Shown: positions 1 to 64,000, counted from the first letter of the stretch. The stretch is DNA of 64,000 nt from Thainema sp. (GCA_052168235.1 JBQLZK010000025.1:25594-89593); one strand, 5' to 3'. Numbers and translations are program-made. Notes: generated by a model not told the origin, from the sequence alone.

Positions 1-101
1 TCTGCAACCGCGAGAGTTAGGAACAGATCTGGATGAGACTACTGTAGTGAACTGCTGTAGTTCATCCAGTTTGTCCCGATTTGCCCCAACATGAAACGCC
101 A

Positions 102-704
102 ATGAAATCGACACTCACACACACAATTTGCCCCGTTCGGACAGCTGCGATCGCAGAACGAGAACGGATTATTTCAACACTCGTGCTGGCCTTTAATACC
201 GATCCGGCCAACCGCTGGCTATTCCCCGATCCGTACCGATACTTGACCTATTTTCCCCAGTTCGTGCAGGCATTTGGCGGGAAAGCGTTTGAATGTCACA
301 CGGTTTACTGTAGTGAAAATTATTCTGGTGCAGCCCTGTGGATTCCGCCTGGAGTTGAACCCGATCCTCAGCCTGTCTTTGACGTGATTCAGCGTAGCGT
401 TGCACCAGCCGATTTGAGCGATGTCTTTGCAGTGTTCGAACAAATCGAGCACTACCACCCTAAGTTTCCCCACTGGTATCTGCCGTTTATTGGCGTGGAG
501 CCAGCTCAGCAGGGCAAGGGTTATGGTTCGGTGCTCTTGCAGCCCGTTTTGGAACAGTGCGATCGCAACTGCATTCCCGCTTATTTAGAATCCTCAAATT
601 CAGCGAATATTCCGTTTTATGAGCGCCACGGATTTCAGTTACTTGGCACCATCCAGGCTGGAGCATCGGCCTCAATTTTTCCAATGATCCGTCAGCCCCA
701 ATAA
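102..704 (+). CDS. GNAT family N-acetyltransferase (puromycin acetyltransferase-like)
   Basis: HWYLPFIGVEPAQQGKGYGS acetyl-CoA motif A; AYLESS..NIPFYERHGF C-terminal motif; ATG at 102 preferred over TTG at 81. Confidence 0.9.
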   Translation: MKSTLTHTICPVRTAAIAERERIISTLVLAFNTDPANRWLFPDPYRYLTYFPQFVQAFGGKAFECHTVYCSENYSGAALWIPPGVEPDPQPVFDVIQRSVAPADLSDVFAVFEQIEHYHPKFPHWYLPFIGVEPAQQGKGYGSVLLQPVLEQCDRNCIPAYLESSNSANIPFYERHGFQLLGTIQAGASASIFPMIRQPQ

Positions 705-736
705 CGACCTTATTAGCCCCCGATTAGGAACACATC

Positions 737-1720
737 ATGTCTAAGTACAGAAATAATTTGCCCCAGCTTTCTAATGATCTATTCATCACCGATGGTGGTC
801 TTGAAACGACGCTGATTTTTCATGAAGGGCTTGATTTACCAGAGTTTGCCGCTTTCGATTTATTGAAAAGTCAGTCGGGTTATCAAGCTTTGCAGAACTA
901 CTTTCGCACCTATGCCGCTCTTGCGCATACATACAATGTTGGACTGATTTTAGAAAGCGCCACCTGGCGAGCCAATGCGGATTGGGGAACCAAACTGGGT
1001 TACTCCAACTACACCTTAGAAGAAGCCAATCATCAGGCCATTGAGATGCTTCACGTCATTCGCAACCAGTATGAAACAGAGCAGAGCAAGATGGTGATTA
1101 GCGGCTGCATTGGTCCCCGTGGTGATGGCTACGTTCCGGCAACGGCCATGACGATTCCAGAAGCTACAGCCTATCACCAAACGCAAGTTGAAATTTTTTG
1201 GGAAGCTAATGCCGACCTAGTGACAGCCATTACGATGAATTACGTTGAGGAAGCGATCGGGGTTGCTCGGGCTGCCCAAGCGATGGAAATGCCCGTGGTA
1301 ATCTCGTTTACGGTTGAAACTGATGGGAAGTTACCCACAGGGCAAAGTCTGCAATCTGCGATCGCACAGGTTGATCAAGCCACGGATAGCTATCCGGCTT
1401 ACTACATGATCAACTGCGCCCATCCTACCCATTTTGCTGATGTGCTAGTGGAGGACGAACTGTGGCTGGATCGGATTCGGGGTCTGCGGGCTAATGCGTC
1501 TACTCGGAGTCATGCTGAGCTGGATGAAGCTGAAAATTTGGATGATGGCAATCCCGTCGAGCTTGGCCGTCAGTATCGCGAATTGAAAAGCAAGTTGAAG
1601 CGGTTGAATGTGCTAGGTGGCTGCTGCGGTACTGATCACCGCCATGTGGAAGCAATTTGCCAAGCCTGCTTACCCGTTCTCTGGGCGCACACCTCGTCGC
1701 GCTTGCCCGTTTCTATGTAG
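737..1720 (+). CDS. Homocysteine S-methyltransferase family protein
   Basis: DGGLETTL N-terminus, GCIGPRGDGY, MINCAHP and GGCCGT Zn-binding motifs; AGGA RBS. Confidence 0.92.
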   Translation: MSKYRNNLPQLSNDLFITDGGLETTLIFHEGLDLPEFAAFDLLKSQSGYQALQNYFRTYAALAHTYNVGLILESATWRANADWGTKLGYSNYTLEEANHQAIEMLHVIRNQYETEQSKMVISGCIGPRGDGYVPATAMTIPEATAYHQTQVEIFWEANADLVTAITMNYVEEAIGVARAAQAMEMPVVISFTVETDGKLPTGQSLQSAIAQVDQATDSYPAYYMINCAHPTHFADVLVEDELWLDRIRGLRANASTRSHAELDEAENLDDGNPVELGRQYRELKSKLKRLNVLGGCCGTDHRHVEAICQACLPVLWAHTSSRLPVSM

Positions 1721-1761
1721 TTAAGGACTGTGAATTAAATAGCCTGCCAATCATTCCATCC

Positions 1762-1790
1762 GTAGGGACACGGCATTGCCGTGTCCCTAC
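1762..1790. repeat. GTAG-type REP-like palindrome
   Basis: GTAGGGACACGGCA-T-TGCCGTGTCCCTAC, perfect 14-bp arms. Confidence 0.85.
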
Positions 1791-1845
1791 CCAAACGATT
1801 TCATCTTATTAAATCCGCGTTCCTAAGCGAGTTCAAACAAGAAAC

Positions 1846-1873
1846 AGCCCGGTCTACCAAAATAGATCGGGCT
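1846..1873. terminator. Possible terminator hairpin
   Basis: AGCCCGGTCTA-ccaaaa-TAGATCGGGCT downstream of the methyltransferase gene; no clear U tract. Confidence 0.4.
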
Positions 1874-2086
1874 ACGATGATTGACTTGAACTTCTACCTC
1901 TGCTTTTAATATGCCTCGGCTGAATCGAGGAATTTCTACGCCACTTGACTGAACTGAGCGTTATAAATGCGCAATGCTACCCAGTTGGAAGGCAAACTCT
2001 ACCTTGGTTAGATTTCAGGTTTATCTGCAATTCGGTACGTATGGGGATATAGCAATTGCATTCAATGCAGTAATTACCCAAAAAAC

Positions 2087-2533
2087 ATGAAACACGTTAA
2101 GCCAATCAATGATCAGCTTGCTATTGCAGATAATCAGCCTGATGCCGCAGAACTTCAGCGAGCTGCTGAGGCTGGATTTCAGTCGGTGATGAATTTGCGA
2201 TCGCATAATGAATCTGGCGTCCTAGACGATGAAGCACAGCAGGCGGAAGTAGCGGGTTTGGCATACGTGAATATTCCTGTAAAGCCAGATGCCATCAGCG
2301 ATGAGCAGGTGGAGCAACTGATGCAGCAAATTGACGAGTTGCCCAAGCCTGCCCTGATTCACTGCAAGAGTGGTGTGCGATCGGGACTGATCGCGTTAAT
2401 GTACGCTGCGATTCGGCAACAGATGGGGGTTGATCAAGCTCTGGATCTGGCTCAGCAAAAAGGGTTTGACTTCAGCGACCATCCTAAAATGCAGCAAATT
2501 TTTGAACAGCAAGTGGCTGCTCATGCTGCATAG
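2087..2533 (+). CDS. DUF442 / beta-lactamase-hydrolase-associated phosphatase-fold protein (putative sulfurtransferase)
   Basis: GFQSVMNLR and PALIHCKSGVRS (C-x4-R loop); 148 aa. Confidence 0.85.
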   Translation: MKHVKPINDQLAIADNQPDAAELQRAAEAGFQSVMNLRSHNESGVLDDEAQQAEVAGLAYVNIPVKPDAISDEQVEQLMQQIDELPKPALIHCKSGVRSGLIALMYAAIRQQMGVDQALDLAQQKGFDFSDHPKMQQIFEQQVAAHAA

Positions 2534-2584
2534 ATAGCCATAATCGCTACGCCAGCTAAACTCTCGGTTTACAAGGCCATCAAG

Positions 2585-2815
2585 TGATTTTGCCGCCGTG
2601 CGGCGGCGGTTTAGCGTAGCTATATGATCCCCCACTGTCGCCGCCCCCTTGAAAAGGGGGCTATGCCAACTCTGACTCAAAGTTCCCCTTTTTCTAAGCG
2701 AAGCCATGCTCGAAGGGCTATAGGGGGATTTAAGGGGGATCTATGCAGAGTGTTGCGCTAAGCAAGTACGCCGCCGCCGCAAAATCGCCTCTTGGGTTTT
2801 AGTGCGAGATGTGAG
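2585..2815. mobile_element. Nested MITE-like / short dispersed repeat composite
   Basis: Outer end GTGCGAGATGTGAG (family of 8605 and 35583); inner TTAGCG...CGCTAA element with GATCCCCC...GGGGGATC core (family of 33507); short third insert. Confidence 0.65.
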
Positions 2816-2849
2816 CTAAATTCAAGGTGATTGAATTAGGCTAAACAAC

Positions 2850-4403
2850 GTGCAAAACGGCTGGGATCGGGAAACGGATGTTGTCGTCATTGGCAGCGGC
2901 ATTGGCGGACTGTGCTGTGCGGCACTGCTGGCGCATTACGGCTTGCGGGTAATTGTCTGTGAAAGCCACTCCATTGCAGGTGGAGCCGCGCATGGCTTTG
3001 AGCGCAACGGTTTCAAGTTCGACTCTGGCCCGTCTCTTTACTCTGGCCTGTCCAGTTTTCCCTCGCCCAATCCGCTCAAGCAGGTACTCGATGCGATCTC
3101 AGTTGAGCTACCTTGTAAAACCTATGATACGTGGGGCTGTTGGTTGTCGGAAGGGCATTTCAACACTTCTGTGGGAGCCGATCAGTTTTGTGAGATTTTG
3201 CAGCAACTGCGGGGAAATCAAGCTGTAGCCGAATGGCGCGAGCTTCAGCGGGTGATGGAGCCACTGAAAGAAGCTGCGATCGCAATTCCTCCGGCAGCGA
3301 TTCGGCTGGATCTGGGCGCAATTCAGACAGCGGGACGCTATGCGCCTAGTTTGCTCAAGCATATCGGTCAGGTCGTAAAACTAACCGGGCCATTCAGCCG
3401 GATTATAGATGGCGTGGTGCGTGACCCGTTTGTGCGGCACTGGCTAGATTTGCTCTGTTTTCTGCTGTCAGGATTGCCAGCAGACGGCACGAGTGCGGCG
3501 GAAATGGCCTTTATGTTTGCCGATTGGTATCGTCCTAATGTGGCGTTAGACTATCCGATTGGCGGCAGCGAGGCCCTGGTGAATGCCTTGGTGCATGGTC
3601 TGACGCGAGACGGGGGAGAACTGTGGCTGCGATCGCATGTCGATGAAATTATTGTTGAGCAGCAGCAAGCGATGGGAGTACAGTTGCGGAACGGTAAGCG
3701 AATTCGCGCCCAAGCTGCCGTGATTTCCAATGCGTCTGTCTGGGATACGCTGAAGCTGATTCCAGTCGGCAGGATTCCGCGATCGCTCCAGCAGCGGCAA
3801 TCGATGCCCCAGTGCCACAGCTTCATGCACCTGCATTTGGGCATTGATGCGACAAGACTTCCCGCTGATTTGCCCTGTCATCACATCTACGTAAAAGACT
3901 GGCAGCAGGGGGTTGATGCGCCGCAAAACGTGGTGCTGATTTCGATTCCGTCGCTGATTGACCCGTCACTGGCACCCGCTGGTAAGCACACGATCCATGT
4001 CTACACACCTGGGAATGAACCCTATGAGCTTTGGCAAGGGCTAGATCGACAGAGCGCCGCCTATCAAGAACTGAAGCAAACTCGCTCGGCTATCATGTGG
4101 CAAGCCCTGGAGCAGGTGATTCCCGATATTCGACAGCGCTGTGAGGTGACGCTAGTGGGGACGCCGCTCACCCATGAGCGATTTCTCAGGCGCGATCGCG
4201 GTTCATACGGGCCAGCGATTCGGGCGGGCGAGGCACTGTTTCCGGGTGCCAAGACGGATATTGCGGGGCTGCTCTGCTGTGGCGATTCGACCTTTCCCGG
4301 TATTGGTCTACCTGCCGTTGCGGCCAGCGGTATGATGGCTGCACATTCGCTAGTACCTGTTGTGCAACAGGTTGACATGCTCAAGCGGATTGGCTGTCTG
4401 TAG
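2850..4403 (+). CDS. Phytoene dehydrogenase / carotenoid isomerase-like FAD oxidoreductase (COG1233)
   Basis: VVVIGSGIGG FAD motif, FDSGPSL, GTPLTHERF, CGDSTFPGIGLPAVAASG. Confidence 0.85.
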   Translation: MQNGWDRETDVVVIGSGIGGLCCAALLAHYGLRVIVCESHSIAGGAAHGFERNGFKFDSGPSLYSGLSSFPSPNPLKQVLDAISVELPCKTYDTWGCWLSEGHFNTSVGADQFCEILQQLRGNQAVAEWRELQRVMEPLKEAAIAIPPAAIRLDLGAIQTAGRYAPSLLKHIGQVVKLTGPFSRIIDGVVRDPFVRHWLDLLCFLLSGLPADGTSAAEMAFMFADWYRPNVALDYPIGGSEALVNALVHGLTRDGGELWLRSHVDEIIVEQQQAMGVQLRNGKRIRAQAAVISNASVWDTLKLIPVGRIPRSLQQRQSMPQCHSFMHLHLGIDATRLPADLPCHHIYVKDWQQGVDAPQNVVLISIPSLIDPSLAPAGKHTIHVYTPGNEPYELWQGLDRQSAAYQELKQTRSAIMWQALEQVIPDIRQRCEVTLVGTPLTHERFLRRDRGSYGPAIRAGEALFPGAKTDIAGLLCCGDSTFPGIGLPAVAASGMMAAHSLVPVVQQVDMLKRIGCL

Positions 4404-4480
4404 GGTAGCAACTACCCGCTTCAGGTTTTGGTGCAAGAATGGACTTGAGTTTACCCGTTGCCCATTCAGCAGCCTAATTT

Positions 4481-6577
4481 ATGCTCCTATCTACGATCAC
4501 TATTGTTGAGCATCTGCACGGAGAGCCGATCGTCGCCTTTGCCGTTCTGTTAGCCGTGATTCTAATTGTTCCGATTCTGGTTGAGCGGCTGCGGCTACCG
4601 GGACTGGTGGGTCTGCTGATTGCGGGAATTGTATTGGGGCCATTCGGCCTGAATCTGCTGAATACCGAAGATCCCGTGATGCAGCTCCTGTCCGATATTG
4701 GCTTGCTCTACTTGATGTTTGTGGCGGGTCTGGAAATCGACATGGACGAGTTCCAGAAGATGAAGTATCGCGCCGCTGGATTCGGGATGTTGACCTTTGC
4801 CCTGCCGTTAATCGCAGGGACGGGTCTGGGATTAGCCATTGGCTTTCCGGTCGTCAGCGCCGTGCTGCTGGGTTCACTGCTGGCGTCCCATAGCCTGCTC
4901 ACCTATCCCATTGTCAGCCAGTATGAGGTGACGCGGAATCCAGCGGTGATTACCACCCTGGGCGCGACGATTTTTACCGACATCTCAGCCCTGATTGTGC
5001 TGGCCATCTGCATCAATGTTGGTGCTGGCGACTTCACGTTGTTGAGCTTGGGGCTATTGCTGGTCGGTTTGGCTATCTATGCGCTGGTGATTCTGGTCGG
5101 CTTTGATCGGCTGGGGAAAGCGTTCTTTCGCCAATCGGGCGACAATCAGGGCAACCAGTTTCTGTTTATTCTGCTGGTCGTGTTTCTGGCGGCAATTGGC
5201 GCGGAGGTTATTGGGGTCGAAAAGATTGTGGGAGCCTTTTTGGCCGGACTGGCCGTCAATGATGTGGTCGGTAACAGTCTGGTAAAAGAAAAAATTGTCT
5301 TCGTCGGTCGTGTCCTCTTCATCCCCATCTTTTTTATCGATATCGGCTTACTGATTGATGTGCCTGCTTTCTTTGGCAGCGTTAGAGCTTTGGGTATTTC
5401 CGTCAGCATCGTAACGGCCCTGCTACTGAGCAAATTCCTAGCCGCGTTCTTTGCCCAGCGGCTCTATGGATTTCGGCGCATCGAAATGCTGACTATGTGG
5501 GGCATGAGCATTCCTCAAGTTGCGACAACCCTGGCAGCGGCGCTAGTGGGGCATCAGGCTGGGCTGCTGAGTGATGATGTACTCAATGCTGTAGTGGTGA
5601 TGATGCTGGTTACGTCTCTGCTGGGGCCGCTGGTGGTGAAACAAACTGCCCGCTCGCTGCCGCTGCCGGAGGAGGTGCTCGTGCCGGAAGCGCCGCCTGA
5701 TTCGGATTGGCAACGAACGTCTAGCCAATCCTTTACGGTGCTGGTACCTGTGTATAATCCCAAGACTGAGCAGGGTTTGCTAGAAATTGCAGCTCTGCTG
5801 GCCGAGCAGCGAGGTGGGGTGATTAAACCACTTGCGATCGCAAATGCTCAGTCCCAACTGGATTCGCCCCGCATGAACCGCATTTTTCGCCAGGGGGAAG
5901 CGCTGCTGGCTAATGCGACTGAGATTGGTGCAGCGCTCAATGTGCCTGTAGAACCGCTTTTGCGGATTGACCATAATGTTGCCGAGGGCATTAGCCGCGC
6001 CGCACGGGAGCAAAAAGCTAATCTAATCATCATGGGCTGGAGTGAGCAGAGCGGCATCAAAGCTCGACTGTTCGGCACGCTGATTGACGATGTGCTCTGG
6101 TCTGCCCACTGTCCACTTGCCATTATCCGCCTCCGGATGCCGCCGCGCCAGATGGCGAGTATGCTCGTTCCCATCAAGCAGTTTACGGCAGCAGAAGCTT
6201 ACAAAGTACAGCTTGCCCTCGCCCTCGCCCAGCCGCAGAAAGCCCGCGTTACGCTGCTGCATATCACGTCCCATCAGCCTTCTGCCCATCGCGCGGAATG
6301 GCTCAACCAGCGCATGAGAACCTTGGCGGGAGATGTGGCTCCCGATATCGAAATCATTCCCAAAATTCTGGATCAGGTCGATGCCGCCCAAGGAATTCTG
6401 CACGAATCCCAGTTTCACGATTTAGTCATCATGCGCACCTATCGTCGCCGCAGCCGCACCGGAGATTTGAACATTAGCAGTCTATCTAGTCAGGTTGCTC
6501 AACAGCTCGGTTGTTCACTGATTCTGCTCGGAGAGCCGCACTCTAACTGGTTCAACAGCGATCAGGCTGCTCAATAA
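4481..6577 (+). CDS. CPA2 cation:proton antiporter with C-terminal USP-like domains (NhaS5-like)
   Basis: About 12 TM helices, GLLYLMFVAGLE, TD motif, IVGAFLAGL; C-terminal LVPVYNP and LIIMGW USP folds. Confidence 0.88.
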   Translation: MLLSTITIVEHLHGEPIVAFAVLLAVILIVPILVERLRLPGLVGLLIAGIVLGPFGLNLLNTEDPVMQLLSDIGLLYLMFVAGLEIDMDEFQKMKYRAAGFGMLTFALPLIAGTGLGLAIGFPVVSAVLLGSLLASHSLLTYPIVSQYEVTRNPAVITTLGATIFTDISALIVLAICINVGAGDFTLLSLGLLLVGLAIYALVILVGFDRLGKAFFRQSGDNQGNQFLFILLVVFLAAIGAEVIGVEKIVGAFLAGLAVNDVVGNSLVKEKIVFVGRVLFIPIFFIDIGLLIDVPAFFGSVRALGISVSIVTALLLSKFLAAFFAQRLYGFRRIEMLTMWGMSIPQVATTLAAALVGHQAGLLSDDVLNAVVVMMLVTSLLGPLVVKQTARSLPLPEEVLVPEAPPDSDWQRTSSQSFTVLVPVYNPKTEQGLLEIAALLAEQRGGVIKPLAIANAQSQLDSPRMNRIFRQGEALLANATEIGAALNVPVEPLLRIDHNVAEGISRAAREQKANLIIMGWSEQSGIKARLFGTLIDDVLWSAHCPLAIIRLRMPPRQMASMLVPIKQFTAAEAYKVQLALALAQPQKARVTLLHITSHQPSAHRAEWLNQRMRTLAGDVAPDIEIIPKILDQVDAAQGILHESQFHDLVIMRTYRRRSRTGDLNISSLSSQVAQQLGCSLILLGEPHSNWFNSDQAAQ

Positions 6578-6645
6578 GTTATTCAGCGCAATTGATTGCG
6601 ATCGCAATATTGTCGCTACATATTGACTCTCAACGTCGATATTGC

Positions 6646-6673
6646 GTAGGGGCGAATGGCCATTCGCCCCTAC
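6646..6673. repeat. GTAG-type REP-like perfect palindrome
   Basis: GTAGGGGCGAATGG-CCATTCGCCCCTAC (28 bp); related copies at 8396 and 11065. Confidence 0.85.
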
Positions 6674-6845
6674 CAGATTGAACAAATACAGAAACTCTTA
6701 TCGGAATTTTGACATTTATTGATTATGTTAGTGGATAACGAGGGCATCAGAACAATCTAGAAAATTCCAATCTTGGCTGATTGTGAACTTACTGGATTGC
6801 TGATTCTTTCGCTCCTTACACTGCTTAATCTTCACATGAAATGTG

Positions 6846-6887
6846 GCGGCCTACGTCAAGGGGGCTTGATGACGGGCCGCTTTTTTT
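6846..6887 (+). terminator. Intrinsic terminator-like hairpin plus T7
   Basis: GCGGCC..GTCAAG gggg CTTGAT..GGCCGC followed by TTTTTTT. Confidence 0.65.
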
Positions 6888-6914
6888 ATTGCAGATGAAT
6901 TGACGAGGTTAGTT

Positions 6915-7283
6915 ATGAATCGACTCATTCTTCAAGCAATTCAGATTGCAGCAATTATGGCAATTATTGTTGGTTTTCCCCTTTCTAGAAAAGGAAACAG
7001 CCTTGAGGTAGATGGTAGCTATTTGCAGGAATATATGAACACGGATTCAGTTCCGACCTTGGCACCTGGCGTCATGGGTGAATCAACTGCAGATATTCAG
7101 CGCTTCCTGGCTCAAACTGGCGACTATACGGCTCCCATAGACGGCATCTATGGGACGGAGTCGGCGCAAGCTGTAGCGCGATTTCAAGCTCGCAACGGTT
7201 TGGAATCAGACGGAATTGTTGGCATCAAAACGTGGAAGACGATTATTGAGATTTCTACCCGTTCAGGAGAAATTTATTCCTAG
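6915..7283 (+). CDS. Peptidoglycan-binding domain protein with N-terminal signal or anchor
   Basis: IQRFL..IDGIYG..AVARFQARNGLESDGIVGIKTW (PG_binding_1 pattern); hydrophobic N-terminus; GAGG RBS. Confidence 0.85.
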   Translation: MNRLILQAIQIAAIMAIIVGFPLSRKGNSLEVDGSYLQEYMNTDSVPTLAPGVMGESTADIQRFLAQTGDYTAPIDGIYGTESAQAVARFQARNGLESDGIVGIKTWKTIIEISTRSGEIYS

Positions 7284-7500
7284 TATCCCAACCTTGTTGT
7301 TAGTACCTCTTTTGGCTTCTAGCTGATCTGCAAATCTGCCTATTGGCTTCTGTCTTAAACCTGATGTGTTTCTGAATAAAAAAGAATAGTGTTTAGACAT
7401 AGCTTATTGACTTGCGATCGCTACATATTTGTTTACCCACTATTTAGCTAATCGCACCAGTAAAAATAGCAAATTTCTGTTTCGTAAAAGGTTTTAATTC

Positions 7501-8319
7501 ATGGACAATCATAAAAATGCTAAAGGTAATCCTGACGCTAATCCCGATCCAATTACAGGCCAGCCGGGTGCTCATCCAGTTGGTACAGGAGTAGGTGCTG
7601 CTAGTGTTGGAGCCGTTGGCACAGCTATTGGCGCAGTTGTTGGTGGCCCGGTTGGTGCAGTCGCTGGTGCTTTTATCGGTTCGATTGCAGGCGGCCTAGC
7701 TGGAAAGGGCGTGGCTGAACAGCTCGATCCCACCGTTGAGGACGAATACTGGCGCAACAACTATCGGTCGCGTTCCTATGTGGACTCGGATTATGATTAC
7801 GATCGGGACTATTCCCATGCCTATCGAACCGGGTATGAAGGCTACTCAAACTACACTGGGCGCGGTTTAAACTATTCTCAGGCAGAGCCTCATCTGCGGG
7901 AAGATTATGAGAAACGGCGCAACAGCAACAAAAGTAGCCTCGCTTGGGATAAGGCCAAATACGCTACTCAGGATGCCTGGAATCGCGCCCAAGGTTCCAT
8001 TCAGAGCTATCACACCAATGATGACTACTGGCGCAACAATTATCAATCTCGGCCCTATATTGATCCGAGACATGACTACGACTATTACGCGCCAGCTTAC
8101 CGCATGGGCTACAACAGCTATGCCCTTTATGGTCTCAATCGGGGGATGTCCTACGAACAAGTTGAACCCCAAATTCGCTCTGAGTATGAGCGGAACCATG
8201 CACATCACGGTCTAGCTTGGGAAAAAGCGAAGTTTGCAGTTCGAGATGCCTGGGATCGTGTTCAGGATACGGTGTCTGGAGATAATCACCAGCGTAGCCA
8301 TCACCGCTCAACCTACTAG
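7501..8319 (+). CDS. Glycine-zipper protein with tandem-duplicated Tyr/Trp-rich domain, function unknown
   Basis: DANPDPITGQPGAHPVGTGVGA, GxxxG zipper, two YWRNNY..AYR.GY..WxKAK.A..DAW repeats. Confidence 0.8.
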   Translation: MDNHKNAKGNPDANPDPITGQPGAHPVGTGVGAASVGAVGTAIGAVVGGPVGAVAGAFIGSIAGGLAGKGVAEQLDPTVEDEYWRNNYRSRSYVDSDYDYDRDYSHAYRTGYEGYSNYTGRGLNYSQAEPHLREDYEKRRNSNKSSLAWDKAKYATQDAWNRAQGSIQSYHTNDDYWRNNYQSRPYIDPRHDYDYYAPAYRMGYNSYALYGLNRGMSYEQVEPQIRSEYERNHAHHGLAWEKAKFAVRDAWDRVQDTVSGDNHQRSHHRSTY

Positions 8320-8395
8320 TACTTAGTACAGCTTCTGGTACAGGCTTCAGCACAAGTTTGGTGAATCGCTTTAGATAATAACTCTGCGTGCCTTT

Positions 8396-8420
8396 GGGGC
8401 GAATGGCTACCATTCGCCCC
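8396..8420. repeat. REP-like palindrome (6646 family)
   Basis: GGGGCGAATGG-cta-CCATTCGCCCC. Confidence 0.75.
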
Positions 8421-8514
8421 TTCTGTCGTTCAAAGATTAGTTGATTTTCGGCAACAGTCTTCGGGTTACATTTTGCGATTTCATGATCTGCGATCGCACT
8501 TTATAGCAGCCTTA

Positions 8515-8565
8515 AGTTGATGATGAACAGGTTGCCCCAGCGGGGCAACCTGTTCATCATCAACT
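8515..8565. repeat. Long perfect inverted repeat (24-bp arms)
   Basis: AGTTGATGATGAACAGGTTGCCCC-agc-GGGGCAACCTGTTCATCATCAACT, flanked by TATAGC and GCTAT. Confidence 0.85.
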
Positions 8566-8604
8566 CAGTTCACTAGCTATTCAGTAGAGCTATAGTAGGA
8601 AGTA

Positions 8605-8662
8605 CTGACATCTTGCACTTTGCACTTTGGGAACCCTTTTGGGTTTTGGGGCAAAATGTGAG
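8605..8662. mobile_element. MITE-like element, CT(C/G)ACATCTTGCAC family
   Basis: CTGACATCTTGCAC ... GGGCAAAATGTGAG imperfect terminal inverted repeats. Confidence 0.6.
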
Positions 8663-8711
8663 AAATAACCAGCGGGCAGTACAGCAATAGGGGATAGGGG
8701 AGGTATCGGGT

Positions 8712-11036
8712 ATGACCACATCCAACTCATCATCCAACTCGTCAGATTCCCAATCTGTCCCTGAATCTGCGCGAATAGCTGAGCCTGCTCAAGACTTGCC
8801 TAGCAATGCTCCTAGCATGGGTGGGGGTCTACCCGTTATTCAGTACTGGGCAGAAAAAACGCTATCTCCCAAAGGCCCCCAAATTTGGCAAACCCTGTTT
8901 CACAAAAGCGCCTGCTTGTCTTGTGCTTGGGGCACTGGCGGGCAGAAGGGTGGCTTTACCAATGAGCAAGGGGAAAAGCTACAGCGCTGTATGAAAAGCG
9001 TCCAGTCGATTGCGGCTGAGCTGGACCCCGGTTTGGTGCCTCACTTTTTCGATGACATCACTCTGCCAGAGCTACAGCGGCTAACTTCTTTGGAAGCCGA
9101 TCGGCTGGGTCGGCTCAGCTTTCCCGTTATCCATCGGGCTGGTTCAAATCACTACCAGCGGATTAGCTGGGATGAGATTTATCACATTGCGGAAACAGCT
9201 TTTCAGCGTCCTGCTGATCGGGTGGCTTCCTACAGTTCTGGGCGTTCCTCCAATGAAGCCGCCTATTTGCTACAGCTCATGATGCGGGCTTTGGGAACCA
9301 ATAATCTGGCCGATTGTTCTGATCTCTGTCACGCTCCTTCCACTGTCAGTTTGAACAGGGTGTTTGGTACGGGTACGTCTTTAGTCAGTCTGGAAAGCTT
9401 ACAGCATGCCGATGGGGTTGTTTTAATTGGCTCTAATGCCCCCGCCAATCATCCCCGCTTGATGAATGAGCTGATCAAGTTGCGCGATCGCGGCGGTAAG
9501 GTGATTGTCATCAACCCCGTCCGCGAGGTCGGCCTGGTTAAATTTGGTTCTCCCGCCTTTCCCCTATCGTCACTTGTGCAAGGCTCCGAGATTTCGTCTC
9601 TGTTTCTCCAGCCGATTCCGGGGAGCGACGTAGCGCTGTTTGTTGGCATTCAGAAAAGCTTACTGGAGCGGGGCTGGGTTAAATTTGATTATCTTCAGTC
9701 CTATACCGACAACTGGCAAGCGGTGGTCGATCAGGTAAACGCGACTGATTGGAACGCGATTACCAGCACCTGCGGTCTGTCCCAAGCCGAAATTGAAGTC
9801 GCGACTCAGATGATTCATAAGTGCGATCGCGTTGTCTTTGCCTGGGCAATGGGCATCACTCAGCAAGCCAATAGCGTCGATAATATTTTCAGCATTGCTA
9901 ACACGGCGCTGATGACCGGAAACGTTGGCAAGCTGGGAGCCGGAATGATGCCGATTCGAGGCCATTCCAATGTGCAGGGCTTCGGTTCAATGGGGGTTAC
10001 GGCACGGCTGAAAACGGGACTGCGGGAATCCTTGGAAAGGCTGTTGGGACGATCGCTGAAACGCGAACCGGGCTATGATGCTCGCGCCCTAATTGAAGCT
10101 GCCGATGCGGGGCAGGTCGATACATTACTTTGTCTGGGCGGCAATCTCTATGCCGCGAATCCTGATCTGACGCAGGCAAAACGCGCCCTTGGCAACATCG
10201 ACACGATTATTTATCTCGCGACCAAGCCTAATCTTGGCCATTTTCATGGCTTAGCTAAGCACAATACGATTATCATTCCGGTTTACGCCCGCTTCGAAAA
10301 TCCCCACAAAACAACGACTGAGTCAGGTAATAACTTTGTGCGGCTGAATGATGAGGGCAAAACGCATCTAACGGATGCCGATTTGATTTCAGAGGTTGAG
10401 TTTTTGGCCGAACTGGCCCATCGGATCCACGGTGATAGGCCGATCAACTGGCGCAAGCTACAGGATACTCGCTACGTGCGGCAACTAATTGCTCAAACCA
10501 TTCCTGGCTACGAGAAGATGGGCGAAATCGACCAGACTAAAACCGAATTTACAATTTCTGGACGAATTTTTCTTGAACCCCAGTTTCCCACGGCTTCTGG
10601 CAAAGCTCAAATGCAAACGACACCTTTACCTAAGCTGACGTTACCGACTCCCCAGGATTTTGGCCTAGATCGAGATGCTGCTGCCGTAGATCCGGACTTG
10701 TCTACGCTTGTCCTGGCGCTAATTACCGGACGCAGCTACGCCCAGCACAATACCGTGGTTTACAAAGAACGCGATCGCTATCGCGCCATGCCACACCGCT
10801 ACTGTATCTTGCTCAATCCCGCTGAGGCCCAATCCGCAGGCTTTGCAGACCACCAGCGGGTTAGTGTGAGAGGCGACGCCGGACAGTTAGACAACATTGA
10901 AGTGATTTATGGGGATGTACGCCCTGGAGCGGCACTCATGTTTTATCCTGAAGCCAACGTACTGATGAAGGCCCACATTGAACCCAGAGCAGGCACTCCG
11001 GCCTATAAGCGGGTTCCAGTTGTCGTTTTCGCCTAA
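8712..11036 (+). CDS. FdhF/YdeP family molybdopterin oxidoreductase
   Basis: CLSCAWG, YSSGRSSNE, NNLADCSDLCH, PIRGHSNVQG, C-terminal PAYKRVPV. Confidence 0.92.
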   Translation: MTTSNSSSNSSDSQSVPESARIAEPAQDLPSNAPSMGGGLPVIQYWAEKTLSPKGPQIWQTLFHKSACLSCAWGTGGQKGGFTNEQGEKLQRCMKSVQSIAAELDPGLVPHFFDDITLPELQRLTSLEADRLGRLSFPVIHRAGSNHYQRISWDEIYHIAETAFQRPADRVASYSSGRSSNEAAYLLQLMMRALGTNNLADCSDLCHAPSTVSLNRVFGTGTSLVSLESLQHADGVVLIGSNAPANHPRLMNELIKLRDRGGKVIVINPVREVGLVKFGSPAFPLSSLVQGSEISSLFLQPIPGSDVALFVGIQKSLLERGWVKFDYLQSYTDNWQAVVDQVNATDWNAITSTCGLSQAEIEVATQMIHKCDRVVFAWAMGITQQANSVDNIFSIANTALMTGNVGKLGAGMMPIRGHSNVQGFGSMGVTARLKTGLRESLERLLGRSLKREPGYDARALIEAADAGQVDTLLCLGGNLYAANPDLTQAKRALGNIDTIIYLATKPNLGHFHGLAKHNTIIIPVYARFENPHKTTTESGNNFVRLNDEGKTHLTDADLISEVEFLAELAHRIHGDRPINWRKLQDTRYVRQLIAQTIPGYEKMGEIDQTKTEFTISGRIFLEPQFPTASGKAQMQTTPLPKLTLPTPQDFGLDRDAAAVDPDLSTLVLALITGRSYAQHNTVVYKERDRYRAMPHRYCILLNPAEAQSAGFADHQRVSVRGDAGQLDNIEVIYGDVRPGAALMFYPEANVLMKAHIEPRAGTPAYKRVPVVVFA

Positions 11037-11085
11037 GCTTCTGCTGTGTCGCAATTTCCTGGTCAGGGCGAATGGCTATTTGCAC

Positions 11086-12558
11086 CTACCTAACACTTTG
11101 CAGCAAATGAGCTGCCATTTGGCGTTTGACTAAATGGCCCAGCGTTTGCATTGCCTGTTCAATTTCCTCTGACCAGGTCACTGCGGTATTCAAGCGGAAA
11201 CAGTTGCGATAGCACTGCCCAGAAGCCGAAAACATTGGCCCAGGGGCGATGCTGATTCCCTGCTGCAGCGCGCATTCATAAAGCTTGAGAGCGTCAAATT
11301 CCTCCGGCAGTTCTAACCACAGCACATGTCCACCTTGGGGTTGAGAAATACAGGTTTCAGCCGGAAAGTAGTCACTAATAGCCTGCAGCATCCGGTGCAT
11401 TTGATCTTGATACACCCGACGGAGCTGACGCAGATGGCGATCATAACCGCCATTCGCGAGAAATGCCGCCACCGTGAGCTGAGGTGCGATCGCAGTTGTT
11501 TGATTGGTGACAGATTTCATTTGGCTGACCCGCAGGTGGTAACGCCCTCCGGCACACCAGCCCACCCGCAAACCGGGCGATAGGGTTTTGCTGACTGAGG
11601 AACAGTACAGCACCCGATCTTCGGTATCAAACGCCTTAATCGCCTTGGGGCGAGGGCTTTCGAAGCAGAGATCACCATATACATCATCTTCAATCAGCGG
11701 CGTCTGATAGCGATTGAGCAGCTCAACTAACTGTTTCTTTTTCAGGTCGTCCATGCAGCTACCCAACGGATTGCTGAAGTTGGAAACCAGAAAACAGGCT
11801 TGCACCTGCTTATTTTTCAACGCGTTTTCAAGATGCAGCAGACTAATTCCCTGCCGAGGATGAGTTGGCAACGGCAGTGCCTTGAGTCGCAGCGCTTTCA
11901 TTGTTTCTAACGCTGAGAAATAAGTTGGCGATTCAATGGCGACAGTATCGCCTGGCTGCGTAACAGCTTGCAGAGACAGATAAACCGCCTCCAGTGCGCC
12001 GTTGGTAATCACTATTTGATCTGGATGAATAGAGCAGCCCGTGTCTAACATGCGCTTGCTAAGCTCTGCTCGTAGCGACTGGCAGCCCAGCGGAATGTTG
12101 TAGGAGTGAGCCACGATCGGATGTTCGCGCAGCACTTTTCCCATCAGCCGGTTCAATTGTGCGATCGGGAATCGTTCCGTCACTGGCAGCGCGGCTCCTA
12201 GCTGAATGATTCCCGGTTCGAGAGTTTCGCTGAGTAGTTTATAGGCCAGAGAGGTATCAATTTCACAAATTTGGGTGGGGGGCTCAGTCCGTGAGGGTTC
12301 CAAATGACGCTGAAGCGCTGTTTGCTTCACGTAGTAACCCGATTGGGGCCGCGCCATAATCAGCCCTCGATCTTCCAGCAGCCGATAAGCTTCTAGGACG
12401 GTAGATAGGCTCACGGAAAACTGCTGTTTCAGCTTACGGACGGACGGTAGACGTTCACCGGGTTTCAGTGTGCCATTGGCAATGAATTCCTGGAGCCGAT
12501 TGGCAATCTGCTCGTACAAAACGGTGTCGGTTGTTGGATCCAGTGGAGTGAGGTGCAT
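11086..12558 (-). CDS. MocR/GntR family PLP-dependent transcriptional regulator
   Basis: LYEQIA..LKPGERLPSVR wHTH; aminotransferase domain with SNPLG, IEDDVY, SSVSKTLSPGLRVGW; ATG at 12558 preferred. Confidence 0.93.
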   Translation of the reverse strand: MHLTPLDPTTDTVLYEQIANRLQEFIANGTLKPGERLPSVRKLKQQFSVSLSTVLEAYRLLEDRGLIMARPQSGYYVKQTALQRHLEPSRTEPPTQICEIDTSLAYKLLSETLEPGIIQLGAALPVTERFPIAQLNRLMGKVLREHPIVAHSYNIPLGCQSLRAELSKRMLDTGCSIHPDQIVITNGALEAVYLSLQAVTQPGDTVAIESPTYFSALETMKALRLKALPLPTHPRQGISLLHLENALKNKQVQACFLVSNFSNPLGSCMDDLKKKQLVELLNRYQTPLIEDDVYGDLCFESPRPKAIKAFDTEDRVLYCSSVSKTLSPGLRVGWCAGGRYHLRVSQMKSVTNQTTAIAPQLTVAAFLANGGYDRHLRQLRRVYQDQMHRMLQAISDYFPAETCISQPQGGHVLWLELPEEFDALKLYECALQQGISIAPGPMFSASGQCYRNCFRLNTAVTWSEEIEQAMQTLGHLVKRQMAAHLLQSVR

Positions 12559-12589
12559 GGTTCGGTCGATACAGTTTTGGGATATTGCG

Positions 12590-12624
12590 ACCATAACAGT
12601 TGCTCAAAACTGAACTGTTATGGT
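12590..12624. promoter_or_regulatory. Putative MocR operator
   Basis: Perfect 12-bp inverted repeat ACCATAACAGTT-N11-AACTGTTATGGT in the divergent intergenic region; extra ATACAGTT half-site at 12569. Confidence 0.7.
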
Positions 12625-12727
12625 GACAATTTAACATGATTGCCTCTGTTCGGTCGCTAGTAAATTGACGAAAATTAAACCATGACAGCTCAACCGCTTC
12701 AATTCTGTGAGTTCGGAGGACAATTTT

Positions 12728-13039
12728 ATGAAGCCGCTGAATGACTGTAATCAACTCAACAGCTATATCGTTTCTACATCCCATCTCGCATCCGGCGCGA
12801 CCTCAGAGAACGCTGCTAGAAACCAACAAGCTGCTCATTGGTTGACAGCAGTTCTTAAACAAGTTAAAGCCGCAATTTCCAAGCTATTTGATCAGTCCCA
12901 AGAGCCTCGGATTACTAAACGAGTTGATCGCTGGGGCAATCTTTATTTTTCAGTCTATGACCCTATTGATCGGTCGTTTCGTGTTTTCACATCTGAGCAG
13001 GAAATTCGAATTTGGCTGGAGCAACGCTATTACCAGTAG
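12728..13039 (+). CDS. Small cyanobacterial hypothetical protein
   Basis: GGAGG RBS; EPRI..DRWGN.YF.VYDP..FTSEQEIRIWLEQRYY resembles a recurrent cyanobacterial small-protein family. Confidence 0.75.
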   Translation: MKPLNDCNQLNSYIVSTSHLASGATSENAARNQQAAHWLTAVLKQVKAAISKLFDQSQEPRITKRVDRWGNLYFSVYDPIDRSFRVFTSEQEIRIWLEQRYYQ

Positions 13040-13091
13040 CGCTTAAGCACTTAATTTGAGTACCACAATCAGGATCAACTATAAGGAGATG

Positions 13092-13265
13092 ATGATGATT
13101 CGAGTATCTAATCGAGTTGCCAATGTGACTCAAACATCAGCAGCCACAGGTCTGAATCTATGGAAAACTGTAATTCAATTCTGGCGGTTCAGTCAGTTCC
13201 ACGGACGCTATCAGTCGTTGCCGCTTGACCAGCGTCAGCAACTAATTCGTGAGCCTAAAAACTAA
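13092..13265 (+). CDS. Small hypothetical protein (about 57 aa)
   Basis: AAGGAG RBS at 13083-13088 before ATG-ATG-ATG; followed by a terminator hairpin. Confidence 0.55.
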   Translation: MMIRVSNRVANVTQTSAATGLNLWKTVIQFWRFSQFHGRYQSLPLDQRQQLIREPKN

Positions 13266-13295
13266 ATGCGATTCACTAAGCTCCATCCTTGCATG

Positions 13296-13330
13296 GGGAG
13301 ATTTTGATATTACTTCAGAATCTCCCTTTT
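13296..13330. terminator. Terminator between convergent genes
   Basis: GGGAGATTTTGA...TCAGAATCTCCC followed by TTTT. Confidence 0.6.
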
Positions 13331-13757
13331 ACTGAATACGCTTTCGTAGTTTGTTGACATAGACTGATGGGCCAATAATTGTGGCAGAATGTTGCTCAAG
13401 CTGAATAGATAATCTACCAGCTAGTAGTCCCGCTTGAAATGAAGGTTTATACGTCCAAAAATCTTCAAACTGATGTTCTGGATGATAGTCTAATTCTGCT
13501 AGCTTAATATTCATCCGTGCAACAAACGTCTTTCGATTTTGAATTACAACAGAAACAGTTTTGACTTTTAGCAAGAATGCTGTTGTGAAACCAAAAGACA
13601 CTCCAAACGCAATGCCAATCCAGATGCCAAAAGGTAACGCAAAACCAAAGCTGACGCCCATCACTAATGAAAATAGCGATGACAGCAGTAGCGTAAAGAG
13701 TAAGGATAAGGCTGCTGACGTGGTCGTTAATGTGCCCCAGAAACCTCTAGGTTCCAT
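13329..13757 (-). CDS. Hypothetical membrane protein (about 2 TM plus soluble C-terminus)
   Basis: Hydrophobic GxxxG-rich N-terminal half; same strand and directly downstream of the response regulator. Confidence 0.65.
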   Translation of the reverse strand: MEPRGFWGTLTTTSAALSLLFTLLLSSLFSLVMGVSFGFALPFGIWIGIAFGVSFGFTTAFLLKVKTVSVVIQNRKTFVARMNIKLAELDYHPEHQFEDFWTYKPSFQAGLLAGRLSIQLEQHSATIIGPSVYVNKLRKRIQ

Positions 13758-13826
13758 GCTGTTTTTCCTAAGTAAGCTATAAGTCGCTGAGTTGACTGAC
13801 ACTCATTACGCTTATTATTTCACTTC

Positions 13827-14504
13827 TTATTTAAAGCCATCTCGCATTCGATACCCCATGCCGCGCACCGTTTCAATGCAGTCGCTGCCGAGCTTTTTGC
13901 GTAGATAACCCACATAAACATCAACAACATTAGAACCCGGAGCATAGTCATAGCCCCAGACTCGATCCAGCAGTTGTTCACGGCTGAGGACTTGTCCAGG
14001 ATGGCGCATAAAGGTCTCGGCTAGAGTAAACTCCCTGGCTGAGAGATCAACCAGCTGACCAGCCACTTGCACTTGGCGAGTATACAAATCCAGCGTGATT
14101 ACGCCCATTGCCAAGATATTGTCCGTAGGATTTGTCGCTGGCTGCATGGTGCGTAACCTAGCTCGGATGCGGGCCAGCAGCTCTTCAAAGCGAAATGGTT
14201 TTGTCACATAATCATCGGCTCCAGCTTCAAAGCCCGTCACCTTATCGTAGATATCGTCTCGCGCAGTCAGTACGATAATGGGCTGAGTTAATCCTTGACC
14301 CCGCAAGTTGCCCAAGACGGTCATGCCATCGGTATCGGGCAATCCTAGATCCAGAATGATCAGGTCAAACTCGCTGCCAAGGGCGAGATTGATGGCGCTC
14401 TTGCCGTCGGGTGCGCTGGCCGTGGTAAAGCCATTGGCCTGCAATCCTTTTTCTAGAAAGGAAACGATGCGCGGCTCATCTTCCACAATTAAAATCCGAC
14501 TCAT
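13827..14504 (-). CDS. OmpR/PhoB family response regulator
   Basis: ILIVEDE, LDLGLP, GADDYVTKPF, wHTH VDVYVGYLRKK, ETVRGMGY; AGGAGGT RBS. Confidence 0.95.
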   Translation of the reverse strand: MSRILIVEDEPRIVSFLEKGLQANGFTTASAPDGKSAINLALGSEFDLIILDLGLPDTDGMTVLGNLRGQGLTQPIIVLTARDDIYDKVTGFEAGADDYVTKPFRFEELLARIRARLRTMQPATNPTDNILAMGVITLDLYTRQVQVAGQLVDLSAREFTLAETFMRHPGQVLSREQLLDRVWGYDYAPGSNVVDVYVGYLRKKLGSDCIETVRGMGYRMRDGFK

Positions 14505-14515
14505 CGAAGCACCTC

Positions 14516-16054
14516 CTATTGCAGACAATCACTCTGGGGTTTGATAGCCGAACTGCGGATCAGCGGCAAAACAAAGGTAAAAATAGATCCCTGATCGGGT
14601 TGGCTGTGGAGATCGATGCGGCCACCGTGGGCTTGGGCAATTGCCCGCACAATGGAGAGGCCTAAGCCAGACCCCTCAGAGCGACGATAGCGACTGTGGC
14701 CCCGGACGAAGCGCTCAAAGATCCGCTGCTGATCCTCAAAGCCAATTCCTTCGCCGGTGTCTCGTATCCATAGATAGACCTGCTCCTGGCTTTGGGCAGA
14801 GCCAAGGGCAATCGTATCTCCGATTTCCGTATGCTGAGTGGCATTTTGGGCCAGATTGATGATGGCTTCTGTGAGGCGCTGGCGATCGGCCACGAACTGT
14901 CCGCTGCCAACGGCTTCTAGCTGCCAATTTCGGTCAGCAAGCGTCTTCATTTTGACGTAGACTTCCTCGGTGAATGATTGAAGATCGATGGTTGTGGGCA
15001 ATAGAAAGTTGGGGTGCTCGGCCTTGGCGAGGAGAACTAACTCGTTGATAAATCGGCTGATGCGGTCGAGTTCATCCAGGACAATATCGAGAGTTTCTTG
15101 CTGCTCTTCTGGGGTTGAGCCCATGAGCTCTAGATGTCCCCGAATGATGGTGATGGGTGTGCGCAGTTCATGCCCGACATCATTCAGTAACTGTCGCTGG
15201 CTATTGAAGGTCGCCTCGATTCGATCCATCATGTCGTTGAACGTGATGGCAAGTTTGGCAATATCACCCTTGCCCCGTACCGGAATGCGTTCGGTCAAAT
15301 TCGATTCGCTGATGGAACGGGCGGTTTGGCTCAATAGCCGCAGCGGTGCGAGAACCTGTCCGGCCACGAGCCAGGCTAAGAAAGATGCGATCGCTAAAAC
15401 AATCAGCGAAACCTGAATAATAGTTTGAATGGCTTCATTAATTTCAGTTCGCTCACCCATCGTTGTGATGTAGGCCACGACAAACACGCCGCCGACTTGC
15501 CCTGTGGCTGGTACGGGTTCTGTTTGATAGAAAATGCGTACAGGTTCTGCTTGATAGCGAATGGTGCCGGACGGAGTGGTTTCAACCCCTTGCTGCGCCT
15601 GAGCCAACTGCGCCCAGCGTTCAATTAGCGGTGAATCAGGCTGGAGCGCTGTCGGCAGGGCTAAAGAACTGGCGCGATAAAACTCACCGTTGGAGATCGT
15701 CACCAAAAACTCATCATCTTCGGTGATGTTGCGTGAGAGAAACACATCGAAAACGGCCTCAATGTCATTGCCAAAGGGTTGGCCCGTATCTGGATCATTA
15801 CCGTTGCGCAACTGCCGAAACTCTTCGATTTCTTGCTGAAGTGATTGTTGCACCCGCTCTTCCAACTTGGCTAAGAGGATTTGGCGGACAGTTAGGACAG
15901 ACACTAGGCTTGAAATGAACATCAAGATCAGATAGCAAATCAAGATGCGAGTGCGAGACTCACTAAACCCCTGCTGCCACCAATGACCTGGTTCCGATTT
16001 TGCCGATTGACGATTCAAAGCAATTTCTCTCAATCCCCTTGAAATGGTTTTCAC
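14516..16054 (-). CDS. HAMP-domain sensor histidine kinase
   Basis: 2 TM, HAMP, H-box HELRTPIT, N-box NATQHT, G1 DTGEGI, G2 GSGLGL; start uncertain. Confidence 0.93.
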   Translation of the reverse strand: MKTISRGLREIALNRQSAKSEPGHWWQQGFSESRTRILICYLILMFISSLVSVLTVRQILLAKLEERVQQSLQQEIEEFRQLRNGNDPDTGQPFGNDIEAVFDVFLSRNITEDDEFLVTISNGEFYRASSLALPTALQPDSPLIERWAQLAQAQQGVETTPSGTIRYQAEPVRIFYQTEPVPATGQVGGVFVVAYITTMGERTEINEAIQTIIQVSLIVLAIASFLAWLVAGQVLAPLRLLSQTARSISESNLTERIPVRGKGDIAKLAITFNDMMDRIEATFNSQRQLLNDVGHELRTPITIIRGHLELMGSTPEEQQETLDIVLDELDRISRFINELVLLAKAEHPNFLLPTTIDLQSFTEEVYVKMKTLADRNWQLEAVGSGQFVADRQRLTEAIINLAQNATQHTEIGDTIALGSAQSQEQVYLWIRDTGEGIGFEDQQRIFERFVRGHSRYRRSEGSGLGLSIVRAIAQAHGGRIDLHSQPDQGSIFTFVLPLIRSSAIKPQSDCLQ

Positions 16055-16130
16055 ATCTTCTCTTATTTCGAAGAACCTTCATAGCAAAAGGTTCCTGTCT
16101 GCCGTTGTCAGTCCCTGACATCCGCTGGGT

Positions 16131-16223
16131 TATAGTGATTCCAGTTAAGAGTGAGAGAACGAGAGAGAAGAGTGCCTCATCATGAGGCACTCTTCTCTCT
16201 CGTTCTTATCTAGAACCGCTATA
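16131..16223. mobile_element. MITE-like palindromic element
   Basis: Outer TATAGTGATTCCAG / CTAGAACCGCTATA ends and inner perfect 25-bp arms (16156-16180 and 16182-16206). Confidence 0.75.
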
Positions 16224-16283
16224 GTAACCGATTCCGTTGGGAAAGGGCGAGAATCAACGCTGCCGCATGACTGGCGCTGTAGC

Positions 16284-16320
16284 AACAAAATAGCCCTCAG
16301 AAGACAAAGCTTTTGAGGGC
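16284..16320 (-). terminator. Terminator downstream of the APH-like gene
   Basis: GCCCTCAGAAG / CTTTTGAGGGC stem with a T-rich tail on the minus strand. Confidence 0.55.
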
Positions 16321-16363
16321 CGAGGGTGTGAGGGATTCAAGCGGTTAATTGGGACGAGAACTC

Positions 16364-17434
16364 TTACTGCATTATTTCTCGAAGTCGTCCTTCACACAGC
16401 GACAAAATCGATTCCGTATAAGGCCGCCGAGTAGGGATGCGCGTACTGATGTGAATGTGACGGACTAGTGTGAGTACAGTATATAGCTCAATCTCTTGCC
16501 GTAGCGCATTGGCGATTGAAGCAGTACCTGAGGATGCTGAGCCGCTTGTTTCGGTTTGAGTGGCAGTGTGGACAGTCCAGGTTTCGATAAATGTTTCTCG
16601 CAGTTTGATTTCTTGCGCGTTCATGGCTGCCGAGTTGCCCAGTTGACGCAGACTTTGTTCGGTGATGTGGGCAATAAAGTTACCAATGTCCAATGCTGGA
16701 GAGCCTTGGCAGTACAGATCGAGATCAACTAACCACATGCGATCGCAATCGACCAAAATCTGATCACCATAGAAATCACGATGAATACCTGTTAAGTCGC
16801 TGAGTTCTGTTGCAATCCGAGAGGCTAGCTGATCACAGGCAGCCAAAACTTGCTCAATTCGGAACTGCCACTGGGGAAACTGCTGACTGACTTGAGGCAA
16901 ACGTTCATGCAGAATACGTAGTTCATCCTGGAGGGTATGCGTTTTGCTGGTGGGAATGGGAGTACAGTGCAGCTTATGGGCTAGACCCGCAATCCGGTGC
17001 GCTAGAGAAATGTCCCCGGTCGGTAATCGATCAGTAACGGGTATACCGGGCACTTTACGCTGTAGCCACATTTGCCAAGCTGGGATGATTCCGATTGGTT
17101 GAGGGACAGAGTAACCATCTGGACTATCAGCTGCAAATCCCTGCTGCCAAAGCGACTGCTGGAGGTGGTGGCTTTTCCAGTCGGTACCGTTGGCGCGAAT
17201 TTTGCCCAGTAGAGTGAAAGATTCGGTCGTTGTTGTTAACTGGTATTCGATGAGCGCACGGCGGCCTGGTTTATGACGAACTAGCGTGGCCGCATTGACC
17301 TGGCGCAGGGTGGGAATTACTCTACACAACTGAGTTTGAGCCTGATAGCAGTCAAGAGCATCGGCTAGGAAGGGGATTCGGGGATCTAAGCTGAGTGGGT
17401 GACGGGTGGTGCGGAGGAGGTTGGGAGTGGTCAT
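16364..17434 (-). CDS. Aminoglycoside phosphotransferase (APH)-like kinase
   Basis: [17 protein letters not shown] (Brenner motif), [15 protein letters not shown]. Confidence 0.85.
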
Positions 17435-17442
17435 GGGTAGGA

Positions 17443-17504
17443 GGGTAGATGGGTGGATGGGTGGATGGGTGGATGGGTGGATGGGTGGATGGGTAGATGG
17501 GTGG
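17443..17504. repeat. Octamer tandem repeat (GGGTRGAT)x7 plus partial unit
   Basis: Direct reading: gggtagat (gggtggat)5 gggtagat gggtgg. Confidence 0.95.
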
Positions 17505-17568
17505 GAGGGCGGCGTTGTCTATCAGGCCTTGAAACTCAGACGGGGAGTGAATGGTGGGTGATGCTGCT

Positions 17569-19413
17569 CTACTTTAGGTGGGGAGAGGTGGAGGAGTTTG
17601 CATCTTGGACGGCAGACTGCATCTGGTAGAGTGCGGCGTAGTGTCCCTGGCGGCGCATGAGTGCGGCGTGGGTGCCCTGTTCGAGGATTTGACCCTGCTC
17701 CAGATAGAGAATTTGATCGGCTTGGGTGGCCAAGTATAGATTGTGAGTAATTAAAAAAGTGGTGCGATCGCAGGCTAGTCTCCGCAATGCTTCAATTACG
17801 GCTTGCTCATTGGCATTATCGAGGCCAGTGGTTGGCTCATCCAGGATTAAAATTGGTGTGCGGCGGATGGCGGCACGTGCGATCGCAATTCGCTGGCGCT
17901 GCCCTCCTGATAAAGTTGCGCCACGTTCACCGACTACGGTGTCGTAACCCTGGGGTAACGCGGTGATAAATTCATGGGCATTGGCTAACCGAGCCGCTGC
18001 CTCAATCTCGGCATCGCTGACTCCGGCTACACCGTGAGCAATATTTTCCCGAATTGTGGCGGCAAACAGCAGGCTATCCTGCAGGACGGCGCTGATCTGG
18101 GGACGCAAACTATCCAGGGTATAGTCGCGAATATCTTGTCCATCAATTAGAATCCGCCCAGCCGTTGGATCGTAGAGCCGCAGCAGTAGGCTGACTAGGG
18201 TAGACTTGCCGCTACCGGATGCTCCGACAATGGCGATTTGTTGTCCCGGCTGGGCCGTTAGATTAATCCCTCGCAGGACGCTGTGACCAGGTTCATAGGC
18301 AAAGTGGAGATTTGTGAGCTGTACTTGGCCTCGGAAGATGGGAGCTGGTTGGGCTGTTTTGCGATCGCACACGTCGGGCGTTTGCTCTAACACGTTAAGA
18401 ATCCGCTCACCAGAGGCGGCGGCTTTGGCCAGGCGACCTGTGTATTTGGCAAAATTCTGCACTGGCTTAAAGGCATTCTTGAGATAAGTCAGGAACACCA
18501 GCACATCGCCTGGTGAGAGGGCATCCTGGATTACTAAGCGCGCACCGTACCACAGCACTAGCGCTGTACCGAGAGCAATAATCACGTCTACAGTACGCTC
18601 TAGGTGAGCCGCTAACCGCTTGGTTTCAACGCTTTCCTTCAGGCTGCGGTGATTCTGCTGAGCAAAGAGATCGGCAAAAGCCTGTTCGAGCGACAGAGCC
18701 TGCACCAGCTTAATGGCAGACAGGGATTCCGCTGCCGTGGCCGCTACGGCTCCCTCCTGCTGCCGTTGATAGAGGGATGCACTGCGGATACGGCGGCTCA
18801 AGCGGGTTGCCGCTAGGGCAAAGAGGGGAAATGTCACCAGCGAGAGCAGCGTTAGTTTCCAGTCGAGCCAAGCCATGACGATGACCATGCCCGCTAGCGT
18901 CAAAAGGCTGACGACGAGTGGCAAAGCGGCTGTGAGTAGAATTTCCTGAAGACGGCTGGCATCGCTGCTGACGCGCACAATCAAGTCACCGCTGCGGGCT
19001 TGACTGTGATAGCGCAAAGATAACCGCTGGAGATGGCGGTAGAGCTGATTCCGCGCTTGGGTCATCACCCGGCTGCCGACAATTGCCAGGCTGACGGTAC
19101 TCCAATACGCTGCGATCGCACGAAGTCCGGTAATGACAATGACGCTGATGGCCGTGAATGTCAGTAGGAGCACCGGATCGAGCGCAGCCAAGCCAGATAG
19201 GGGATTAGAATCCTCTGTACGAGCAGGAATTAGCACATAGTCAAAGATAATTTTGAGCGGCCAGGGTTCTAGTACCCGCAGCCCAACATCCGCGAGTAGC
19301 GCTAGGCCGGAAATCATCAGTAATCCCCGCTGCTGTCGAATATAGGGCCAAAAGGTGCAGACGATGCGCCATAAGCCAGGTACTGTTTGTTGGATGGGGG
19401 TGGAGCGGGTCAT
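17569..19413 (-). CDS. ABC exporter, fused permease and ATPase (MsbA-like)
   Basis: TM domain with LEPWPLK; Walker A GASGSGKS; LSGGQRQR; ILDEPT. Confidence 0.95.
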   Translation of the reverse strand: MTRSTPIQQTVPGLWRIVCTFWPYIRQQRGLLMISGLALLADVGLRVLEPWPLKIIFDYVLIPARTEDSNPLSGLAALDPVLLLTFTAISVIVITGLRAIAAYWSTVSLAIVGSRVMTQARNQLYRHLQRLSLRYHSQARSGDLIVRVSSDASRLQEILLTAALPLVVSLLTLAGMVIVMAWLDWKLTLLSLVTFPLFALAATRLSRRIRSASLYQRQQEGAVAATAAESLSAIKLVQALSLEQAFADLFAQQNHRSLKESVETKRLAAHLERTVDVIIALGTALVLWYGARLVIQDALSPGDVLVFLTYLKNAFKPVQNFAKYTGRLAKAAASGERILNVLEQTPDVCDRKTAQPAPIFRGQVQLTNLHFAYEPGHSVLRGINLTAQPGQQIAIVGASGSGKSTLVSLLLRLYDPTAGRILIDGQDIRDYTLDSLRPQISAVLQDSLLFAATIRENIAHGVAGVSDAEIEAAARLANAHEFITALPQGYDTVVGERGATLSGGQRQRIAIARAAIRRTPILILDEPTTGLDNANEQAVIEALRRLACDRTTFLITHNLYLATQADQILYLEQGQILEQGTHAALMRRQGHYAALYQMQSAVQDANSSTSPHLK

Positions 19414-20633
19414 AGAGGTGTTTTTTCTGGAATACGGTGTAAGTGGGGGAGTTGGCGAGTTGGCGAGTTGGGGAGTGGGAGGGTGTGGACTTGTGCGATC
19501 GCAAGTATGCGTTGGGCGATGGTGTCCCAGGTATGGTGGGTCAGAATCTGCTGTCGGGCGGCTTGTCCCAAGTCGCGTCTCAGAGGAGGCGATTGCCAGA
19601 GCTGTTCGAGTGCTGTCGCTAAGGCCGCTTCGTTGCCTGGAGGGCAGAGCAACCCAGTGACGCCATCGTCGATCAGTTCGCTGATCTGCCCAATATGGCT
19701 GGCGACGACGGGTAATCCTGCTGCCATATATTCGACTACTTTCAAGGGAGAGAAATAGAACTCAGCACTGGCCGGATAAGGGGCAACGGCCACATCCATT
19801 GCGGACAGGAGTTTGGGAATGGCAGCTGGGGGAACCGCGCCAGTTAGATGAGTGACAGCTTGCAGGTTGCGCTGCTGTAAATCGGCTATCAGGGACTCGC
19901 TTTGCGGCCCATTGCCGACAATCAGTAAACGAGCTTTGGGAACCCGCTGATAGAGCTGATCAAAGGCGTTAACCAGATGAGAAAGGCCATGCCAGGGTTT
20001 GAGAGAACCGACAAAGCCAACGGTAAATGTGTCGCTGGCGGCGCGATGACTCGGCTGGCAGCGATTGAGAAAACGGTGGTGATCAACGCCGTTGGGGATG
20101 ACATGGATGTTCTCTGCACTAACCCAGTTGCTGAGATACTGCTTGACAGCTTGTGATACTGCAATGATGCCACTAGCGGATTGAAACACTCGCTGCGCTA
20201 CCTGTTCAGCTACATCTCGGTTGATCAGGCTGCGGTGCTGCGCTTGCTCCTCAATTAGCGGTGCATTCACCTCCAGCAGCCCTGGAATTCCCATGTGCTG
20301 GGCATACTCCATCGCGCTGTAACTCCACAAGGAGTAGCGTTCGTAGACCAGATCAAAGGGGCCTGCCAGCTTCAAATCAGTATATAAATCGGGATTGGTT
20401 GAGAAGGCCAGTTGCTCTCGAAGGGCAGCGTCACCTTTTGGTACGGGTGGTAAACGGTGTATTTTCAAGTCTTCTAAGTCCGATGGTGGATCACCATCTA
20501 AACGCACGGCAAATAGCTCCACAGTTGCACCTTGATGACGAAATGCTCGAATCACCTCTTGAACATGGATAGAGCAACCCTTTTGACCGAAAACTGGAAT
20601 GCCCGGATCGGCGCAAACATAAGCAACCCGCAT
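19410..20633 (-). CDS. GT4 family glycosyltransferase
   Basis: MRVAYVCADPGIPVFG.KG.S.H, FVGSLKPWHG, SPLKVVEYMAAGLP; ATGA overlap with the ABC gene. Confidence 0.92.
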   Translation of the reverse strand: MRVAYVCADPGIPVFGQKGCSIHVQEVIRAFRHQGATVELFAVRLDGDPPSDLEDLKIHRLPPVPKGDAALREQLAFSTNPDLYTDLKLAGPFDLVYERYSLWSYSAMEYAQHMGIPGLLEVNAPLIEEQAQHRSLINRDVAEQVAQRVFQSASGIIAVSQAVKQYLSNWVSAENIHVIPNGVDHHRFLNRCQPSHRAASDTFTVGFVGSLKPWHGLSHLVNAFDQLYQRVPKARLLIVGNGPQSESLIADLQQRNLQAVTHLTGAVPPAAIPKLLSAMDVAVAPYPASAEFYFSPLKVVEYMAAGLPVVASHIGQISELIDDGVTGLLCPPGNEAALATALEQLWQSPPLRRDLGQAARQQILTHHTWDTIAQRILAIAQVHTLPLPNSPTRQLPHLHRIPEKTPL

Positions 20634-20636
20634 AAA

Positions 20637-21890
20637 CTATACCTCCTGAAGCGTAGGGGCTGGACGAGACTGGGACTGAAAGTGCGATCGCAATTCGGCA
20701 GCATTGCGAGTGATGTCAAACTCTGTTTCAATCAGCGTTCGGGCTTGACGCGCAACCGTTTGCCGTAAATCCGGTTCTGTCAAGAACCGCTCTAGGGCCG
20801 TTGCTAAACCTGGAGCATCATGCTGGGCAACGAGTAGACCCGTTTTCCCGTCGCGAATAATTTCGGGAATACCTGTTACATCCGTGGCGACACAGGGCGT
20901 GCCCAGTGCCATCGCTTCTAATAACGCAGTCGGTAACCCATCCCGATTGCCGTCGGAACCAATCACATAGGGCGCGGCAAAGACCGCTGCTGATTGCATG
21001 AGCTGAAAGACTTCGCGTTGAGGTCGGGGGCCAAGAATTTCCACCCAGTCATCTAAATGATGAGCTTGGATCTGCGATCGCAGTTCTGACTCTAGTGGCC
21101 CAGTGCCGACAATCTGACAGGTAAACTCACAACCTCGCTGCCGCAGGAGATGACAGGCGTCGATCAAGCGAGCCAATCCCTTCTTTTCCACTAACCGACA
21201 AACCGACAGGATCTTGGCTGGCCGCTGGCTAGGAGGCTGGTACTGTAAGTTAGCTAAATCCATACCGTTGTAAATGCGCTGTACCGTCTGTGCGGCTGTG
21301 CCAAATTGCTGTTTAAGATAGGCAACGTTGTAGTCACTGACCGTAATGACTGCTGCGGCATCCTGAAGCTTGCGCCGCAGGTCTTCTGGCTCGACGCTGT
21401 CATGAAAGATGTCTTTTGCATGAGCCGTAAAGCTATAGGGTACATCGGCAAAATGGGCAGCGATGCGGGCGACGCTCGTGGCAACACTGCCAAAATGGGC
21501 ATGAAGATGGGTAATGCCTCGCTGCCGAATCTCTTGCGCTAGCCAAGCGGCTTGATAAACCACGCTAGCGGATTCGCCTGCGGCATACTTCAGCTTTTGC
21601 CAAAAGTTGGGTATCACCTGAGCAGCCTGCTGCATTTCAGCCCAAAGGTAACTGGCAGCGGTCGGATTGAGGCTGTTTAAGGCTGGAGTAACGCGACCTT
21701 GTGAAGGTTTCCGCAAATACGTAACAGGCGCACGCACTTGGCTGATCTTGTCCTGAAAGTGAGTGTCCACGGGAGGACGCAGGGCAAAGATGTGCAGGTC
21801 TAGTCCAGCAGCTTCATGGGCCAGAATTTCATTGACAATAAAGGTTTCTGAGTAGCGGGGATACCGTTTAACGATGTAAGCAATACGCAT
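20637..21890 (-). CDS. GT4 family glycosyltransferase (WcaL-like)
   Basis: KRYPRYSETFI, HLHAHF, FTAHAKDI, RLVEKKG, DGLPTALLEAMA. Confidence 0.92.
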   Translation of the reverse strand: MRIAYIVKRYPRYSETFIVNEILAHEAAGLDLHIFALRPPVDTHFQDKISQVRAPVTYLRKPSQGRVTPALNSLNPTAASYLWAEMQQAAQVIPNFWQKLKYAAGESASVVYQAAWLAQEIRQRGITHLHAHFGSVATSVARIAAHFADVPYSFTAHAKDIFHDSVEPEDLRRKLQDAAAVITVSDYNVAYLKQQFGTAAQTVQRIYNGMDLANLQYQPPSQRPAKILSVCRLVEKKGLARLIDACHLLRQRGCEFTCQIVGTGPLESELRSQIQAHHLDDWVEILGPRPQREVFQLMQSAAVFAAPYVIGSDGNRDGLPTALLEAMALGTPCVATDVTGIPEIIRDGKTGLLVAQHDAPGLATALERFLTEPDLRQTVARQARTLIETEFDITRNAAELRSHFQSQSRPAPTLQEV

Positions 21891-22024
21891 GTTAGCCAAA
21901 TGAGTTGAGTAAATTACATGTTTAACCAGCTAGTAGAGGGTGGACATCGCCAACCAACTTCAACCTATTGGTCGTGCTAAAGCCTTATGGTTAATGCGAT
22001 ACGGCGTTGTCCAGCTGTTAATCT

Positions 22025-23410
22025 TCAAGAGGCTCGGACAGTGGTCAGATGCGATTCGGATAGTAGGCACTGCAGCTCCAGCAGCAGATTGTCCAAACCA
22101 CAGAGATTCACGGCGGGGTAGGGTGGCGGCTGGATTGGCTGATGTAGCCAATCCGTTAGCGTATCGGGATTGATGGCCGTAGGGTGCAGGACATCGACTA
22201 AACCCATCTGTTGAAGACGTTCGGCCCGAATCCACTGCTCTAGGCGAGGAGTAACGCGCGGGACTAGCAGCGTTGGTTTCTGGAAAGAAAGAACTTCGCA
22301 GGTTGTGTTGTAGCCACCCATCGCAACAATTCGACTGGCTCGTTCCAGCAGTAGCGTAGGTTCGTCTAGATAATCAATGATGCGGAGTTGGGGATTGGCT
22401 ATGGCCCAAGCATGAAGCTGCTGCTTCTGTTCCGGCGGCATGAAGGGACCAGTCAGTAAGACGCCAGTTGTATGGGTCGGAAACGTCGCTTGAGCAAAGG
22501 CTGCCGCTAGTGTTGCACCGTCCTGGCCACCACCCACCAGGCACAATACCAAATCCGTTTCGGGTAGTGCCAGCGCATCTAAGCTGGCATATAAACCAGG
22601 ATTGGCATAGCGCAGTCGCGATCGCTGATCTAGATAACCCAGTGGACGAATTTTGCTAATAATATCGGGCGGTAAATCATATTCTTGACGGAGATCATAT
22701 ACCGCTGGATCGCCATAAACCCAGACTGCATCATAGTAGCGACGAATAGCTGTTTCATTATCGGCTCGTTGCCAATCTCGCTGGACGGCGGCTGGCGTGT
22801 CGAGCACATCCCGCAAACCGAGAACACAGCGGATCTGAGGCTGCGACTTAATATACTCTAAGGTTGGATCAAGCTCGCGCACGGCTCCGCGCGGCACATT
22901 GTCAACAATCAATATATCGGGCTGGAAACTTTTAATGGCGGTGCGAATCAGTTGCGATCGCATTCCAATCATTTCTTCCAAGGTCAGCCCCAAACGGCGG
23001 GATTGATACTGACCATCGGCACATTTATAAAGAGCGGGTAGCGTTAGGCAGTCCACTCCAGCGGGTGTCGGCACATCACTGGCATCCCTCATGCCGCTAA
23101 TCATCAAGATGTCGGCATTCAGCGCTGATGCCCCCAGAGTTTGAGCAATCAGGAGGTTGCGCCGCTTGTGACCGAGTCCCATTGTGTCATGGGAGTAGAG
23201 AGCAAGCCGCCAGCGCCGTTGGTCAGGAACAGGCGATGCAGTCGAACAGAGCTGATCGTTTAGTGTTCTTAAATTAGGTGATGGAGATGCACTAAACCGT
23301 CGCCTTATCTGACTAGATAAGGGTTGTTTAATTTGATTGAGTGAGAACACGTTTCTTTTCCTTACAGATTGACTTTTAGAAACGTTTTCTATGAGATAGA
23401 TGTTTTGCAT
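22025..23410 (-). CDS. COG4671-like glycosyltransferase (GT28 C-terminal-like domain)
   Basis: LYSHDTMGLGH..RN, VLGLRDVLD, VGGGQDG, MGGYNT, VPR..PRLEQ; true start probably downstream of 23410. Confidence 0.85.
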   Translation of the reverse strand: MQNIYLIENVSKSQSVRKRNVFSLNQIKQPLSSQIRRRFSASPSPNLRTLNDQLCSTASPVPDQRRWRLALYSHDTMGLGHKRRNLLIAQTLGASALNADILMISGMRDASDVPTPAGVDCLTLPALYKCADGQYQSRRLGLTLEEMIGMRSQLIRTAIKSFQPDILIVDNVPRGAVRELDPTLEYIKSQPQIRCVLGLRDVLDTPAAVQRDWQRADNETAIRRYYDAVWVYGDPAVYDLRQEYDLPPDIISKIRPLGYLDQRSRLRYANPGLYASLDALALPETDLVLCLVGGGQDGATLAAAFAQATFPTHTTGVLLTGPFMPPEQKQQLHAWAIANPQLRIIDYLDEPTLLLERASRIVAMGGYNTTCEVLSFQKPTLLVPRVTPRLEQWIRAERLQQMGLVDVLHPTAINPDTLTDWLHQPIQPPPYPAVNLCGLDNLLLELQCLLSESHLTTVRAS

Positions 23411-23426
23411 CTATCTCATAGAAAAC
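23384..23426. repeat. Perfect inverted repeat (19-bp arms)
   Basis: GTTTTCTATGAGATAGATG-ttttg-CATCTATCTCATAGAAAAC. Confidence 0.8.
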
Positions 23427-23727
23427 TCAGCTAGGTTTTTGTTAGAGATTCGGGCTTTGGGGCTTAATGACTTATTAATGTGTCAGGCGGCGATTGCTCC
23501 GCTATGGGGCAGAACATCCCGCTTGGCAATAAGCTGGTTAAGCCTAAGTTAATAATGGCGTTCGTCTCTAAAGGTTCAGTGAAGCCAAAATGAGAAAGCT
23601 TTCATATACGAGTTCCCGTCCTGATGCGAATTCTTTTATATGCTTTCTCTCCGTAAGCCATGCCGTTTTGCGTGAAGCTATAGGCGGTTTCTTGACCTGC
23701 CTCATCCTCTCAGCCCCAGAACCGCAT

Positions 23728-24363
23728 ATGAACAGCCCCTCTTCGACTATCCGATCAAACCGCTTAGGCTGGGTTGGGTTTGTGATTGCGACTTTGGCTA
23801 TCCTGCTCGTCTCTCACCTGATCCTCTATCCTCAGCCCACACCCGAAACGCTCTTGCTGGCCCTACGGGTCACGTCGTTGACCACAGCCATTCCACTGTG
23901 GCTGGTGTTCGTTGCCCAACCCATTGCCCTCGTTGCTTCAGAGGTAGCCCATTGGATTCAAGCCAATCGCCGCTATTTGTGGCTCACGCTAACGGCATCC
24001 CATCTCATGCACCGGTATCAAATCGGGCTGTACTACCAAGTTGGACAACAGTGTCCGTTGATTGTGTGGCTGGTGACGCTGCCCGTTTGGATTGTGTTGG
24101 TCATTGTTGCCGCCATTGAATGGGTACGTCCCCAATGGCTCACTGTCCCCGCTACGACATCAACACTCATGAGACTGAGATCGGCTTATTGGCTTGGTTT
24201 AGGTTACGTCTGGCTGATTTTTACATTGGCCTTTGGCCTCGGAGCCATTGCTCGTCATCTGCCTTTCTACAACATTCCAGCCCTTCTTCTATTTTTAGCC
24301 GGGGGCGCACTCCACGTAATGGGATGGCTTCGACGCGCTGCAGCACCTCCCTCTGGTGTCTAA
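23728..24363 (+). CDS. Integral membrane protein, ferric-reductase/MsrQ-like TM domain
   Basis: About 6 TM; NRRYLWL...SHLMH resembles the RRxLG..H motif; ATG at 23728 preferred. Confidence 0.6.
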   Translation: MNSPSSTIRSNRLGWVGFVIATLAILLVSHLILYPQPTPETLLLALRVTSLTTAIPLWLVFVAQPIALVASEVAHWIQANRRYLWLTLTASHLMHRYQIGLYYQVGQQCPLIVWLVTLPVWIVLVIVAAIEWVRPQWLTVPATTSTLMRLRSAYWLGLGYVWLIFTLAFGLGAIARHLPFYNIPALLLFLAGGALHVMGWLRRAAAPPSGV

Positions 24364-24455
24364 TAGACTTTATTGGAAATAAAGTTTTTGGGGTTGGAAA
24401 TTGTTTTGTAGCGCGGCTCCGCCGCGCTACAAAACAATTTCCGATAAGGTCTAAT
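24361..24455. mobile_element. 95-bp MITE-like element, copy 1
   Basis: TIR TAGACTTTATTGGAAAT / ATTTCCGATAAGGTCTA with internal hairpin; near-identical copy at 63695-63789. Confidence 0.85.
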
Positions 24456-24506
24456 ATCCAGACTGGATATAAAACAGCCTATGGAATTGGACGTTGCTTA
24501 ATCTGG

Positions 24507-24552
24507 GGATGAATGGTGATGTGGGACGGTGCTCCCACATCACCATTCATCC
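24507..24552. repeat. Perfect inverted repeat (20-bp arms) at the CHAT gene stop
   Basis: GGATGAATGGTGATGTGGGA-cggtgc-TCCCACATCACCATTCATCC. Confidence 0.8.
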
Positions 24553-27500
24553 TAAAAATCAGCAATTTCTGGAGCTGAGGTACTCCCAATCTGAACGAAG
24601 GCAGCCCATACTGCTGGGTCAGGATAAACCTCACGGGTTGAAAGCATGGCTTGGCGAAGCGCTTGAGCGGTATCTAAACCTTGGAGTCGCTGTTGGTGGA
24701 AGGCAATCATTAGCTCTGCTGTCGGAGCATCTGGCACTTGCCACAGGGAGACAACGACTCTGGGTACACCAGCCGCCATGAATGAGCGAGACAGACCAAT
24801 CACACCGTCACCCGTAATTCTGCCTCGTCCCGTGTCGCAAGCGCTCAGAATGACCAGATCAGCCTGCAATGGCAGATCAAGAATTTCAGCCGCTGTTAAA
24901 AAGCCGTCATTTCGGGCATCTGGAGCTAGAGCAACGGCTCCCTGTAGCGGTTGGGATTCATCAAACTGTCCATGAGTCGCTAAGTGAATGAGGCTGGCAG
25001 AAGAAAGCTGATCTTTGATTTGTGACTCTGTTGCGACATCACCGAGAAGAGGAGAGGTTGAGAGTAGCTCGGCAATCGACGCGGCTTCGGTCTCAGCACT
25101 GGGTAGAGGAGCATAGTTGCCAGGCATGGGGCTGGGATTGCCTACAATCAGGGCTTCTGTAGTGATAGCTCTTGAGTTGGTAGTCGTCTGATTAAGCAGT
25201 TCAAGGGCTTGGATAGAGGGAGTTATGGCAGGTGTGTATTGCTCAATTAAGTATCGTCCCTGATCGTCCTGGAGAGCAGCGAAGGGAACGAGGAAGAGAT
25301 GTTCTTGGGGCACGAAGATAACAGGGGCTGTTGGATCAGAGGGGAGCAAATCCGAGATCGGATCAATCAGCAGAGCGTGCAGTTGCTGAAGTGGGTTAGC
25401 TTTTGGTGTTGCTTCGTCCACTCGATAAATTTGATCCACGGGCAGCACGGGATTGGGCAATACAAATTCGGGATGCGTCACGGTGACCGTTTGGCCATCA
25501 GCAGACACTGAAACCACTTGGTAGGGAGCGATATTGGGCAAGTCTCCCTGGCGTCTGACAAAGTCTCCTGGGCGAATGGGTGTACTTCTAGCGGCATCGG
25601 CCACTATACCAATGCCGCGATTGTTGGCCACAGCGGTATCTAAGCTGCGACCCGTGAGCGCTAAGCGCGCCTCTGTGACGACACTTTGGACAGAGCTGGC
25701 AGAAAGCGAATCGCGTAGACTGACTTGCCGGAACTGCACGGTGCCGTTGGGTTGCACAACCCAGATGTAGAGTCGGGCATCACGCGGTTCAATCGGATTT
25801 TGGACAGAAACCGCGTGGGGTGCTTCAGCGGCTTGGTCGCGAATAATGGAATATTCCACTAGAGTCGCGTTTTGAGAGCGAGAGATTTGCTGCATTTGGG
25901 CAAGCGTAGGAGAAGACAATTCGCCTGCCTGCCTCGGATCAAACTGCTCGCGGGCCAGCAATTCGACAAACGCACGAGCGCGGCCTCGTTCAGAGATTTC
26001 GAGAGCAGGTGCGATTTTACCCTGGGTGACGAGAACTTCCTGGAGATTGCGATAGGCGGCTAGTTGAGTTTCAAAGATAGATACCTTGAAGTCATTGTTG
26101 GTGCCTAATCCAGCGCGGAGGGATTCCCAGATCGCAACGGCACTGAACAGAGCCTGTTCGGCTTCCGGCAATCGTTCCAGATAGAGCAACGCATTACCCA
26201 GATTGGTGAGCGCGATCCCTTCGCCCAAGCTGGCTCCCAATTGGCGGACAATCGTCAGGCTCTCTTGACTGTAGCGATAGGCTTGCTCGTAGTTTTGCTG
26301 ATACGCATAGGCTGTACTGAGTCCCAGCAAAATCTGGGCCGTTTCTAGCTCGTTGTTTAAAGTGGTGGCGAGTGCCAGCCCGTTTTCGTAAGCTGCGATC
26401 GCATCTGCGAAATTGCCTTGAATGGCTAATGTGGCCCCCAGGTTGCCGTAGGCTTGCATTTCACCATAGGTATCGCTTGCCCCACGGGAAATGTCGAGAC
26501 TGGTTTTCTGATAGTCAGCGGCTTGAGCATAGTTTTTTTCGGCAAAGTAGGCGTTGCCCAAGTTGCGATAGGTGAGAGCTTTCCACTGAGGCGCAGTCTC
26601 AATCGGCATCACCTCTAAACTGCGTCGATAGAAATCAATGGCTGTGGCATAGTCTCCTAAGGCCGCATAGGCTGCCCCAATGCCACCCAAGGCAATCCCT
26701 TTTTGGGTGGGATCATTGATAGCCGTTGCTTTTTCGAGCTGCTGTTGATGTAAATCGAGCGCGGTTAGATAATCGCCCAGGACAAAGTATGAAATGGCCA
26801 GGTTGTTCAGAGAGTAGGCAACCCATTGCGAATTATTTTGGGCAGTAGCGGTGGCTAGGTTTCCTTCATAGCAATCAATCAGGCGCTGATAAACAGTTGA
26901 AGTGCGATCGCGGGCTGCTGTTGCTTGAATTTTTTCGGCTTCGGCCTGACAGTTCTTGAGTTGCTGATTGACGGTTGAGTTTGAGTTAGCTGTGGATTCC
27001 GTGGTCGGCTCTGTTGTCGCCTCTTCTGGACGTGTGGCAACAGAATCAGCTCCAGGCTCTCCGGTTGACGATTCCGCCTCACTGGCAGAGTCTTCCGCTA
27101 CATCTACCGAAGCAGAGGGGGAAGATTCTGCTGGTAACGTTCCAGCAGCCGTATCTTCTACAGAAGCGCTAGAGGAATCAGCAGAAGGATCTTCAGGCTG
27201 AGGCTCGGTCTGCGGATCAACTTGCGGATCAACCTGTGGATCAACCGGAGAATCATCAGGGGGTGGATCATCAGGCTCCTGTAGCTGGCCAAAATCCGCT
27301 GTTCCACCTGGATCTCCGGGTTGACCAAAATCGGGCGACGTTTCAATGGTAAATCCCGAACTCGGAAAGTTGGCGGCGTTCCCTCCACTGTTACCGCTAG
27401 AACCGTTTCCTGTCCCCGTAACCACTGTGGCTTCCACAATCAACCAGGACGGCTCCGGCAGCACCATGCCGAGAATACTTAGTTCTTCGAGTAGAGGTGA

Positions 27501-30224
27501 TTGGGCTACAGGCACTCCGCGCAAAGCGACTTGCTCTCGATTTGAGGGCAGAACCAGGGATAGGGGCGGAGTGGCTTCCAGCGTCAGAGCAGACGTGTCA
27601 GGGATTTCAGTTTCAGGTTTACCACCATTGCCATTACCGTTACCGTTGCCATTGCCGTTGCCGTTGCCATTACCGCCGTTCGAAGGAGCGATATCAATTG
27701 GAATTTGAACGGCTTCTGAACGCGACACACCATCGGTCGCCTGTAGCGTGAAAGCTGTGACCTCTCCGCTCATGCCTTCTAAAGGAGTGTATTGGAGTTG
27801 ATCCGTGGTAGCAACTTCATCTCCCGGTTCGATAGCTACTCCATTTCTCAGCAGAGTACCGTTGATTGAATTCACAATGAATGTCGTGTTATCGCTGTTG
27901 AGATCTGTGATTTCTGGATTCAGGTTGCCTAGTGTAAAAGATACGGGTTGGTCAATTCTGGTAGAGGGTAGTGGTTCAGTAACGGACAGCGTAGGTGAGG
28001 TATTAACTGAGGTGATGGTGATGTTAGGCGTGGGATTTGCGCTGCCGCCAGTGGCTAAGACTGGAAAGCTGCCGCTAGCGAGGACACTGTCGGCTGCGAT
28101 CGCACCTGCAGTACCGTTAGGGCTAGTGCTCCCAACCACCAACGGCACGTTGTTCGGTCCGCCATCATGTTGAATCGTAACCGTGCCGCCACCAAGATTG
28201 TCTACTGCGCGGATTGTGGTGTTGGGTGCAGAGGCGACTGAACTTGTTCCGCTCACCGTCCCGTTGGCAATAACCGTAACACTGCCTGCCGGGGCAACGC
28301 TAGCATTACTGCTGGCATCAATAGATTCGAACGCAACATTGCTATCTGAATTGATCGTGACTTGGCCGCCTGCTACAGAATTAAACGTCGTGTCGATATG
28401 GCCAATTTGAACATCTGCACCGGAAATGCTGACGTTTCCTCCTCCCGTTTCCAGTCGTGTACCTGGACTCGCGTTAACTAAACCGCTTCCATTACCATCA
28501 GAGTCTGCTGTTAAATTCACCGTGAGCGATCCGCCAGCGACAAACTCAATATTGTCATTTAAAGTAATGTCGTTGATGGCTGCTAATGAGAGCGTTGCAG
28601 CAGGCCCAGAGGCTTTTTGAATCGTGGCTCCGGCTTGCTGGGTAATGTTTCCGGCTTCAGTGCCGCTGCTGTTGGTGACAATTAAAACGTTGGTGCCACT
28701 GTTGAGCGCACTGTTAATGTTCGCGACCTCAATCACAGTTGAATTAATCGGCCCACCTCCACCAGAAACAATGGTAATATCCGTCGGATCGATCAGCCAG
28801 GTGCCGCCAACTCCATTAGGGGCGCTAGTATCGGGTGTGCGAGATAGATTGAGCCGAACACCAGCAGACGTTTCAATTAATCCACCATTGCCTGATAGAT
28901 CGCCGCCGCGTGCAGTTAACGAACCATTCACAGTGGCGGTCGTATCGGCCCAAACAACGATACTGCCCCCATTTTCAGAGCGCGTCGTGGCATTGGCTGA
29001 GACAACAGAAGCAGCATCAATTTGCGTTGTATTTGCGCGGGGTAAACTATTTCCTCCTTGGACATCACCGCCGATTCGCACGCTGCCGCCACCAAAGGTT
29101 CCTGAGGCATTCGCTTCAGCATTGAGTAGCGAAACTTGTTGTCCTAGCAGGTAGATTTGTCCGCCGCGATCGCCTTCAGTGGAAAGGGTTCCCGATGCGA
29201 TGACGCTGCCTAGTTCAATGGGAGCCGTTGCCGAGGTGGAAGCAAGTCGGATCGTGCCATCCGGGTCTTGAACCAGAGTCAGATTGTTGTCGGTAAGAGA
29301 GTTCCCGCCCGTTAGCAGTTCCGGTAGCGATAAGGGATCGAACGGTTGCTGACTGTTGGGGTTTACGGACGGTGTAATCTCCAGGCTAAGGAGCATATTC
29401 CCTTGGCTGAGGCGCACCCGATTTTCTCCCGGTACGGCGAGCAGCGTAATGGTGCCCTCGGGAGCAGTGAGATTGCCCAGACTCACCACTTCCCCGCCCA
29501 TCAGCGTTAGGTCTTGGCCTGTATCGACCGTCAAATTACCCAGATTCAGAATCGTTCCCGGTAGCTCACTGGTAAAGGCAAACTGATTCGGTGTTCCAGT
29601 CAGCGCCTGATATCCGGCTGGGTTCATGACATCCAACCAGGTATCGCCAAAGCCGATCTGATTGGCCGTCGTTGCTGTGAAAGCGCCATTGAGGTTGAGC
29701 GTAGCGTCCGGGCCAAAGATAATACCTGCCGGATTGATCAGATAAAGGTTGGCGTTGCCGCCGCTCACCTGGAGTAGACCGTTAATGATGGAGGCATTTC
29801 CCCCGTTGACGGTGCCCAGAATATTCTGAATTTCGGGAGCAGCGATGAAGTTAGCAATCTGGTCGGCACTGAGGCCAAATTCCTGGAAGCTGTGAAACAG
29901 GTTAGTGCCGTCACCGGAACGCTGCCCCTCAGTGATGTCAAGGCGGTTGCCAGTGGGAGTCACCACTGTCCCTGTGCCATCACTGCTGGGAACAATGGCT
30001 TGAGCAACAAGCTGATCTGGCGAGACTTGGACTGAGTGATTACGCCTGGTGCCCAAAAACTCTGGCTGTATCGATTCCGGTGAGGAGACAAGCTGAACTG
30101 CGATCGCACCTAATAGATCACCAGTTTCGGTTGTTTCAGCATAGGAAGCCGTGACAGGTTGCTGCGTCGGAGGCAGGCTAGGGGGGATGATGAGGACATG
30201 GGGGGGCAAGTGGGGAATGACCAT
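24552..30224 (-). CDS. Filamentous haemagglutinin (TPS) domain + Ig/cadherin-like + TPR + CHAT caspase-like protease
   Basis: NLFHSFQEFGL and LINPAGIIFG TPS motifs; GTWLIDP; TPRs (SLNNLA, ALTNLG); CHAT IHLATHG (His), VILSACDTG (Cys), SLWQVPD, WAAF. Confidence 0.92.
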   Translation of the reverse strand: MVIPHLPPHVLIIPPSLPPTQQPVTASYAETTETGDLLGAIAVQLVSSPESIQPEFLGTRRNHSVQVSPDQLVAQAIVPSSDGTGTVVTPTGNRLDITEGQRSGDGTNLFHSFQEFGLSADQIANFIAAPEIQNILGTVNGGNASIINGLLQVSGGNANLYLINPAGIIFGPDATLNLNGAFTATTANQIGFGDTWLDVMNPAGYQALTGTPNQFAFTSELPGTILNLGNLTVDTGQDLTLMGGEVVSLGNLTAPEGTITLLAVPGENRVRLSQGNMLLSLEITPSVNPNSQQPFDPLSLPELLTGGNSLTDNNLTLVQDPDGTIRLASTSATAPIELGSVIASGTLSTEGDRGGQIYLLGQQVSLLNAEANASGTFGGGSVRIGGDVQGGNSLPRANTTQIDAASVVSANATTRSENGGSIVVWADTTATVNGSLTARGGDLSGNGGLIETSAGVRLNLSRTPDTSAPNGVGGTWLIDPTDITIVSGGGGPINSTVIEVANINSALNSGTNVLIVTNSSGTEAGNITQQAGATIQKASGPAATLSLAAINDITLNDNIEFVAGGSLTVNLTADSDGNGSGLVNASPGTRLETGGGNVSISGADVQIGHIDTTFNSVAGGQVTINSDSNVAFESIDASSNASVAPAGSVTVIANGTVSGTSSVASAPNTTIRAVDNLGGGTVTIQHDGGPNNVPLVVGSTSPNGTAGAIAADSVLASGSFPVLATGGSANPTPNITITSVNTSPTLSVTEPLPSTRIDQPVSFTLGNLNPEITDLNSDNTTFIVNSINGTLLRNGVAIEPGDEVATTDQLQYTPLEGMSGEVTAFTLQATDGVSRSEAVQIPIDIAPSNGGNGNGNGNGNGNGNGNGGKPETEIPDTSALTLEATPPLSLVLPSNREQVALRGVPVAQSPLLEELSILGMVLPEPSWLIVEATVVTGTGNGSSGNSGGNAANFPSSGFTIETSPDFGQPGDPGGTADFGQLQEPDDPPPDDSPVDPQVDPQVDPQTEPQPEDPSADSSSASVEDTAAGTLPAESSPSASVDVAEDSASEAESSTGEPGADSVATRPEEATTEPTTESTANSNSTVNQQLKNCQAEAEKIQATAARDRTSTVYQRLIDCYEGNLATATAQNNSQWVAYSLNNLAISYFVLGDYLTALDLHQQQLEKATAINDPTQKGIALGGIGAAYAALGDYATAIDFYRRSLEVMPIETAPQWKALTYRNLGNAYFAEKNYAQAADYQKTSLDISRGASDTYGEMQAYGNLGATLAIQGNFADAIAAYENGLALATTLNNELETAQILLGLSTAYAYQQNYEQAYRYSQESLTIVRQLGASLGEGIALTNLGNALLYLERLPEAEQALFSAVAIWESLRAGLGTNNDFKVSIFETQLAAYRNLQEVLVTQGKIAPALEISERGRARAFVELLAREQFDPRQAGELSSPTLAQMQQISRSQNATLVEYSIIRDQAAEAPHAVSVQNPIEPRDARLYIWVVQPNGTVQFRQVSLRDSLSASSVQSVVTEARLALTGRSLDTAVANNRGIGIVADAARSTPIRPGDFVRRQGDLPNIAPYQVVSVSADGQTVTVTHPEFVLPNPVLPVDQIYRVDEATPKANPLQQLHALLIDPISDLLPSDPTAPVIFVPQEHLFLVPFAALQDDQGRYLIEQYTPAITPSIQALELLNQTTTNSRAITTEALIVGNPSPMPGNYAPLPSAETEAASIAELLSTSPLLGDVATESQIKDQLSSASLIHLATHGQFDESQPLQGAVALAPDARNDGFLTAAEILDLPLQADLVILSACDTGRGRITGDGVIGLSRSFMAAGVPRVVVSLWQVPDAPTAELMIAFHQQRLQGLDTAQALRQAMLSTREVYPDPAVWAAFVQIGSTSAPEIADF
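27621..27680 (-). repeat. Coding (Asn-Gly)n low-complexity linker
   Basis: Degenerate hexamer repeat encoding NGGNGNGNGNGNGNGNGNGG. Confidence 0.9.
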
Positions 30225-30262
30225 GACCTAATACTCCAATCAAAACTAGAGGGCAATTGGTG

Positions 30263-31003
30263 TTATTCGACAGGTGTTGGCTCAGTTTCAGCAACCTGGC
30301 AGCAGTCAGTTAGCGGCTGGTTCACCAAGTCACCGAGCTGAACGAAATCATGTTCAAGTAAGCTGGCCCAGACTTCCAGCAGCGCTTCGGACGAGGGATT
30401 GCTCAGTCGCAGGTCGCCCAATTCAGTGAGGGTGTCGTACCACAAACCATCGCTAGCTAAAAGGTCAATCCGCTCTTGGGGAGAGGCATTGGCCAGTTGT
30501 TCAGCAAATTCTGGAGAAGGAGATCGCCGCACTACTATGCCGCTTGTCCAGGGATCAGCCTCGTCTTCACTGGGACAATCAACCGACACTGTCCAACGAT
30601 AGGGTTCACCGACAGTTAGTTCTGGAACGTCCACGGGAGCAGGCAAACGGCTGATGCCGACCTGGGCAATATCAGCATAAGTAGCTTGATACAATACCTG
30701 ATCAGTGCTGGCCTGTGTGAGCGTCAGATGAAGGGTGCGATTCGGTTCAGACACATACACCCAGAACGTGGGTTGCGGCTGTAGCGTTTCGCCCCAGTGG
30801 GTTTGGGTGGGTTCCAAAACAACAATGCCGCAGCCACGACTGCCCGCATCGCGTACCGTGCTACTGCGACCGGGAGCACCGCGATTGGGTGGATTATAGG
30901 GAACCGCATTTGCCACCGATAGAAAACTAAAGAGGCTAACTGCGATCGCACTCACACCTCCGCAAACCATCCGATACAAGCCTTTATCAATCCGTTTCAT
31001 CAA
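30263..31003 (-). CDS. DUF928 domain exported protein
   Basis: Signal peptide (VANA); PPNRGAP..AGSRG-C, PTFWVYV, YRWTVSVDC, GLWYDTL, W.SLL. Confidence 0.88.
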   Translation of the reverse strand: MMKRIDKGLYRMVCGGVSAIAVSLFSFLSVANAVPYNPPNRGAPGRSSTVRDAGSRGCGIVVLEPTQTHWGETLQPQPTFWVYVSEPNRTLHLTLTQASTDQVLYQATYADIAQVGISRLPAPVDVPELTVGEPYRWTVSVDCPSEDEADPWTSGIVVRRSPSPEFAEQLANASPQERIDLLASDGLWYDTLTELGDLRLSNPSSEALLEVWASLLEHDFVQLGDLVNQPLTDCCQVAETEPTPVE

Positions 31004-33405
31004 CGTAACCTCCTACGAACGTCCGTTTGAGCCAGCAGGCGGGCAGCGATCAGCGTGCCGCCGCTGGTGCTGATCAGACCAATCGCTGCTGGGACGAGTG
31101 GCACCCATAAGCCTAAATTCAGCAACCCCCATGCCAAGCCATATAGCCCTAACATAGCCAGCCCGGAAGCCAAGGCTGTGAAGCTAAGGCGCTGGCATCG
31201 CCAGCCGATTAAACCGCCGATGCCAGCCCAGCCCACCATCCACAGCGTTTCAGCCCATTCTGGCCAGGTGCTGATCGGCGCTCGACCATCCAACGCGGCT
31301 GCGAGCAGTTGATTAATCATTTGAGCCTGTAGGATGACGCCGGGAATGCGCTCACGCGGCCATGCCTGAGCGCCTGCGGGCGTTGTGAAGTAATCGGTGG
31401 GATTGGAAACGGGTGCTGACATGCCGATTAACACCACATAATGCTGCAAACTGCTGATCGGGTTGCCGTTACGGTCTTGCAACGAGAAATTGTCGCTCAG
31501 GACATCGGACAGCGTCACCCGCTGCATAAACCGATCCGGGTCAGCGTAATTCAGCAGAACCTGAAAGCCCCAGTGATCTAAGCTGTGATACGGCCCGGAG
31601 TTGGCTGCCAAAGGCACGAGCTGAGCTTTGCCGAGCTGTAGGTGATCGTTGGGCAGGTTTTCCGGTTGGATATTCGCAGTCGTATAGAGGTGTTGGATGG
31701 CCAGTAGCGCACTGAGGGAAAAGCTAGTGGCACAGGGGTCGTCCGTCTCCGGCTCCATAAACAGCAACTGGCGGCGCATGATGCCATCGTGATCCTCCAA
31801 GACGTTGCTAAAGCCAAGCCGATCGCTGGGCAGTTGGGGCGGTGGAGCAATACCGCTTTGGGCATCGTTCCGCGCAATTTGGACGCTACACAAACCGACT
31901 AGATTGTCTTGCTCAGCCAACTGAGTTTGTAGAGAGCTGTTTGGATCGATGCGATCGCGAAAAATATCCAATCCAATCACGCTGGGATTGTACGGCTCCA
32001 GCCGATCAATTGCTGCCGCCAGGACATCATCGGGCAGGGGATAGCCATAGCGGTTCACGTCATCTTCCGTTGCTTCGATCACCAGAATTCGTTGGGGAGT
32101 AACTTGGGGCAATCGCTGTTGCAGTAAGCGATCATAAGTCCGCAGTTCCCAAGCCTGAAAACCGCCCATGCTTCGGATCACCAGGATTAAGGCTGATACC
32201 GCTAGGCTAGAGAACAGCGCCAGTCGCCATTGAGGTTGAGGCAACAACGGTTCAGCGGGGGGTGGGGGCATTGCTGGCGCTGCTTCAGCTCGTTGCAGCT
32301 CTGCCCAAGTGGGTGGGGCATCAGGTGCCGTTTGGTACAGTACAGGCAACCAACTGGCGCAGGGAAACTCGCTTTCCATTCCTTGCAGCCGCTCCCGTGC
32401 CTGACGCAACGCGAGAGGTAAGGACTGACCCGCCGCATAGGCAGGCAAAAGATAGGTGAGAAAGAGCTGAGCAATCCGATCCGGTACGGGCTGCCGCATG
32501 ACGATGATCTGGGGCAGATTCAGTGGCTCTAGGTCATGGGCGAGTCCCAGTCCGTCGCAGGAGTTAAATATGGCCAGTTTCAAACCACGGGCAATGGCCC
32601 GCCGTAAGCCGTACTTCAGCTCTTCCAGGGTTAGACTTTCCTGAGGATTGAGAAAAATCCGTCCAGTCACCTCAGAACTGCTACGAATATTCTCACTAGC
32701 ACTAGCACTAGCACTGTCGCTGTGTCCGGCAAAGAACAGAATATCCCAGGGGCATTCCCAGAGCTGATCGGTAATCTCCTGCCGCTGCGGTTCCACCAGG
32801 AAGGTCACGTTGGCATTTGGTAACGAGGAAAGCAAAGCGCGATCGCAACTAATATCAATCCCCGCACTATGACCCAAAATCGCCAGGATATTGACCTGAT
32901 TAGAGGCCACAGGTGCGATCGCAGATTGCCGTTTGAAGTGGGGTGCACTCAGAGTCACCTCGGCGTGCGTGTAGCGGTCTAGGAATTCCCAGAGGTGCCA
33001 GGGAAGCTGGTGCAAAGCGGGATTAGCGGTGCGAATCACCAACCGGATGCTGTCGTTGGGATGCAGTTCTTCCCGCAGCAGACGATCAATGGCACGAAAG
33101 GTCTCTGCACTCAGCCAGCGATTAAATTGCTGTCGCAGTGTCTGAGCCATGCGTTCACAGGCTTTGACCTGCTGAATTGAGCCGATATAGACGATTTCTT
33201 TGGGCCGAATTCGATTCGGTGCATCGAGCTGACGATAAACCTGTTGCCATGCATTGAGCCGCTCTTGCAAATCGGGATCGGCGGGCAGAGCACCCGTCAT
33301 TACGGCATCGGGGCGCTGTCCGTCAGCTCCAATTTCCATCGTGACCCGGAAACCTTGGCTAGCAAGGTCGCCATCGAAAGTCAGGGTAACGAGCTGGTGA
33401 CGCAT
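31000..33405 (-). CDS. CHAT-CHASE2 membrane protein (N-terminal caspase-like domain, TM, CHASE2, 3 TM)
   Basis: LPWHLW, FFAGHS (His), IFNSCDG (Cys), IVMRQPV; CHASE2 ELRTYD, IGLDIFRD, GFSNV..D.DGIMRR, PGVILQAQM. Confidence 0.9.
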   Translation of the reverse strand: MRHQLVTLTFDGDLASQGFRVTMEIGADGQRPDAVMTGALPADPDLQERLNAWQQVYRQLDAPNRIRPKEIVYIGSIQQVKACERMAQTLRQQFNRWLSAETFRAIDRLLREELHPNDSIRLVIRTANPALHQLPWHLWEFLDRYTHAEVTLSAPHFKRQSAIAPVASNQVNILAILGHSAGIDISCDRALLSSLPNANVTFLVEPQRQEITDQLWECPWDILFFAGHSDSASASASENIRSSSEVTGRIFLNPQESLTLEELKYGLRRAIARGLKLAIFNSCDGLGLAHDLEPLNLPQIIVMRQPVPDRIAQLFLTYLLPAYAAGQSLPLALRQARERLQGMESEFPCASWLPVLYQTAPDAPPTWAELQRAEAAPAMPPPPAEPLLPQPQWRLALFSSLAVSALILVIRSMGGFQAWELRTYDRLLQQRLPQVTPQRILVIEATEDDVNRYGYPLPDDVLAAAIDRLEPYNPSVIGLDIFRDRIDPNSSLQTQLAEQDNLVGLCSVQIARNDAQSGIAPPPQLPSDRLGFSNVLEDHDGIMRRQLLFMEPETDDPCATSFSLSALLAIQHLYTTANIQPENLPNDHLQLGKAQLVPLAANSGPYHSLDHWGFQVLLNYADPDRFMQRVTLSDVLSDNFSLQDRNGNPISSLQHYVVLIGMSAPVSNPTDYFTTPAGAQAWPRERIPGVILQAQMINQLLAAALDGRAPISTWPEWAETLWMVGWAGIGGLIGWRCQRLSFTALASGLAMLGLYGLAWGLLNLGLWVPLVPAAIGLISTSGGTLIAARLLAQTDVRRRLR

Positions 33406-33488
33406 GGGGGCTGTTTAGGGTTACAACTTGAAGGGGAAAGATTATCCAGTGATACTGACTCCGGCGAGAAAGAATCCAAATATCGGTT

Positions 33489-33590
33489 GTGTATCAAGGC
33501 CGTTGAGATCCCCCTAAATCCCCCTTAATAAGAGGGACTTTGAGCCAATTCCCCCCTTCCTAAGGGGGACTAGGGGGGATCTTCTACACA
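33489..33590. mobile_element. MITE-like element with GATCCCCC...GGGGGATC core
   Basis: Core 33507-33581 with two CCCC/GGGG hairpins; TGTGTA / TACACA ends; related core at 2626-2741. Confidence 0.75.
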
Positions 33591-33628
33591 TGCTCAACAT
33601 CACAGTCAGCAACTTTTCAAACATCCTT

Positions 33629-34594
33629 TTACACCTGAAACACTTCGGTCAGGATGCGATCGCGCCAGCTAACCTGAACGCTGAATCGCTCACCCGGTTC
33701 GGCCTCAAACTTCAGTTGAATCGCCTCTGTCTGGCGGGCTTCGGCCTGCATCACGACTGCATTTGACTCATCCAGCACCCTGAGCTGTAACGCACTGGGC
33801 AGATGAAGCTGGTCACCTGCCGAGCGAATCTGCACCCAAATCTCAATATTGTCCTGATCCTGGGGAATCAGTCCCACCAAAAGATTGACCGTCGTGGCTG
33901 CCGCTCCCTCTCCCAGCCGCAGCGGCTTAACCTGGCCAATTTCCGGGACAGGCTGGGGTTCCGTCTCCATTGATTGAGATGAGCCGCGAAAGGCAAACGA
34001 CGGCGACGGCACAGCCAGTTCAGTCAAGGCATCGGATAGAGCTTGCCAACCCGCTGTCGTTACGTCCTGCAACCAGCGACTTAAATAAACGGGCATGGGT
34101 TCCGCAGCGCACTGCTCCAGATAAGCACCCAAGTCTGCCAAGGGGCGCAGCTCTGATAGCGGGACGGAGAGCGCATCACCTGTAAGCGCGGGTAAGGTAT
34201 CGATAAATCCCAGCAGCGTCGCCTGTCGCAAGGATGCGTCAAGTTGAACACCGATATAGCCCACGCGATCGCAGATCACGTCAGCCGGAATTGCGATCGC
34301 AGTTTCAGCGGGCAACACAACTCGACATTCCAGTCGCCCCACCTGCGTGACCAGCAAATCGGCAACATCCAGCAGTGTTTGTTGGGCTGGATCATGGCTG
34401 TAGCTGCGCTCCAGGTCAACATCGTAGCCCAGCGTATCCAGATAAGTTGCCACCGCATAAACGGCCAGGGTATTGAGATAAACGCGCTTTTGCACAGCGG
34501 GCATGGAATGGCGCTGCTGAAATCTCTTAGCCTGACTATGAGCTGTCAACGCTAATGGAATAGTAACGGTAGATAAGTCGCGGATGTCGCTCAT
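33629..34594 (-). CDS. DUF1822 family protein
   Basis: KRVYLNTLAVYAV..YL, GRLECR, DRVGYIGVQ, LSRWL, FAFRG, PGERFSVQV..TEVF. Confidence 0.88.
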   Translation of the reverse strand: MSDIRDLSTVTIPLALTAHSQAKRFQQRHSMPAVQKRVYLNTLAVYAVATYLDTLGYDVDLERSYSHDPAQQTLLDVADLLVTQVGRLECRVVLPAETAIAIPADVICDRVGYIGVQLDASLRQATLLGFIDTLPALTGDALSVPLSELRPLADLGAYLEQCAAEPMPVYLSRWLQDVTTAGWQALSDALTELAVPSPSFAFRGSSQSMETEPQPVPEIGQVKPLRLGEGAAATTVNLLVGLIPQDQDNIEIWVQIRSAGDQLHLPSALQLRVLDESNAVVMQAEARQTEAIQLKFEAEPGERFSVQVSWRDRILTEVFQV

Positions 34595-34635
34595 GGTACT
34601 CGTCTCAGGTGTACGACATGGAAAAAGGCAGTGGG

Positions 34636-35541
34636 CTAGAGCAAGCGCTGAAATTGGGGGGCAAACTTATCGCAGCATCGCTGAAAAAAGCTACTCAGAG
34701 TGGGGATCTTGATGTCGAGATCTGTGGCAATGTCGTCCCAGCTTTGGCCTGCAAATCGAGCAAGAGCAATGACTTGAAAGCTAGCGTCGGGTCGATTGCG
34801 AATATGGGTGGCTTGAAACACTCCTGCTGGATCGGTGGCAATATGCTGGCGCACCTCATCGGCCAGCGAAGATGATTCGGGTGTAGGAGCTGCGATCGCA
34901 TCTAAATCATTCAGCGAGGGCAACTCCTGCGCATCTTGCTCATTGAAGTCGCGGCGACACTCAATAATCTGGCGATCGAGGCGGAAGTTAACCCAGTTCA
35001 TAAACTTTTGCGCTGTACCGCGCTCCGGATCATAGGTGTCGATTTTACGACAAACATAGGTCAGAGTTTGGTTGAGCGCCTCCTCATAGAGCAAGTCATA
35101 AAAAGGAGGCGAGAATTTGCTGCGGTGCGGATGAGCTAACCGCCCCGATCGCCGAATTGCCTCAATTAATTGGGTTAGGGCATGTTGCCGCAGCGGACTG
35201 CGGGCAGGATGTCGCTGAGCCTCTAAAGCCAACTGCTTGAGCTGATCATCGCTGAGAGCAGCTCGCAGCGCTTCTGCTTGGACAGCAGCGCTCCAGTCCT
35301 GAACGGCATCGCGATCGCGCTGATAGCGACCAACCCCGACTGATACAGCGATCAATAGCTGTTCACGTATCTGATCGCGCAGAGCCTGATAGATCTCATG
35401 ATTGGGATCGTCCTTGGGAGGACGGCCCAATTTTTGCGATCGCATCAGCACGGCTACGATTTCCGACAGCGCTTGAGCGCGACTGCTTTCGTCAGTCGCG
35501 TGTTGGGCTTGATGCAGATATTGCTCCAGTTCTGATTCCAT
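34636..35541 (-). CDS. Sigma-70-like (ECF/HetZ-like) DNA-binding protein
   Basis: Region-2-like EALNQTLTYVCRKIDTYDPERG..FMNWVNFRL; C-terminal HTH GQSWDDIATDLDIKIPTLSSFFQR. Confidence 0.78.
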   Translation of the reverse strand: MESELEQYLHQAQHATDESSRAQALSEIVAVLMRSQKLGRPPKDDPNHEIYQALRDQIREQLLIAVSVGVGRYQRDRDAVQDWSAAVQAEALRAALSDDQLKQLALEAQRHPARSPLRQHALTQLIEAIRRSGRLAHPHRSKFSPPFYDLLYEEALNQTLTYVCRKIDTYDPERGTAQKFMNWVNFRLDRQIIECRRDFNEQDAQELPSLNDLDAIAAPTPESSSLADEVRQHIATDPAGVFQATHIRNRPDASFQVIALARFAGQSWDDIATDLDIKIPTLSSFFQRCCDKFAPQFQRLL

Positions 35542-35582
35542 ACGCGCAAACCTGAGGTTGTACTGAATCCGTCCGTGAAAGA

Positions 35583-35673
35583 CTCACATCTTGCACCAAC
35601 TCAGAAGGGTTTATTTTGCCGTCGCGATGGCGGCAAAATAATCGCTTCGGGTTCTCAATGTGCAAGGTGCCAG
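35583..35673. mobile_element. MITE-like element, CTCACATCTTGCAC family
   Basis: CTCACATCTTGCAC ... GTGCAAGGTGCCAG ends; inner hairpin TTATTTTGCCG..CGGCAAAATAA. Confidence 0.7.
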
Positions 35674-36024
35674 ACGTGAAAAGACGAACTCAGCCTGACA
35701 CTCACCGGAAAAAGCCCAGGGAATGCCGTTTTCAGAGTCTACAATGCTGATCGACCCGAATCCGGGCACATCATACATTAAGTAATACTGACGGATTAGG
35801 ATTGCACTCTGCCGAAAACCTGAATTTTGGTTTTCAACTAGAACAGAATCTGAGTTTGACCATGACTCAGTTTCATTTTCTAGATTTTATGCAAATTACC
35901 CACAGGTGTCATAGACAAAATGTATGTTTCTGTGGCAAGTCCATCGTTAGCTCACTCACAATGAAATCGCTGATTGATTGAGACGGCTGAACTTAGGATC
36001 GTGAAAAATAAGTTCGATATTGGT

Positions 36025-36089
36025 TAGGGGCGGGTTTTGCCGTTAACTCTATGGCAAGGTAAAGATTGGTCTACTAAACCCGCCCCTAC
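36025..36089. repeat. REP-like inverted pair with spacer
   Basis: TAGGGGCGGGTTT ... AAACCCGCCCCTAC. Confidence 0.75.
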
Positions 36090-36260
36090 AGTTTGCCAAT
36101 TTATCAAATCTGCACTCCTTAAGACAAAAAATGCAGATTTGCATAATTCTCCTTTTTTCTCATGAGTGAAGGACAGAGAGCAACATTTAAGCACATATCA
36201 ACTTGGTTTCCCGACCATTTGTTTCTCTACAAAAGCTCACTGTTAAGGAGATTGAACTTC

Positions 36261-36884
36261 ATGAATACCCAAACCCTCAATCAAAACCTCGTGTTTGATG
36301 AGACCTTTGGCACCAATTCCCCGGACTATGCGTTTCTCAAGCAACTGCGACTTCGCAATGCGCCATCTGAAGCCCCATTTGGCTTTGTTGCGGTTACGTT
36401 ACGAGCTTTGGATAGCAATGGCGATTCCGTGCCATCCGCGATCGCAGCCTCAGAATGGTCTCCAGATTGGAGTTGGGAAGTTCGCACGACGGACAACGAA
36501 ATTCGTCAAGCGGTAACGCTGCGGTGGCTCGGTCAGGCGAGCTGCCGGGATCGGCTGACCTTGTTTCGGGTAACAGATCCAGAAGGTGAAGTGCGAACCC
36601 AGGATTTAGAAGCCAAGCAAACTGTGGTCAGCGGTTCGTTTATGATGCAGTCATTTCGCGTCGAGACGATTAAAAATATCGCCATTTCCTGGGCGAGTCA
36701 GCCAATTGCAAACGGGATGCCTGTGCCGATTTATGCCAACTTTGATTTAGTTGGTAATGAATCTCCAGCAACGCGATCAGATCGGCTGTTGCTAGAGGCA
36801 ACCTGTGCGGATGGTGAGCAGCTCGGCGGCGTTTTCTACCCGCAAATTGTGCTGCGCGTTAATCGGATTGAACCTTCGTTTTAG
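36261..36884 (+). CDS. Hypothetical protein (about 207 aa)
   Basis: AAGGAG RBS then ATG at 36261; clean ORF with no recognisable motif. Confidence 0.65.
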   Translation: MNTQTLNQNLVFDETFGTNSPDYAFLKQLRLRNAPSEAPFGFVAVTLRALDSNGDSVPSAIAASEWSPDWSWEVRTTDNEIRQAVTLRWLGQASCRDRLTLFRVTDPEGEVRTQDLEAKQTVVSGSFMMQSFRVETIKNIAISWASQPIANGMPVPIYANFDLVGNESPATRSDRLLLEATCADGEQLGGVFYPQIVLRVNRIEPSF

Positions 36885-37001
36885 GGAGAATTCAGATTGC
36901 TTGTCGTACTTGTTCTTTAAGCAGCTTGTTCGATTAGTAATCTGACTTATATGGTTGCAGCATTTGCAACTACAGCTTTCGATTTGGTGAATGAACTAAT
37001 A

Positions 37002-37040
37002 GTGCGATCGCAACCTTTTATGGGTGCGATCGCATTTTTT
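37002..37040 (+). terminator. Terminator-like hairpin formed by two HIP1 sites
   Basis: TGCGATCGCA..acc ttttat ggg..TGCGATCGCA followed by TTTTTT. Confidence 0.55.
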
Positions 37041-37194
37041 GTTGCTTTATTCATCGGGACTAAAAAACAAATTTGCTCAAAAGCAACAATTTGCATAAAA
37101 CGCTCCGAAACTCCATGAGTCACGGTCAAAGAGAACGCTATGCCGTAATTCTCTAGTGTTTTTTGATTAGTTTTCTCAAACTTAGGAGCCTGTC

Positions 37195-40100
37195 ATGTCC
37201 CCGACGTCCACCATTGCGATTCCTCTAGTCAGCGAAATTGGTAGCCTTGATCATTTGATGCAAAGCAACCTCAACGCTGGGTTGTCCCGTGCCCTGGACA
37301 CGCTGCAAAACTGGGCACAAACGCATTCGTTTGCAGATTTGCTTGTTAGTTTTGATCAAGGCGATGTGACAGATAGCGCTGCCTTGCAGTCACTCCATCA
37401 GGCTTGGCAGCAGGGTGACTTCTCTCAACTGCCAACCATTCAAATCTTGTCCGCCGAGGAGCTTCAGGGTGCGCAGGGCGCTTTCTCCAGCAGCACCCAA
37501 ACGATCTACCTCTCCTCAACGCTGATTGAGAGCGCCCAGCCATCTTCGGATGCACTGGCGCAGGTGTTCCTAGAAGAAATTGGCCACTTTGTGGATGCTC
37601 AGGTTAATCTGACGGATTCTCCGGGCGATGAGGGAGCTGTGTTTGCCGCGCAGGTGCAGGACATCCAGATCAGTGACGCTTGGCTAACCGCTCTCCAGTC
37701 AGAAAATGACAGTCTCACCTTACATCTCAACGGACAGACCATCGAAGCAGAAGCGATGGTGCCCTATGCTGGCGACAATCTTGACCAGTTTCAGGCTGGT
37801 TTGGATGATTTCCTCACGACGTTGGAAGACACAATCGCTCAAGTGATTGCCGGACAAGAGCTACCGCTGATTGGTTCTGCCCTAGAAACGGTTGGAGGAA
37901 ACGCTCAGACTTTTGTGGCAGACATGCGAACTGCGATCGCAGATCAACTGGCTAGCCTGCCCGAATTGACGACTCAAGCTCTGGAAGATGCCCTGAATCA
38001 GGCGTTGGGGCCAGGAGGACTGGGTATTTTGGATGCCCTGACGGTAAATGAAACGGCTGATAATTTGCAGTTTGACATTACCCTGAGCCGTGACCTAGTT
38101 GAACTCGGCAGCGATCAGTTTGATTTGTCGCTGGGTGATACGGGATTAAGTTTGAATGTCAATGGGAATACTCAACTGGATGTCGATCTCGATTTGCATC
38201 TGTTGCTGGGCTTGAACAGCGAAGGGTTCTATGTGGATACAGCGGTGGAGGATGAGCTTGGTATTAACCTCACTGCCACCATTCCTGATCTGGAAGCCAC
38301 GGGTACGCTTGGATTTCTACAGGTAGATGTAGAAGACAACGGCAGCAATCTGAGCAGCGGCATTACCGTTGATCTGCAAGACTCTGCCGATGCGGGCACT
38401 GACCTCTCCCTGGCAGAATTTGTCAACCTCGCCAATACTTTGGAAGCCAGTATTAACGGTAGCGCAACCTTCAATGCCAATGTCTCTTCCGGTACCACAA
38501 TCTCGGCTCTGCCCAGTATTGGCACGAATCTGGTGCTGGATTGGCAATTTCTAGATGCCGATCTGAATAGTTTCCAAACTGCGGCACCAACCATTGCCAT
38601 GAACGGCGTCAGCCTGGATGTCGGTTCCTTCTTTGGTGGTTTTGTTGGCCCCATTTTCGAAGGCATTACCACGGCATTAGAACCTGTGATGCCCTTGGTC
38701 GAGCTGCTACAAACCGAAATCCCCATCCTTGACAAGCGCATTATTGATGTAGCCAAGGCCCTAGCAGAGGCAGGACTAGGCGACTTTAGTCCCGAAACAA
38801 TTGAATTTATTGATTATGTCGGCTACATTGCCCAAATCATTGACTTGATTGGCAGTCTGTCGGTTGAGGGCAGCACGATTACCCTGGGTGACTTCAACGT
38901 TGTAGATGGTGACTTGCAGTCGCTCGGCGGCGGTCTTACCCCCCTTGAGCAACTGAGCGGCATCAATGAGTCCACCAGCGAATTTAGCACCATTATTAAT
39001 GATAATGTGCGGTTCGAGTTTCCCCTACTGACTCAACCAGAGAGCTTAATCGGTCTGTTCCTGGGGCAAAACGCCGATATTTTCCGTCTAGAGCTGCCTA
39101 CCATTGGGTTTGGCGTACAGTACGAAACGCAGATTCCCATCTTTGGCCCGATTAACCTGACTGTAGGTGGAGCACTGGGAGCGGCAGCCAATCTGAGCTT
39201 TGGCTTTGACACCTACGGTATCGCCCAGTTTGCAGAAGGAGGCTTCACCGATCCTGCTTTGATTGCTCAAGGCTTCTTTGTGGGTAGTCCGCTCAATCCC
39301 GGCACGCCGCCTGCTCCTATCGATCCAAATGAACTCTTTACCTTCGGCTTGGGAACGGGTGTCAGTGCGGGTGTCGGAATTGATTTAGGACTGATAAGTA
39401 CCGATATTACTGCAGGACTGGTAGCCCAGCTCTTCCTCAATTTGAATGGTGATGATGAAGGCAAAGTGCGGATTGAAGACTTCGAGGTACCGGCCTGCTT
39501 GTTGGAAGCGCTGGGTAAACTGGATGCCGTTGTAGCTGCGAAACTTCAGATTGGGTTTGGCGCATTCAGCATTCGCAAGCGCATTGAACTTGTTCGCGAA
39601 ACGCTGCTCGATTTCCGAGCTGGCTGCTCCGGTTCGACAGAAGACCATCAGCAGGCGACTGTGGGCGATGATGGCACCGCTACGCTCAGCGTCGGTGAGG
39701 ATGCGGCGAACCTGACGGATATTGACGTAGAAGGCATCGAAGCCGATGAGGTCGTCACCGTGACCCATATTTCAGGCGTAGCGGGTGACGAAACCATTGC
39801 GGTAGAGGCCTACGGTGCAAGCTGGACGTACGAAAACGTCAGCAGTATCTTTGCTGATGCAGGCGATGGCAACGACATTATTGAGCTGGTTGGTGTACGT
39901 TCCGCAGCTCACCTGATTGGTGGTGCCGGAGATGATCAACTGCTGGGCGGCCAAAATAACGATCTGCTGGAAGGCGGCACCGATTCTGATTATCTTTCGG
40001 GTGGAGCAGGCGATGATGAACTCTATGGTGGTGACGGTGACGACTTTTTGGAAGGAGGAGCGGGTAACGACCTTCTGGATGGAGGCGAGGGCACCGATGG

Positions 40101-43100
40101 CGTCAGCTATTCGGAAGCGACCAGCGGTGTGCAAATTGATTTACCCGATGATGTGGTGATTGACGGTGACGGCACCCAAGACACCCTGATCAGCATTGAG
40201 CAGTTTGAGCTGTCCAACCACGACGATACCTTTATCGGCAGCAATAGCGGCAACATTGTCGATGGTTTGGCAGGCGATGATGTGATTAATGGCGGTGCTG
40301 GCGATGACTTCTTGATTGGCGGTGCTGGAGCCGACATCATTGATGGCGGTGGCGGAGAAGATGCCACCAGCTATCTGGAATCGAAGGCTGGCGTTCAAAT
40401 TGACCTGGAAACGGGGGACGTTTTCAGCGGTGGGGGCAGCGATGCCGATGGTGACGTGCTCAACAATATGGAGCATGTGCAGGGCACGTATCAGGATGAT
40501 ATCCTGCGCGGCAACAGTGCAGAAAATATCCTGGTAGGAGCAGGCGGTGATGATACCCTGGAAGGCCGTGGCAATGCCGATACTCTCTACGGCGATTCCG
40601 GCAATGATACAGCCGAGTACATCGACTCGCCCACGGGGGTGACGGTTTCCCTGGTCGCCGAGTCGGAAGGCTCAGAGTTTAGTGTTGTCGGTCAGGGTGG
40701 TCATGCCCAAGGCGATCGCTTAGCAATGGCTACAGATCATGAAGGCAATATTAGCGATCGCAACTCTATCGAAAACCTCACGGGTTCGCTGCACAACGAT
40801 AGTCTGACGGGTGACGGTGGCCGCAACACGCTCAGCGGCTTAGCTGGCAACGATACGCTCAATGGTGGTGAAGGCAATGATCATCTGATCGGTGGGGCCG
40901 GAGCCGACCATCATAATGGTGGCGGCGGCCTGGACTGGGCGGACTACAGCGACTCCAATGCGGGCGTAACTGTTAACCTAACGTTCAACGTTGGCCTCGG
41001 TGGTCATGCCCAAGGCGACACGTTTGCCAGCGTGGAAAATCTCAAAGGCTCTAATTGGGCAGACACGCTGCGCGGCAACGGAGTCAACAACGACATCAAT
41101 CCTGGTTTAAGCAGTATTGGCCCTGGCGTTGATTTTGTGCATGGTGGCGGTGAAACCGATACGATGGGCGATCGCCTCATCCTGGACTACAGCTCCTCCG
41201 GTTCTAGTCTGCAAGGGGGCTATGACTATGTAGCTGGCTCCAGCGATTCCGGTGAATTCATTGGCAATGTGGAGTTTGACGACATCGAGCGGCTCCAGAT
41301 TGTGGGGTCTTACCTGAATGACACCATTCGCGGTGGCGGCGGTGACGACTACATCAATGGTGGAGCGGGTAACGACACCATCTTGGGTGGCCAAGGCCGC
41401 AATTTCCTCTACGGCGACGACGGCAACGATACGATTACCAACCTGAATAACGCCTTCGGTGAAGTCTTCTACAACCCTGCCAATGACGAACCCCAAATTT
41501 TCTGGGTTGGCGGTGGTGCAGGTATTGATACATTCTCTGGCAATTTCCGCGATCGCGCCCAAGATATCGTTCTGACCAGTCTGAATCCTGACCAAGAGAA
41601 CCCTGAGCAGTTCTTCACGCTCGGTGACGGCTCTGTTATTCATCAGTTTGAGCGATTCCAGGATATTCAAACTGGCTCTGGTGACGACCAGCTCACTCAG
41701 CTAGGCCGGGTCAATAATGACTTCCGCACCGGGGCAGGCGATGATATGGTCAATACCGGATTGGGACTGGATTATGCCGATGGTGGCATCGATGGCTTCA
41801 GCAGTGGTGAACACGTTATTTATGGCGATGACCTGCTGATTGTGGACTATTCTGAGGGCGATATCGGTGGCGGAATCGTCAGCGAAGTTGGTGGTGATCC
41901 CTTTGAAACCAGCCGCTATTCCCGCAATGCTGCCGATGGCACGACTCTTCTAGACGAAGTGGAATTTGTCAACTTTGAGCGGGTTCATCTCGATGGCACA
42001 CAGCACAGCGACGCTATTGTGGGACTGATTGGAGCTGACGAGCTGCGCGGTCACGATGGCAATGATTCGCTGGTGGGTCGAAGTGGCCACGATCATATCT
42101 GGGGTGGTGCGGGTGATGACAGTATTCTGGGTGGCAGCGGCAATGATGAACTGCATGGCGGTAGCGGTAATGACGTCATCATTGATGACCTGAATGAAGA
42201 TGATGACGAAGGTGGTCAAGATCAGCTCTTTGGCGATGATGGCGACGACTGGCTGCTCGGCGGTAACGGAAATGATGCACTGGAAGGAGGAAATGGCAAC
42301 GACATCCTGATTGGCGGTGCCCAGAACGATACACTTAACGGCGGTGCTGGCAACGACATCCTGATTGGGATTAACTTTGGGCAGTCTCCTTTCCCTGCTG
42401 ATCCTGAAATCGACACGATGACGGGCGGTCAAGGAGCGGATCAGTTCTGGTTAGGGGATGGTTTATTTTCATACTACGATGATGGCCAGCTCTTTTCAGG
42501 CGGTAGCCAGAATCAGGCCGTTATCACCGATTTCACCCTGCAAGAGGGAGACGTGATTTTCCTGCATGGAGCTGCAAGTGACTATACGCTACAGGAATCA
42601 AACGGCTCAACTCGTATTCTCCGCAATGGCTTCATTCCAGAATTGATTGGCACCGTTCAGGGCGTGACGGGCCTAGACCTGAACGACGGTGCGTTCCAGT
42701 ATTTCGATGATCAGGCTAGTGAAGAGAACATGTCTCTGCTGCTACCAGCGGTACAGCAAATCCAGGCCGCTAACATGAAGCTGACAGCCGAACCAGATAC
42801 GCAAGCAGCGTTACTCCTGCCTGCAATTCAGGCTGCGCGGGAGGCTGCAAGCAGCAGCAGTTCCGCTCCATCACTAGAGCAAGGTTTAGCTGCTCCTAGC
42901 CAAGACATCAGCTCTGTTCAATCTCCTCACGGTAGCCAAGTTGCGCCATCCCAGACCCCAGTGTTGCTGACAGCGGCTACTGAAGCTGAAGCAGCAAGCA
43001 ACGCTAATTCACTCAATGTGCCTGCTGCTCAAGCTCAGCAAGCCGGACTGGTGCAAGACGATAGCGCCTTTAGTATTACCCAGCAAAACAATCCCTATGT

Positions 43101-45126
43101 CCTGCTCAACTCTTTCCTGGGTGACACAACTGGGCTGACCATTCTGAATGCTCAAACTTCCGGCGATGCCCGTGCCTTTGGCACCTTCCAGTATGATCCA
43201 TTTGGTCTGGGCAACGGCATTGTGCTCAGTACTGGGAAAGTCATTGATCTGGTGGGCGAGAACCAGGTGGATGGCGGCTTTGTCGGCAATGCTAACATCC
43301 CCCTCGATTTCGTTAAGCTCGGCACTGAACCGGATTTGGGCTTTAGCAACAACTTGCTAGTGGGCAATGTGATTTCCGGCTCGGGCAACAACTCGGGTCT
43401 AAACGTTGATGACTTTGTGGCTAATCCGATTGATCCCGATCCCCCAGCTGCATCAACGGCCATTTCCCGGGCTGATCTGTCTAGCCTCAATCAAATCCAG
43501 TCACTCACCATTACAGATAGCGGTTTGGGTATCGGCGGTGCAGGTGGTGAACGGAGCGGCTTTGATCTAGTCGGGATCAAGATTAGTAACGTGCTGATTG
43601 ACGATGCGGCATCCATTGATGAAATCCCTGGCATTGATCTATTCGACTTCAGCCCCTTGAGCACCTTCTTTAATCCTGGTACTCAACGGCCTTCGACGGG
43701 TGCTAATTTCCCTGAAGCGGCAGATATGTTTGGGTCATTGCATGGCCAGGTCAATAATGCGATCGCAACTCTGAGTGAGTTTGATTTTGACGGTGATACA
43801 GGCTTTGTCAGCCTTGGCGATGGCGGTTCCGTTGGCTTCAACTTGACGGAAACCATTAATCCGGATGGGCCGCTCTATCTGTATGTCGGTGAGGCTGCCA
43901 ATAATGGTGAGTCTCTAAATGGTCAGATTACCGCTTCTGCTCAGCGGATCAACGGCCAAACGGAACTCAGCACCGACTTTGGTTTACCCGGTGCCGATGG
44001 TGATACCAGCCGCTTCTCGTTTGACTTTGAAGCCGATGGTAGTACCGAGCAGGTTTTCTTCCGCTTTGTGTTTGCTTCTGAAGAATTTGTAGAATATGGC
44101 GGCAGCTCGTTCAATGATGCTTTTAGCATCAAGCTCAACGGCATGAATCTGGCTCGCTTGAGCGATGGTGCCGAGGCTAATATTAACAACCTGGTAACCA
44201 ATCCCTTTGGCAATTACCATCCTGACTTTGTCCATAACTCCGTCGGTGAAGGGCCTGCGAGCAGCGAGACACCTTTGGATGGTTATACTCAGGTGCTGAC
44301 CTTTGCTGGCCCGGTTCAGCCCAATGCAATCAATCATCTCGAAATTGAGGTGAAAGATGTCGGTGATGGTCTCAAAGATACCGCTATCTTTTTGCAGGCA
44401 GGCTCCTTTGGCACAGATGAAACGCCGCAGGGCAGCATTACCTTTTTTGGTACTGAAAGCGTCCTGCCGGAAGGGAACAGCTCCATGCTTAATCTGAAGC
44501 TCAATACTGTTCCTACCGAAAAGGTGAAAGTTACGCTTGACCCTGATCAACAAATCGACCTGGGTAATGGCGCAGGCAAACCGCTGGCCGTCTTCTTTAC
44601 GCCGGAAGATGCTCTGTCAAATCGGCAAATTAAATTTACGGCCTACGATGACAAGCTAGTGGAAGGGGCTCACTCTGGCCTGATTATTGCCACCATCCAC
44701 AGCGCTGACCCGAGCTACAGCGACGTGGATAGCCTCACCATAGAGCAGTTCATCATTGACAATGACAAGCCTTTTATCGGGATTAAGGATCCAATTTTGG
44801 GCGGACGACTCGCTGATCCTCTGGTGGGCGCACCGTCTCTGGCGACTTTGGCATCTGCTTCGGAGACTGCCACATCTTCCTCATACTCTAATCCCCCAAT
44901 CATATCTCTTTCGAAGAGTCTCTTCCAAAACGGGGAAGCTAATTTACTCAAAGGGTCAACTATGTTGAATCTAGGGGCTTCTGAGCCGCTAATATCGAGC
45001 AATTCGACTTTGTTCCCAGGAGAATATCGCTCAATCGTGGATGTTAGTCATCATTCGTCTATAGCGTCGTCTTCTGCGATGGATCTGGGAGGTTTGACTA
45101 ATCTGTCAAGTAGTTATCACTTCTAG
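37195..45126 (+). CDS. Giant RTX Ca2+-binding secreted/surface protein with choice-of-anchor-L-like and Calx-beta-like domains
   Basis: Many GGxGxDxL nonapeptides; N-terminal LEEIGH domain; GIVLSTG...FASEEF..FND motifs; AGGAG RBS. Confidence 0.9.
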   Translation: MSPTSTIAIPLVSEIGSLDHLMQSNLNAGLSRALDTLQNWAQTHSFADLLVSFDQGDVTDSAALQSLHQAWQQGDFSQLPTIQILSAEELQGAQGAFSSSTQTIYLSSTLIESAQPSSDALAQVFLEEIGHFVDAQVNLTDSPGDEGAVFAAQVQDIQISDAWLTALQSENDSLTLHLNGQTIEAEAMVPYAGDNLDQFQAGLDDFLTTLEDTIAQVIAGQELPLIGSALETVGGNAQTFVADMRTAIADQLASLPELTTQALEDALNQALGPGGLGILDALTVNETADNLQFDITLSRDLVELGSDQFDLSLGDTGLSLNVNGNTQLDVDLDLHLLLGLNSEGFYVDTAVEDELGINLTATIPDLEATGTLGFLQVDVEDNGSNLSSGITVDLQDSADAGTDLSLAEFVNLANTLEASINGSATFNANVSSGTTISALPSIGTNLVLDWQFLDADLNSFQTAAPTIAMNGVSLDVGSFFGGFVGPIFEGITTALEPVMPLVELLQTEIPILDKRIIDVAKALAEAGLGDFSPETIEFIDYVGYIAQIIDLIGSLSVEGSTITLGDFNVVDGDLQSLGGGLTPLEQLSGINESTSEFSTIINDNVRFEFPLLTQPESLIGLFLGQNADIFRLELPTIGFGVQYETQIPIFGPINLTVGGALGAAANLSFGFDTYGIAQFAEGGFTDPALIAQGFFVGSPLNPGTPPAPIDPNELFTFGLGTGVSAGVGIDLGLISTDITAGLVAQLFLNLNGDDEGKVRIEDFEVPACLLEALGKLDAVVAAKLQIGFGAFSIRKRIELVRETLLDFRAGCSGSTEDHQQATVGDDGTATLSVGEDAANLTDIDVEGIEADEVVTVTHISGVAGDETIAVEAYGASWTYENVSSIFADAGDGNDIIELVGVRSAAHLIGGAGDDQLLGGQNNDLLEGGTDSDYLSGGAGDDELYGGDGDDFLEGGAGNDLLDGGEGTDGVSYSEATSGVQIDLPDDVVIDGDGTQDTLISIEQFELSNHDDTFIGSNSGNIVDGLAGDDVINGGAGDDFLIGGAGADIIDGGGGEDATSYLESKAGVQIDLETGDVFSGGGSDADGDVLNNMEHVQGTYQDDILRGNSAENILVGAGGDDTLEGRGNADTLYGDSGNDTAEYIDSPTGVTVSLVAESEGSEFSVVGQGGHAQGDRLAMATDHEGNISDRNSIENLTGSLHNDSLTGDGGRNTLSGLAGNDTLNGGEGNDHLIGGAGADHHNGGGGLDWADYSDSNAGVTVNLTFNVGLGGHAQGDTFASVENLKGSNWADTLRGNGVNNDINPGLSSIGPGVDFVHGGGETDTMGDRLILDYSSSGSSLQGGYDYVAGSSDSGEFIGNVEFDDIERLQIVGSYLNDTIRGGGGDDYINGGAGNDTILGGQGRNFLYGDDGNDTITNLNNAFGEVFYNPANDEPQIFWVGGGAGIDTFSGNFRDRAQDIVLTSLNPDQENPEQFFTLGDGSVIHQFERFQDIQTGSGDDQLTQLGRVNNDFRTGAGDDMVNTGLGLDYADGGIDGFSSGEHVIYGDDLLIVDYSEGDIGGGIVSEVGGDPFETSRYSRNAADGTTLLDEVEFVNFERVHLDGTQHSDAIVGLIGADELRGHDGNDSLVGRSGHDHIWGGAGDDSILGGSGNDELHGGSGNDVIIDDLNEDDDEGGQDQLFGDDGDDWLLGGNGNDALEGGNGNDILIGGAQNDTLNGGAGNDILIGINFGQSPFPADPEIDTMTGGQGADQFWLGDGLFSYYDDGQLFSGGSQNQAVITDFTLQEGDVIFLHGAASDYTLQESNGSTRILRNGFIPELIGTVQGVTGLDLNDGAFQYFDDQASEENMSLLLPAVQQIQAANMKLTAEPDTQAALLLPAIQAAREAASSSSSAPSLEQGLAAPSQDISSVQSPHGSQVAPSQTPVLLTAATEAEAASNANSLNVPAAQAQQAGLVQDDSAFSITQQNNPYVLLNSFLGDTTGLTILNAQTSGDARAFGTFQYDPFGLGNGIVLSTGKVIDLVGENQVDGGFVGNANIPLDFVKLGTEPDLGFSNNLLVGNVISGSGNNSGLNVDDFVANPIDPDPPAASTAISRADLSSLNQIQSLTITDSGLGIGGAGGERSGFDLVGIKISNVLIDDAASIDEIPGIDLFDFSPLSTFFNPGTQRPSTGANFPEAADMFGSLHGQVNNAIATLSEFDFDGDTGFVSLGDGGSVGFNLTETINPDGPLYLYVGEAANNGESLNGQITASAQRINGQTELSTDFGLPGADGDTSRFSFDFEADGSTEQVFFRFVFASEEFVEYGGSSFNDAFSIKLNGMNLARLSDGAEANINNLVTNPFGNYHPDFVHNSVGEGPASSETPLDGYTQVLTFAGPVQPNAINHLEIEVKDVGDGLKDTAIFLQAGSFGTDETPQGSITFFGTESVLPEGNSSMLNLKLNTVPTEKVKVTLDPDQQIDLGNGAGKPLAVFFTPEDALSNRQIKFTAYDDKLVEGAHSGLIIATIHSADPSYSDVDSLTIEQFIIDNDKPFIGIKDPILGGRLADPLVGAPSLATLASASETATSSSYSNPPIISLSKSLFQNGEANLLKGSTMLNLGASEPLISSNSTLFPGEYRSIVDVSHHSSIASSSAMDLGGLTNLSSSYHF

Positions 45127-45158
45127 GACTGGCTGAATCTGGGACAAAATGGGATGTA

Positions 45159-45197
45159 AAAGCGGGATGTAAAGGCAGCGCCTTTACATCCCGCTTT
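45159..45197. terminator. Perfect 18-bp inverted repeat between convergent genes
   Basis: AAAGCGGGATGTAAAGGC-agc-GCCTTTACATCCCGCTTT. Confidence 0.7.
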
Positions 45198-45307
45198 CAT
45201 TCCTATCTAAGATACGGAAGCCCAGCGCACAAAGCGAATACAGCGAATCAAAGATTTGCGATCGCAGTCTGTTGGGCTAGGGGGTGAGCAGTGCCACCCC
45301 AGGTTAG

Positions 45308-48300
45308 TTACAGACGACCATAGCCACCACCACCGGGGGTTTCGATGACGAAGCGATCGCCGGGTTGCATATTTACCTCCGCGCAGGCATTAAGCGGTTC
45401 CACTGTGCCGTCTTGGCGCTGCACCCAGTTTTTGCCGGGCTGGCCGGACTCCGCGCCTTTGAGGCCAAAGGGCGGTACCTGGCGATGACTCGATAGGATC
45501 GCCGCCGTCATGGGTTCGCGAAACTGGATGCGCCGCACGACGCCGTGGCCGCCGCGATGGATACCGTCTCCACCGCTATGCTGCCGAATGGTGAAGGTAT
45601 CCACCAGGACGGGGAAGCGCCACTCCAGCACTTCGGGGTCAGTGAGGCGAGAGTTAGTCATGTGGGTTTGCACCGCGTCCGCTCCGTCAAACTCGGATCC
45701 TGCCCCTGCACCGCCGCAGATGGTTTCGTAGTACTGGTAGTGGGCGTTGCCAAAGGTAAAGTTGTTCATTGTGCCTTGGGATGCGGCCATCACGACCAGG
45801 GCTCCATAGAGGGCATTGGCGATCGCTTGTGACGTTTCCACGTTGCCTGCCACCACCGCTGCCGGATAGCGAGGATTGAGCATACAGCCCTCGGGAATCG
45901 TGATCGTGATCGGGGTGAGACAGCCCGCATTCAGGGGGATTTCGTCGTCCACTAGGGTGCGAAAGACGTAGAGCACGACGGCTTTACCGATCGCCAGCGG
46001 CGCGTTGAGATTACCGGGATGCTGAGCCGAGGTGCCCGTGAAATCAATGTGGGCCGTGCGGTCTGCGGCATTGATCGTGACCTGCACCTGAATTTGGCTG
46101 CCGTCGTCCATCGGGTAGGAGAACTGGCCGTTGCTGAGCCGCCCAATCACCCGCTGCACCGAGGCGGTGGCATTTTCCTGGACGCGGTGCATGTAGGCTT
46201 GCACGACATCCAGGCCGTAGTGAGCGGCAATGCGGCGCAGTTCCTGACTTCCCCGCTCGTTGGCGGCAATTTGGGCCTGCAAGTCCGCGATATTCTGCTC
46301 GGGATTGCGGACGGGGTAGGGGCCATCCGTCAGCTTAGCCCGCAGCTCGGCCTCCAGAAACTGCCCCTGATCGACCAGTTGCAGGTTGTCGAGCAGCACA
46401 CCTTCCTGATCGATGGTGGTGCTGTTGGGCGGCATGGAGCCGGGGGTGATGCCGCCGATGTCGGCATGGTGTCCCCGCGAGGCCACGTAGAACAGCGGGC
46501 GATCGCCCTCAATAAAGACGGGCGTAATCGCGGTGATATCGGGCAGGTGGGTGCCGCCGTTATAGGGATTGTTGGACACATAGACATCCCCCGGTTTGAG
46601 CGTGTTGCCCCGCGCCGCAATCAGACTGTGGACGCTCTCGCTCATAGAGCCCAGGTGAACGGGAATGTGGGGCGCATTGGCGACCAGCCGACCCGCCGCG
46701 TCGAACAAGGCACAGGAGAAGTCGAGCCGCTCCTTGATGTTCACCGAATGACTGGTGTTTTGCAGGGTAATCCCCATTTCCTCGGCGATGGACTGGAACA
46801 GGTTGTTGAAGATCTCCAGCAGCACGGGATCGGGGGAATTTTGGATTGGGGATTGGGGATTGGGGATTGGGGATTGAGGAGACTGGGCGGGCGAATCGAT
46901 ACTGCCTTCTGCCTTCTGCCTTCTGCCTTCTGCTTGCTTGACGATCAGGTGATTGCGCTCGGTGAGGTGGGCGATCCAGCCGGGTTCGATGATGTTGGTG
47001 CCCGTGGCTTCCACAATCAGGGCGGGGCCGGGGATGGTATCGTCTGCACCTAGGGCTTCCCGCTGATATACGGGGGCAGGGTGCCACTGGTCGCGGCTGT
47101 AGAAGGAAACGGTGGCGGCAGGTTCCAGGGGCGTGATGCGGGTGGCCAGCCGGGGTTCTGCCAGCGAGGGAGTTTGGCCGATTACCTCCACCGAGAGAGA
47201 TTCGACGATCAGCGCCTTGTCGGGACGGGTGAAGCCGTAGCGCTGCTGGTGCTGCTGCTGAAAGTGCGATCGCATTTCCTCCAACTCGCCAAAGGGTACC
47301 AGTAGAGCGGAATCCGTACCCGCATAGCGCAGATGCACCTTGGGCACGACCTTCAGCGCTGCTGCCTCAATGCCTTGCTGGCGCACTTCGTCGCTGCCTG
47401 CCACTTCTAGATCGGCCAGGGTTTGCTGAAGCTGGGGCAGCAGCGCGGCGGTCAGTTCCTCCTCCACGGCCCGTTCCTTCAGGCTGCGAATGTCTGCCAG
47501 ACCAATGCCGTAGGCTGACAGCACCCCCGCGTAGGGATGTAGAAAAATCTGCGTCATGCCCAGAGCTTCCGCAATCAGGCAGGCGTGCTGGCCACCCGCG
47601 CCGCCAAAGCAGCAGAGGGTGTACTCGGTCACGTCGTAGCCCCGCTGAACCGAGATCTTTTTGATGGCGCTGGCCATTTTGTCAATTGCGATCGCCAGAT
47701 ATCCCGCGGCCACTTGCTCTGGCGTGCGGCGATCGCCGGTCTGCTCTGCGATCGCGGCGGCCTGGTCAGCGAACCCTTGCTGCACCACCTCGACATCTAG
47801 CGGCTGATTGCCCGCTGGCCCGAACACCTGGGGAAAAAAGTCCGGCTGAAGCTTGCCCAGCATCACATTGCAGTCTGTCACGGTCAGCGGTCCGCCCTGG
47901 CGATAGCAGGCTGGCCCCGGATCAGCCCCGCCCGACTCTGGCCCCACCCGATAGCGCGACCCGTCAAAGCTCAGCACCGAGCCACCCCCCGCCGCCACCG
48001 TGTGAATCGACAGCATCGGGGCCCGCAGCCGCACCCCCGCCACCTCTGTTTCAAAGGTGCGCTCATACTCGCCGTTGTAGTGCGACACATCGGTGGAGGT
48101 GCCGCCCATGTCAAAGCCAATAATTTTGTCGAACCCCGCCCGCAGACTGGTTTTCACTGCGCCGACAATGCCCCCCGCTGGCCCCGACAGAATGCTGTCC
48201 TTGCCCTGAAACAGCCGCGCATCCGTCAGCCCCCCGTCCGACTTCATAAACTCCAGCTTTGGCCCCGCATCACTCGGATCAAGGGGCTGGAGAGCGGCAT

Positions 48301-49042
48301 CGACCTGATCCACATAGCGGCGCAGAATGGGCGACAGGTAAGCATCCAAAACCGTTGTATCGCCCCGGCTGACGAATTTCATCAGTGGGCTAACTTCGTG
48401 AGAAACCGAAACTTGAGTGAAGCCGATTCGTCGCGCGATCGCAGCGATCTGCTGCTCGTGCTCCGGATAGCGATAGCCGTGCAGGAACACGATTGCACAG
48501 GCCCGAATACCATCGTCATAAGCCGTCTGAAGATCCTGGGTGACCCGCGCCAGTACGGCATCCGTGAGCGGCACCAGTATTTCGCCTTCGGCAGAATAGC
48601 GCTCGTCCACCTCTACCACCCGCTCGTAGAGCATTTCCGGCAGCTCGATATGGCGAGCAAAAATTTTAGGCCGGTTCTGGTAGCCAATCCGCAGGGCATC
48701 ACGAAAGCCCAGGGTGGTGATAAAGAGAGTGCGATCGCCCTTGCGCTCCAGCAGCGCATTCGTCGCCACTGTCGTGCCCATCTTCACCACTTCAATTTCG
48801 CCCGCTGGAATCGGTTCTTGCGGTGACAGTCCCAAAATGTCACGAATGCCTTGAATTACCGCGTCTTCATAGCGCTCTGGCTGCTCTGATAGCAGCTTGT
48901 AGATAATCACCCACTGCTGCTCCGGCAGCGCCATTACCTGAAAGCGACTCTGCTGCGACAGCCGTTTCGCCACAGCGGGATCGTCAGTAACAGCAACGAG
49001 ATCCGTAAAGGTACCGCCGCGATCGGCAAAGACTTTGAGCAT
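45308..49042 (-). CDS. ATP-dependent 5-oxoprolinase (fused hydantoinase A+B)
   Basis: DRGGTFTD, MGTTVATNALLERKG, SGPAGG, DMGGTSTD, NIKERLDFSCA, HIPVHLGSM, ETPGGGGYG. Confidence 0.95.
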   Translation of the reverse strand: MLKVFADRGGTFTDLVAVTDDPAVAKRLSQQSRFQVMALPEQQWVIIYKLLSEQPERYEDAVIQGIRDILGLSPQEPIPAGEIEVVKMGTTVATNALLERKGDRTLFITTLGFRDALRIGYQNRPKIFARHIELPEMLYERVVEVDERYSAEGEILVPLTDAVLARVTQDLQTAYDDGIRACAIVFLHGYRYPEHEQQIAAIARRIGFTQVSVSHEVSPLMKFVSRGDTTVLDAYLSPILRRYVDQVDAALQPLDPSDAGPKLEFMKSDGGLTDARLFQGKDSILSGPAGGIVGAVKTSLRAGFDKIIGFDMGGTSTDVSHYNGEYERTFETEVAGVRLRAPMLSIHTVAAGGGSVLSFDGSRYRVGPESGGADPGPACYRQGGPLTVTDCNVMLGKLQPDFFPQVFGPAGNQPLDVEVVQQGFADQAAAIAEQTGDRRTPEQVAAGYLAIAIDKMASAIKKISVQRGYDVTEYTLCCFGGAGGQHACLIAEALGMTQIFLHPYAGVLSAYGIGLADIRSLKERAVEEELTAALLPQLQQTLADLEVAGSDEVRQQGIEAAALKVVPKVHLRYAGTDSALLVPFGELEEMRSHFQQQHQQRYGFTRPDKALIVESLSVEVIGQTPSLAEPRLATRITPLEPAATVSFYSRDQWHPAPVYQREALGADDTIPGPALIVEATGTNIIEPGWIAHLTERNHLIVKQAEGRRQKAEGSIDSPAQSPQSPIPNPQSPIQNSPDPVLLEIFNNLFQSIAEEMGITLQNTSHSVNIKERLDFSCALFDAAGRLVANAPHIPVHLGSMSESVHSLIAARGNTLKPGDVYVSNNPYNGGTHLPDITAITPVFIEGDRPLFYVASRGHHADIGGITPGSMPPNSTTIDQEGVLLDNLQLVDQGQFLEAELRAKLTDGPYPVRNPEQNIADLQAQIAANERGSQELRRIAAHYGLDVVQAYMHRVQENATASVQRVIGRLSNGQFSYPMDDGSQIQVQVTINAADRTAHIDFTGTSAQHPGNLNAPLAIGKAVVLYVFRTLVDDEIPLNAGCLTPITITIPEGCMLNPRYPAAVVAGNVETSQAIANALYGALVVMAASQGTMNNFTFGNAHYQYYETICGGAGAGSEFDGADAVQTHMTNSRLTDPEVLEWRFPVLVDTFTIRQHSGGDGIHRGGHGVVRRIQFREPMTAAILSSHRQVPPFGLKGAESGQPGKNWVQRQDGTVEPLNACAEVNMQPGDRFVIETPGGGGYGRL
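46843..46933. repeat. Two heptamer STRR-type arrays inside the coding linker
   Basis: (GGATTGG)x~5 at 46843-46876 and (CTGCCTT)x4 plus partial at 46902-46933. Confidence 0.9.
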
Positions 49043-49097
49043 GGTTATCTTTCCTTAATGAGGTGCTTGATGAAGGGGCATAGTTCTGGATGACTAG

Positions 49098-51101
49098 TCA
49101 TAGATGATCAGCCACATCCCAGATCCAGCGCTGCTGGGCGGCATCAGGCTTGACGGTGACGATCTCAGTCGGGGGATTAATGCGATCGCAACTATCTGCA
49201 AACTCAATTGCGCCTGTGACTCCCTGGAGCGGCTTTTTCTGGACTCGAAAATAGTGATTAAGCTGCTGTAGCAGAGTTACGCTATCGGGACAGGGCCAGC
49301 GTGCCAGCACCGTCTTGAGCATGAGCAGAGCATCGTAAGCCAGGGCACTGCGCCAGGTGAGCAGGTTAGTGCCCCAGAGAGCTTGTCCCAATTGGCAAAA
49401 CGGCTGACTGCTGGCGGTGGCGCGATCGCTGTTGGTATGCCAGGGAACGCAGGCGACAATTGCTGGCTGACTGGCAGCGGTAGCGGGGCGAGCCCGTTCG
49501 TACATCCAGTGCAGCACGTTGTCCTGATAAAAGGTAGCTGACCCCGCAATCAGGCCAGTTTTGAAATTGAGCCGACTGATCAGGCCAGCGTTATTGAGTG
49601 AATTTGGCTCCAGTCCACCATCTGGAATCACCAGCAAAATATCGGCAGCTTGAGCTTCTATTTCCTGTAAATAGCGATGAATCTGGTCAGGCTGATCACT
49701 AATGCGATCGCAGCCGGCCAGCAGCGTAAACTGATCGGGATGATCGATAATGTAAGCCTTCACCACCGCTTGATAGGACAGGCAGTACTGACTGTTGCGG
49801 TTGTAGATTAGTGCAATTCGTTGGGGCGCTTTGCAGGATTCTGCGGCTCCTCTGGCAGCCAGATACGTCATCAGCGCAGTGGCGTTATGGCGATCCGGCG
49901 TCGTCAGTCGGAAAAAGGAGGGCTGGAGTCCGTCCGACAGCGCAGAGAGGACATCAGAAGTACTGCTGGCATTCATGAGCGGCAGTCCTGCTTGGGCATA
50001 AAACGGCAGCGCTTTCTCGGTCATCTCGCTGGAATAGTGGCCAATAACCGCCATCAGGTTGAGTTCCGAGGTCAGTGCGGCCAGTCGTTCCGCTGTCGGA
50101 TTGTCAGCATCATAGACATGATTGGGATCGTTCACCACCATGATGTTCAGCGCCAGCGGTTGCTCCAATCCCACGGTTTCGCTGCGCTCCATTGGCGGCA
50201 ACTTAGCCAGATCAAGTTCGCGATCGCAGTGGAGAAGCTGCAACCAGCGCCAGTTCGTCTGCCATTGCAGTTGCGCCACTCCCCGCAGCACTTCTGCCGC
50301 CACCTGTCCCTGATTGTGATGAAAGGGGACTACCACCGCAATCAAGGCGTTTTGGATGTCGCGATGTTGGATGCGATCGCGATAGAGTTCCACCAGACAG
50401 TTGTTGAGATAGATCAGAATTTCGGGATTGCCCCGGCCAAAGGTTGTCTGCTCCTGTCGCCAGGCTGCCGCAAAGGCGTGCAGCGCCTGGTAATACAGCC
50501 CTCGCTGATAAAATCGCGCCCCCTCGCGTTGGGCCTGAGCAATCGCCCGATCCGGCGGTGGCAAAAACACCTGCCGCCCCAGGCTACCCTGAAAGTTGTC
50601 GCTATTGAGCTGCAAGGGTGGATGCAGACGGTACCCCTGCTGTGGATGGTAAAGAAAGTTGAGAATTCTTACCCAGTTGCCGCTGATCGTTTCCCGTGGA
50701 ACCTGCATCAACGCCGCTAACTCTGGATAAATCTTGCCGCTGAGTCGATCGCGAATCTGCCGATCGGCGCTTTCAACCTGTTCTCTCAGGCGCTGATCCG
50801 CTAGAGAAAGCTGCGATCGCACCTCTGCTTTGGTCAGTTTTCGAGCAGCAGCCTGTTGGATCTGTTCCTCAGCCTGCTTAATCCGTTCCAGATCCGCCTG
50901 CAGGTCAGCCTCAGTACACTGGCATCGCTGGGCCGCCCACTGCACCGCGATATCTTGACGAGACTGCCCGATCAACAACTGACAAACAATGTTGCGATCG
51001 CTCTCTTCAAGCGGTAGGTTTTGCCACAGGCGCGCCCAATTAATTTCCAGTGCCTCAACAGCGGGTCGAAAATCCGTCGCCATTACGCTTCTCTCGCTCA
51101 C
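49098..51101 (-). CDS. HTH-like N-terminus + TPR-like helix + LivK-like type-1 ligand-binding domain protein
   Basis: NPEILIYLNN, IAVVVP, EVLRGVAQ.Q, AVIGHYSS, SSTS..LS, FFRLT, TWRSALAYDA, GVTGAIEF; no signal peptide or TM seen. Confidence 0.75.
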   Translation of the reverse strand: MSERSVMATDFRPAVEALEINWARLWQNLPLEESDRNIVCQLLIGQSRQDIAVQWAAQRCQCTEADLQADLERIKQAEEQIQQAAARKLTKAEVRSQLSLADQRLREQVESADRQIRDRLSGKIYPELAALMQVPRETISGNWVRILNFLYHPQQGYRLHPPLQLNSDNFQGSLGRQVFLPPPDRAIAQAQREGARFYQRGLYYQALHAFAAAWRQEQTTFGRGNPEILIYLNNCLVELYRDRIQHRDIQNALIAVVVPFHHNQGQVAAEVLRGVAQLQWQTNWRWLQLLHCDRELDLAKLPPMERSETVGLEQPLALNIMVVNDPNHVYDADNPTAERLAALTSELNLMAVIGHYSSEMTEKALPFYAQAGLPLMNASSTSDVLSALSDGLQPSFFRLTTPDRHNATALMTYLAARGAAESCKAPQRIALIYNRNSQYCLSYQAVVKAYIIDHPDQFTLLAGCDRISDQPDQIHRYLQEIEAQAADILLVIPDGGLEPNSLNNAGLISRLNFKTGLIAGSATFYQDNVLHWMYERARPATAASQPAIVACVPWHTNSDRATASSQPFCQLGQALWGTNLLTWRSALAYDALLMLKTVLARWPCPDSVTLLQQLNHYFRVQKKPLQGVTGAIEFADSCDRINPPTEIVTVKPDAAQQRWIWDVADHL

Positions 51102-51553
51102 TGTCCAAAATCATACCGATAGGGATAAGTCAGCGGCGACAACAACTGTTGCTGATTATGGCAACACCTGTCGAAGCTCTGTCTGGCAGTTCTCACAGCC
51201 GGATTACCCGTAACAGCGATCGAATGGGTAACGGTTAGCTCCTGCATTCTTTTCTATCTGTAGCCAGCTAAGTTAGGACACGGACGTTGTGGTGCGCAGC
51301 ATTGCCATGCCATACAACGTCCTAACCCATATGGTTATCGCTATCGCAAAAATTAGATAATGGTCAAGGAAAAGGAACAGACTCTATCGAAGCAATATGT
51401 ATCTTCTATTACCCTGAGATCTGCCCTCTGCTAGCATCGAGTTTAGAGACATGGTGAAAGAATCGTTCAGCCGTTGATTTTGCGTGGAGAAAGCCCGCGC
51501 CGACTCAACCGCTAATTCCCCCTCAAAGATGCAAGCATGTGCTGGAGGTTGTG

Positions 51554-54286
51554 ATGCTAGTTGAGTCGCGATCGCGGTCTTATCATGAAGACTCTATTCA
51601 TGACATCGCCACACAGCTCAAGACCAACCTGAATTCGGGGCTGACCGCCGAAGAAGTTGCGAATCGATACGAAACCTACGGTCGGAATGAGTTGCCTGTA
51701 AAACCTGGAAAGCCTGCCTGGCTGAGGTTTCTGCTGCAGTTCAACCAGCCGCTGCTCTACATCCTGCTGCTGGCGGGGGCGGTGAAAGCGTTTCTCGGCT
51801 CCTGGACCAATGCGGCAGTGATTTGGGGCGTGACGGTGATCAACGCCATCATCGGCTATGTGCAGGAAGCCAAGGCCGAAGGTGCGATCGCATCTCTGGC
51901 CAAAGCCGTTGCTACCGAAACCACCGTCCTTAGGGGCGGGCAGATGCTGCGGGTGCAGTCCCAAGATTTGGTACCGGGGGACCTCGTGCTGCTGTCGTCG
52001 GGGGATAAGGTGCCAGCCGACCTCCGCCTAGTGAAGTCGCGGAATCTTCAGGTGGATGAATCGGCTCTGACCGGAGAATCTGTTCCCGTCGAGAAATCCA
52101 TTGAACCGCTGCCCGCCGATACGCCACTGGCGGAGCGCACCAATATGGCCTATGCGGGCAGCTTTGCCACCTTTGGCCAGGGTACGGGCCTGGTAGTAGC
52201 GACCGCTGGCGCTACCGAAGTGGGACAGATTTCCCGTTCCATGGAGCAGCGGGTCAACCTGACGACTCCCCTGACCCGCAAGTTTGCCGCCTTTAGCCGC
52301 ACCCTGCTCTACTGCATTCTGACCTTGGCCACCCTCACTTTTGCCATCGGTCTGGGCCAAGGCGAGTCCTGGGAATACATGTTTGAAGCGGCGGTAGCCC
52401 TGGCGGTGAGTGCCATCCCTGAAGGATTGCCTGCCGTAGTGACAATTACGCTGGCGATCGGGGTCAACCGCATGGCTCGCCGCAACGCCATCATCCGCAA
52501 GCTGCCCGCTGTGGAAGCTCTGGGCAGCGCTACCGTGATCTGTTCCGACAAAACGGGCACTCTCACCGAAAACCAGATGACGGTGCAGGCCATTTACGCC
52601 GGAGAACAGACTTATCAAGTCAGCGGCAGCGGCTACAGCCCCAAGGGCGACATCGGTTTGGGGGCGGTTGACACCGCCGAGAATTGCTTTTTGGCCGATC
52701 GCTTACCGGACGCCCTGCGGGAATGTCTGGTCGCAGGGGTGCTCTGCAACGATAGCCAGCTCAAGCAAACGGGAGACTACTGGACGGTGGTCGGCGACCC
52801 GACGGAAGGGGCCTTGATTGCAGCAGCGGCAAAAGCAGACCTGAACCAGTCGGGCATGACCAGTTTAATGCCCCGACTTGATTCCATTCCCTTTGAGTCG
52901 GAATATCAGTACATGGCGACCCTGCACGATGCTCTCCCTCGCGTCGTCTACGTCAAAGGCTCTGTGGAGGCACTGCTGCAACGCTGCTCCAACACCATGA
53001 CCGAGTCAGGCCAGTTAATACCGTTGGATCAATCCACCATCGAGCAGGCGGTTACCGCCATGACCGCCAATGGTCTGCGGGTGCTAGCCTTTGCCCGCAA
53101 AACGGTTGGCGATCGCCACCACGCCATCGACCACGACGATATTCAGTCGGGCCTGGTCTTTCTGGGATTACAGGGCATGATTGACCCGCCTCGTCCAGAA
53201 GCGATCGCAGCCGTCCACGCCTGCCAGTCGGCGGGCATTTGGGTGAAGATGATTACGGGTGACCACATTGCGACCGCTCAGGCGATTGCTTACCGCATGG
53301 GCATCCAGCAATCTAATCAGGTGATTGCCTTTGAGGGCAAGCAACTGGCGGCGATGGACGATGCCCAACTGGCTCAGGCCGTCACTGATGGGGATGTCTT
53401 CGCTAGAGTCGCCCCCGCCCAAAAGCTGCGGCTGGTGGAAACACTCCAGCTCAAGGGCAACATCGTGGCGATGACGGGGGATGGCGTCAACGATGCCCCC
53501 GCGCTGAAGCAGGCCGATATCGGTATCGCGATGGGCAAAAACGGCACCGAAGTGGCGCGGGAAGCCGCTGATATGCTGCTCACTGACGACAACTTTGCCT
53601 CCATCGAAGCGGCGGTGGAAGAAGGGCGCACCGTTTACCAAAACTTGCGGAAAGCGATCGCATTTCTGCTGCCCGTCAACGGCGGCGAATCCATGACCAT
53701 TCTGATCAGCGCTTTGCTGGCCAGAGATTTGCCGATCCTCTCCCTCCAGGTGCTGTGGCTAAATATGATCAATTCCCTCACCATGACCGTGCCGCTGGCC
53801 TTTGAGCCCAAGTCGGGCGGCTTGATGCAGCAACCGCCTCGACCCCCTGGTGAATCGCTGCTCACCGGACGGCTCCTGCGCCGAATTCTGGCGGTTTCCT
53901 TGTTTAACTGGATATTGATTTTCGGCATGTTTGAATGGGCCAAGGCGACCACTGGGGATATTGCCGTTGCCCGCACTATGGCTATTCAAGCCCTGGTGGC
54001 GGCCCGCATCATTTACCTGCTCAGCATCAGTCAGTTAGGTGTTAGTATCCTTCATTTCTTAAGTCGTCGGACAGCATCTATCCCTAACGTCCCCATCCTG
54101 ATTAGCGGCATTCTTGGAGCGGTGGTCTTGCAGGTGATATTCAGTCAATGGGGGGTGATGAACACGCTGTTTGAAACGGCACCCCTGACCTGGAATCAGG
54201 GGTTAATTTGTTTGCTGCCAATGCTCCCCATGGTGCCGTTTGCAGTGCTCGTCAATCGAATTGATCCACGGAATGCGAAAAAATGA
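51554..54286 (+). CDS. P-type IIA cation-transporting ATPase (PacL/Ca2+-type)
   Basis: TGES, AIPEGL, DKTGT, GDPTE, MITGD, TGDGVNDAP. Confidence 0.95.
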   Translation: MLVESRSRSYHEDSIHDIATQLKTNLNSGLTAEEVANRYETYGRNELPVKPGKPAWLRFLLQFNQPLLYILLLAGAVKAFLGSWTNAAVIWGVTVINAIIGYVQEAKAEGAIASLAKAVATETTVLRGGQMLRVQSQDLVPGDLVLLSSGDKVPADLRLVKSRNLQVDESALTGESVPVEKSIEPLPADTPLAERTNMAYAGSFATFGQGTGLVVATAGATEVGQISRSMEQRVNLTTPLTRKFAAFSRTLLYCILTLATLTFAIGLGQGESWEYMFEAAVALAVSAIPEGLPAVVTITLAIGVNRMARRNAIIRKLPAVEALGSATVICSDKTGTLTENQMTVQAIYAGEQTYQVSGSGYSPKGDIGLGAVDTAENCFLADRLPDALRECLVAGVLCNDSQLKQTGDYWTVVGDPTEGALIAAAAKADLNQSGMTSLMPRLDSIPFESEYQYMATLHDALPRVVYVKGSVEALLQRCSNTMTESGQLIPLDQSTIEQAVTAMTANGLRVLAFARKTVGDRHHAIDHDDIQSGLVFLGLQGMIDPPRPEAIAAVHACQSAGIWVKMITGDHIATAQAIAYRMGIQQSNQVIAFEGKQLAAMDDAQLAQAVTDGDVFARVAPAQKLRLVETLQLKGNIVAMTGDGVNDAPALKQADIGIAMGKNGTEVAREAADMLLTDDNFASIEAAVEEGRTVYQNLRKAIAFLLPVNGGESMTILISALLARDLPILSLQVLWLNMINSLTMTVPLAFEPKSGGLMQQPPRPPGESLLTGRLLRRILAVSLFNWILIFGMFEWAKATTGDIAVARTMAIQALVAARIIYLLSISQLGVSILHFLSRRTASIPNVPILISGILGAVVLQVIFSQWGVMNTLFETAPLTWNQGLICLLPMLPMVPFAVLVNRIDPRNAKK

Positions 54287-54603
54287 TCAAACATATTCTC
54301 GTTGCACTTGATTACGGCGATACCTGTCAGGGTGTCTTTAATCGGGTCGTAGAGTTGGCCCAACCCCTGCAGGCTAATCTCAATCTACTGAGTGTTTTAA
54401 TACCTGAACGAGACAGCAGCCTGACCCAGCCTCTAGCAAAAAACTGGGGCGCGGATTTGATTATGATGGGTAGTCATGGGCGCAAGGGCTTGAATGAAAT
54501 GCTGCTAGGCAGCGCCAGCAACTACGTCGTACATCACGCGACCTGCTCTGTTATGGTAGTGCATGAGCCAGATGAGGCAATGCGAAAATATAAGGAAAAC
54601 TAA
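54283..54603 (+). CDS. Universal stress protein, apparently internally deleted
   Basis: ILVALD N-terminus and DLIMMGSHGRKGL..LLGS.SNYV C-terminus joined with the central part missing; ATGA overlap with the ATPase. Confidence 0.7.
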   Translation: MIKHILVALDYGDTCQGVFNRVVELAQPLQANLNLLSVLIPERDSSLTQPLAKNWGADLIMMGSHGRKGLNEMLLGSASNYVVHHATCSVMVVHEPDEAMRKYKEN

Positions 54604-54618
54604 CAGGGAGGGTAGAGT

Positions 54619-55854
54619 TTGGTGTTTGATGCTTTAGTCGTTGGCTCTGGACCTGCAGGACTGGCGATTGCCGCCGCGCTGTGTGATGAAGGGTTGAACG
54701 TTGCAGGTTTAGCGCCCGTTCCGCCTCCGGTTGAATGGTCAAATACCTATGGAATTTGGTGCGATGAATTAGAGCCGCTGAACTTGACGCATCTTTTGAG
54801 CCACCGTTGGCAAAACACCGTGGCTTATACTTCTCAACAAGAAATTGCCCTGCAGCGGGACTATGGTTTATTCGATAACACCCAACTGCAAAACTATTTT
54901 TTGGAACGCTGCGATCGCGGCCAGATGGTGTGGTATCAGGGGACGGCTGCCACCGTGGATCATTTAGCCGATCATTCTGATGTCACAACCACAGCAGGAA
55001 CGGCTTTATCCGCCCGAATTGTGATCGATGCCAGTGGTCACAACCCCGCTCTGTTAAAAAGACCCAACAGCGATCGCATTGCTTACCAGGCAGCATACGG
55101 CGTTGTCGGCAGATTCTCGTCACCACCGATTGCGCCCCAACAGTTTGTCTTAATGGATTATCGGGCAGACCACCTGTCATCGGATGAGCGCAAAGCCCCA
55201 CCGACGTTCCTCTATGCTATGGATTTAGGAGATGGTGTCTTTTTTGTAGAAGAGACTTCATTGGCCAGCAGTCCGGCTGTGACATTTGAGGTGTTGCAGC
55301 AGCGGTTAGAGAAGCGGCTTGCCTTTCGGGGGGTGCAGGTAACAGAGGTGCAGCATGTTGAATACTGTTTGTTTCCCATGAATTTACCGTTACCGTCTTT
55401 CGATCAGGCAGTGGTGGGTTTTGGTGGAGCGGCGAGTATGGTGCATCCTGCCTCAGGTTATATGGTGGGTGCGTTGCTGCGACGTGCGCCTGGGGTCGCG
55501 AAGATGATCAGGCACGCGGTTGAAAATCCCACCGTGGCTCCCACGAGCATGGCTACATCTGCATGGCAAACGCTGTGGTCAAGCGATGAGACGCGTAAAC
55601 GCGCCCTCTATCTGTTTGGTCTAGAGAATTTGATGCGGTTTGATGAACAAACCCTACAGGCATTCTTTGCGTCCTTCTTTCATTTGCCGCGATCGCAGTG
55701 GGGCGCTTTTTTGGCCAATACGCTTTCTACCCCTGACCTGTTACAAGCGATGATGAACTTATTTGGTCACACCACCAATGACGTTCGGTGGAATTTAATC
55801 CGCTCTGCTTGGAGCGATCGGGCACTCCTGTGGCGGGCGTTGACCCTCCATTAG
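54619..55854 (+). CDS. crtL: CrtL-type lycopene cyclase
   Basis: DALVVGSGPAG, NTYGIWCDE, YQAAYG, LMDYR, PTFLYAMD, FVEETSL, GGAASMVHPASGY. Confidence 0.88.
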   Translation: MVFDALVVGSGPAGLAIAAALCDEGLNVAGLAPVPPPVEWSNTYGIWCDELEPLNLTHLLSHRWQNTVAYTSQQEIALQRDYGLFDNTQLQNYFLERCDRGQMVWYQGTAATVDHLADHSDVTTTAGTALSARIVIDASGHNPALLKRPNSDRIAYQAAYGVVGRFSSPPIAPQQFVLMDYRADHLSSDERKAPPTFLYAMDLGDGVFFVEETSLASSPAVTFEVLQQRLEKRLAFRGVQVTEVQHVEYCLFPMNLPLPSFDQAVVGFGGAASMVHPASGYMVGALLRRAPGVAKMIRHAVENPTVAPTSMATSAWQTLWSSDETRKRALYLFGLENLMRFDEQTLQAFFASFFHLPRSQWGAFLANTLSTPDLLQAMMNLFGHTTNDVRWNLIRSAWSDRALLWRALTLH

Positions 55855-55924
55855 TCGGAATTTGCTGCACCCCGAGTGCTTTGCCCAGTGTGTTTTGAGG
55901 AGTAGAAGAATTTTCAAAATTTCT

Positions 55925-57307
55925 CTACCCCTCATCTCTACTTTGATGGATTAACAGACTACTAGAGACCTGCATCCAGCTAGCAACCCGTAGTAACTCC
56001 AAATCCTTGCCCCAAGGGCCGACGAGTTGCACAGCTAATGGTAAACCACCATCGGTTTTGCCAGTTGGCAGACTCAATGCAGGTAGACCGCACAGTGTCC
56101 ATAGAGCGCAAAATATGGGCGATCCAGTACTAGTCAAGCCTTTTGGCGCTGCGCCCGTAGTCGCCAACGTTAGAATGGCATCGTATTCGTCAAAAACATT
56201 AGCTAGGCACTGACGATAGTGAACAACTGCATGGCGAGCCTGGGCATAATCAACGGCTGAGTATGAAAATCCTCGTTCAATCAGCTCTCGCATCTGAGGC
56301 GACATGCGATCGCAGTTTTGTTCATAGTCTGGCCCATGATTTGCGGCCAAACCACTACACATCAGTACCTGTACACAATCAAAATAAGCATCAAACTCGG
56401 ACGGTAGCTTGAGTGGCTCAACCGTTGCGCCTGCTGCGGTTAGCGCTTCAGCTTGGTTGTAGAGGTTGGACTGTGCGATCGCATCTGCCTGGAACCAGTT
56501 GGGATCTTGCAGCAGGGCAATTTTAGGTGGTTTGGCTAAATTAATAGTCTGGTTCCAGTTGGACTGTAGATTACCTCCCCAGCAGTCCGGATCGCGACTG
56601 TCCGACCCGGCTAAGACTTGATACAGCAGGGCTAAATCCTCAATGCCGCGAGCGAACCAGCCCACATGATCTAAGTCGCGGCTGACCGGCATAATACCAA
56701 CTCGCGATACGGTGCCAAAGGTTGGCTTAAAGCCAAATACACCACAGTAGGCAGCCGGACGGACGACGGATCCCATTGTTTGCGTTCCTAGTGCAAGTGG
56801 TACCATGTTGGCTGCGATCGCAGCCGCTGATCCGCTGGAACTGCCACCGGGAGTATGATCAGGATGATGCGGATTGGTCGTACGGGGCGCTTGAGCAGAG
56901 GCATATTCAGTGGTGGTGGTTTTGCCTAGGATGATTGCGCCAGCAGCCCGTAAACGCTCAACAACGGCAGCATCGTAACCAAACTGCTGTCTCGCGTGAA
57001 TCGGTGTGCCCCATTCGGTTGGCATATCGTATGTCGCCATAATGTCTTTAATCGCTACGGGAACACCCTGTAGCGGCAGCATCGTATTGCCCTTATCATC
57101 AGTTATTTGCTCGGCTATTTGTCTGTCCCGCTGTCGCGCTGCTGCCATGGCCCGATCGGCTTGAAGATATTGCCAAGCCTGTACCTGTGGTTCTTGCTGC
57201 TCGATCTGCTGCAAGCAGTCAGAAAGCAGATCTTGGACGCTAAGCTGACCGGATCGCAGTTGTGCGATCGCAGCTGTGGCGGTTAGAACATGCGGCGGAG
57301 TTGACAT
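55925..57307 (-). CDS. Amidase signature family protein
   Basis: GVPVAIKD (Lys), PGGSSSGSAA, GTQTMGSVVRPAAYCG. Confidence 0.92.
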   Translation of the reverse strand: MSTPPHVLTATAAIAQLRSGQLSVQDLLSDCLQQIEQQEPQVQAWQYLQADRAMAAARQRDRQIAEQITDDKGNTMLPLQGVPVAIKDIMATYDMPTEWGTPIHARQQFGYDAAVVERLRAAGAIILGKTTTTEYASAQAPRTTNPHHPDHTPGGSSSGSAAAIAANMVPLALGTQTMGSVVRPAAYCGVFGFKPTFGTVSRVGIMPVSRDLDHVGWFARGIEDLALLYQVLAGSDSRDPDCWGGNLQSNWNQTINLAKPPKIALLQDPNWFQADAIAQSNLYNQAEALTAAGATVEPLKLPSEFDAYFDCVQVLMCSGLAANHGPDYEQNCDRMSPQMRELIERGFSYSAVDYAQARHAVVHYRQCLANVFDEYDAILTLATTGAAPKGLTSTGSPIFCALWTLCGLPALSLPTGKTDGGLPLAVQLVGPWGKDLELLRVASWMQVSSSLLIHQSRDEG

Positions 57308-57407
57308 GGACTGAAGAAACTCTTTGAAACCCGGCTGCTTGATCAGTCTGACTATACCTTGAACTTAGACCGATGAGAAATTGGGCTGCTTGAGTCGAAA
57401 TGCTGCC

Positions 57408-58760
57408 TCAGTCCTGCTGATGGGCAAGCTTGCCCATGATATAGGTTGCTTCTACGGCTCGGTCATCGCCCATGATGATCAGCGAAAATGCCAGATCTGC
57501 CAATTCTGCTAATGATTGAGGATGAGGCCCGGAATTCCGGAATGCCATCAGCGGCGTTGCCTGAGGATTAAGCACAATAAAGTCAGCTTCCTTACCCACG
57601 TCAAAACTGCCAATCTTATCGTCCAGAGACAGCGCCCTCGCTCCACCTAAAGTCGCTAGAAATAGAGCCTTGAAGGGTGAAAGCTTTTGCCGCCTTAGCT
57701 GTGCAACTTTGTACGCTTCATTGGCCGTTTGCAAAATCGAAAAGCTGGTACCTGCCCCAACGTCAGTCCCTAAGCCCACTTTGACTGGATAGTCGGCAGA
57801 TTTTGCCTGCTCAATTTTGAAGAGACCGCTGCCCAGGAAGAGATTTGATGTTGGACAAAATGCGATCGCAGATTTTGCCTCTGATAATCGCTGAAATTCT
57901 GCATCCGTTAGCTGGACACCGTGAGCAAAGACAGACCGTTCTCCAACTAAGCCAGCGTGATCATAGACATCTAAATAACCTGCTCGTTCCGGAAATAGCT
58001 GTTTGACTAGGGCTACCTCGTCTACATTTTCAGACAGGTGAGTATGCAGATAAACGCCTGGAAACTCCTGCAGAAGCTTACCCGCGAGCTGTAGCTGCTC
58101 GTCGCTAGAGGTAACCGCAAATCGAGGAGTAACGGCATAGCTAAGCCGCCCAACCCCATGCCATTTCTCGATTAGCGCCTTTGACTCTTCATAGGAGGAT
58201 TGGGCCGTGTCGCAAATAAAATCAGGTGCATTGCGATCCATCATCACCTTGCCCGCAATCATCCGCAGATTGCGGCGGGCAGCTTCTTCAAAAAAAGCAT
58301 CGGCGGATTGGGGATAAACCGCTGCAAATACGAGTGCGGTGGTTGTACCATGCCGCAGCAGTTCATTTAGAAAAATATGAGCGACTTCCTGCGCATAATC
58401 GCGATCCTGAAACTGGCGCTCAGTGGGAAATGTGTACTGATTTAGCCACTCTAGAAGCTGTTCCCCATAAGCCGCAATCATGCCGGTCTGGGGAAAGTGG
58501 ATGTGGGTATCGATAAATCCCGGCAGCAGCAGTCGATTTGTGTATGTTACAGTCGGTAGCTCAGCATACTGTGGAGCTAAATCCTGATAGGAGCCAAAAT
58601 CCTGCACAATGCCGTCCCGTAGCACCAGCAACCCGTCTGGGATGTAGCGAACGCTGTCTGCTTCAGCAACAAAGAACGGATCGCCAACACAGTCTAAGAA
58701 TGAGCCGCGAATCGCGTTGAGACCAGAAGGCAAAGCATGATCCTGACTAGGGTTGGGCAT
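57408..58760 (-). CDS. guaD: Guanine deaminase
   Basis: PGFIDTHIHFPQ, LLEWLNQYTFP, TPRFA, HTHLSEN, CPTSNLFLGSG, GTDVGAG. Confidence 0.93.
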   Translation of the reverse strand: MPNPSQDHALPSGLNAIRGSFLDCVGDPFFVAEADSVRYIPDGLLVLRDGIVQDFGSYQDLAPQYAELPTVTYTNRLLLPGFIDTHIHFPQTGMIAAYGEQLLEWLNQYTFPTERQFQDRDYAQEVAHIFLNELLRHGTTTALVFAAVYPQSADAFFEEAARRNLRMIAGKVMMDRNAPDFICDTAQSSYEESKALIEKWHGVGRLSYAVTPRFAVTSSDEQLQLAGKLLQEFPGVYLHTHLSENVDEVALVKQLFPERAGYLDVYDHAGLVGERSVFAHGVQLTDAEFQRLSEAKSAIAFCPTSNLFLGSGLFKIEQAKSADYPVKVGLGTDVGAGTSFSILQTANEAYKVAQLRRQKLSPFKALFLATLGGARALSLDDKIGSFDVGKEADFIVLNPQATPLMAFRNSGPHPQSLAELADLAFSLIIMGDDRAVEATYIMGKLAHQQD

Positions 58761-58803
58761 AGGGGTATGAATTAAGGTTCAAAAGAACGAATGGATCGCG
58801 CGA

Positions 58804-58998
58804 TTAGGCTAGATTGCTTTCCACAAAGCTGCGTCCGGCAATCATAGCCGCATTGCTGGTTTCGTAGGTTCTGCGATCGCACAGCAAGTTTAGCTCCGGA
58901 TTGATAATCCAGCAGAGATAGCTATCTTTGCCACTGCGGCTCACGCCCACAATCCAACCGGGGTAGGCGGACAGTTGAACAATAGATTCGTTATTCAT
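58804..58998 (-). CDS. Small hypothetical protein (64 aa)
   Basis: AGGAG RBS before ATG at 58998; compact beta-beta-beta-alpha-like pattern. Confidence 0.6.
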   Translation of the reverse strand: MNNESIVQLSAYPGWIVGVSRSGKDSYLCWIINPELNLLCDRRTYETSNAAMIAGRSFVESNLA

Positions 58999-59088
58999 GG
59001 CTTTGGCTCCTATGAATTGGATGATACCGCTACAGCGGCACCCGCTTGATGAGTTGGTAGTGGTGCTTAAGTAAAGACTTATTGTGAA

Positions 59089-59193
59089 TAAGTAGGTTGG
59101 CATAAATAAACGCACTTAAAAACTCAGGGAAGTGCCCCTCCGGGGCGCTCCCCCGGGTTTTTGAATATGCATTTATTTATGTGCAGCTACTTA
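59089..59193. mobile_element. MITE-like element with TAAGTAG ends
   Basis: TAAGTAGGTTGGCATAAATAAACGCA / TGCATTTATTTATGTGCAGCTACTTA imperfect TIRs around a central hairpin. Confidence 0.75.
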
Positions 59194-59328
59194 AGCCTAT
59201 ACGATTAATACCTATTACTTTTGCGAACTACCATATTTTCTAATTTGCCGAAGACAATCTGTTCTGCAATCCCTATCAGGGGTTATTTTGCAGATGATAC
59301 TCTGCATGAACAGTATCTTCTGCCACTT

Positions 59329-60342
59329 ATGACTACACCGATTTCTAAAATCATTCTGGACACTGACCCTGGCGGTGACGATATTTTTGCGCTGCTTTGG
59401 CTGCTAAGTCTGGTACAGCAAGGCTTTGCTGAATTGGTGGCTGTGACTACAACTGCGGGAAATGTGTCTGCTCAGCAAACGTTTCTTAACGCCAGCCAAG
59501 TCTTGACTACTGTCGGGTTTCCCCACATTCCCGTGGGACGAGGTGCCACAGCGGCTCAAACGTCGGCTCAAACGTTGGTGCAGGCCGATGCCTCGCACAT
59601 TCACGGGTCAGACGGCATGGGCAACCTGTCAGCTAGCCTCAAGCCAGCGGCTCATGCCGTTAACCAGGCTCCCAGCTCAATCGACATATTAATTCACAAT
59701 TTGAATCAAGCTCCGGGCGAAATCACTCTGGTCGCCGTTGGCCCCTTAACAAACTTGGCTGCTGCCGAAGCAACCCAGCCTGGGGTGCTCCAGCAGGCGA
59801 AGGAAATTGTGATTATGGCGGGCGCGTTTGACTGTGCTGGAAATGTCACGCCTCAAGCCGAGTTTAACGTCTGGTTTAATCCGGCAGCGGTGCAGACGGT
59901 ATTGGAGGCGGCCAAAGATGTAGTAGTAATCCCCCTGGATGTGACGCGCCATCTGATTTTTACAGATGCGATGGCGGCACAGTTGACGCAGGCGAATGAA
60001 GGTGCGATCGCATCTTATATCCGTAATCTATGCCGCTTTCTGACCCAAACTAATCTTGCCTATCGCGAAACCGGAGGATGTCCTGGATTTCTTGTGCATG
60101 ATGCTGCAACGCTAGCCTACTTGTTTTATCCTCAAACGTTGCTGCTGCGTCGAGCCAAAGTACAAGTTGAGACGACTGGCGAATACACACACGGCCAAAC
60201 CATTATGGATCGCCGTTTTTCACCCCAAACAAATGCCAATGCTTGGGTGGCAATGCAGGTTGATGCCGTGAACTTACTCGCTAGTTTAATTGAGGATTTG
60301 AAGATACTAGTTGCACAGTCAGAAAATGGCCATTGCTTATGA
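59329..60342 (+). CDS. Inosine-uridine preferring nucleoside hydrolase family
   Basis: DTDPGGDD, HGSDGMG, GPLTNLA, AEFN, PLDVT, HD; ATG at 59329. Confidence 0.92.
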   Translation: MTTPISKIILDTDPGGDDIFALLWLLSLVQQGFAELVAVTTTAGNVSAQQTFLNASQVLTTVGFPHIPVGRGATAAQTSAQTLVQADASHIHGSDGMGNLSASLKPAAHAVNQAPSSIDILIHNLNQAPGEITLVAVGPLTNLAAAEATQPGVLQQAKEIVIMAGAFDCAGNVTPQAEFNVWFNPAAVQTVLEAAKDVVVIPLDVTRHLIFTDAMAAQLTQANEGAIASYIRNLCRFLTQTNLAYRETGGCPGFLVHDAATLAYLFYPQTLLLRRAKVQVETTGEYTHGQTIMDRRFSPQTNANAWVAMQVDAVNLLASLIEDLKILVAQSENGHCL

Positions 60343-60471
60343 CTCTTTTTTGTGACTCACTGATGATCAAAGCTATATCACGTGCATTTCTGCGATCGCA
60401 TTAATCTGCATCGGTCTAAACTATCCTTAAAATTAAACAGAAGGTAATGAAGGAACACGAGTTAGTCTGAC

Positions 60472-61164
60472 ATGCGCGTACTGGTCGTGGAAGATGATGC
60501 AGGGATTTCCAAATTTATTCATCAAGGTCTGCACGAAGCAGGATATGCTGTTGATCTGGCTTCTAATGGACGAGAAGGGCTAAACTACGCCGTTGCCGCT
60601 GAATACGATGTAATCGTACTTGATGTTTTACTTCCTGAATTGGATGGTCTTACTGTCTTGAAAGAGCTGCGGCAACTAGGATTGCAGACTCCTGTGTTGC
60701 TCTTAACAGCACGGGATAGCGTACAGGATCGGGTATTGGGACTAGATGCAGGGGCCGATGATTATCTGATTAAACCATTTGACTTCATTGAATTGCTGGC
60801 TCGACTACGGGCCTTATTAAGGCGTCCTCCTCTTCAGTCCGATGTGATCCTACAGGTAGGAAATCTAGAGATGGATACCGCCAAACGGTTTGTCAGTCGG
60901 GGTGGTCGGCTCATTGAACTCAGCCCGCGAGAATTTTCTCTGTTAGAGTATTTGATGCGTCACCCAGGCCAAGTTTTAAGCCGAACTCAAATTGCTCAAC
61001 ATGTCTGGAGCTTTGATTTCTATGGAGACTTCAAAGTAATTGATGTGTACATAGGCTACCTTCGGCGCAAAATTGATCGGAACGAACCTTTTTCTCTGAT
61101 ACAAACAGTTCGAGGTGTAGGCTATCGTATCAGTGCTGATGGCGGGGAGTCGCTATCTAATTAG
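60472..61164 (+). CDS. OmpR family response regulator (CusR-like)
   Basis: LVVEDD, LDVLLP, GADDYLIKPF, DVYIGYLRRK, TVRGVGY. Confidence 0.95.
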   Translation: MRVLVVEDDAGISKFIHQGLHEAGYAVDLASNGREGLNYAVAAEYDVIVLDVLLPELDGLTVLKELRQLGLQTPVLLLTARDSVQDRVLGLDAGADDYLIKPFDFIELLARLRALLRRPPLQSDVILQVGNLEMDTAKRFVSRGGRLIELSPREFSLLEYLMRHPGQVLSRTQIAQHVWSFDFYGDFKVIDVYIGYLRRKIDRNEPFSLIQTVRGVGYRISADGGESLSN

Positions 61165-61313
61165 TGACTTATTTTATTAACTTATTAAGGTGCTAAATAA
61201 AGCTATGCTCTCCCGTTAGGGAACTGTAAGCAAGGGTTAATAGGTCATTTAGTGCTTCTGGCTGAGTTGATCTTCCTGACCAGTATTTCCTCTTTTTTCA
61301 CGGTTTATCTAAG

Positions 61314-62717
61314 ATGAAGTCCCGTAAACCTTGGCAAAATTTGCGGATACGATTAGTTGCCTGGTATAGCTTGCTAGCAGGGCTTTCCATGCTAGCTTCA
61401 GATAGCTTCATTTATCTAGAGTTTCGTCAGACATTACTCAATCAGGTTGATAGTGCATTAGAAGTAACCGCCATTCAGGCGTTGAAGAACCTTGATGATG
61501 AAGTTGATGACTTAAAATTTGATCCCCGTCAAGAAGCTCCTGTTTTAGGATCATTGTTGAATGATGCAGGTGTCGAAATTTATTTGCTAGGGGAAGACGG
61601 CTCTGTGAAAGAGCATTTTGGTGACTCACTCACATTACCGACCCAGCCGGATCTAAAGCCTGGCTTCAAGACGCTCAATACCCAGAACGGGCGGTGGCGA
61701 ATTTACACCCAAGAGATATTACCGCTTAATGAAAGGCCCTCCGGATGGCTCAAAGTGGCCCGTTCTCTCCAACCTGTAGATACTACCTCAAATAATCTTC
61801 TGAATCTTCATCTCCTGAAGGTTCCACTGCTCCTCGGTATGGTTGGCTTGGGAGGAGCGTTTCTTGCTAATCGTGCTCTGAAGCCCATTGGCCAAATTAC
61901 TCGAATGGCAGAGCGGGTCAGAGTCAGTGGCGATCTAACTCAGCGTATTCATTATCAAGGCACAACCGATGATGAGTTGGAGCAGTTGGCAACTATTTTT
62001 GACGAGATGTTAGATTCGCTGCAAGCGACATTTGAGCATGAAAAGCGATTTACAGCCGATGTATCCCATGAGCTACGGACACCGCTTACAACCCTCAAAG
62101 GACGATTGCAATTAGCGCTTAGTCAACCGCGTACAGCAGGCGTATATGAGGAAACACTGCAAGCTATTGAACAGGAAGTTGATCGTCTGATTCGTCTCAG
62201 TAGCGATCTGTTATTGCTATCTCGTCTTGAACAGCATCACCAGGAAGTACAGCTTGAACCGATTGATCTGAGCGATTTACTGGCCGCAATCTCTGAACAG
62301 ATTCAACCACTGGCTGATCTTCAACATCTTCAGTTTTCCACTCAAGTTGTGCCCAATCTGCAAATTCAAGGTAGCCCGGATCAGCTGATTCGTCTATTTC
62401 TTAATCTGCTAGAAAATGCGGTGAAATATACACCTGCTTATGGCAAGGTCAGTTTGACGACAACTGATTGGGGGGCTTGCATTCAAATTAAGGTGAGTGA
62501 TACTGGGATGGGTATTTCGCAAGAGCATCTTCCTCATCTATTTGAGCGTTTTTATCGAGTGGAAAAGTCACGCTCCCGTACTGTTGGTGGATCGGGTTTG
62601 GGCCTAGCGATTGCTCAAGAAATTGTCCACCGTCATCAGGGAACCATCACAGTCCAAAGTCAGCTTGCACGGGGCACGACTTTTACGATTACGTTTCCTC
62701 AATACATCGCATCGTAA
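61314..62717 (+). CDS. HAMP sensor histidine kinase (CusS-like)
   Basis: LRIRLVAWY TM1, SHELRTPL, NLLENAVKY, DTGMGI, GGSGLGL. Confidence 0.95.
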   Translation: MKSRKPWQNLRIRLVAWYSLLAGLSMLASDSFIYLEFRQTLLNQVDSALEVTAIQALKNLDDEVDDLKFDPRQEAPVLGSLLNDAGVEIYLLGEDGSVKEHFGDSLTLPTQPDLKPGFKTLNTQNGRWRIYTQEILPLNERPSGWLKVARSLQPVDTTSNNLLNLHLLKVPLLLGMVGLGGAFLANRALKPIGQITRMAERVRVSGDLTQRIHYQGTTDDELEQLATIFDEMLDSLQATFEHEKRFTADVSHELRTPLTTLKGRLQLALSQPRTAGVYEETLQAIEQEVDRLIRLSSDLLLLSRLEQHHQEVQLEPIDLSDLLAAISEQIQPLADLQHLQFSTQVVPNLQIQGSPDQLIRLFLNLLENAVKYTPAYGKVSLTTTDWGACIQIKVSDTGMGISQEHLPHLFERFYRVEKSRSRTVGGSGLGLAIAQEIVHRHQGTITVQSQLARGTTFTITFPQYIAS

Positions 62718-62722
62718 GAGCT

Positions 62723-62751
62723 TTCTTACCATTTTCCTACCGTTGTCTAAC
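62723..62751 (+). promoter_or_regulatory. Possible OmpR-type direct-repeat site
   Basis: TTCTTACC / TTCCTACC / TGTCTAAC at about 11-bp period upstream of the OB-fold gene. Confidence 0.4.
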
Positions 62752-62907
62752 TACCTGACTTCTAGACTGGGTTCAGTTTACCGATACAGGCTGACAGATG
62801 AATTGAATGACTGCCTGTTTCCATATATTGCTTTGAAGCAATGTCATAAGACATGTTGTTCTATCCATCCGTCATGCAATAGACGCAGCAAATTGAGGGT
62901 TATCTGA

Positions 62908-63219
62908 ATGAAATTATTCACAACAGCATTAATGATCGCAAGTGGTTTAGTTGCGGTGAATGTGATGTCAAATGCCCACGCGCAGCAAAGCCGCTCTTTC
63001 AGCGGAACGGTGGAGCGTGTTTGGGAAGATGGCTTTCGGTTGAATGCAGGCAATCGTATTCTGCGAATTGATTCCTGGGATCTTTGCGGCGACTTTACAG
63101 CAAGTTATATCAGCGCGGGCGATCAACTGACGGTAACAGGTGAATTTGAAGGACGTGAATTTGATGCCTTTTCCATCACTAACTCTGATGGAACTGCAAC
63201 TTGTGGCCAGAATGACTGA
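62908..63219 (+). CDS. Exported OB-fold protein (BOF/YgiW-like)
   Basis: Signal peptide ending AHA; GTVERV..DGF.L..G, GDQLTVTGEFE..EFDA..I. Confidence 0.75.
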   Translation: MKLFTTALMIASGLVAVNVMSNAHAQQSRSFSGTVERVWEDGFRLNAGNRILRIDSWDLCGDFTASYISAGDQLTVTGEFEGREFDAFSITNSDGTATCGQND

Positions 63220-63454
63220 TCAACAATAAAACGCGTAGCCAGCCGATCTAGAGACCGCTGGGCATGATAAACGATAAGTTATCAATACCAGCGACCTCTA
63301 GATCACTACCCGTCGCCACCCTCTACGACGGTCAGCAGTTCCTGGTAGAGCAGTACAGCCTAGGAATGATAACGAGTTTGCACCTGGTTGATACTCGCCA
63401 TACACCGATTACGGGTGTCCAGGTTTTGGCGATGGGAGCCTCCGAGTTTGATAA

Positions 63455-63575
63455 CTAGTATCCTGTGGCGGGAGTTTCTCTACCCTTTTGAAGGACTCCA
63501 CCTTGAACCGCAAACCCTATACTCTGCACCCTAGCCATCGCCGATAGTGGGTATATTTACGCCGCTCTCTACTAG
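63455..63575. mobile_element. CTAG-ended MITE-like element
   Basis: CTAGTATCCTGTGGCG ... CGCCGCTCTCTACTAG imperfect TIRs. Confidence 0.65.
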
Positions 63576-63653
63576 ATCTCTTGCATGAATCGAAAAACAC
63601 AACGTGATCACAGGGGCTTCAGCCTTCAAATTCTGGTTTGTGCAAGAGGTCTA
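63573..63653. mobile_element. TAGA...TCTA MITE-like element
   Basis: TAGATCTCTTGCATGAA ... TTTGTGCAAGAGGTCTA TIRs. Confidence 0.75.
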
Positions 63654-63694
63654 CTTGCCGCCCCTGCCTGCTGTCCCTATCGAAATCAATTGAT

Positions 63695-63789
63695 TAATAG
63701 ACTTTATTGGAAATAAAGTTTTTGGGGTTGGAAATTGTTTTGTAGCGCGGCGAAGCCGCGCTACAAAACAATTTCCGATAAAGTCTAAT
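63695..63789. mobile_element. 95-bp MITE-like element, copy 2
   Basis: Matches 24361-24455 except the hairpin loop (GAA vs TCC) and one TIR base. Confidence 0.85.
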
Positions 63790-63965
63790 GAAGAAATTGG
63801 GTCAGGTGAAAGTATCTTCGTAACGCCTTTACGCCAGAAGCTCTGAAGGCAGAGAATTATGCAATTTAATTTTTTGGCGAAATTGTTGCTGGTTCATGTT
63901 AGCGTAGGCAGCATGTGATCTATTTCAAAGATAATAAATTCAAAGATAAACCCCAACAGGGTTGA

Positions 63966-64000
63966 AAAGTAGAGTTTTCCCTCAGGGAAAACTCTACTTT
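63966..64000. repeat. Perfect inverted repeat (17-bp arms) at the window edge
   Basis: AAAGTAGAGTTTTCCCT-c-AGGGAAAACTCTACTTT. Confidence 0.8.

Follow-up and report, generated by a model that had tools for sequence, protein, structure and literature searches.

Can a membrane-bound caspase-like protease control a sigma factor in a cyanobacterium, and if so, through what partner and for which genes? The question is raised by five co-oriented open reading frames, of 301, 321, 801, 246 and 1890 aa, on the minus strand of the 64-kb stretch of Thainema sp. DNA that was analysed (hereafter the window). The cluster appears to link three elements, namely a membrane sensor that carries a caspase-like protease, a divergent sigma factor and a new kind of sigma factor partner, and it probably switches on genes for large secreted proteins. 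Our preferred reading, to which we give a probability of roughly one half, is a protease-controlled anti-sigma/ECF sigma switch that would drive genes for secreted proteins. The features computed for it are the domain identities and their order, a predicted complex between the sigma-like and DUF1822 proteins, a conserved Phe-Arg pair in DUF1822, and an upstream motif shared by several genes. The features are listed in Table 1.

Table 1. Positions of the genes and sites discussed, numbered from the first nucleotide of the window
Feature	Position	Strand	Evidence
TPS (TpsA-type)-long repeat region-TPR-CHAT protein	24552..30224	-	Pfam, NCBIfam
DUF928 protein	30263..31003	-	Pfam E 8.4e-40
Membrane sensor-protease EACC2-CHAT-CHASE2	31000..33405	-	Pfam, conservation, hydropathy
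DUF1822 protein, candidate anti-sigma	33629..34594	-	Pfam E 9.5e-58, AF2, complex model
FAFRG codons (DUF1822 residues 200-204), candidate protease cleavage site	33983..33997	-	Conservation, disorder
Putative divergent ECF-type sigma factor	34636..35541	-	AF2, Foldseek, family profiles
Two-block motif GCATAAAA-N15-TGAG, about 325 nt 5' of the sigma start codon	35866..35892	-	
Second motif copy, GCATAAAA-N15-TGAG(TCAYGGTCAAA), 76 nt 5' of the RTX start	37093..37119	+	
RTX (HemolysinCabind) protein, 2643 aa, divergent	37195..45126	+	Pfam E 6.7e-50

Gene arrangement and its conservation

ORF calling and Pfam bore out the five genes of the original prediction, with their coordinates and domains, and a synteny survey found the gene order strongly conserved. 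The survey covered the best 80, all of them cyanobacterial, of at least 564 DUF1822 loci; these 80 are closest relatives and not phylogenetically independent. The sigma-like gene lies immediately 5' of the DUF1822 gene in 70/70 loci with at least 900 nt available upstream, and an EACC2-CHAT gene lies 3' of it in 63 of the 75 loci with at least 1500 nt available downstream. In the remaining 12/75 the sigma-DUF1822 pair, the least variable element of the whole arrangement, is present with no adjacent CHAT gene. CHASE2 is carried by 49 of the 59 complete CHAT genes. DUF928 tracks CHASE2, not CHAT: it comes next after 46/47 CHASE2 forms and 0/8 non-CHASE2 forms, and one locus (L006) pairs it with an nSTAND1-CHASE2 protein. 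Beyond DUF928, a TPS and/or TPR-CHAT gene occurs within 3.5 kb in 40/42 loci. Given these counts, the five-gene set is not a chance neighbourhood.

The CHASE2 and DUF928 genes overlap at the junction TTGATGA, where the TGA stop (31002-31000) and the ATG start (31000-30998) share one base (TGATG). An alternative TTG start for DUF928 would lengthen the overlap to four bases, and AGGAGG is found just upstream. The two genes had been described as ATGA-coupled; the overlapping junction is there, but not a literal ATGA overlap. The TPS-TPR-CHAT gene starts 38 nt past the DUF928 stop.

The sigma-like protein and its predicted complex with DUF1822

The 301-aa protein starts with a helical extension (about residues 1-140); a sigma2-like part (about 145-200) comes next and is joined through a disordered linker (203-219) to a sigma4-like part (about 226-300). 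Its AF2 model (pLDDT 87.6) contains two helical bundles with the linker between them, and the linker is the sole segment with pLDDT below 50. The best Foldseek match was E. coli sigmaE (1or7_A, E 0.043, probability 0.99), followed by many ECF sigma factors, with all E-values above 0.01. There was no Pfam or NCBIfam match at cut-off for the window protein, and NCBIfam gave a weak match to ECF SigK over residues 153-284 (E 0.0017). Within the sigma-like family, sub-threshold matches were obtained to Sigma70_r2 in 18/44 and 17/65 members (best 1.4e-5) and to Sigma70_r4_2 in 20/44 (best 0.002) and 25/65 (best 3.9e-7). A profile of the family matched SigK (4nqw, E 0.0016) and RpoE (2q1z, E 0.0045), both across region 2. 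The protein also has the ECF layout, with neither region 1.1 nor region 3, and a candidate regulator gene, that of DUF1822, adjoins its own. By these weak though convergent signals from sequence and model, it is probably a divergent ECF-type sigma factor, and the sigma-like identity first proposed for it is thus supported in silico. A core of about 200 aa is common to the family. Most of the representatives listed are about 205-230 aa long, and their matches to the profile are confined to positions of about 99-300; the N-terminal extension is therefore not constant.

In the AF2 model of the DUF1822 protein (pLDDT 82), residues 1-170 form an alpha+beta domain and residues 219-320 a C-terminal beta-sandwich, and the linker between them (179-215) is disordered. 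Sequence searches matched only DUF1822 itself in Pfam and nothing in NCBIfam. Foldseek returned Ig-like or beta-sandwich matches, with no anti-sigma factor among them, and an atlas search also yielded no usable match. Neither the fold nor the family is that of an ASD helical bundle or a zinc-binding ZAS anti-sigma factor. In the passages of Kaur et al. (2021, eLife; PMC8195603) that concern it, DUF1822 is called a TPR protein and assigned no anti-sigma role; we rejected the TPR label on the basis of the predicted fold.

DUF1822 had been proposed as an anti-sigma factor, with structure prediction of the pair as a check. A complex was indeed predicted, with a score of 0.85 (runs of 0.86, 0.85 and 0.85) as compared with 0.32 for the best control. 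This score is a model confidence obtained on custom alignments, reached by 116/157 solved complexes and 2/215 mismatched pairs, and an inhibitor and a co-factor would look alike to it. At least 90% of the contacts recur between runs, with a partner pLDDT of 80. The interface is formed by residues 6-160 of DUF1822 and residues 150-165, 195-199, 203-218 and 225-301 of the sigma-like protein, in which the helix at 150-165/195-199 aligns to region 2 of SigK. The N-terminal domain of DUF1822 is thus predicted to bind across the sigma2- and sigma4-like parts, as anti-sigma factors do. We infer that DUF1822, in the cytoplasm, holds the sigma factor inactive through this alpha+beta domain. If it is inhibitory, DUF1822 would be an anti-sigma factor of a new fold.

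The model also has the sigma N-terminal extension touching DUF1822 (residues 35-43 and 113-126), and this contact could be read differently. DUF1822 might assist the sigma factor, acting as a chaperone, protease tether or co-activator, with CHAT activating the factor by trimming the extension of about 100-140 aa in the manner of a pro-sigma factor; a complex model does not separate inhibition from activation. We consider this very unlikely. The family as a whole does not share the extension, the sigma N-terminus showed no disordered, conserved stretch containing Arg, and the interface on the region-2 helix and the sigma4 helices is like those of known sigma/anti-sigma pairs.

An inhibitory DUF1822 would give the cluster the logic of the RseA-sigmaE and FecR-FecI systems, in which an envelope signal leads to proteolysis of the anti-sigma factor and frees an ECF sigma factor that regulates its own expression and often has targets encoded nearby. 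The classical anti-sigma factors are membrane-spanning proteins of the ASD fold that are cut by site-1 and site-2 proteases, whereas in this cluster the cut would fall on a soluble partner of new fold and be made by a caspase-like protease fused to its sensor.

The sensor-protease and the linker of DUF1822

The 801-aa protein has an EACC2-like domain (residues 1 to about 105), a CHAT domain (110-368), a transmembrane helix (395-413), CHASE2 (405-732) and a transmembrane bundle (about 715-790). Pfam assigned CHAT (PF12770, cut-off 24 bits) with 44.8 bits (E 1.4e-11) and CHASE2 (PF05226) with 186.5 bits (E 8.8e-55); by Pfam and hydropathy, CHASE2 lies between the N-terminal transmembrane helix and the C-terminal bundle. 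The NCBIfam HetF model gave E 0.0027 and 16 bits, with a cut-off of 1200. The dyad is formed by His228 in FFAGHS (224-229) and Cys283 in NSCDG (281-285), each at least 95% conserved in 61 relatives. The 1890-aa protein carries a second CHAT domain (1611-1881, E 1e-75, 255.3 bits), which matches DdvA (8rot_B, E 2.3e-7) and has its dyad at His1751 in HLATHG (1747-1752) and Cys1796 in LSACDTG (1793-1799), likewise at least 95% conserved (20 relatives). The dyads were thus correctly identified in the original prediction, and together with the above-threshold Pfam matches they mark both proteins as putative clan CD proteases. The topology proposed there, with CHAT cytoplasmic and CHASE2 and DUF928 periplasmic, fits the hydropathy profile.

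DUF928 has a signal-like N-terminus (residues 12-34, ..VANA/VP) and, ahead of its domain, a conserved Arg-rich motif, G-x-P-x-x-R-x-x-G-G-x-R-x-x-C (residues 40-58). It is likely a periplasmic partner of CHASE2. The two would probably act jointly in sensing a putative periplasmic cue.

Among the CHAT genes adjoining DUF1822, 66/67 share a constant N-terminal domain whatever the sensor, which may be CHASE2, nSTAND1-WD40, kinase, VHL or pentapeptide. We recognise this domain as EACC2 by similarity among these loci (66/67), not by the alignment of Kaur et al. The combination of a constant N-terminal domain, CHAT, a variable sensor and an adjacent ECF sigma gene with DUF1822 is that of the EACC2-caspase systems. 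Kaur et al. (PMC8195603) described EACC2-caspase-sensor proteins, CHASE2 being named, beside ECF sigma factors and DUF1822, and proposed that sensor-induced autopeptidase activation feeds the sigma factor. The original statement that no mechanism had been described was therefore too strong. In those parts of their paper that we draw on, the core is the same and their list of sensors agrees with those in our loci (STAND, kinase, repeats, CHASE2); the text on DUF1822, CHASE2, EACC2 and ECF sigma factors mentions neither TPS genes nor a promoter motif, and the word DUF928 does not occur. With the core already in print, what is new here is the divergence of the sigma factor, the fold of DUF1822, the complex model, the Phe-Arg pair in the linker, and the motif at sigma, TpsA and RTX genes.

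Kaur et al. place such systems in conflict or programmed cell death, a reading in which the sensor would trigger CHAT autoproteolysis and so free or activate EACC2 as an effector. The sigma factor and its partner would then be no more than an accessory transcriptional arm, DUF1822 being an adaptor and not a substrate. The constancy of the N-terminal domain across sensors agrees with this, as does the finding, in the portion of that report used here, that EACC1 is cleaved by a caspase-like partner and forms pores (PMC12642450). PADLOC 2.0, however, found no defence-system match among the five proteins except a generic TPR model on the 1890-aa protein, and the sigma-DUF1822 pair outlasts the CHAT gene in the survey. 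A death effector would also leave the predicted sigma:DUF1822 complex and the exposed Phe-Arg pair unexplained, and we regard it as unlikely.

Among 80 DUF1822 sequences, conservation of Phe202-Arg203 reaches at least 95%, within a linker of variable length. Residues 193-215 have pLDDT below 50, and the pair lies outside the predicted sigma interface. In the parts of the HetF report considered (PMC9457339), the HetF CHAT protease of Anabaena, a cyanobacterial membrane-associated protein, cuts PatU3 once, after Arg117, at N-Y-R/S (the slash marks the cut). By analogy, the DUF1822 Phe-Arg, in a conserved F-R-[G/S], resembles the HetF Tyr-Arg/Ser site and would match its specificity for Arg; the substrate and pathway differ, and HetF-PatU3, as described there, involves no sigma factor. 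In the switch that we prefer, the cytoplasmic CHAT domain would cut DUF1822 after Phe-Arg in the exposed interdomain linker, and loss of DUF1822 would then release the sigma factor. A cut in the linker leaves the sigma-binding N-terminal domain, so that a further degradation step must be assumed. The pair is also kept in the 12/75 loci with no adjacent CHAT gene and could instead be a docking motif.

Other systems likewise tie CHAT domains or other proteases to ECF sigma control. According to the portions of PMC11506125 used here, the DdvA-DdvS pathway of Myxococcus xanthus also links a CHAT-family domain to an ECF sigma factor across the membrane. In DdvA, a single protein, a transmembrane helix joins a zinc-binding anti-sigma domain in the cytoplasm to a TPR-CHAT region in the periplasm, and the pathway involves RseP-type intramembrane proteolysis. 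In the window, by comparison, the CHAT domain that adjoins the sigma factor is predicted to be cytoplasmic and is fused to CHASE2, and the candidate anti-sigma factor is separate, soluble and of another fold. Craspase (Cas7-11 with the TPR-CHAT protein Csx29, which cleaves Csx30) and CalpL-CalpT-CalpS, as outlined in the accounts used here, also turn a signal-activated protease on the controller of an ECF-like sigma factor. Both are associated with CRISPR, with RNA or cyclic oligoadenylate as the trigger, and CalpL is a Lon protease, not CHAT. Here the sensor is an extracytoplasmic CHASE2, and no cas genes were annotated among the window ORFs (no cas-family Pfam matches in those of at least 150 aa).

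A shared upstream motif and the TPS and RTX genes

The motif upstream of the sigma gene has a second copy ahead of the divergent RTX gene, giving two in the 64-kb window where 0.13 are expected. Across 1.37 Mb, the form GCATAAA-N16/17-YGAG occurs 48 times (mean of 20 shuffles, 2.4), with 21 sites upstream of sigma-like genes, seven upstream of TPS genes and five upstream of RTX genes; RTX genes with the same motif are found in loci L001, L038, L041 and L049. Within 300 nt 5' of sigma genes, exact copies are present in 19/73 regions and copies with at most one mismatch in 34/73 (shuffle mean 0.43), leaving 39/73 where the motif is absent even with one mismatch. No copy was found before DUF928 (0/49), the CHAT gene (0/67, exact) or TPR-CHAT genes (0/13), or at the plasmid locus L081. 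In the window, block 1 overlaps a sigma-70-type -10-like TAAAAT; at the Nostocales sites there is a third block, TTGTAA, 16 nt further upstream. This promoter-like motif may be the one that this sigma factor reads, and the RTX gene is a candidate member of its regulon. Once free, the sigma factor would transcribe the operon that encodes it, along with nearby genes whose very large products are secreted or located at the surface. Its targets would be the co-transcribed TPS-TPR-CHAT gene and the divergent RTX gene in the window, and TpsA genes in the Nostocales.

The 1890-aa protein has an N-terminal TPS domain (residues 80-288; PF05860, E 4.2e-42; TIGR01901, E 1.9e-21). Its CHAT domain had been described as exported, for which the window gave no support: hydropathy revealed no hydrophobic signal peptide in the protein or its closest fused relatives, and Pfam analysis found no ShlB/POTRA (TpsB) ORF. 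In ten other loci, and in L081, a TpsB gene is located at the distal end of the cluster. Most other TpsA proteins in the relatives' loci have classic signal peptides, and where TPR-CHAT proteins are encoded on their own and are complete at the N-terminus, most have a hydrophobic anchor or signal there.

The original prediction also cast the TPS-CHAT protein as an input. As a rival to the preferred switch, this would mean that an extracytoplasmic CHAT domain processes DUF928 or another envelope protein and that CHASE2 senses the product, in a two-tier protease relay with positive feedback, so that the protein would be more than an output. The recurrence of TPS and TPR-CHAT genes beyond DUF928, the anchors or signals of the separate TPR-CHAT proteins, the distal TpsB genes and the Arg-rich motif near the mature DUF928 N-terminus are consistent with such a relay, and the DdvA pathway, in the parts of PMC11506125 cited above, provides a precedent for a periplasmic TPR-CHAT protein at the head of a sigma pathway. 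We find this very unlikely: the window protein has no recognisable export signal or TpsB, DUF928 goes with CHASE2 rather than with CHAT, and the motif upstream of TpsA genes marks these as regulated targets. The shared motif points to the TPS and RTX genes as outputs of the sigma factor, either in place of a role as inputs or in addition to it. A double role would be played in a two-tier relay across the envelope, which we hold to be equally unlikely. There, a secreted or anchored TPR-CHAT protease, delivered with TpsA/TpsB, would process the Arg-rich N-terminus of DUF928 and so switch CHASE2, the cytoplasmic CHAT would cut DUF1822, as an anti-sigma factor of hitherto unrecognised fold, at Phe-Arg, and the sigma factor would drive the giant surface proteins TpsA and RTX and the relay genes themselves. 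If true, this would give multicellular cyanobacteria a circuit that amplifies itself and senses surfaces or neighbours, and not one of death or defence. In two loci (L018 and L027) TPS genes come immediately after the sigma-DUF1822 pair and a CHAT-CHASE2 gene is missing, a layout that fits TPS genes as outputs.

Gene content and neighbourhood of the cluster

ORF calling returned the five minus-strand genes of the original prediction, encoding a sigma-like protein, DUF1822, CHAT-CHASE2, DUF928 and TPS-TPR-CHAT, with exactly the outer coordinates it had given, and Pfam and NCBIfam bore out its labels for the last four. The His and Cys motifs quoted for the two CHAT domains are present, with conservation of at least 95% in 61 relatives of CHAT-CHASE2 and in 20 relatives of the second CHAT. 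The CHASE2 and DUF928 genes do overlap as described, but not by a literal ATGA: the junction reads TTGATGA, in which the TGA stop and the ATG share one base. AGGAGG lies just upstream of the DUF928 start at this junction, and 38 nt separate DUF928 from the start of the TPS gene.

In the CHAT-CHASE2 protein a transmembrane segment spans residues 395-413 and the C-terminus forms a hydrophobic bundle, so that on hydropathy its constant N-terminal domain (EACC2 in the naming of Kaur et al. 2021) and CHAT would be cytoplasmic and CHASE2 outside. Neither the sigma factor nor DUF1822 has a hydrophobic segment. The N-terminus of DUF928 is signal-like, and DUF928 proteins share an Arg-rich motif after the signal (G-x-P-x-x-R-x-x-G-G-x-R-x-x-C). 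The N-terminal 402 residues of CHAT-CHASE2 gave only a chance-level match among PDB sequences (E 0.25), a PADLOC search returned nothing informative for the cluster proteins, and our literature search found DUF1822 and DUF928 only in passing mentions, with no function assigned. Kaur et al. proposed autoproteolysis and an effector role for such systems. Their model has gained strength from recent work showing EACC1 to be a pore-former released by a protease (PMC12642450); we think it unlikely to describe the cluster.

One genome per species was scanned with a DUF1822 alignment, giving at least 580 pattern matches and at least 564 confirmed ones. The best 80 of these loci (given L numbers below), to which all counts in the next two paragraphs refer, were kept; they are biased toward closer relatives and are not phylogenetically independent. 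Locus ORFs were searched by phmmer with the window proteins, and with the profiles A1 (of the sigma-like family) and A2, at E up to 1e-3, and the resulting labels were confirmed by Pfam checks of subsets. The named homologues and the loci are cyanobacterial, the closest being from Leptolyngbya-like taxa, with the exception of several loci labelled only "uncultured bacterium" and of L079 (JAAUUT010000133.1), labelled Candidatus Gracilibacteria. L079 has a sigma-DUF1822-CHAT cluster of cyanobacterial type in which the CHAT gene is frame-broken; the contig was probably mis-binned.

The gene directly upstream of DUF1822, on the same strand, is the sigma-like gene in all 70 loci with at least 900 nt upstream, and in 76 of 80 when cut contigs are counted. 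A gene for the constant N-terminal domain and CHAT follows downstream in 63 of the 75 loci with at least 1500 nt there, and CHASE2 is carried by 49 of 59 complete CHAT genes. DUF928 follows 46 of the 47 CHASE2 forms having room for it, the exception being L065, where a kinase is inserted, and none of eight non-CHASE2 forms. TPS and/or TPR-CHAT genes start within 3.5 kb beyond DUF928, on either strand, in 40 of 42 loci, and we therefore rejected the view that the TPS-TPR-CHAT gene is an unrelated neighbour. The two parts are fused as in the window in L001, L002, L004, L011, L028 and L041 and are otherwise split. TpsB (ShlB/POTRA) genes stand at the far cluster end, as an ORF family found in 10 loci with two members verified; the 64-kb window contains no TpsB gene.

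Pfam checks of subsets of the loci revealed other sensors: nSTAND1 with WD40, pentapeptide repeats, VHL-beta, and kinase with CHASE2. In L006 a second pair consists of an nSTAND1 NTPase fused to CHASE2 beside another DUF928 gene, which shows that DUF928 tracks CHASE2 and not CHAT, whatever the output domain. Six loci (L059, L064, L067, L074, L075 and L076) have pentapeptide repeats ahead of EACC2-CHAT without CHASE2, and here the next gene, instead of DUF928, encodes a small type IV pilin-like protein (Pilin_GH with N_methyl; three verified).

Cyanobacterial plasmids carry DUF1822 genes as well, in 21 records, of which 8 are typed as conjugative. On a conjugative Nostoc plasmid (locus L081) lies the full cluster of seven genes, TpsB among them, all read the same way: hypothetical protein (sigma-like), DUF1822, CHASE2, DUF928, "S-layer family protein", ShlB/FhaC/HecB and CHAT. 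This set adjoins a divergent HlyD/peptidase-ABC exporter pair.

Coordinates of features in the window and in two related loci
Feature	Sequence	Coordinates	Strand	Remarks
Glycosyltransferase and ABC exporter genes	window	17569-23410	-	directly downstream of cluster; two GT4, one family 28-like, ABC_membrane + ABC_tran
Gly-Asn dipeptide repeats	window	27330-27390		residues ~950-970 of 1890-aa ORF; NGGNGNGNGNGNGNGNGNGG
Pro-rich start of TPS protein	window	30224-29990	-	also in L001, L002, L011, L038, L041, L049
Motif copy 1	window	35892-35866	-	upstream of sigma gene
240-aa ORF	window	36162-36884	+	between the two divergent motif copies; no Pfam match
Motif copy 2	window	37093-37119	+	GCATAAAA-N15-TGAGTCAYGGTCAAA, as at sigma gene; upstream of RTX gene
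RTX (HemolysinCabind) gene	window	37195-45126	+	2643 aa; divergent from cluster
nSTAND1-CHASE2 and DUF928 pair	L006	2599-7181	-	second pair in locus
Seven-gene plasmid cluster	L081 (NZ_CP151101.1)	85779-104705

The sigma-like protein and its predicted complex with DUF1822

In Pfam and NCBIfam searches the 301-aa ORF matched no family above threshold and gave only a weak match to the ECF sigma factor SigK (E 0.0017). Its AF2 model (pLDDT 87.6) is all-helical, with two bundles that a disordered linker at 203-219 connects. The best Foldseek matches of the model were ECF sigma factors (sigmaE 1or7_A, E 0.043, probability 0.99; SigL, SigH, AlgU), no match having an E below 0.01. Below threshold, Sigma70_r4_2 was detected in 20 and Sigma70_r2 in 18 of 44 family members, and in a second set of 65 in 25 (best 3.9e-7) and 17 (best 1.4e-5). 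A profile of 65 short members matches SigK (4nqw, E 0.0016) and RpoE (2q1z, E 0.0045) over region 2; among PDB sequences the narrower profile A1 had no match at E up to 10, and the broader A3 was required. We read the window protein as a divergent ECF-type sigma factor, in agreement with Kaur et al. 2021 (PMC8195603).

The family counts 789 cluster representatives at E up to 1e-3, mostly about 205-230 aa long and matching profile positions ~99-300, so the first ~100 residues of the window protein appear to be a lineage extension. A DUF1822 fusion, which would have corroborated the pairing, was sought among the sigma-like fusion proteins and none was found. One of these proteins (P0394, 1153 aa) carries the sigma-like domain at its C-terminus, along with a GUN4 domain and a weak Macro match, and is a small-molecule-binding module fused to the family; the other six checked had no Pfam match.

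In the AF2 model (pLDDT 82), DUF1822 begins with an alpha+beta domain (1-170) and ends with a beta-sandwich (219-320), with a disordered linker (179-215) between them; it is not the TPR protein that Kaur et al. call it. Foldseek matched the model only to Ig-like or beta-sandwich structures, and an atlas search with the N-domain found no usable match. Across 80 sequences neither the length nor the sequence of the linker is constant, apart from a near-invariant Phe-Arg (residues 202-203), which lies within A-F-x-F-R-[G/S].

Binding of DUF1822 to the sigma factor, as the original prediction supposed, is also predicted by complex modelling, with a score of 0.85 against 0.32 for the best control. 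Three runs scored 0.86, 0.85 and 0.85 with at least 90% contact agreement and a partner pLDDT of 80. Of 157 solved complexes, 116 come up to the mark used, as do 2 of 215 mismatched pairs; these counts are rough because custom alignments were used. The predicted interface involves DUF1822 N-domain residues 6-160 and, on the sigma side, helix 150-165 (which aligns to SigK region 2), the interdomain linker, the sigma4-like helices 225-301 and parts of the N-terminal extension; neither the beta-sandwich nor the Phe-Arg linker takes part in it. These modelled contacts would represent an anti-sigma binding mode, and they bear on binding while being silent on inhibition. DUF1822 could also serve in a pro-sigma or co-activator role, which we regard as very improbable.

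A promoter-like motif at sigma, TPS and RTX genes

A dyad search of sigma-upstream regions yielded the two-block motif TTT(T/C)GCATAAA(A)-N16/17-YGAG(A/T); a looser expression was dropped for its false matches within DUF1822 coding sequence, and the tightened form was used. On both strands of the 80 loci and window positions 14001-46000 (1.37 Mb) it occurs 48 times, where 20 block shuffles gave 2.4 on average. Sigma-like genes lie downstream of 21 of these sites, TPS genes of seven (L009, L015 twice, L022, L030 twice, L036) and RTX genes of five (the window, L038, L041, L049 and, by similarity only, L001). The remaining 15 precede genes for a CBM_4_9 protein (L005), a PPC-domain protein (L073), WD40 (L008), DAHP synthase (L015) and proteins with no Pfam match (L003, L004, L014, L052, L079 twice), or have no ORF of at least 150 aa nearby (five sites).

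Counted by gene, the exact motif stands within 300 nt upstream of 19 of 73 sigma genes, or of 34 when one mismatch is allowed (shuffle mean 0.43, maximum 2), and upstream of 7 of 45 TPS genes. It precedes none of 49 DUF928, 67 CHAT (exact motif) or 13 TPR-CHAT genes. The motif is missing from many loci, and its exact form was not found in the plasmid locus L081. The window has exactly two copies, against 0.13 expected, and both are followed by TCAYGGTCAAA. L001, L038, L041 and L049 likewise have an RTX gene at the place where the window has its own.

An ECF sigma factor that regulates its own gene and has targets nearby would produce this distribution, and the cluster's sigma factor is a candidate reader of the motif. 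Besides the absence of the motif from many loci, two features call for caution: its first block overlaps a -10-like TAAAAT, and at Nostocales sites a third block, TTGTAA, stands further upstream. A generic sigma-70 promoter and terminator scan of positions 24000-37400 was uninformative, since sites were rarer than in shuffles (6 against 9.2; 12 against 14.2); one promoter site overlaps the motif.

A candidate signalling chain and the secreted proteins it may control

The best-supported chain, to which we give about an even chance (roughly 0.5), leads from a CHASE2 cue to secreted-protein genes. CHASE2 would sense a periplasmic cue with DUF928 as its dedicated partner, activating the cytoplasmic CHAT fused to it; CHAT would cut DUF1822 at Phe-Arg, and loss of DUF1822 would free the sigma factor to transcribe the operon together with genes that encode giant secreted proteins. 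According to the HetF report (PMC9457339), the CHAT of this Anabaena protein cleaves PatU3 after Arg117 (between R and S of N-Y-R-S), its authors state an Arg preference of the protease family, and HetF is so far the only cyanobacterial CHAT/orthocaspase protease with a mapped substrate.

The nearest functioning counterparts of the module are DdvA-DdvS, Craspase-Csx30, CalpL-CalpT-CalpS and the classical proteolysis of anti-sigma factors. Unlike these, the window system has a soluble sigma partner with a new fold (in the AF2 model), a cytoplasmic CHAT protease fused to a CHASE2 sensor, and a link both to DUF928 and to secreted proteins of the two-partner and RTX kinds. Among the openly accessible papers searched, only Kaur et al. 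2021 (PMC8195603) describe the module, and none reports an experimental study of it. The roles of the many CHAT/orthocaspase proteases of cyanobacteria are a long-standing question, and the module is widespread (at least 564 confirmed DUF1822 loci in species-representative genomes, 789 sigma-like representatives, 21 plasmid records). The analysis yields a testable circuit comprising the binding pair, DUF1822 Arg203, the catalytic Cys283, and the promoter motif with its candidate targets. If true, it would extend the known anti-sigma folds by one, show that a caspase-like protease can bring about sigma release outside CRISPR contexts, and tie envelope sensing to the making of giant secreted proteins.

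The exported CHAT protease might instead be the input, as the original prediction had allowed; we consider this improbable. An N-terminal anchor or signal is present in most of the TPR-CHAT proteins that have a gene of their own, and most other TpsA proteins of the loci have classic signal peptides. The window TPS-TPR-CHAT protein and its closest fused relatives have a Pro-rich N-terminus with no hydrophobic core, and in the TPS-domain proteins of this clade (loci in the table) this opening stretch is conserved and a hydrophobic signal peptide is lacking. Between its Gly-Asn repeats and the TPR region the window protein has a long low-complexity linker rich in Pro, Asp, Ser and Glu. The three glycosyltransferase genes and the ABC exporter downstream of the cluster may be an exopolysaccharide or export unit.
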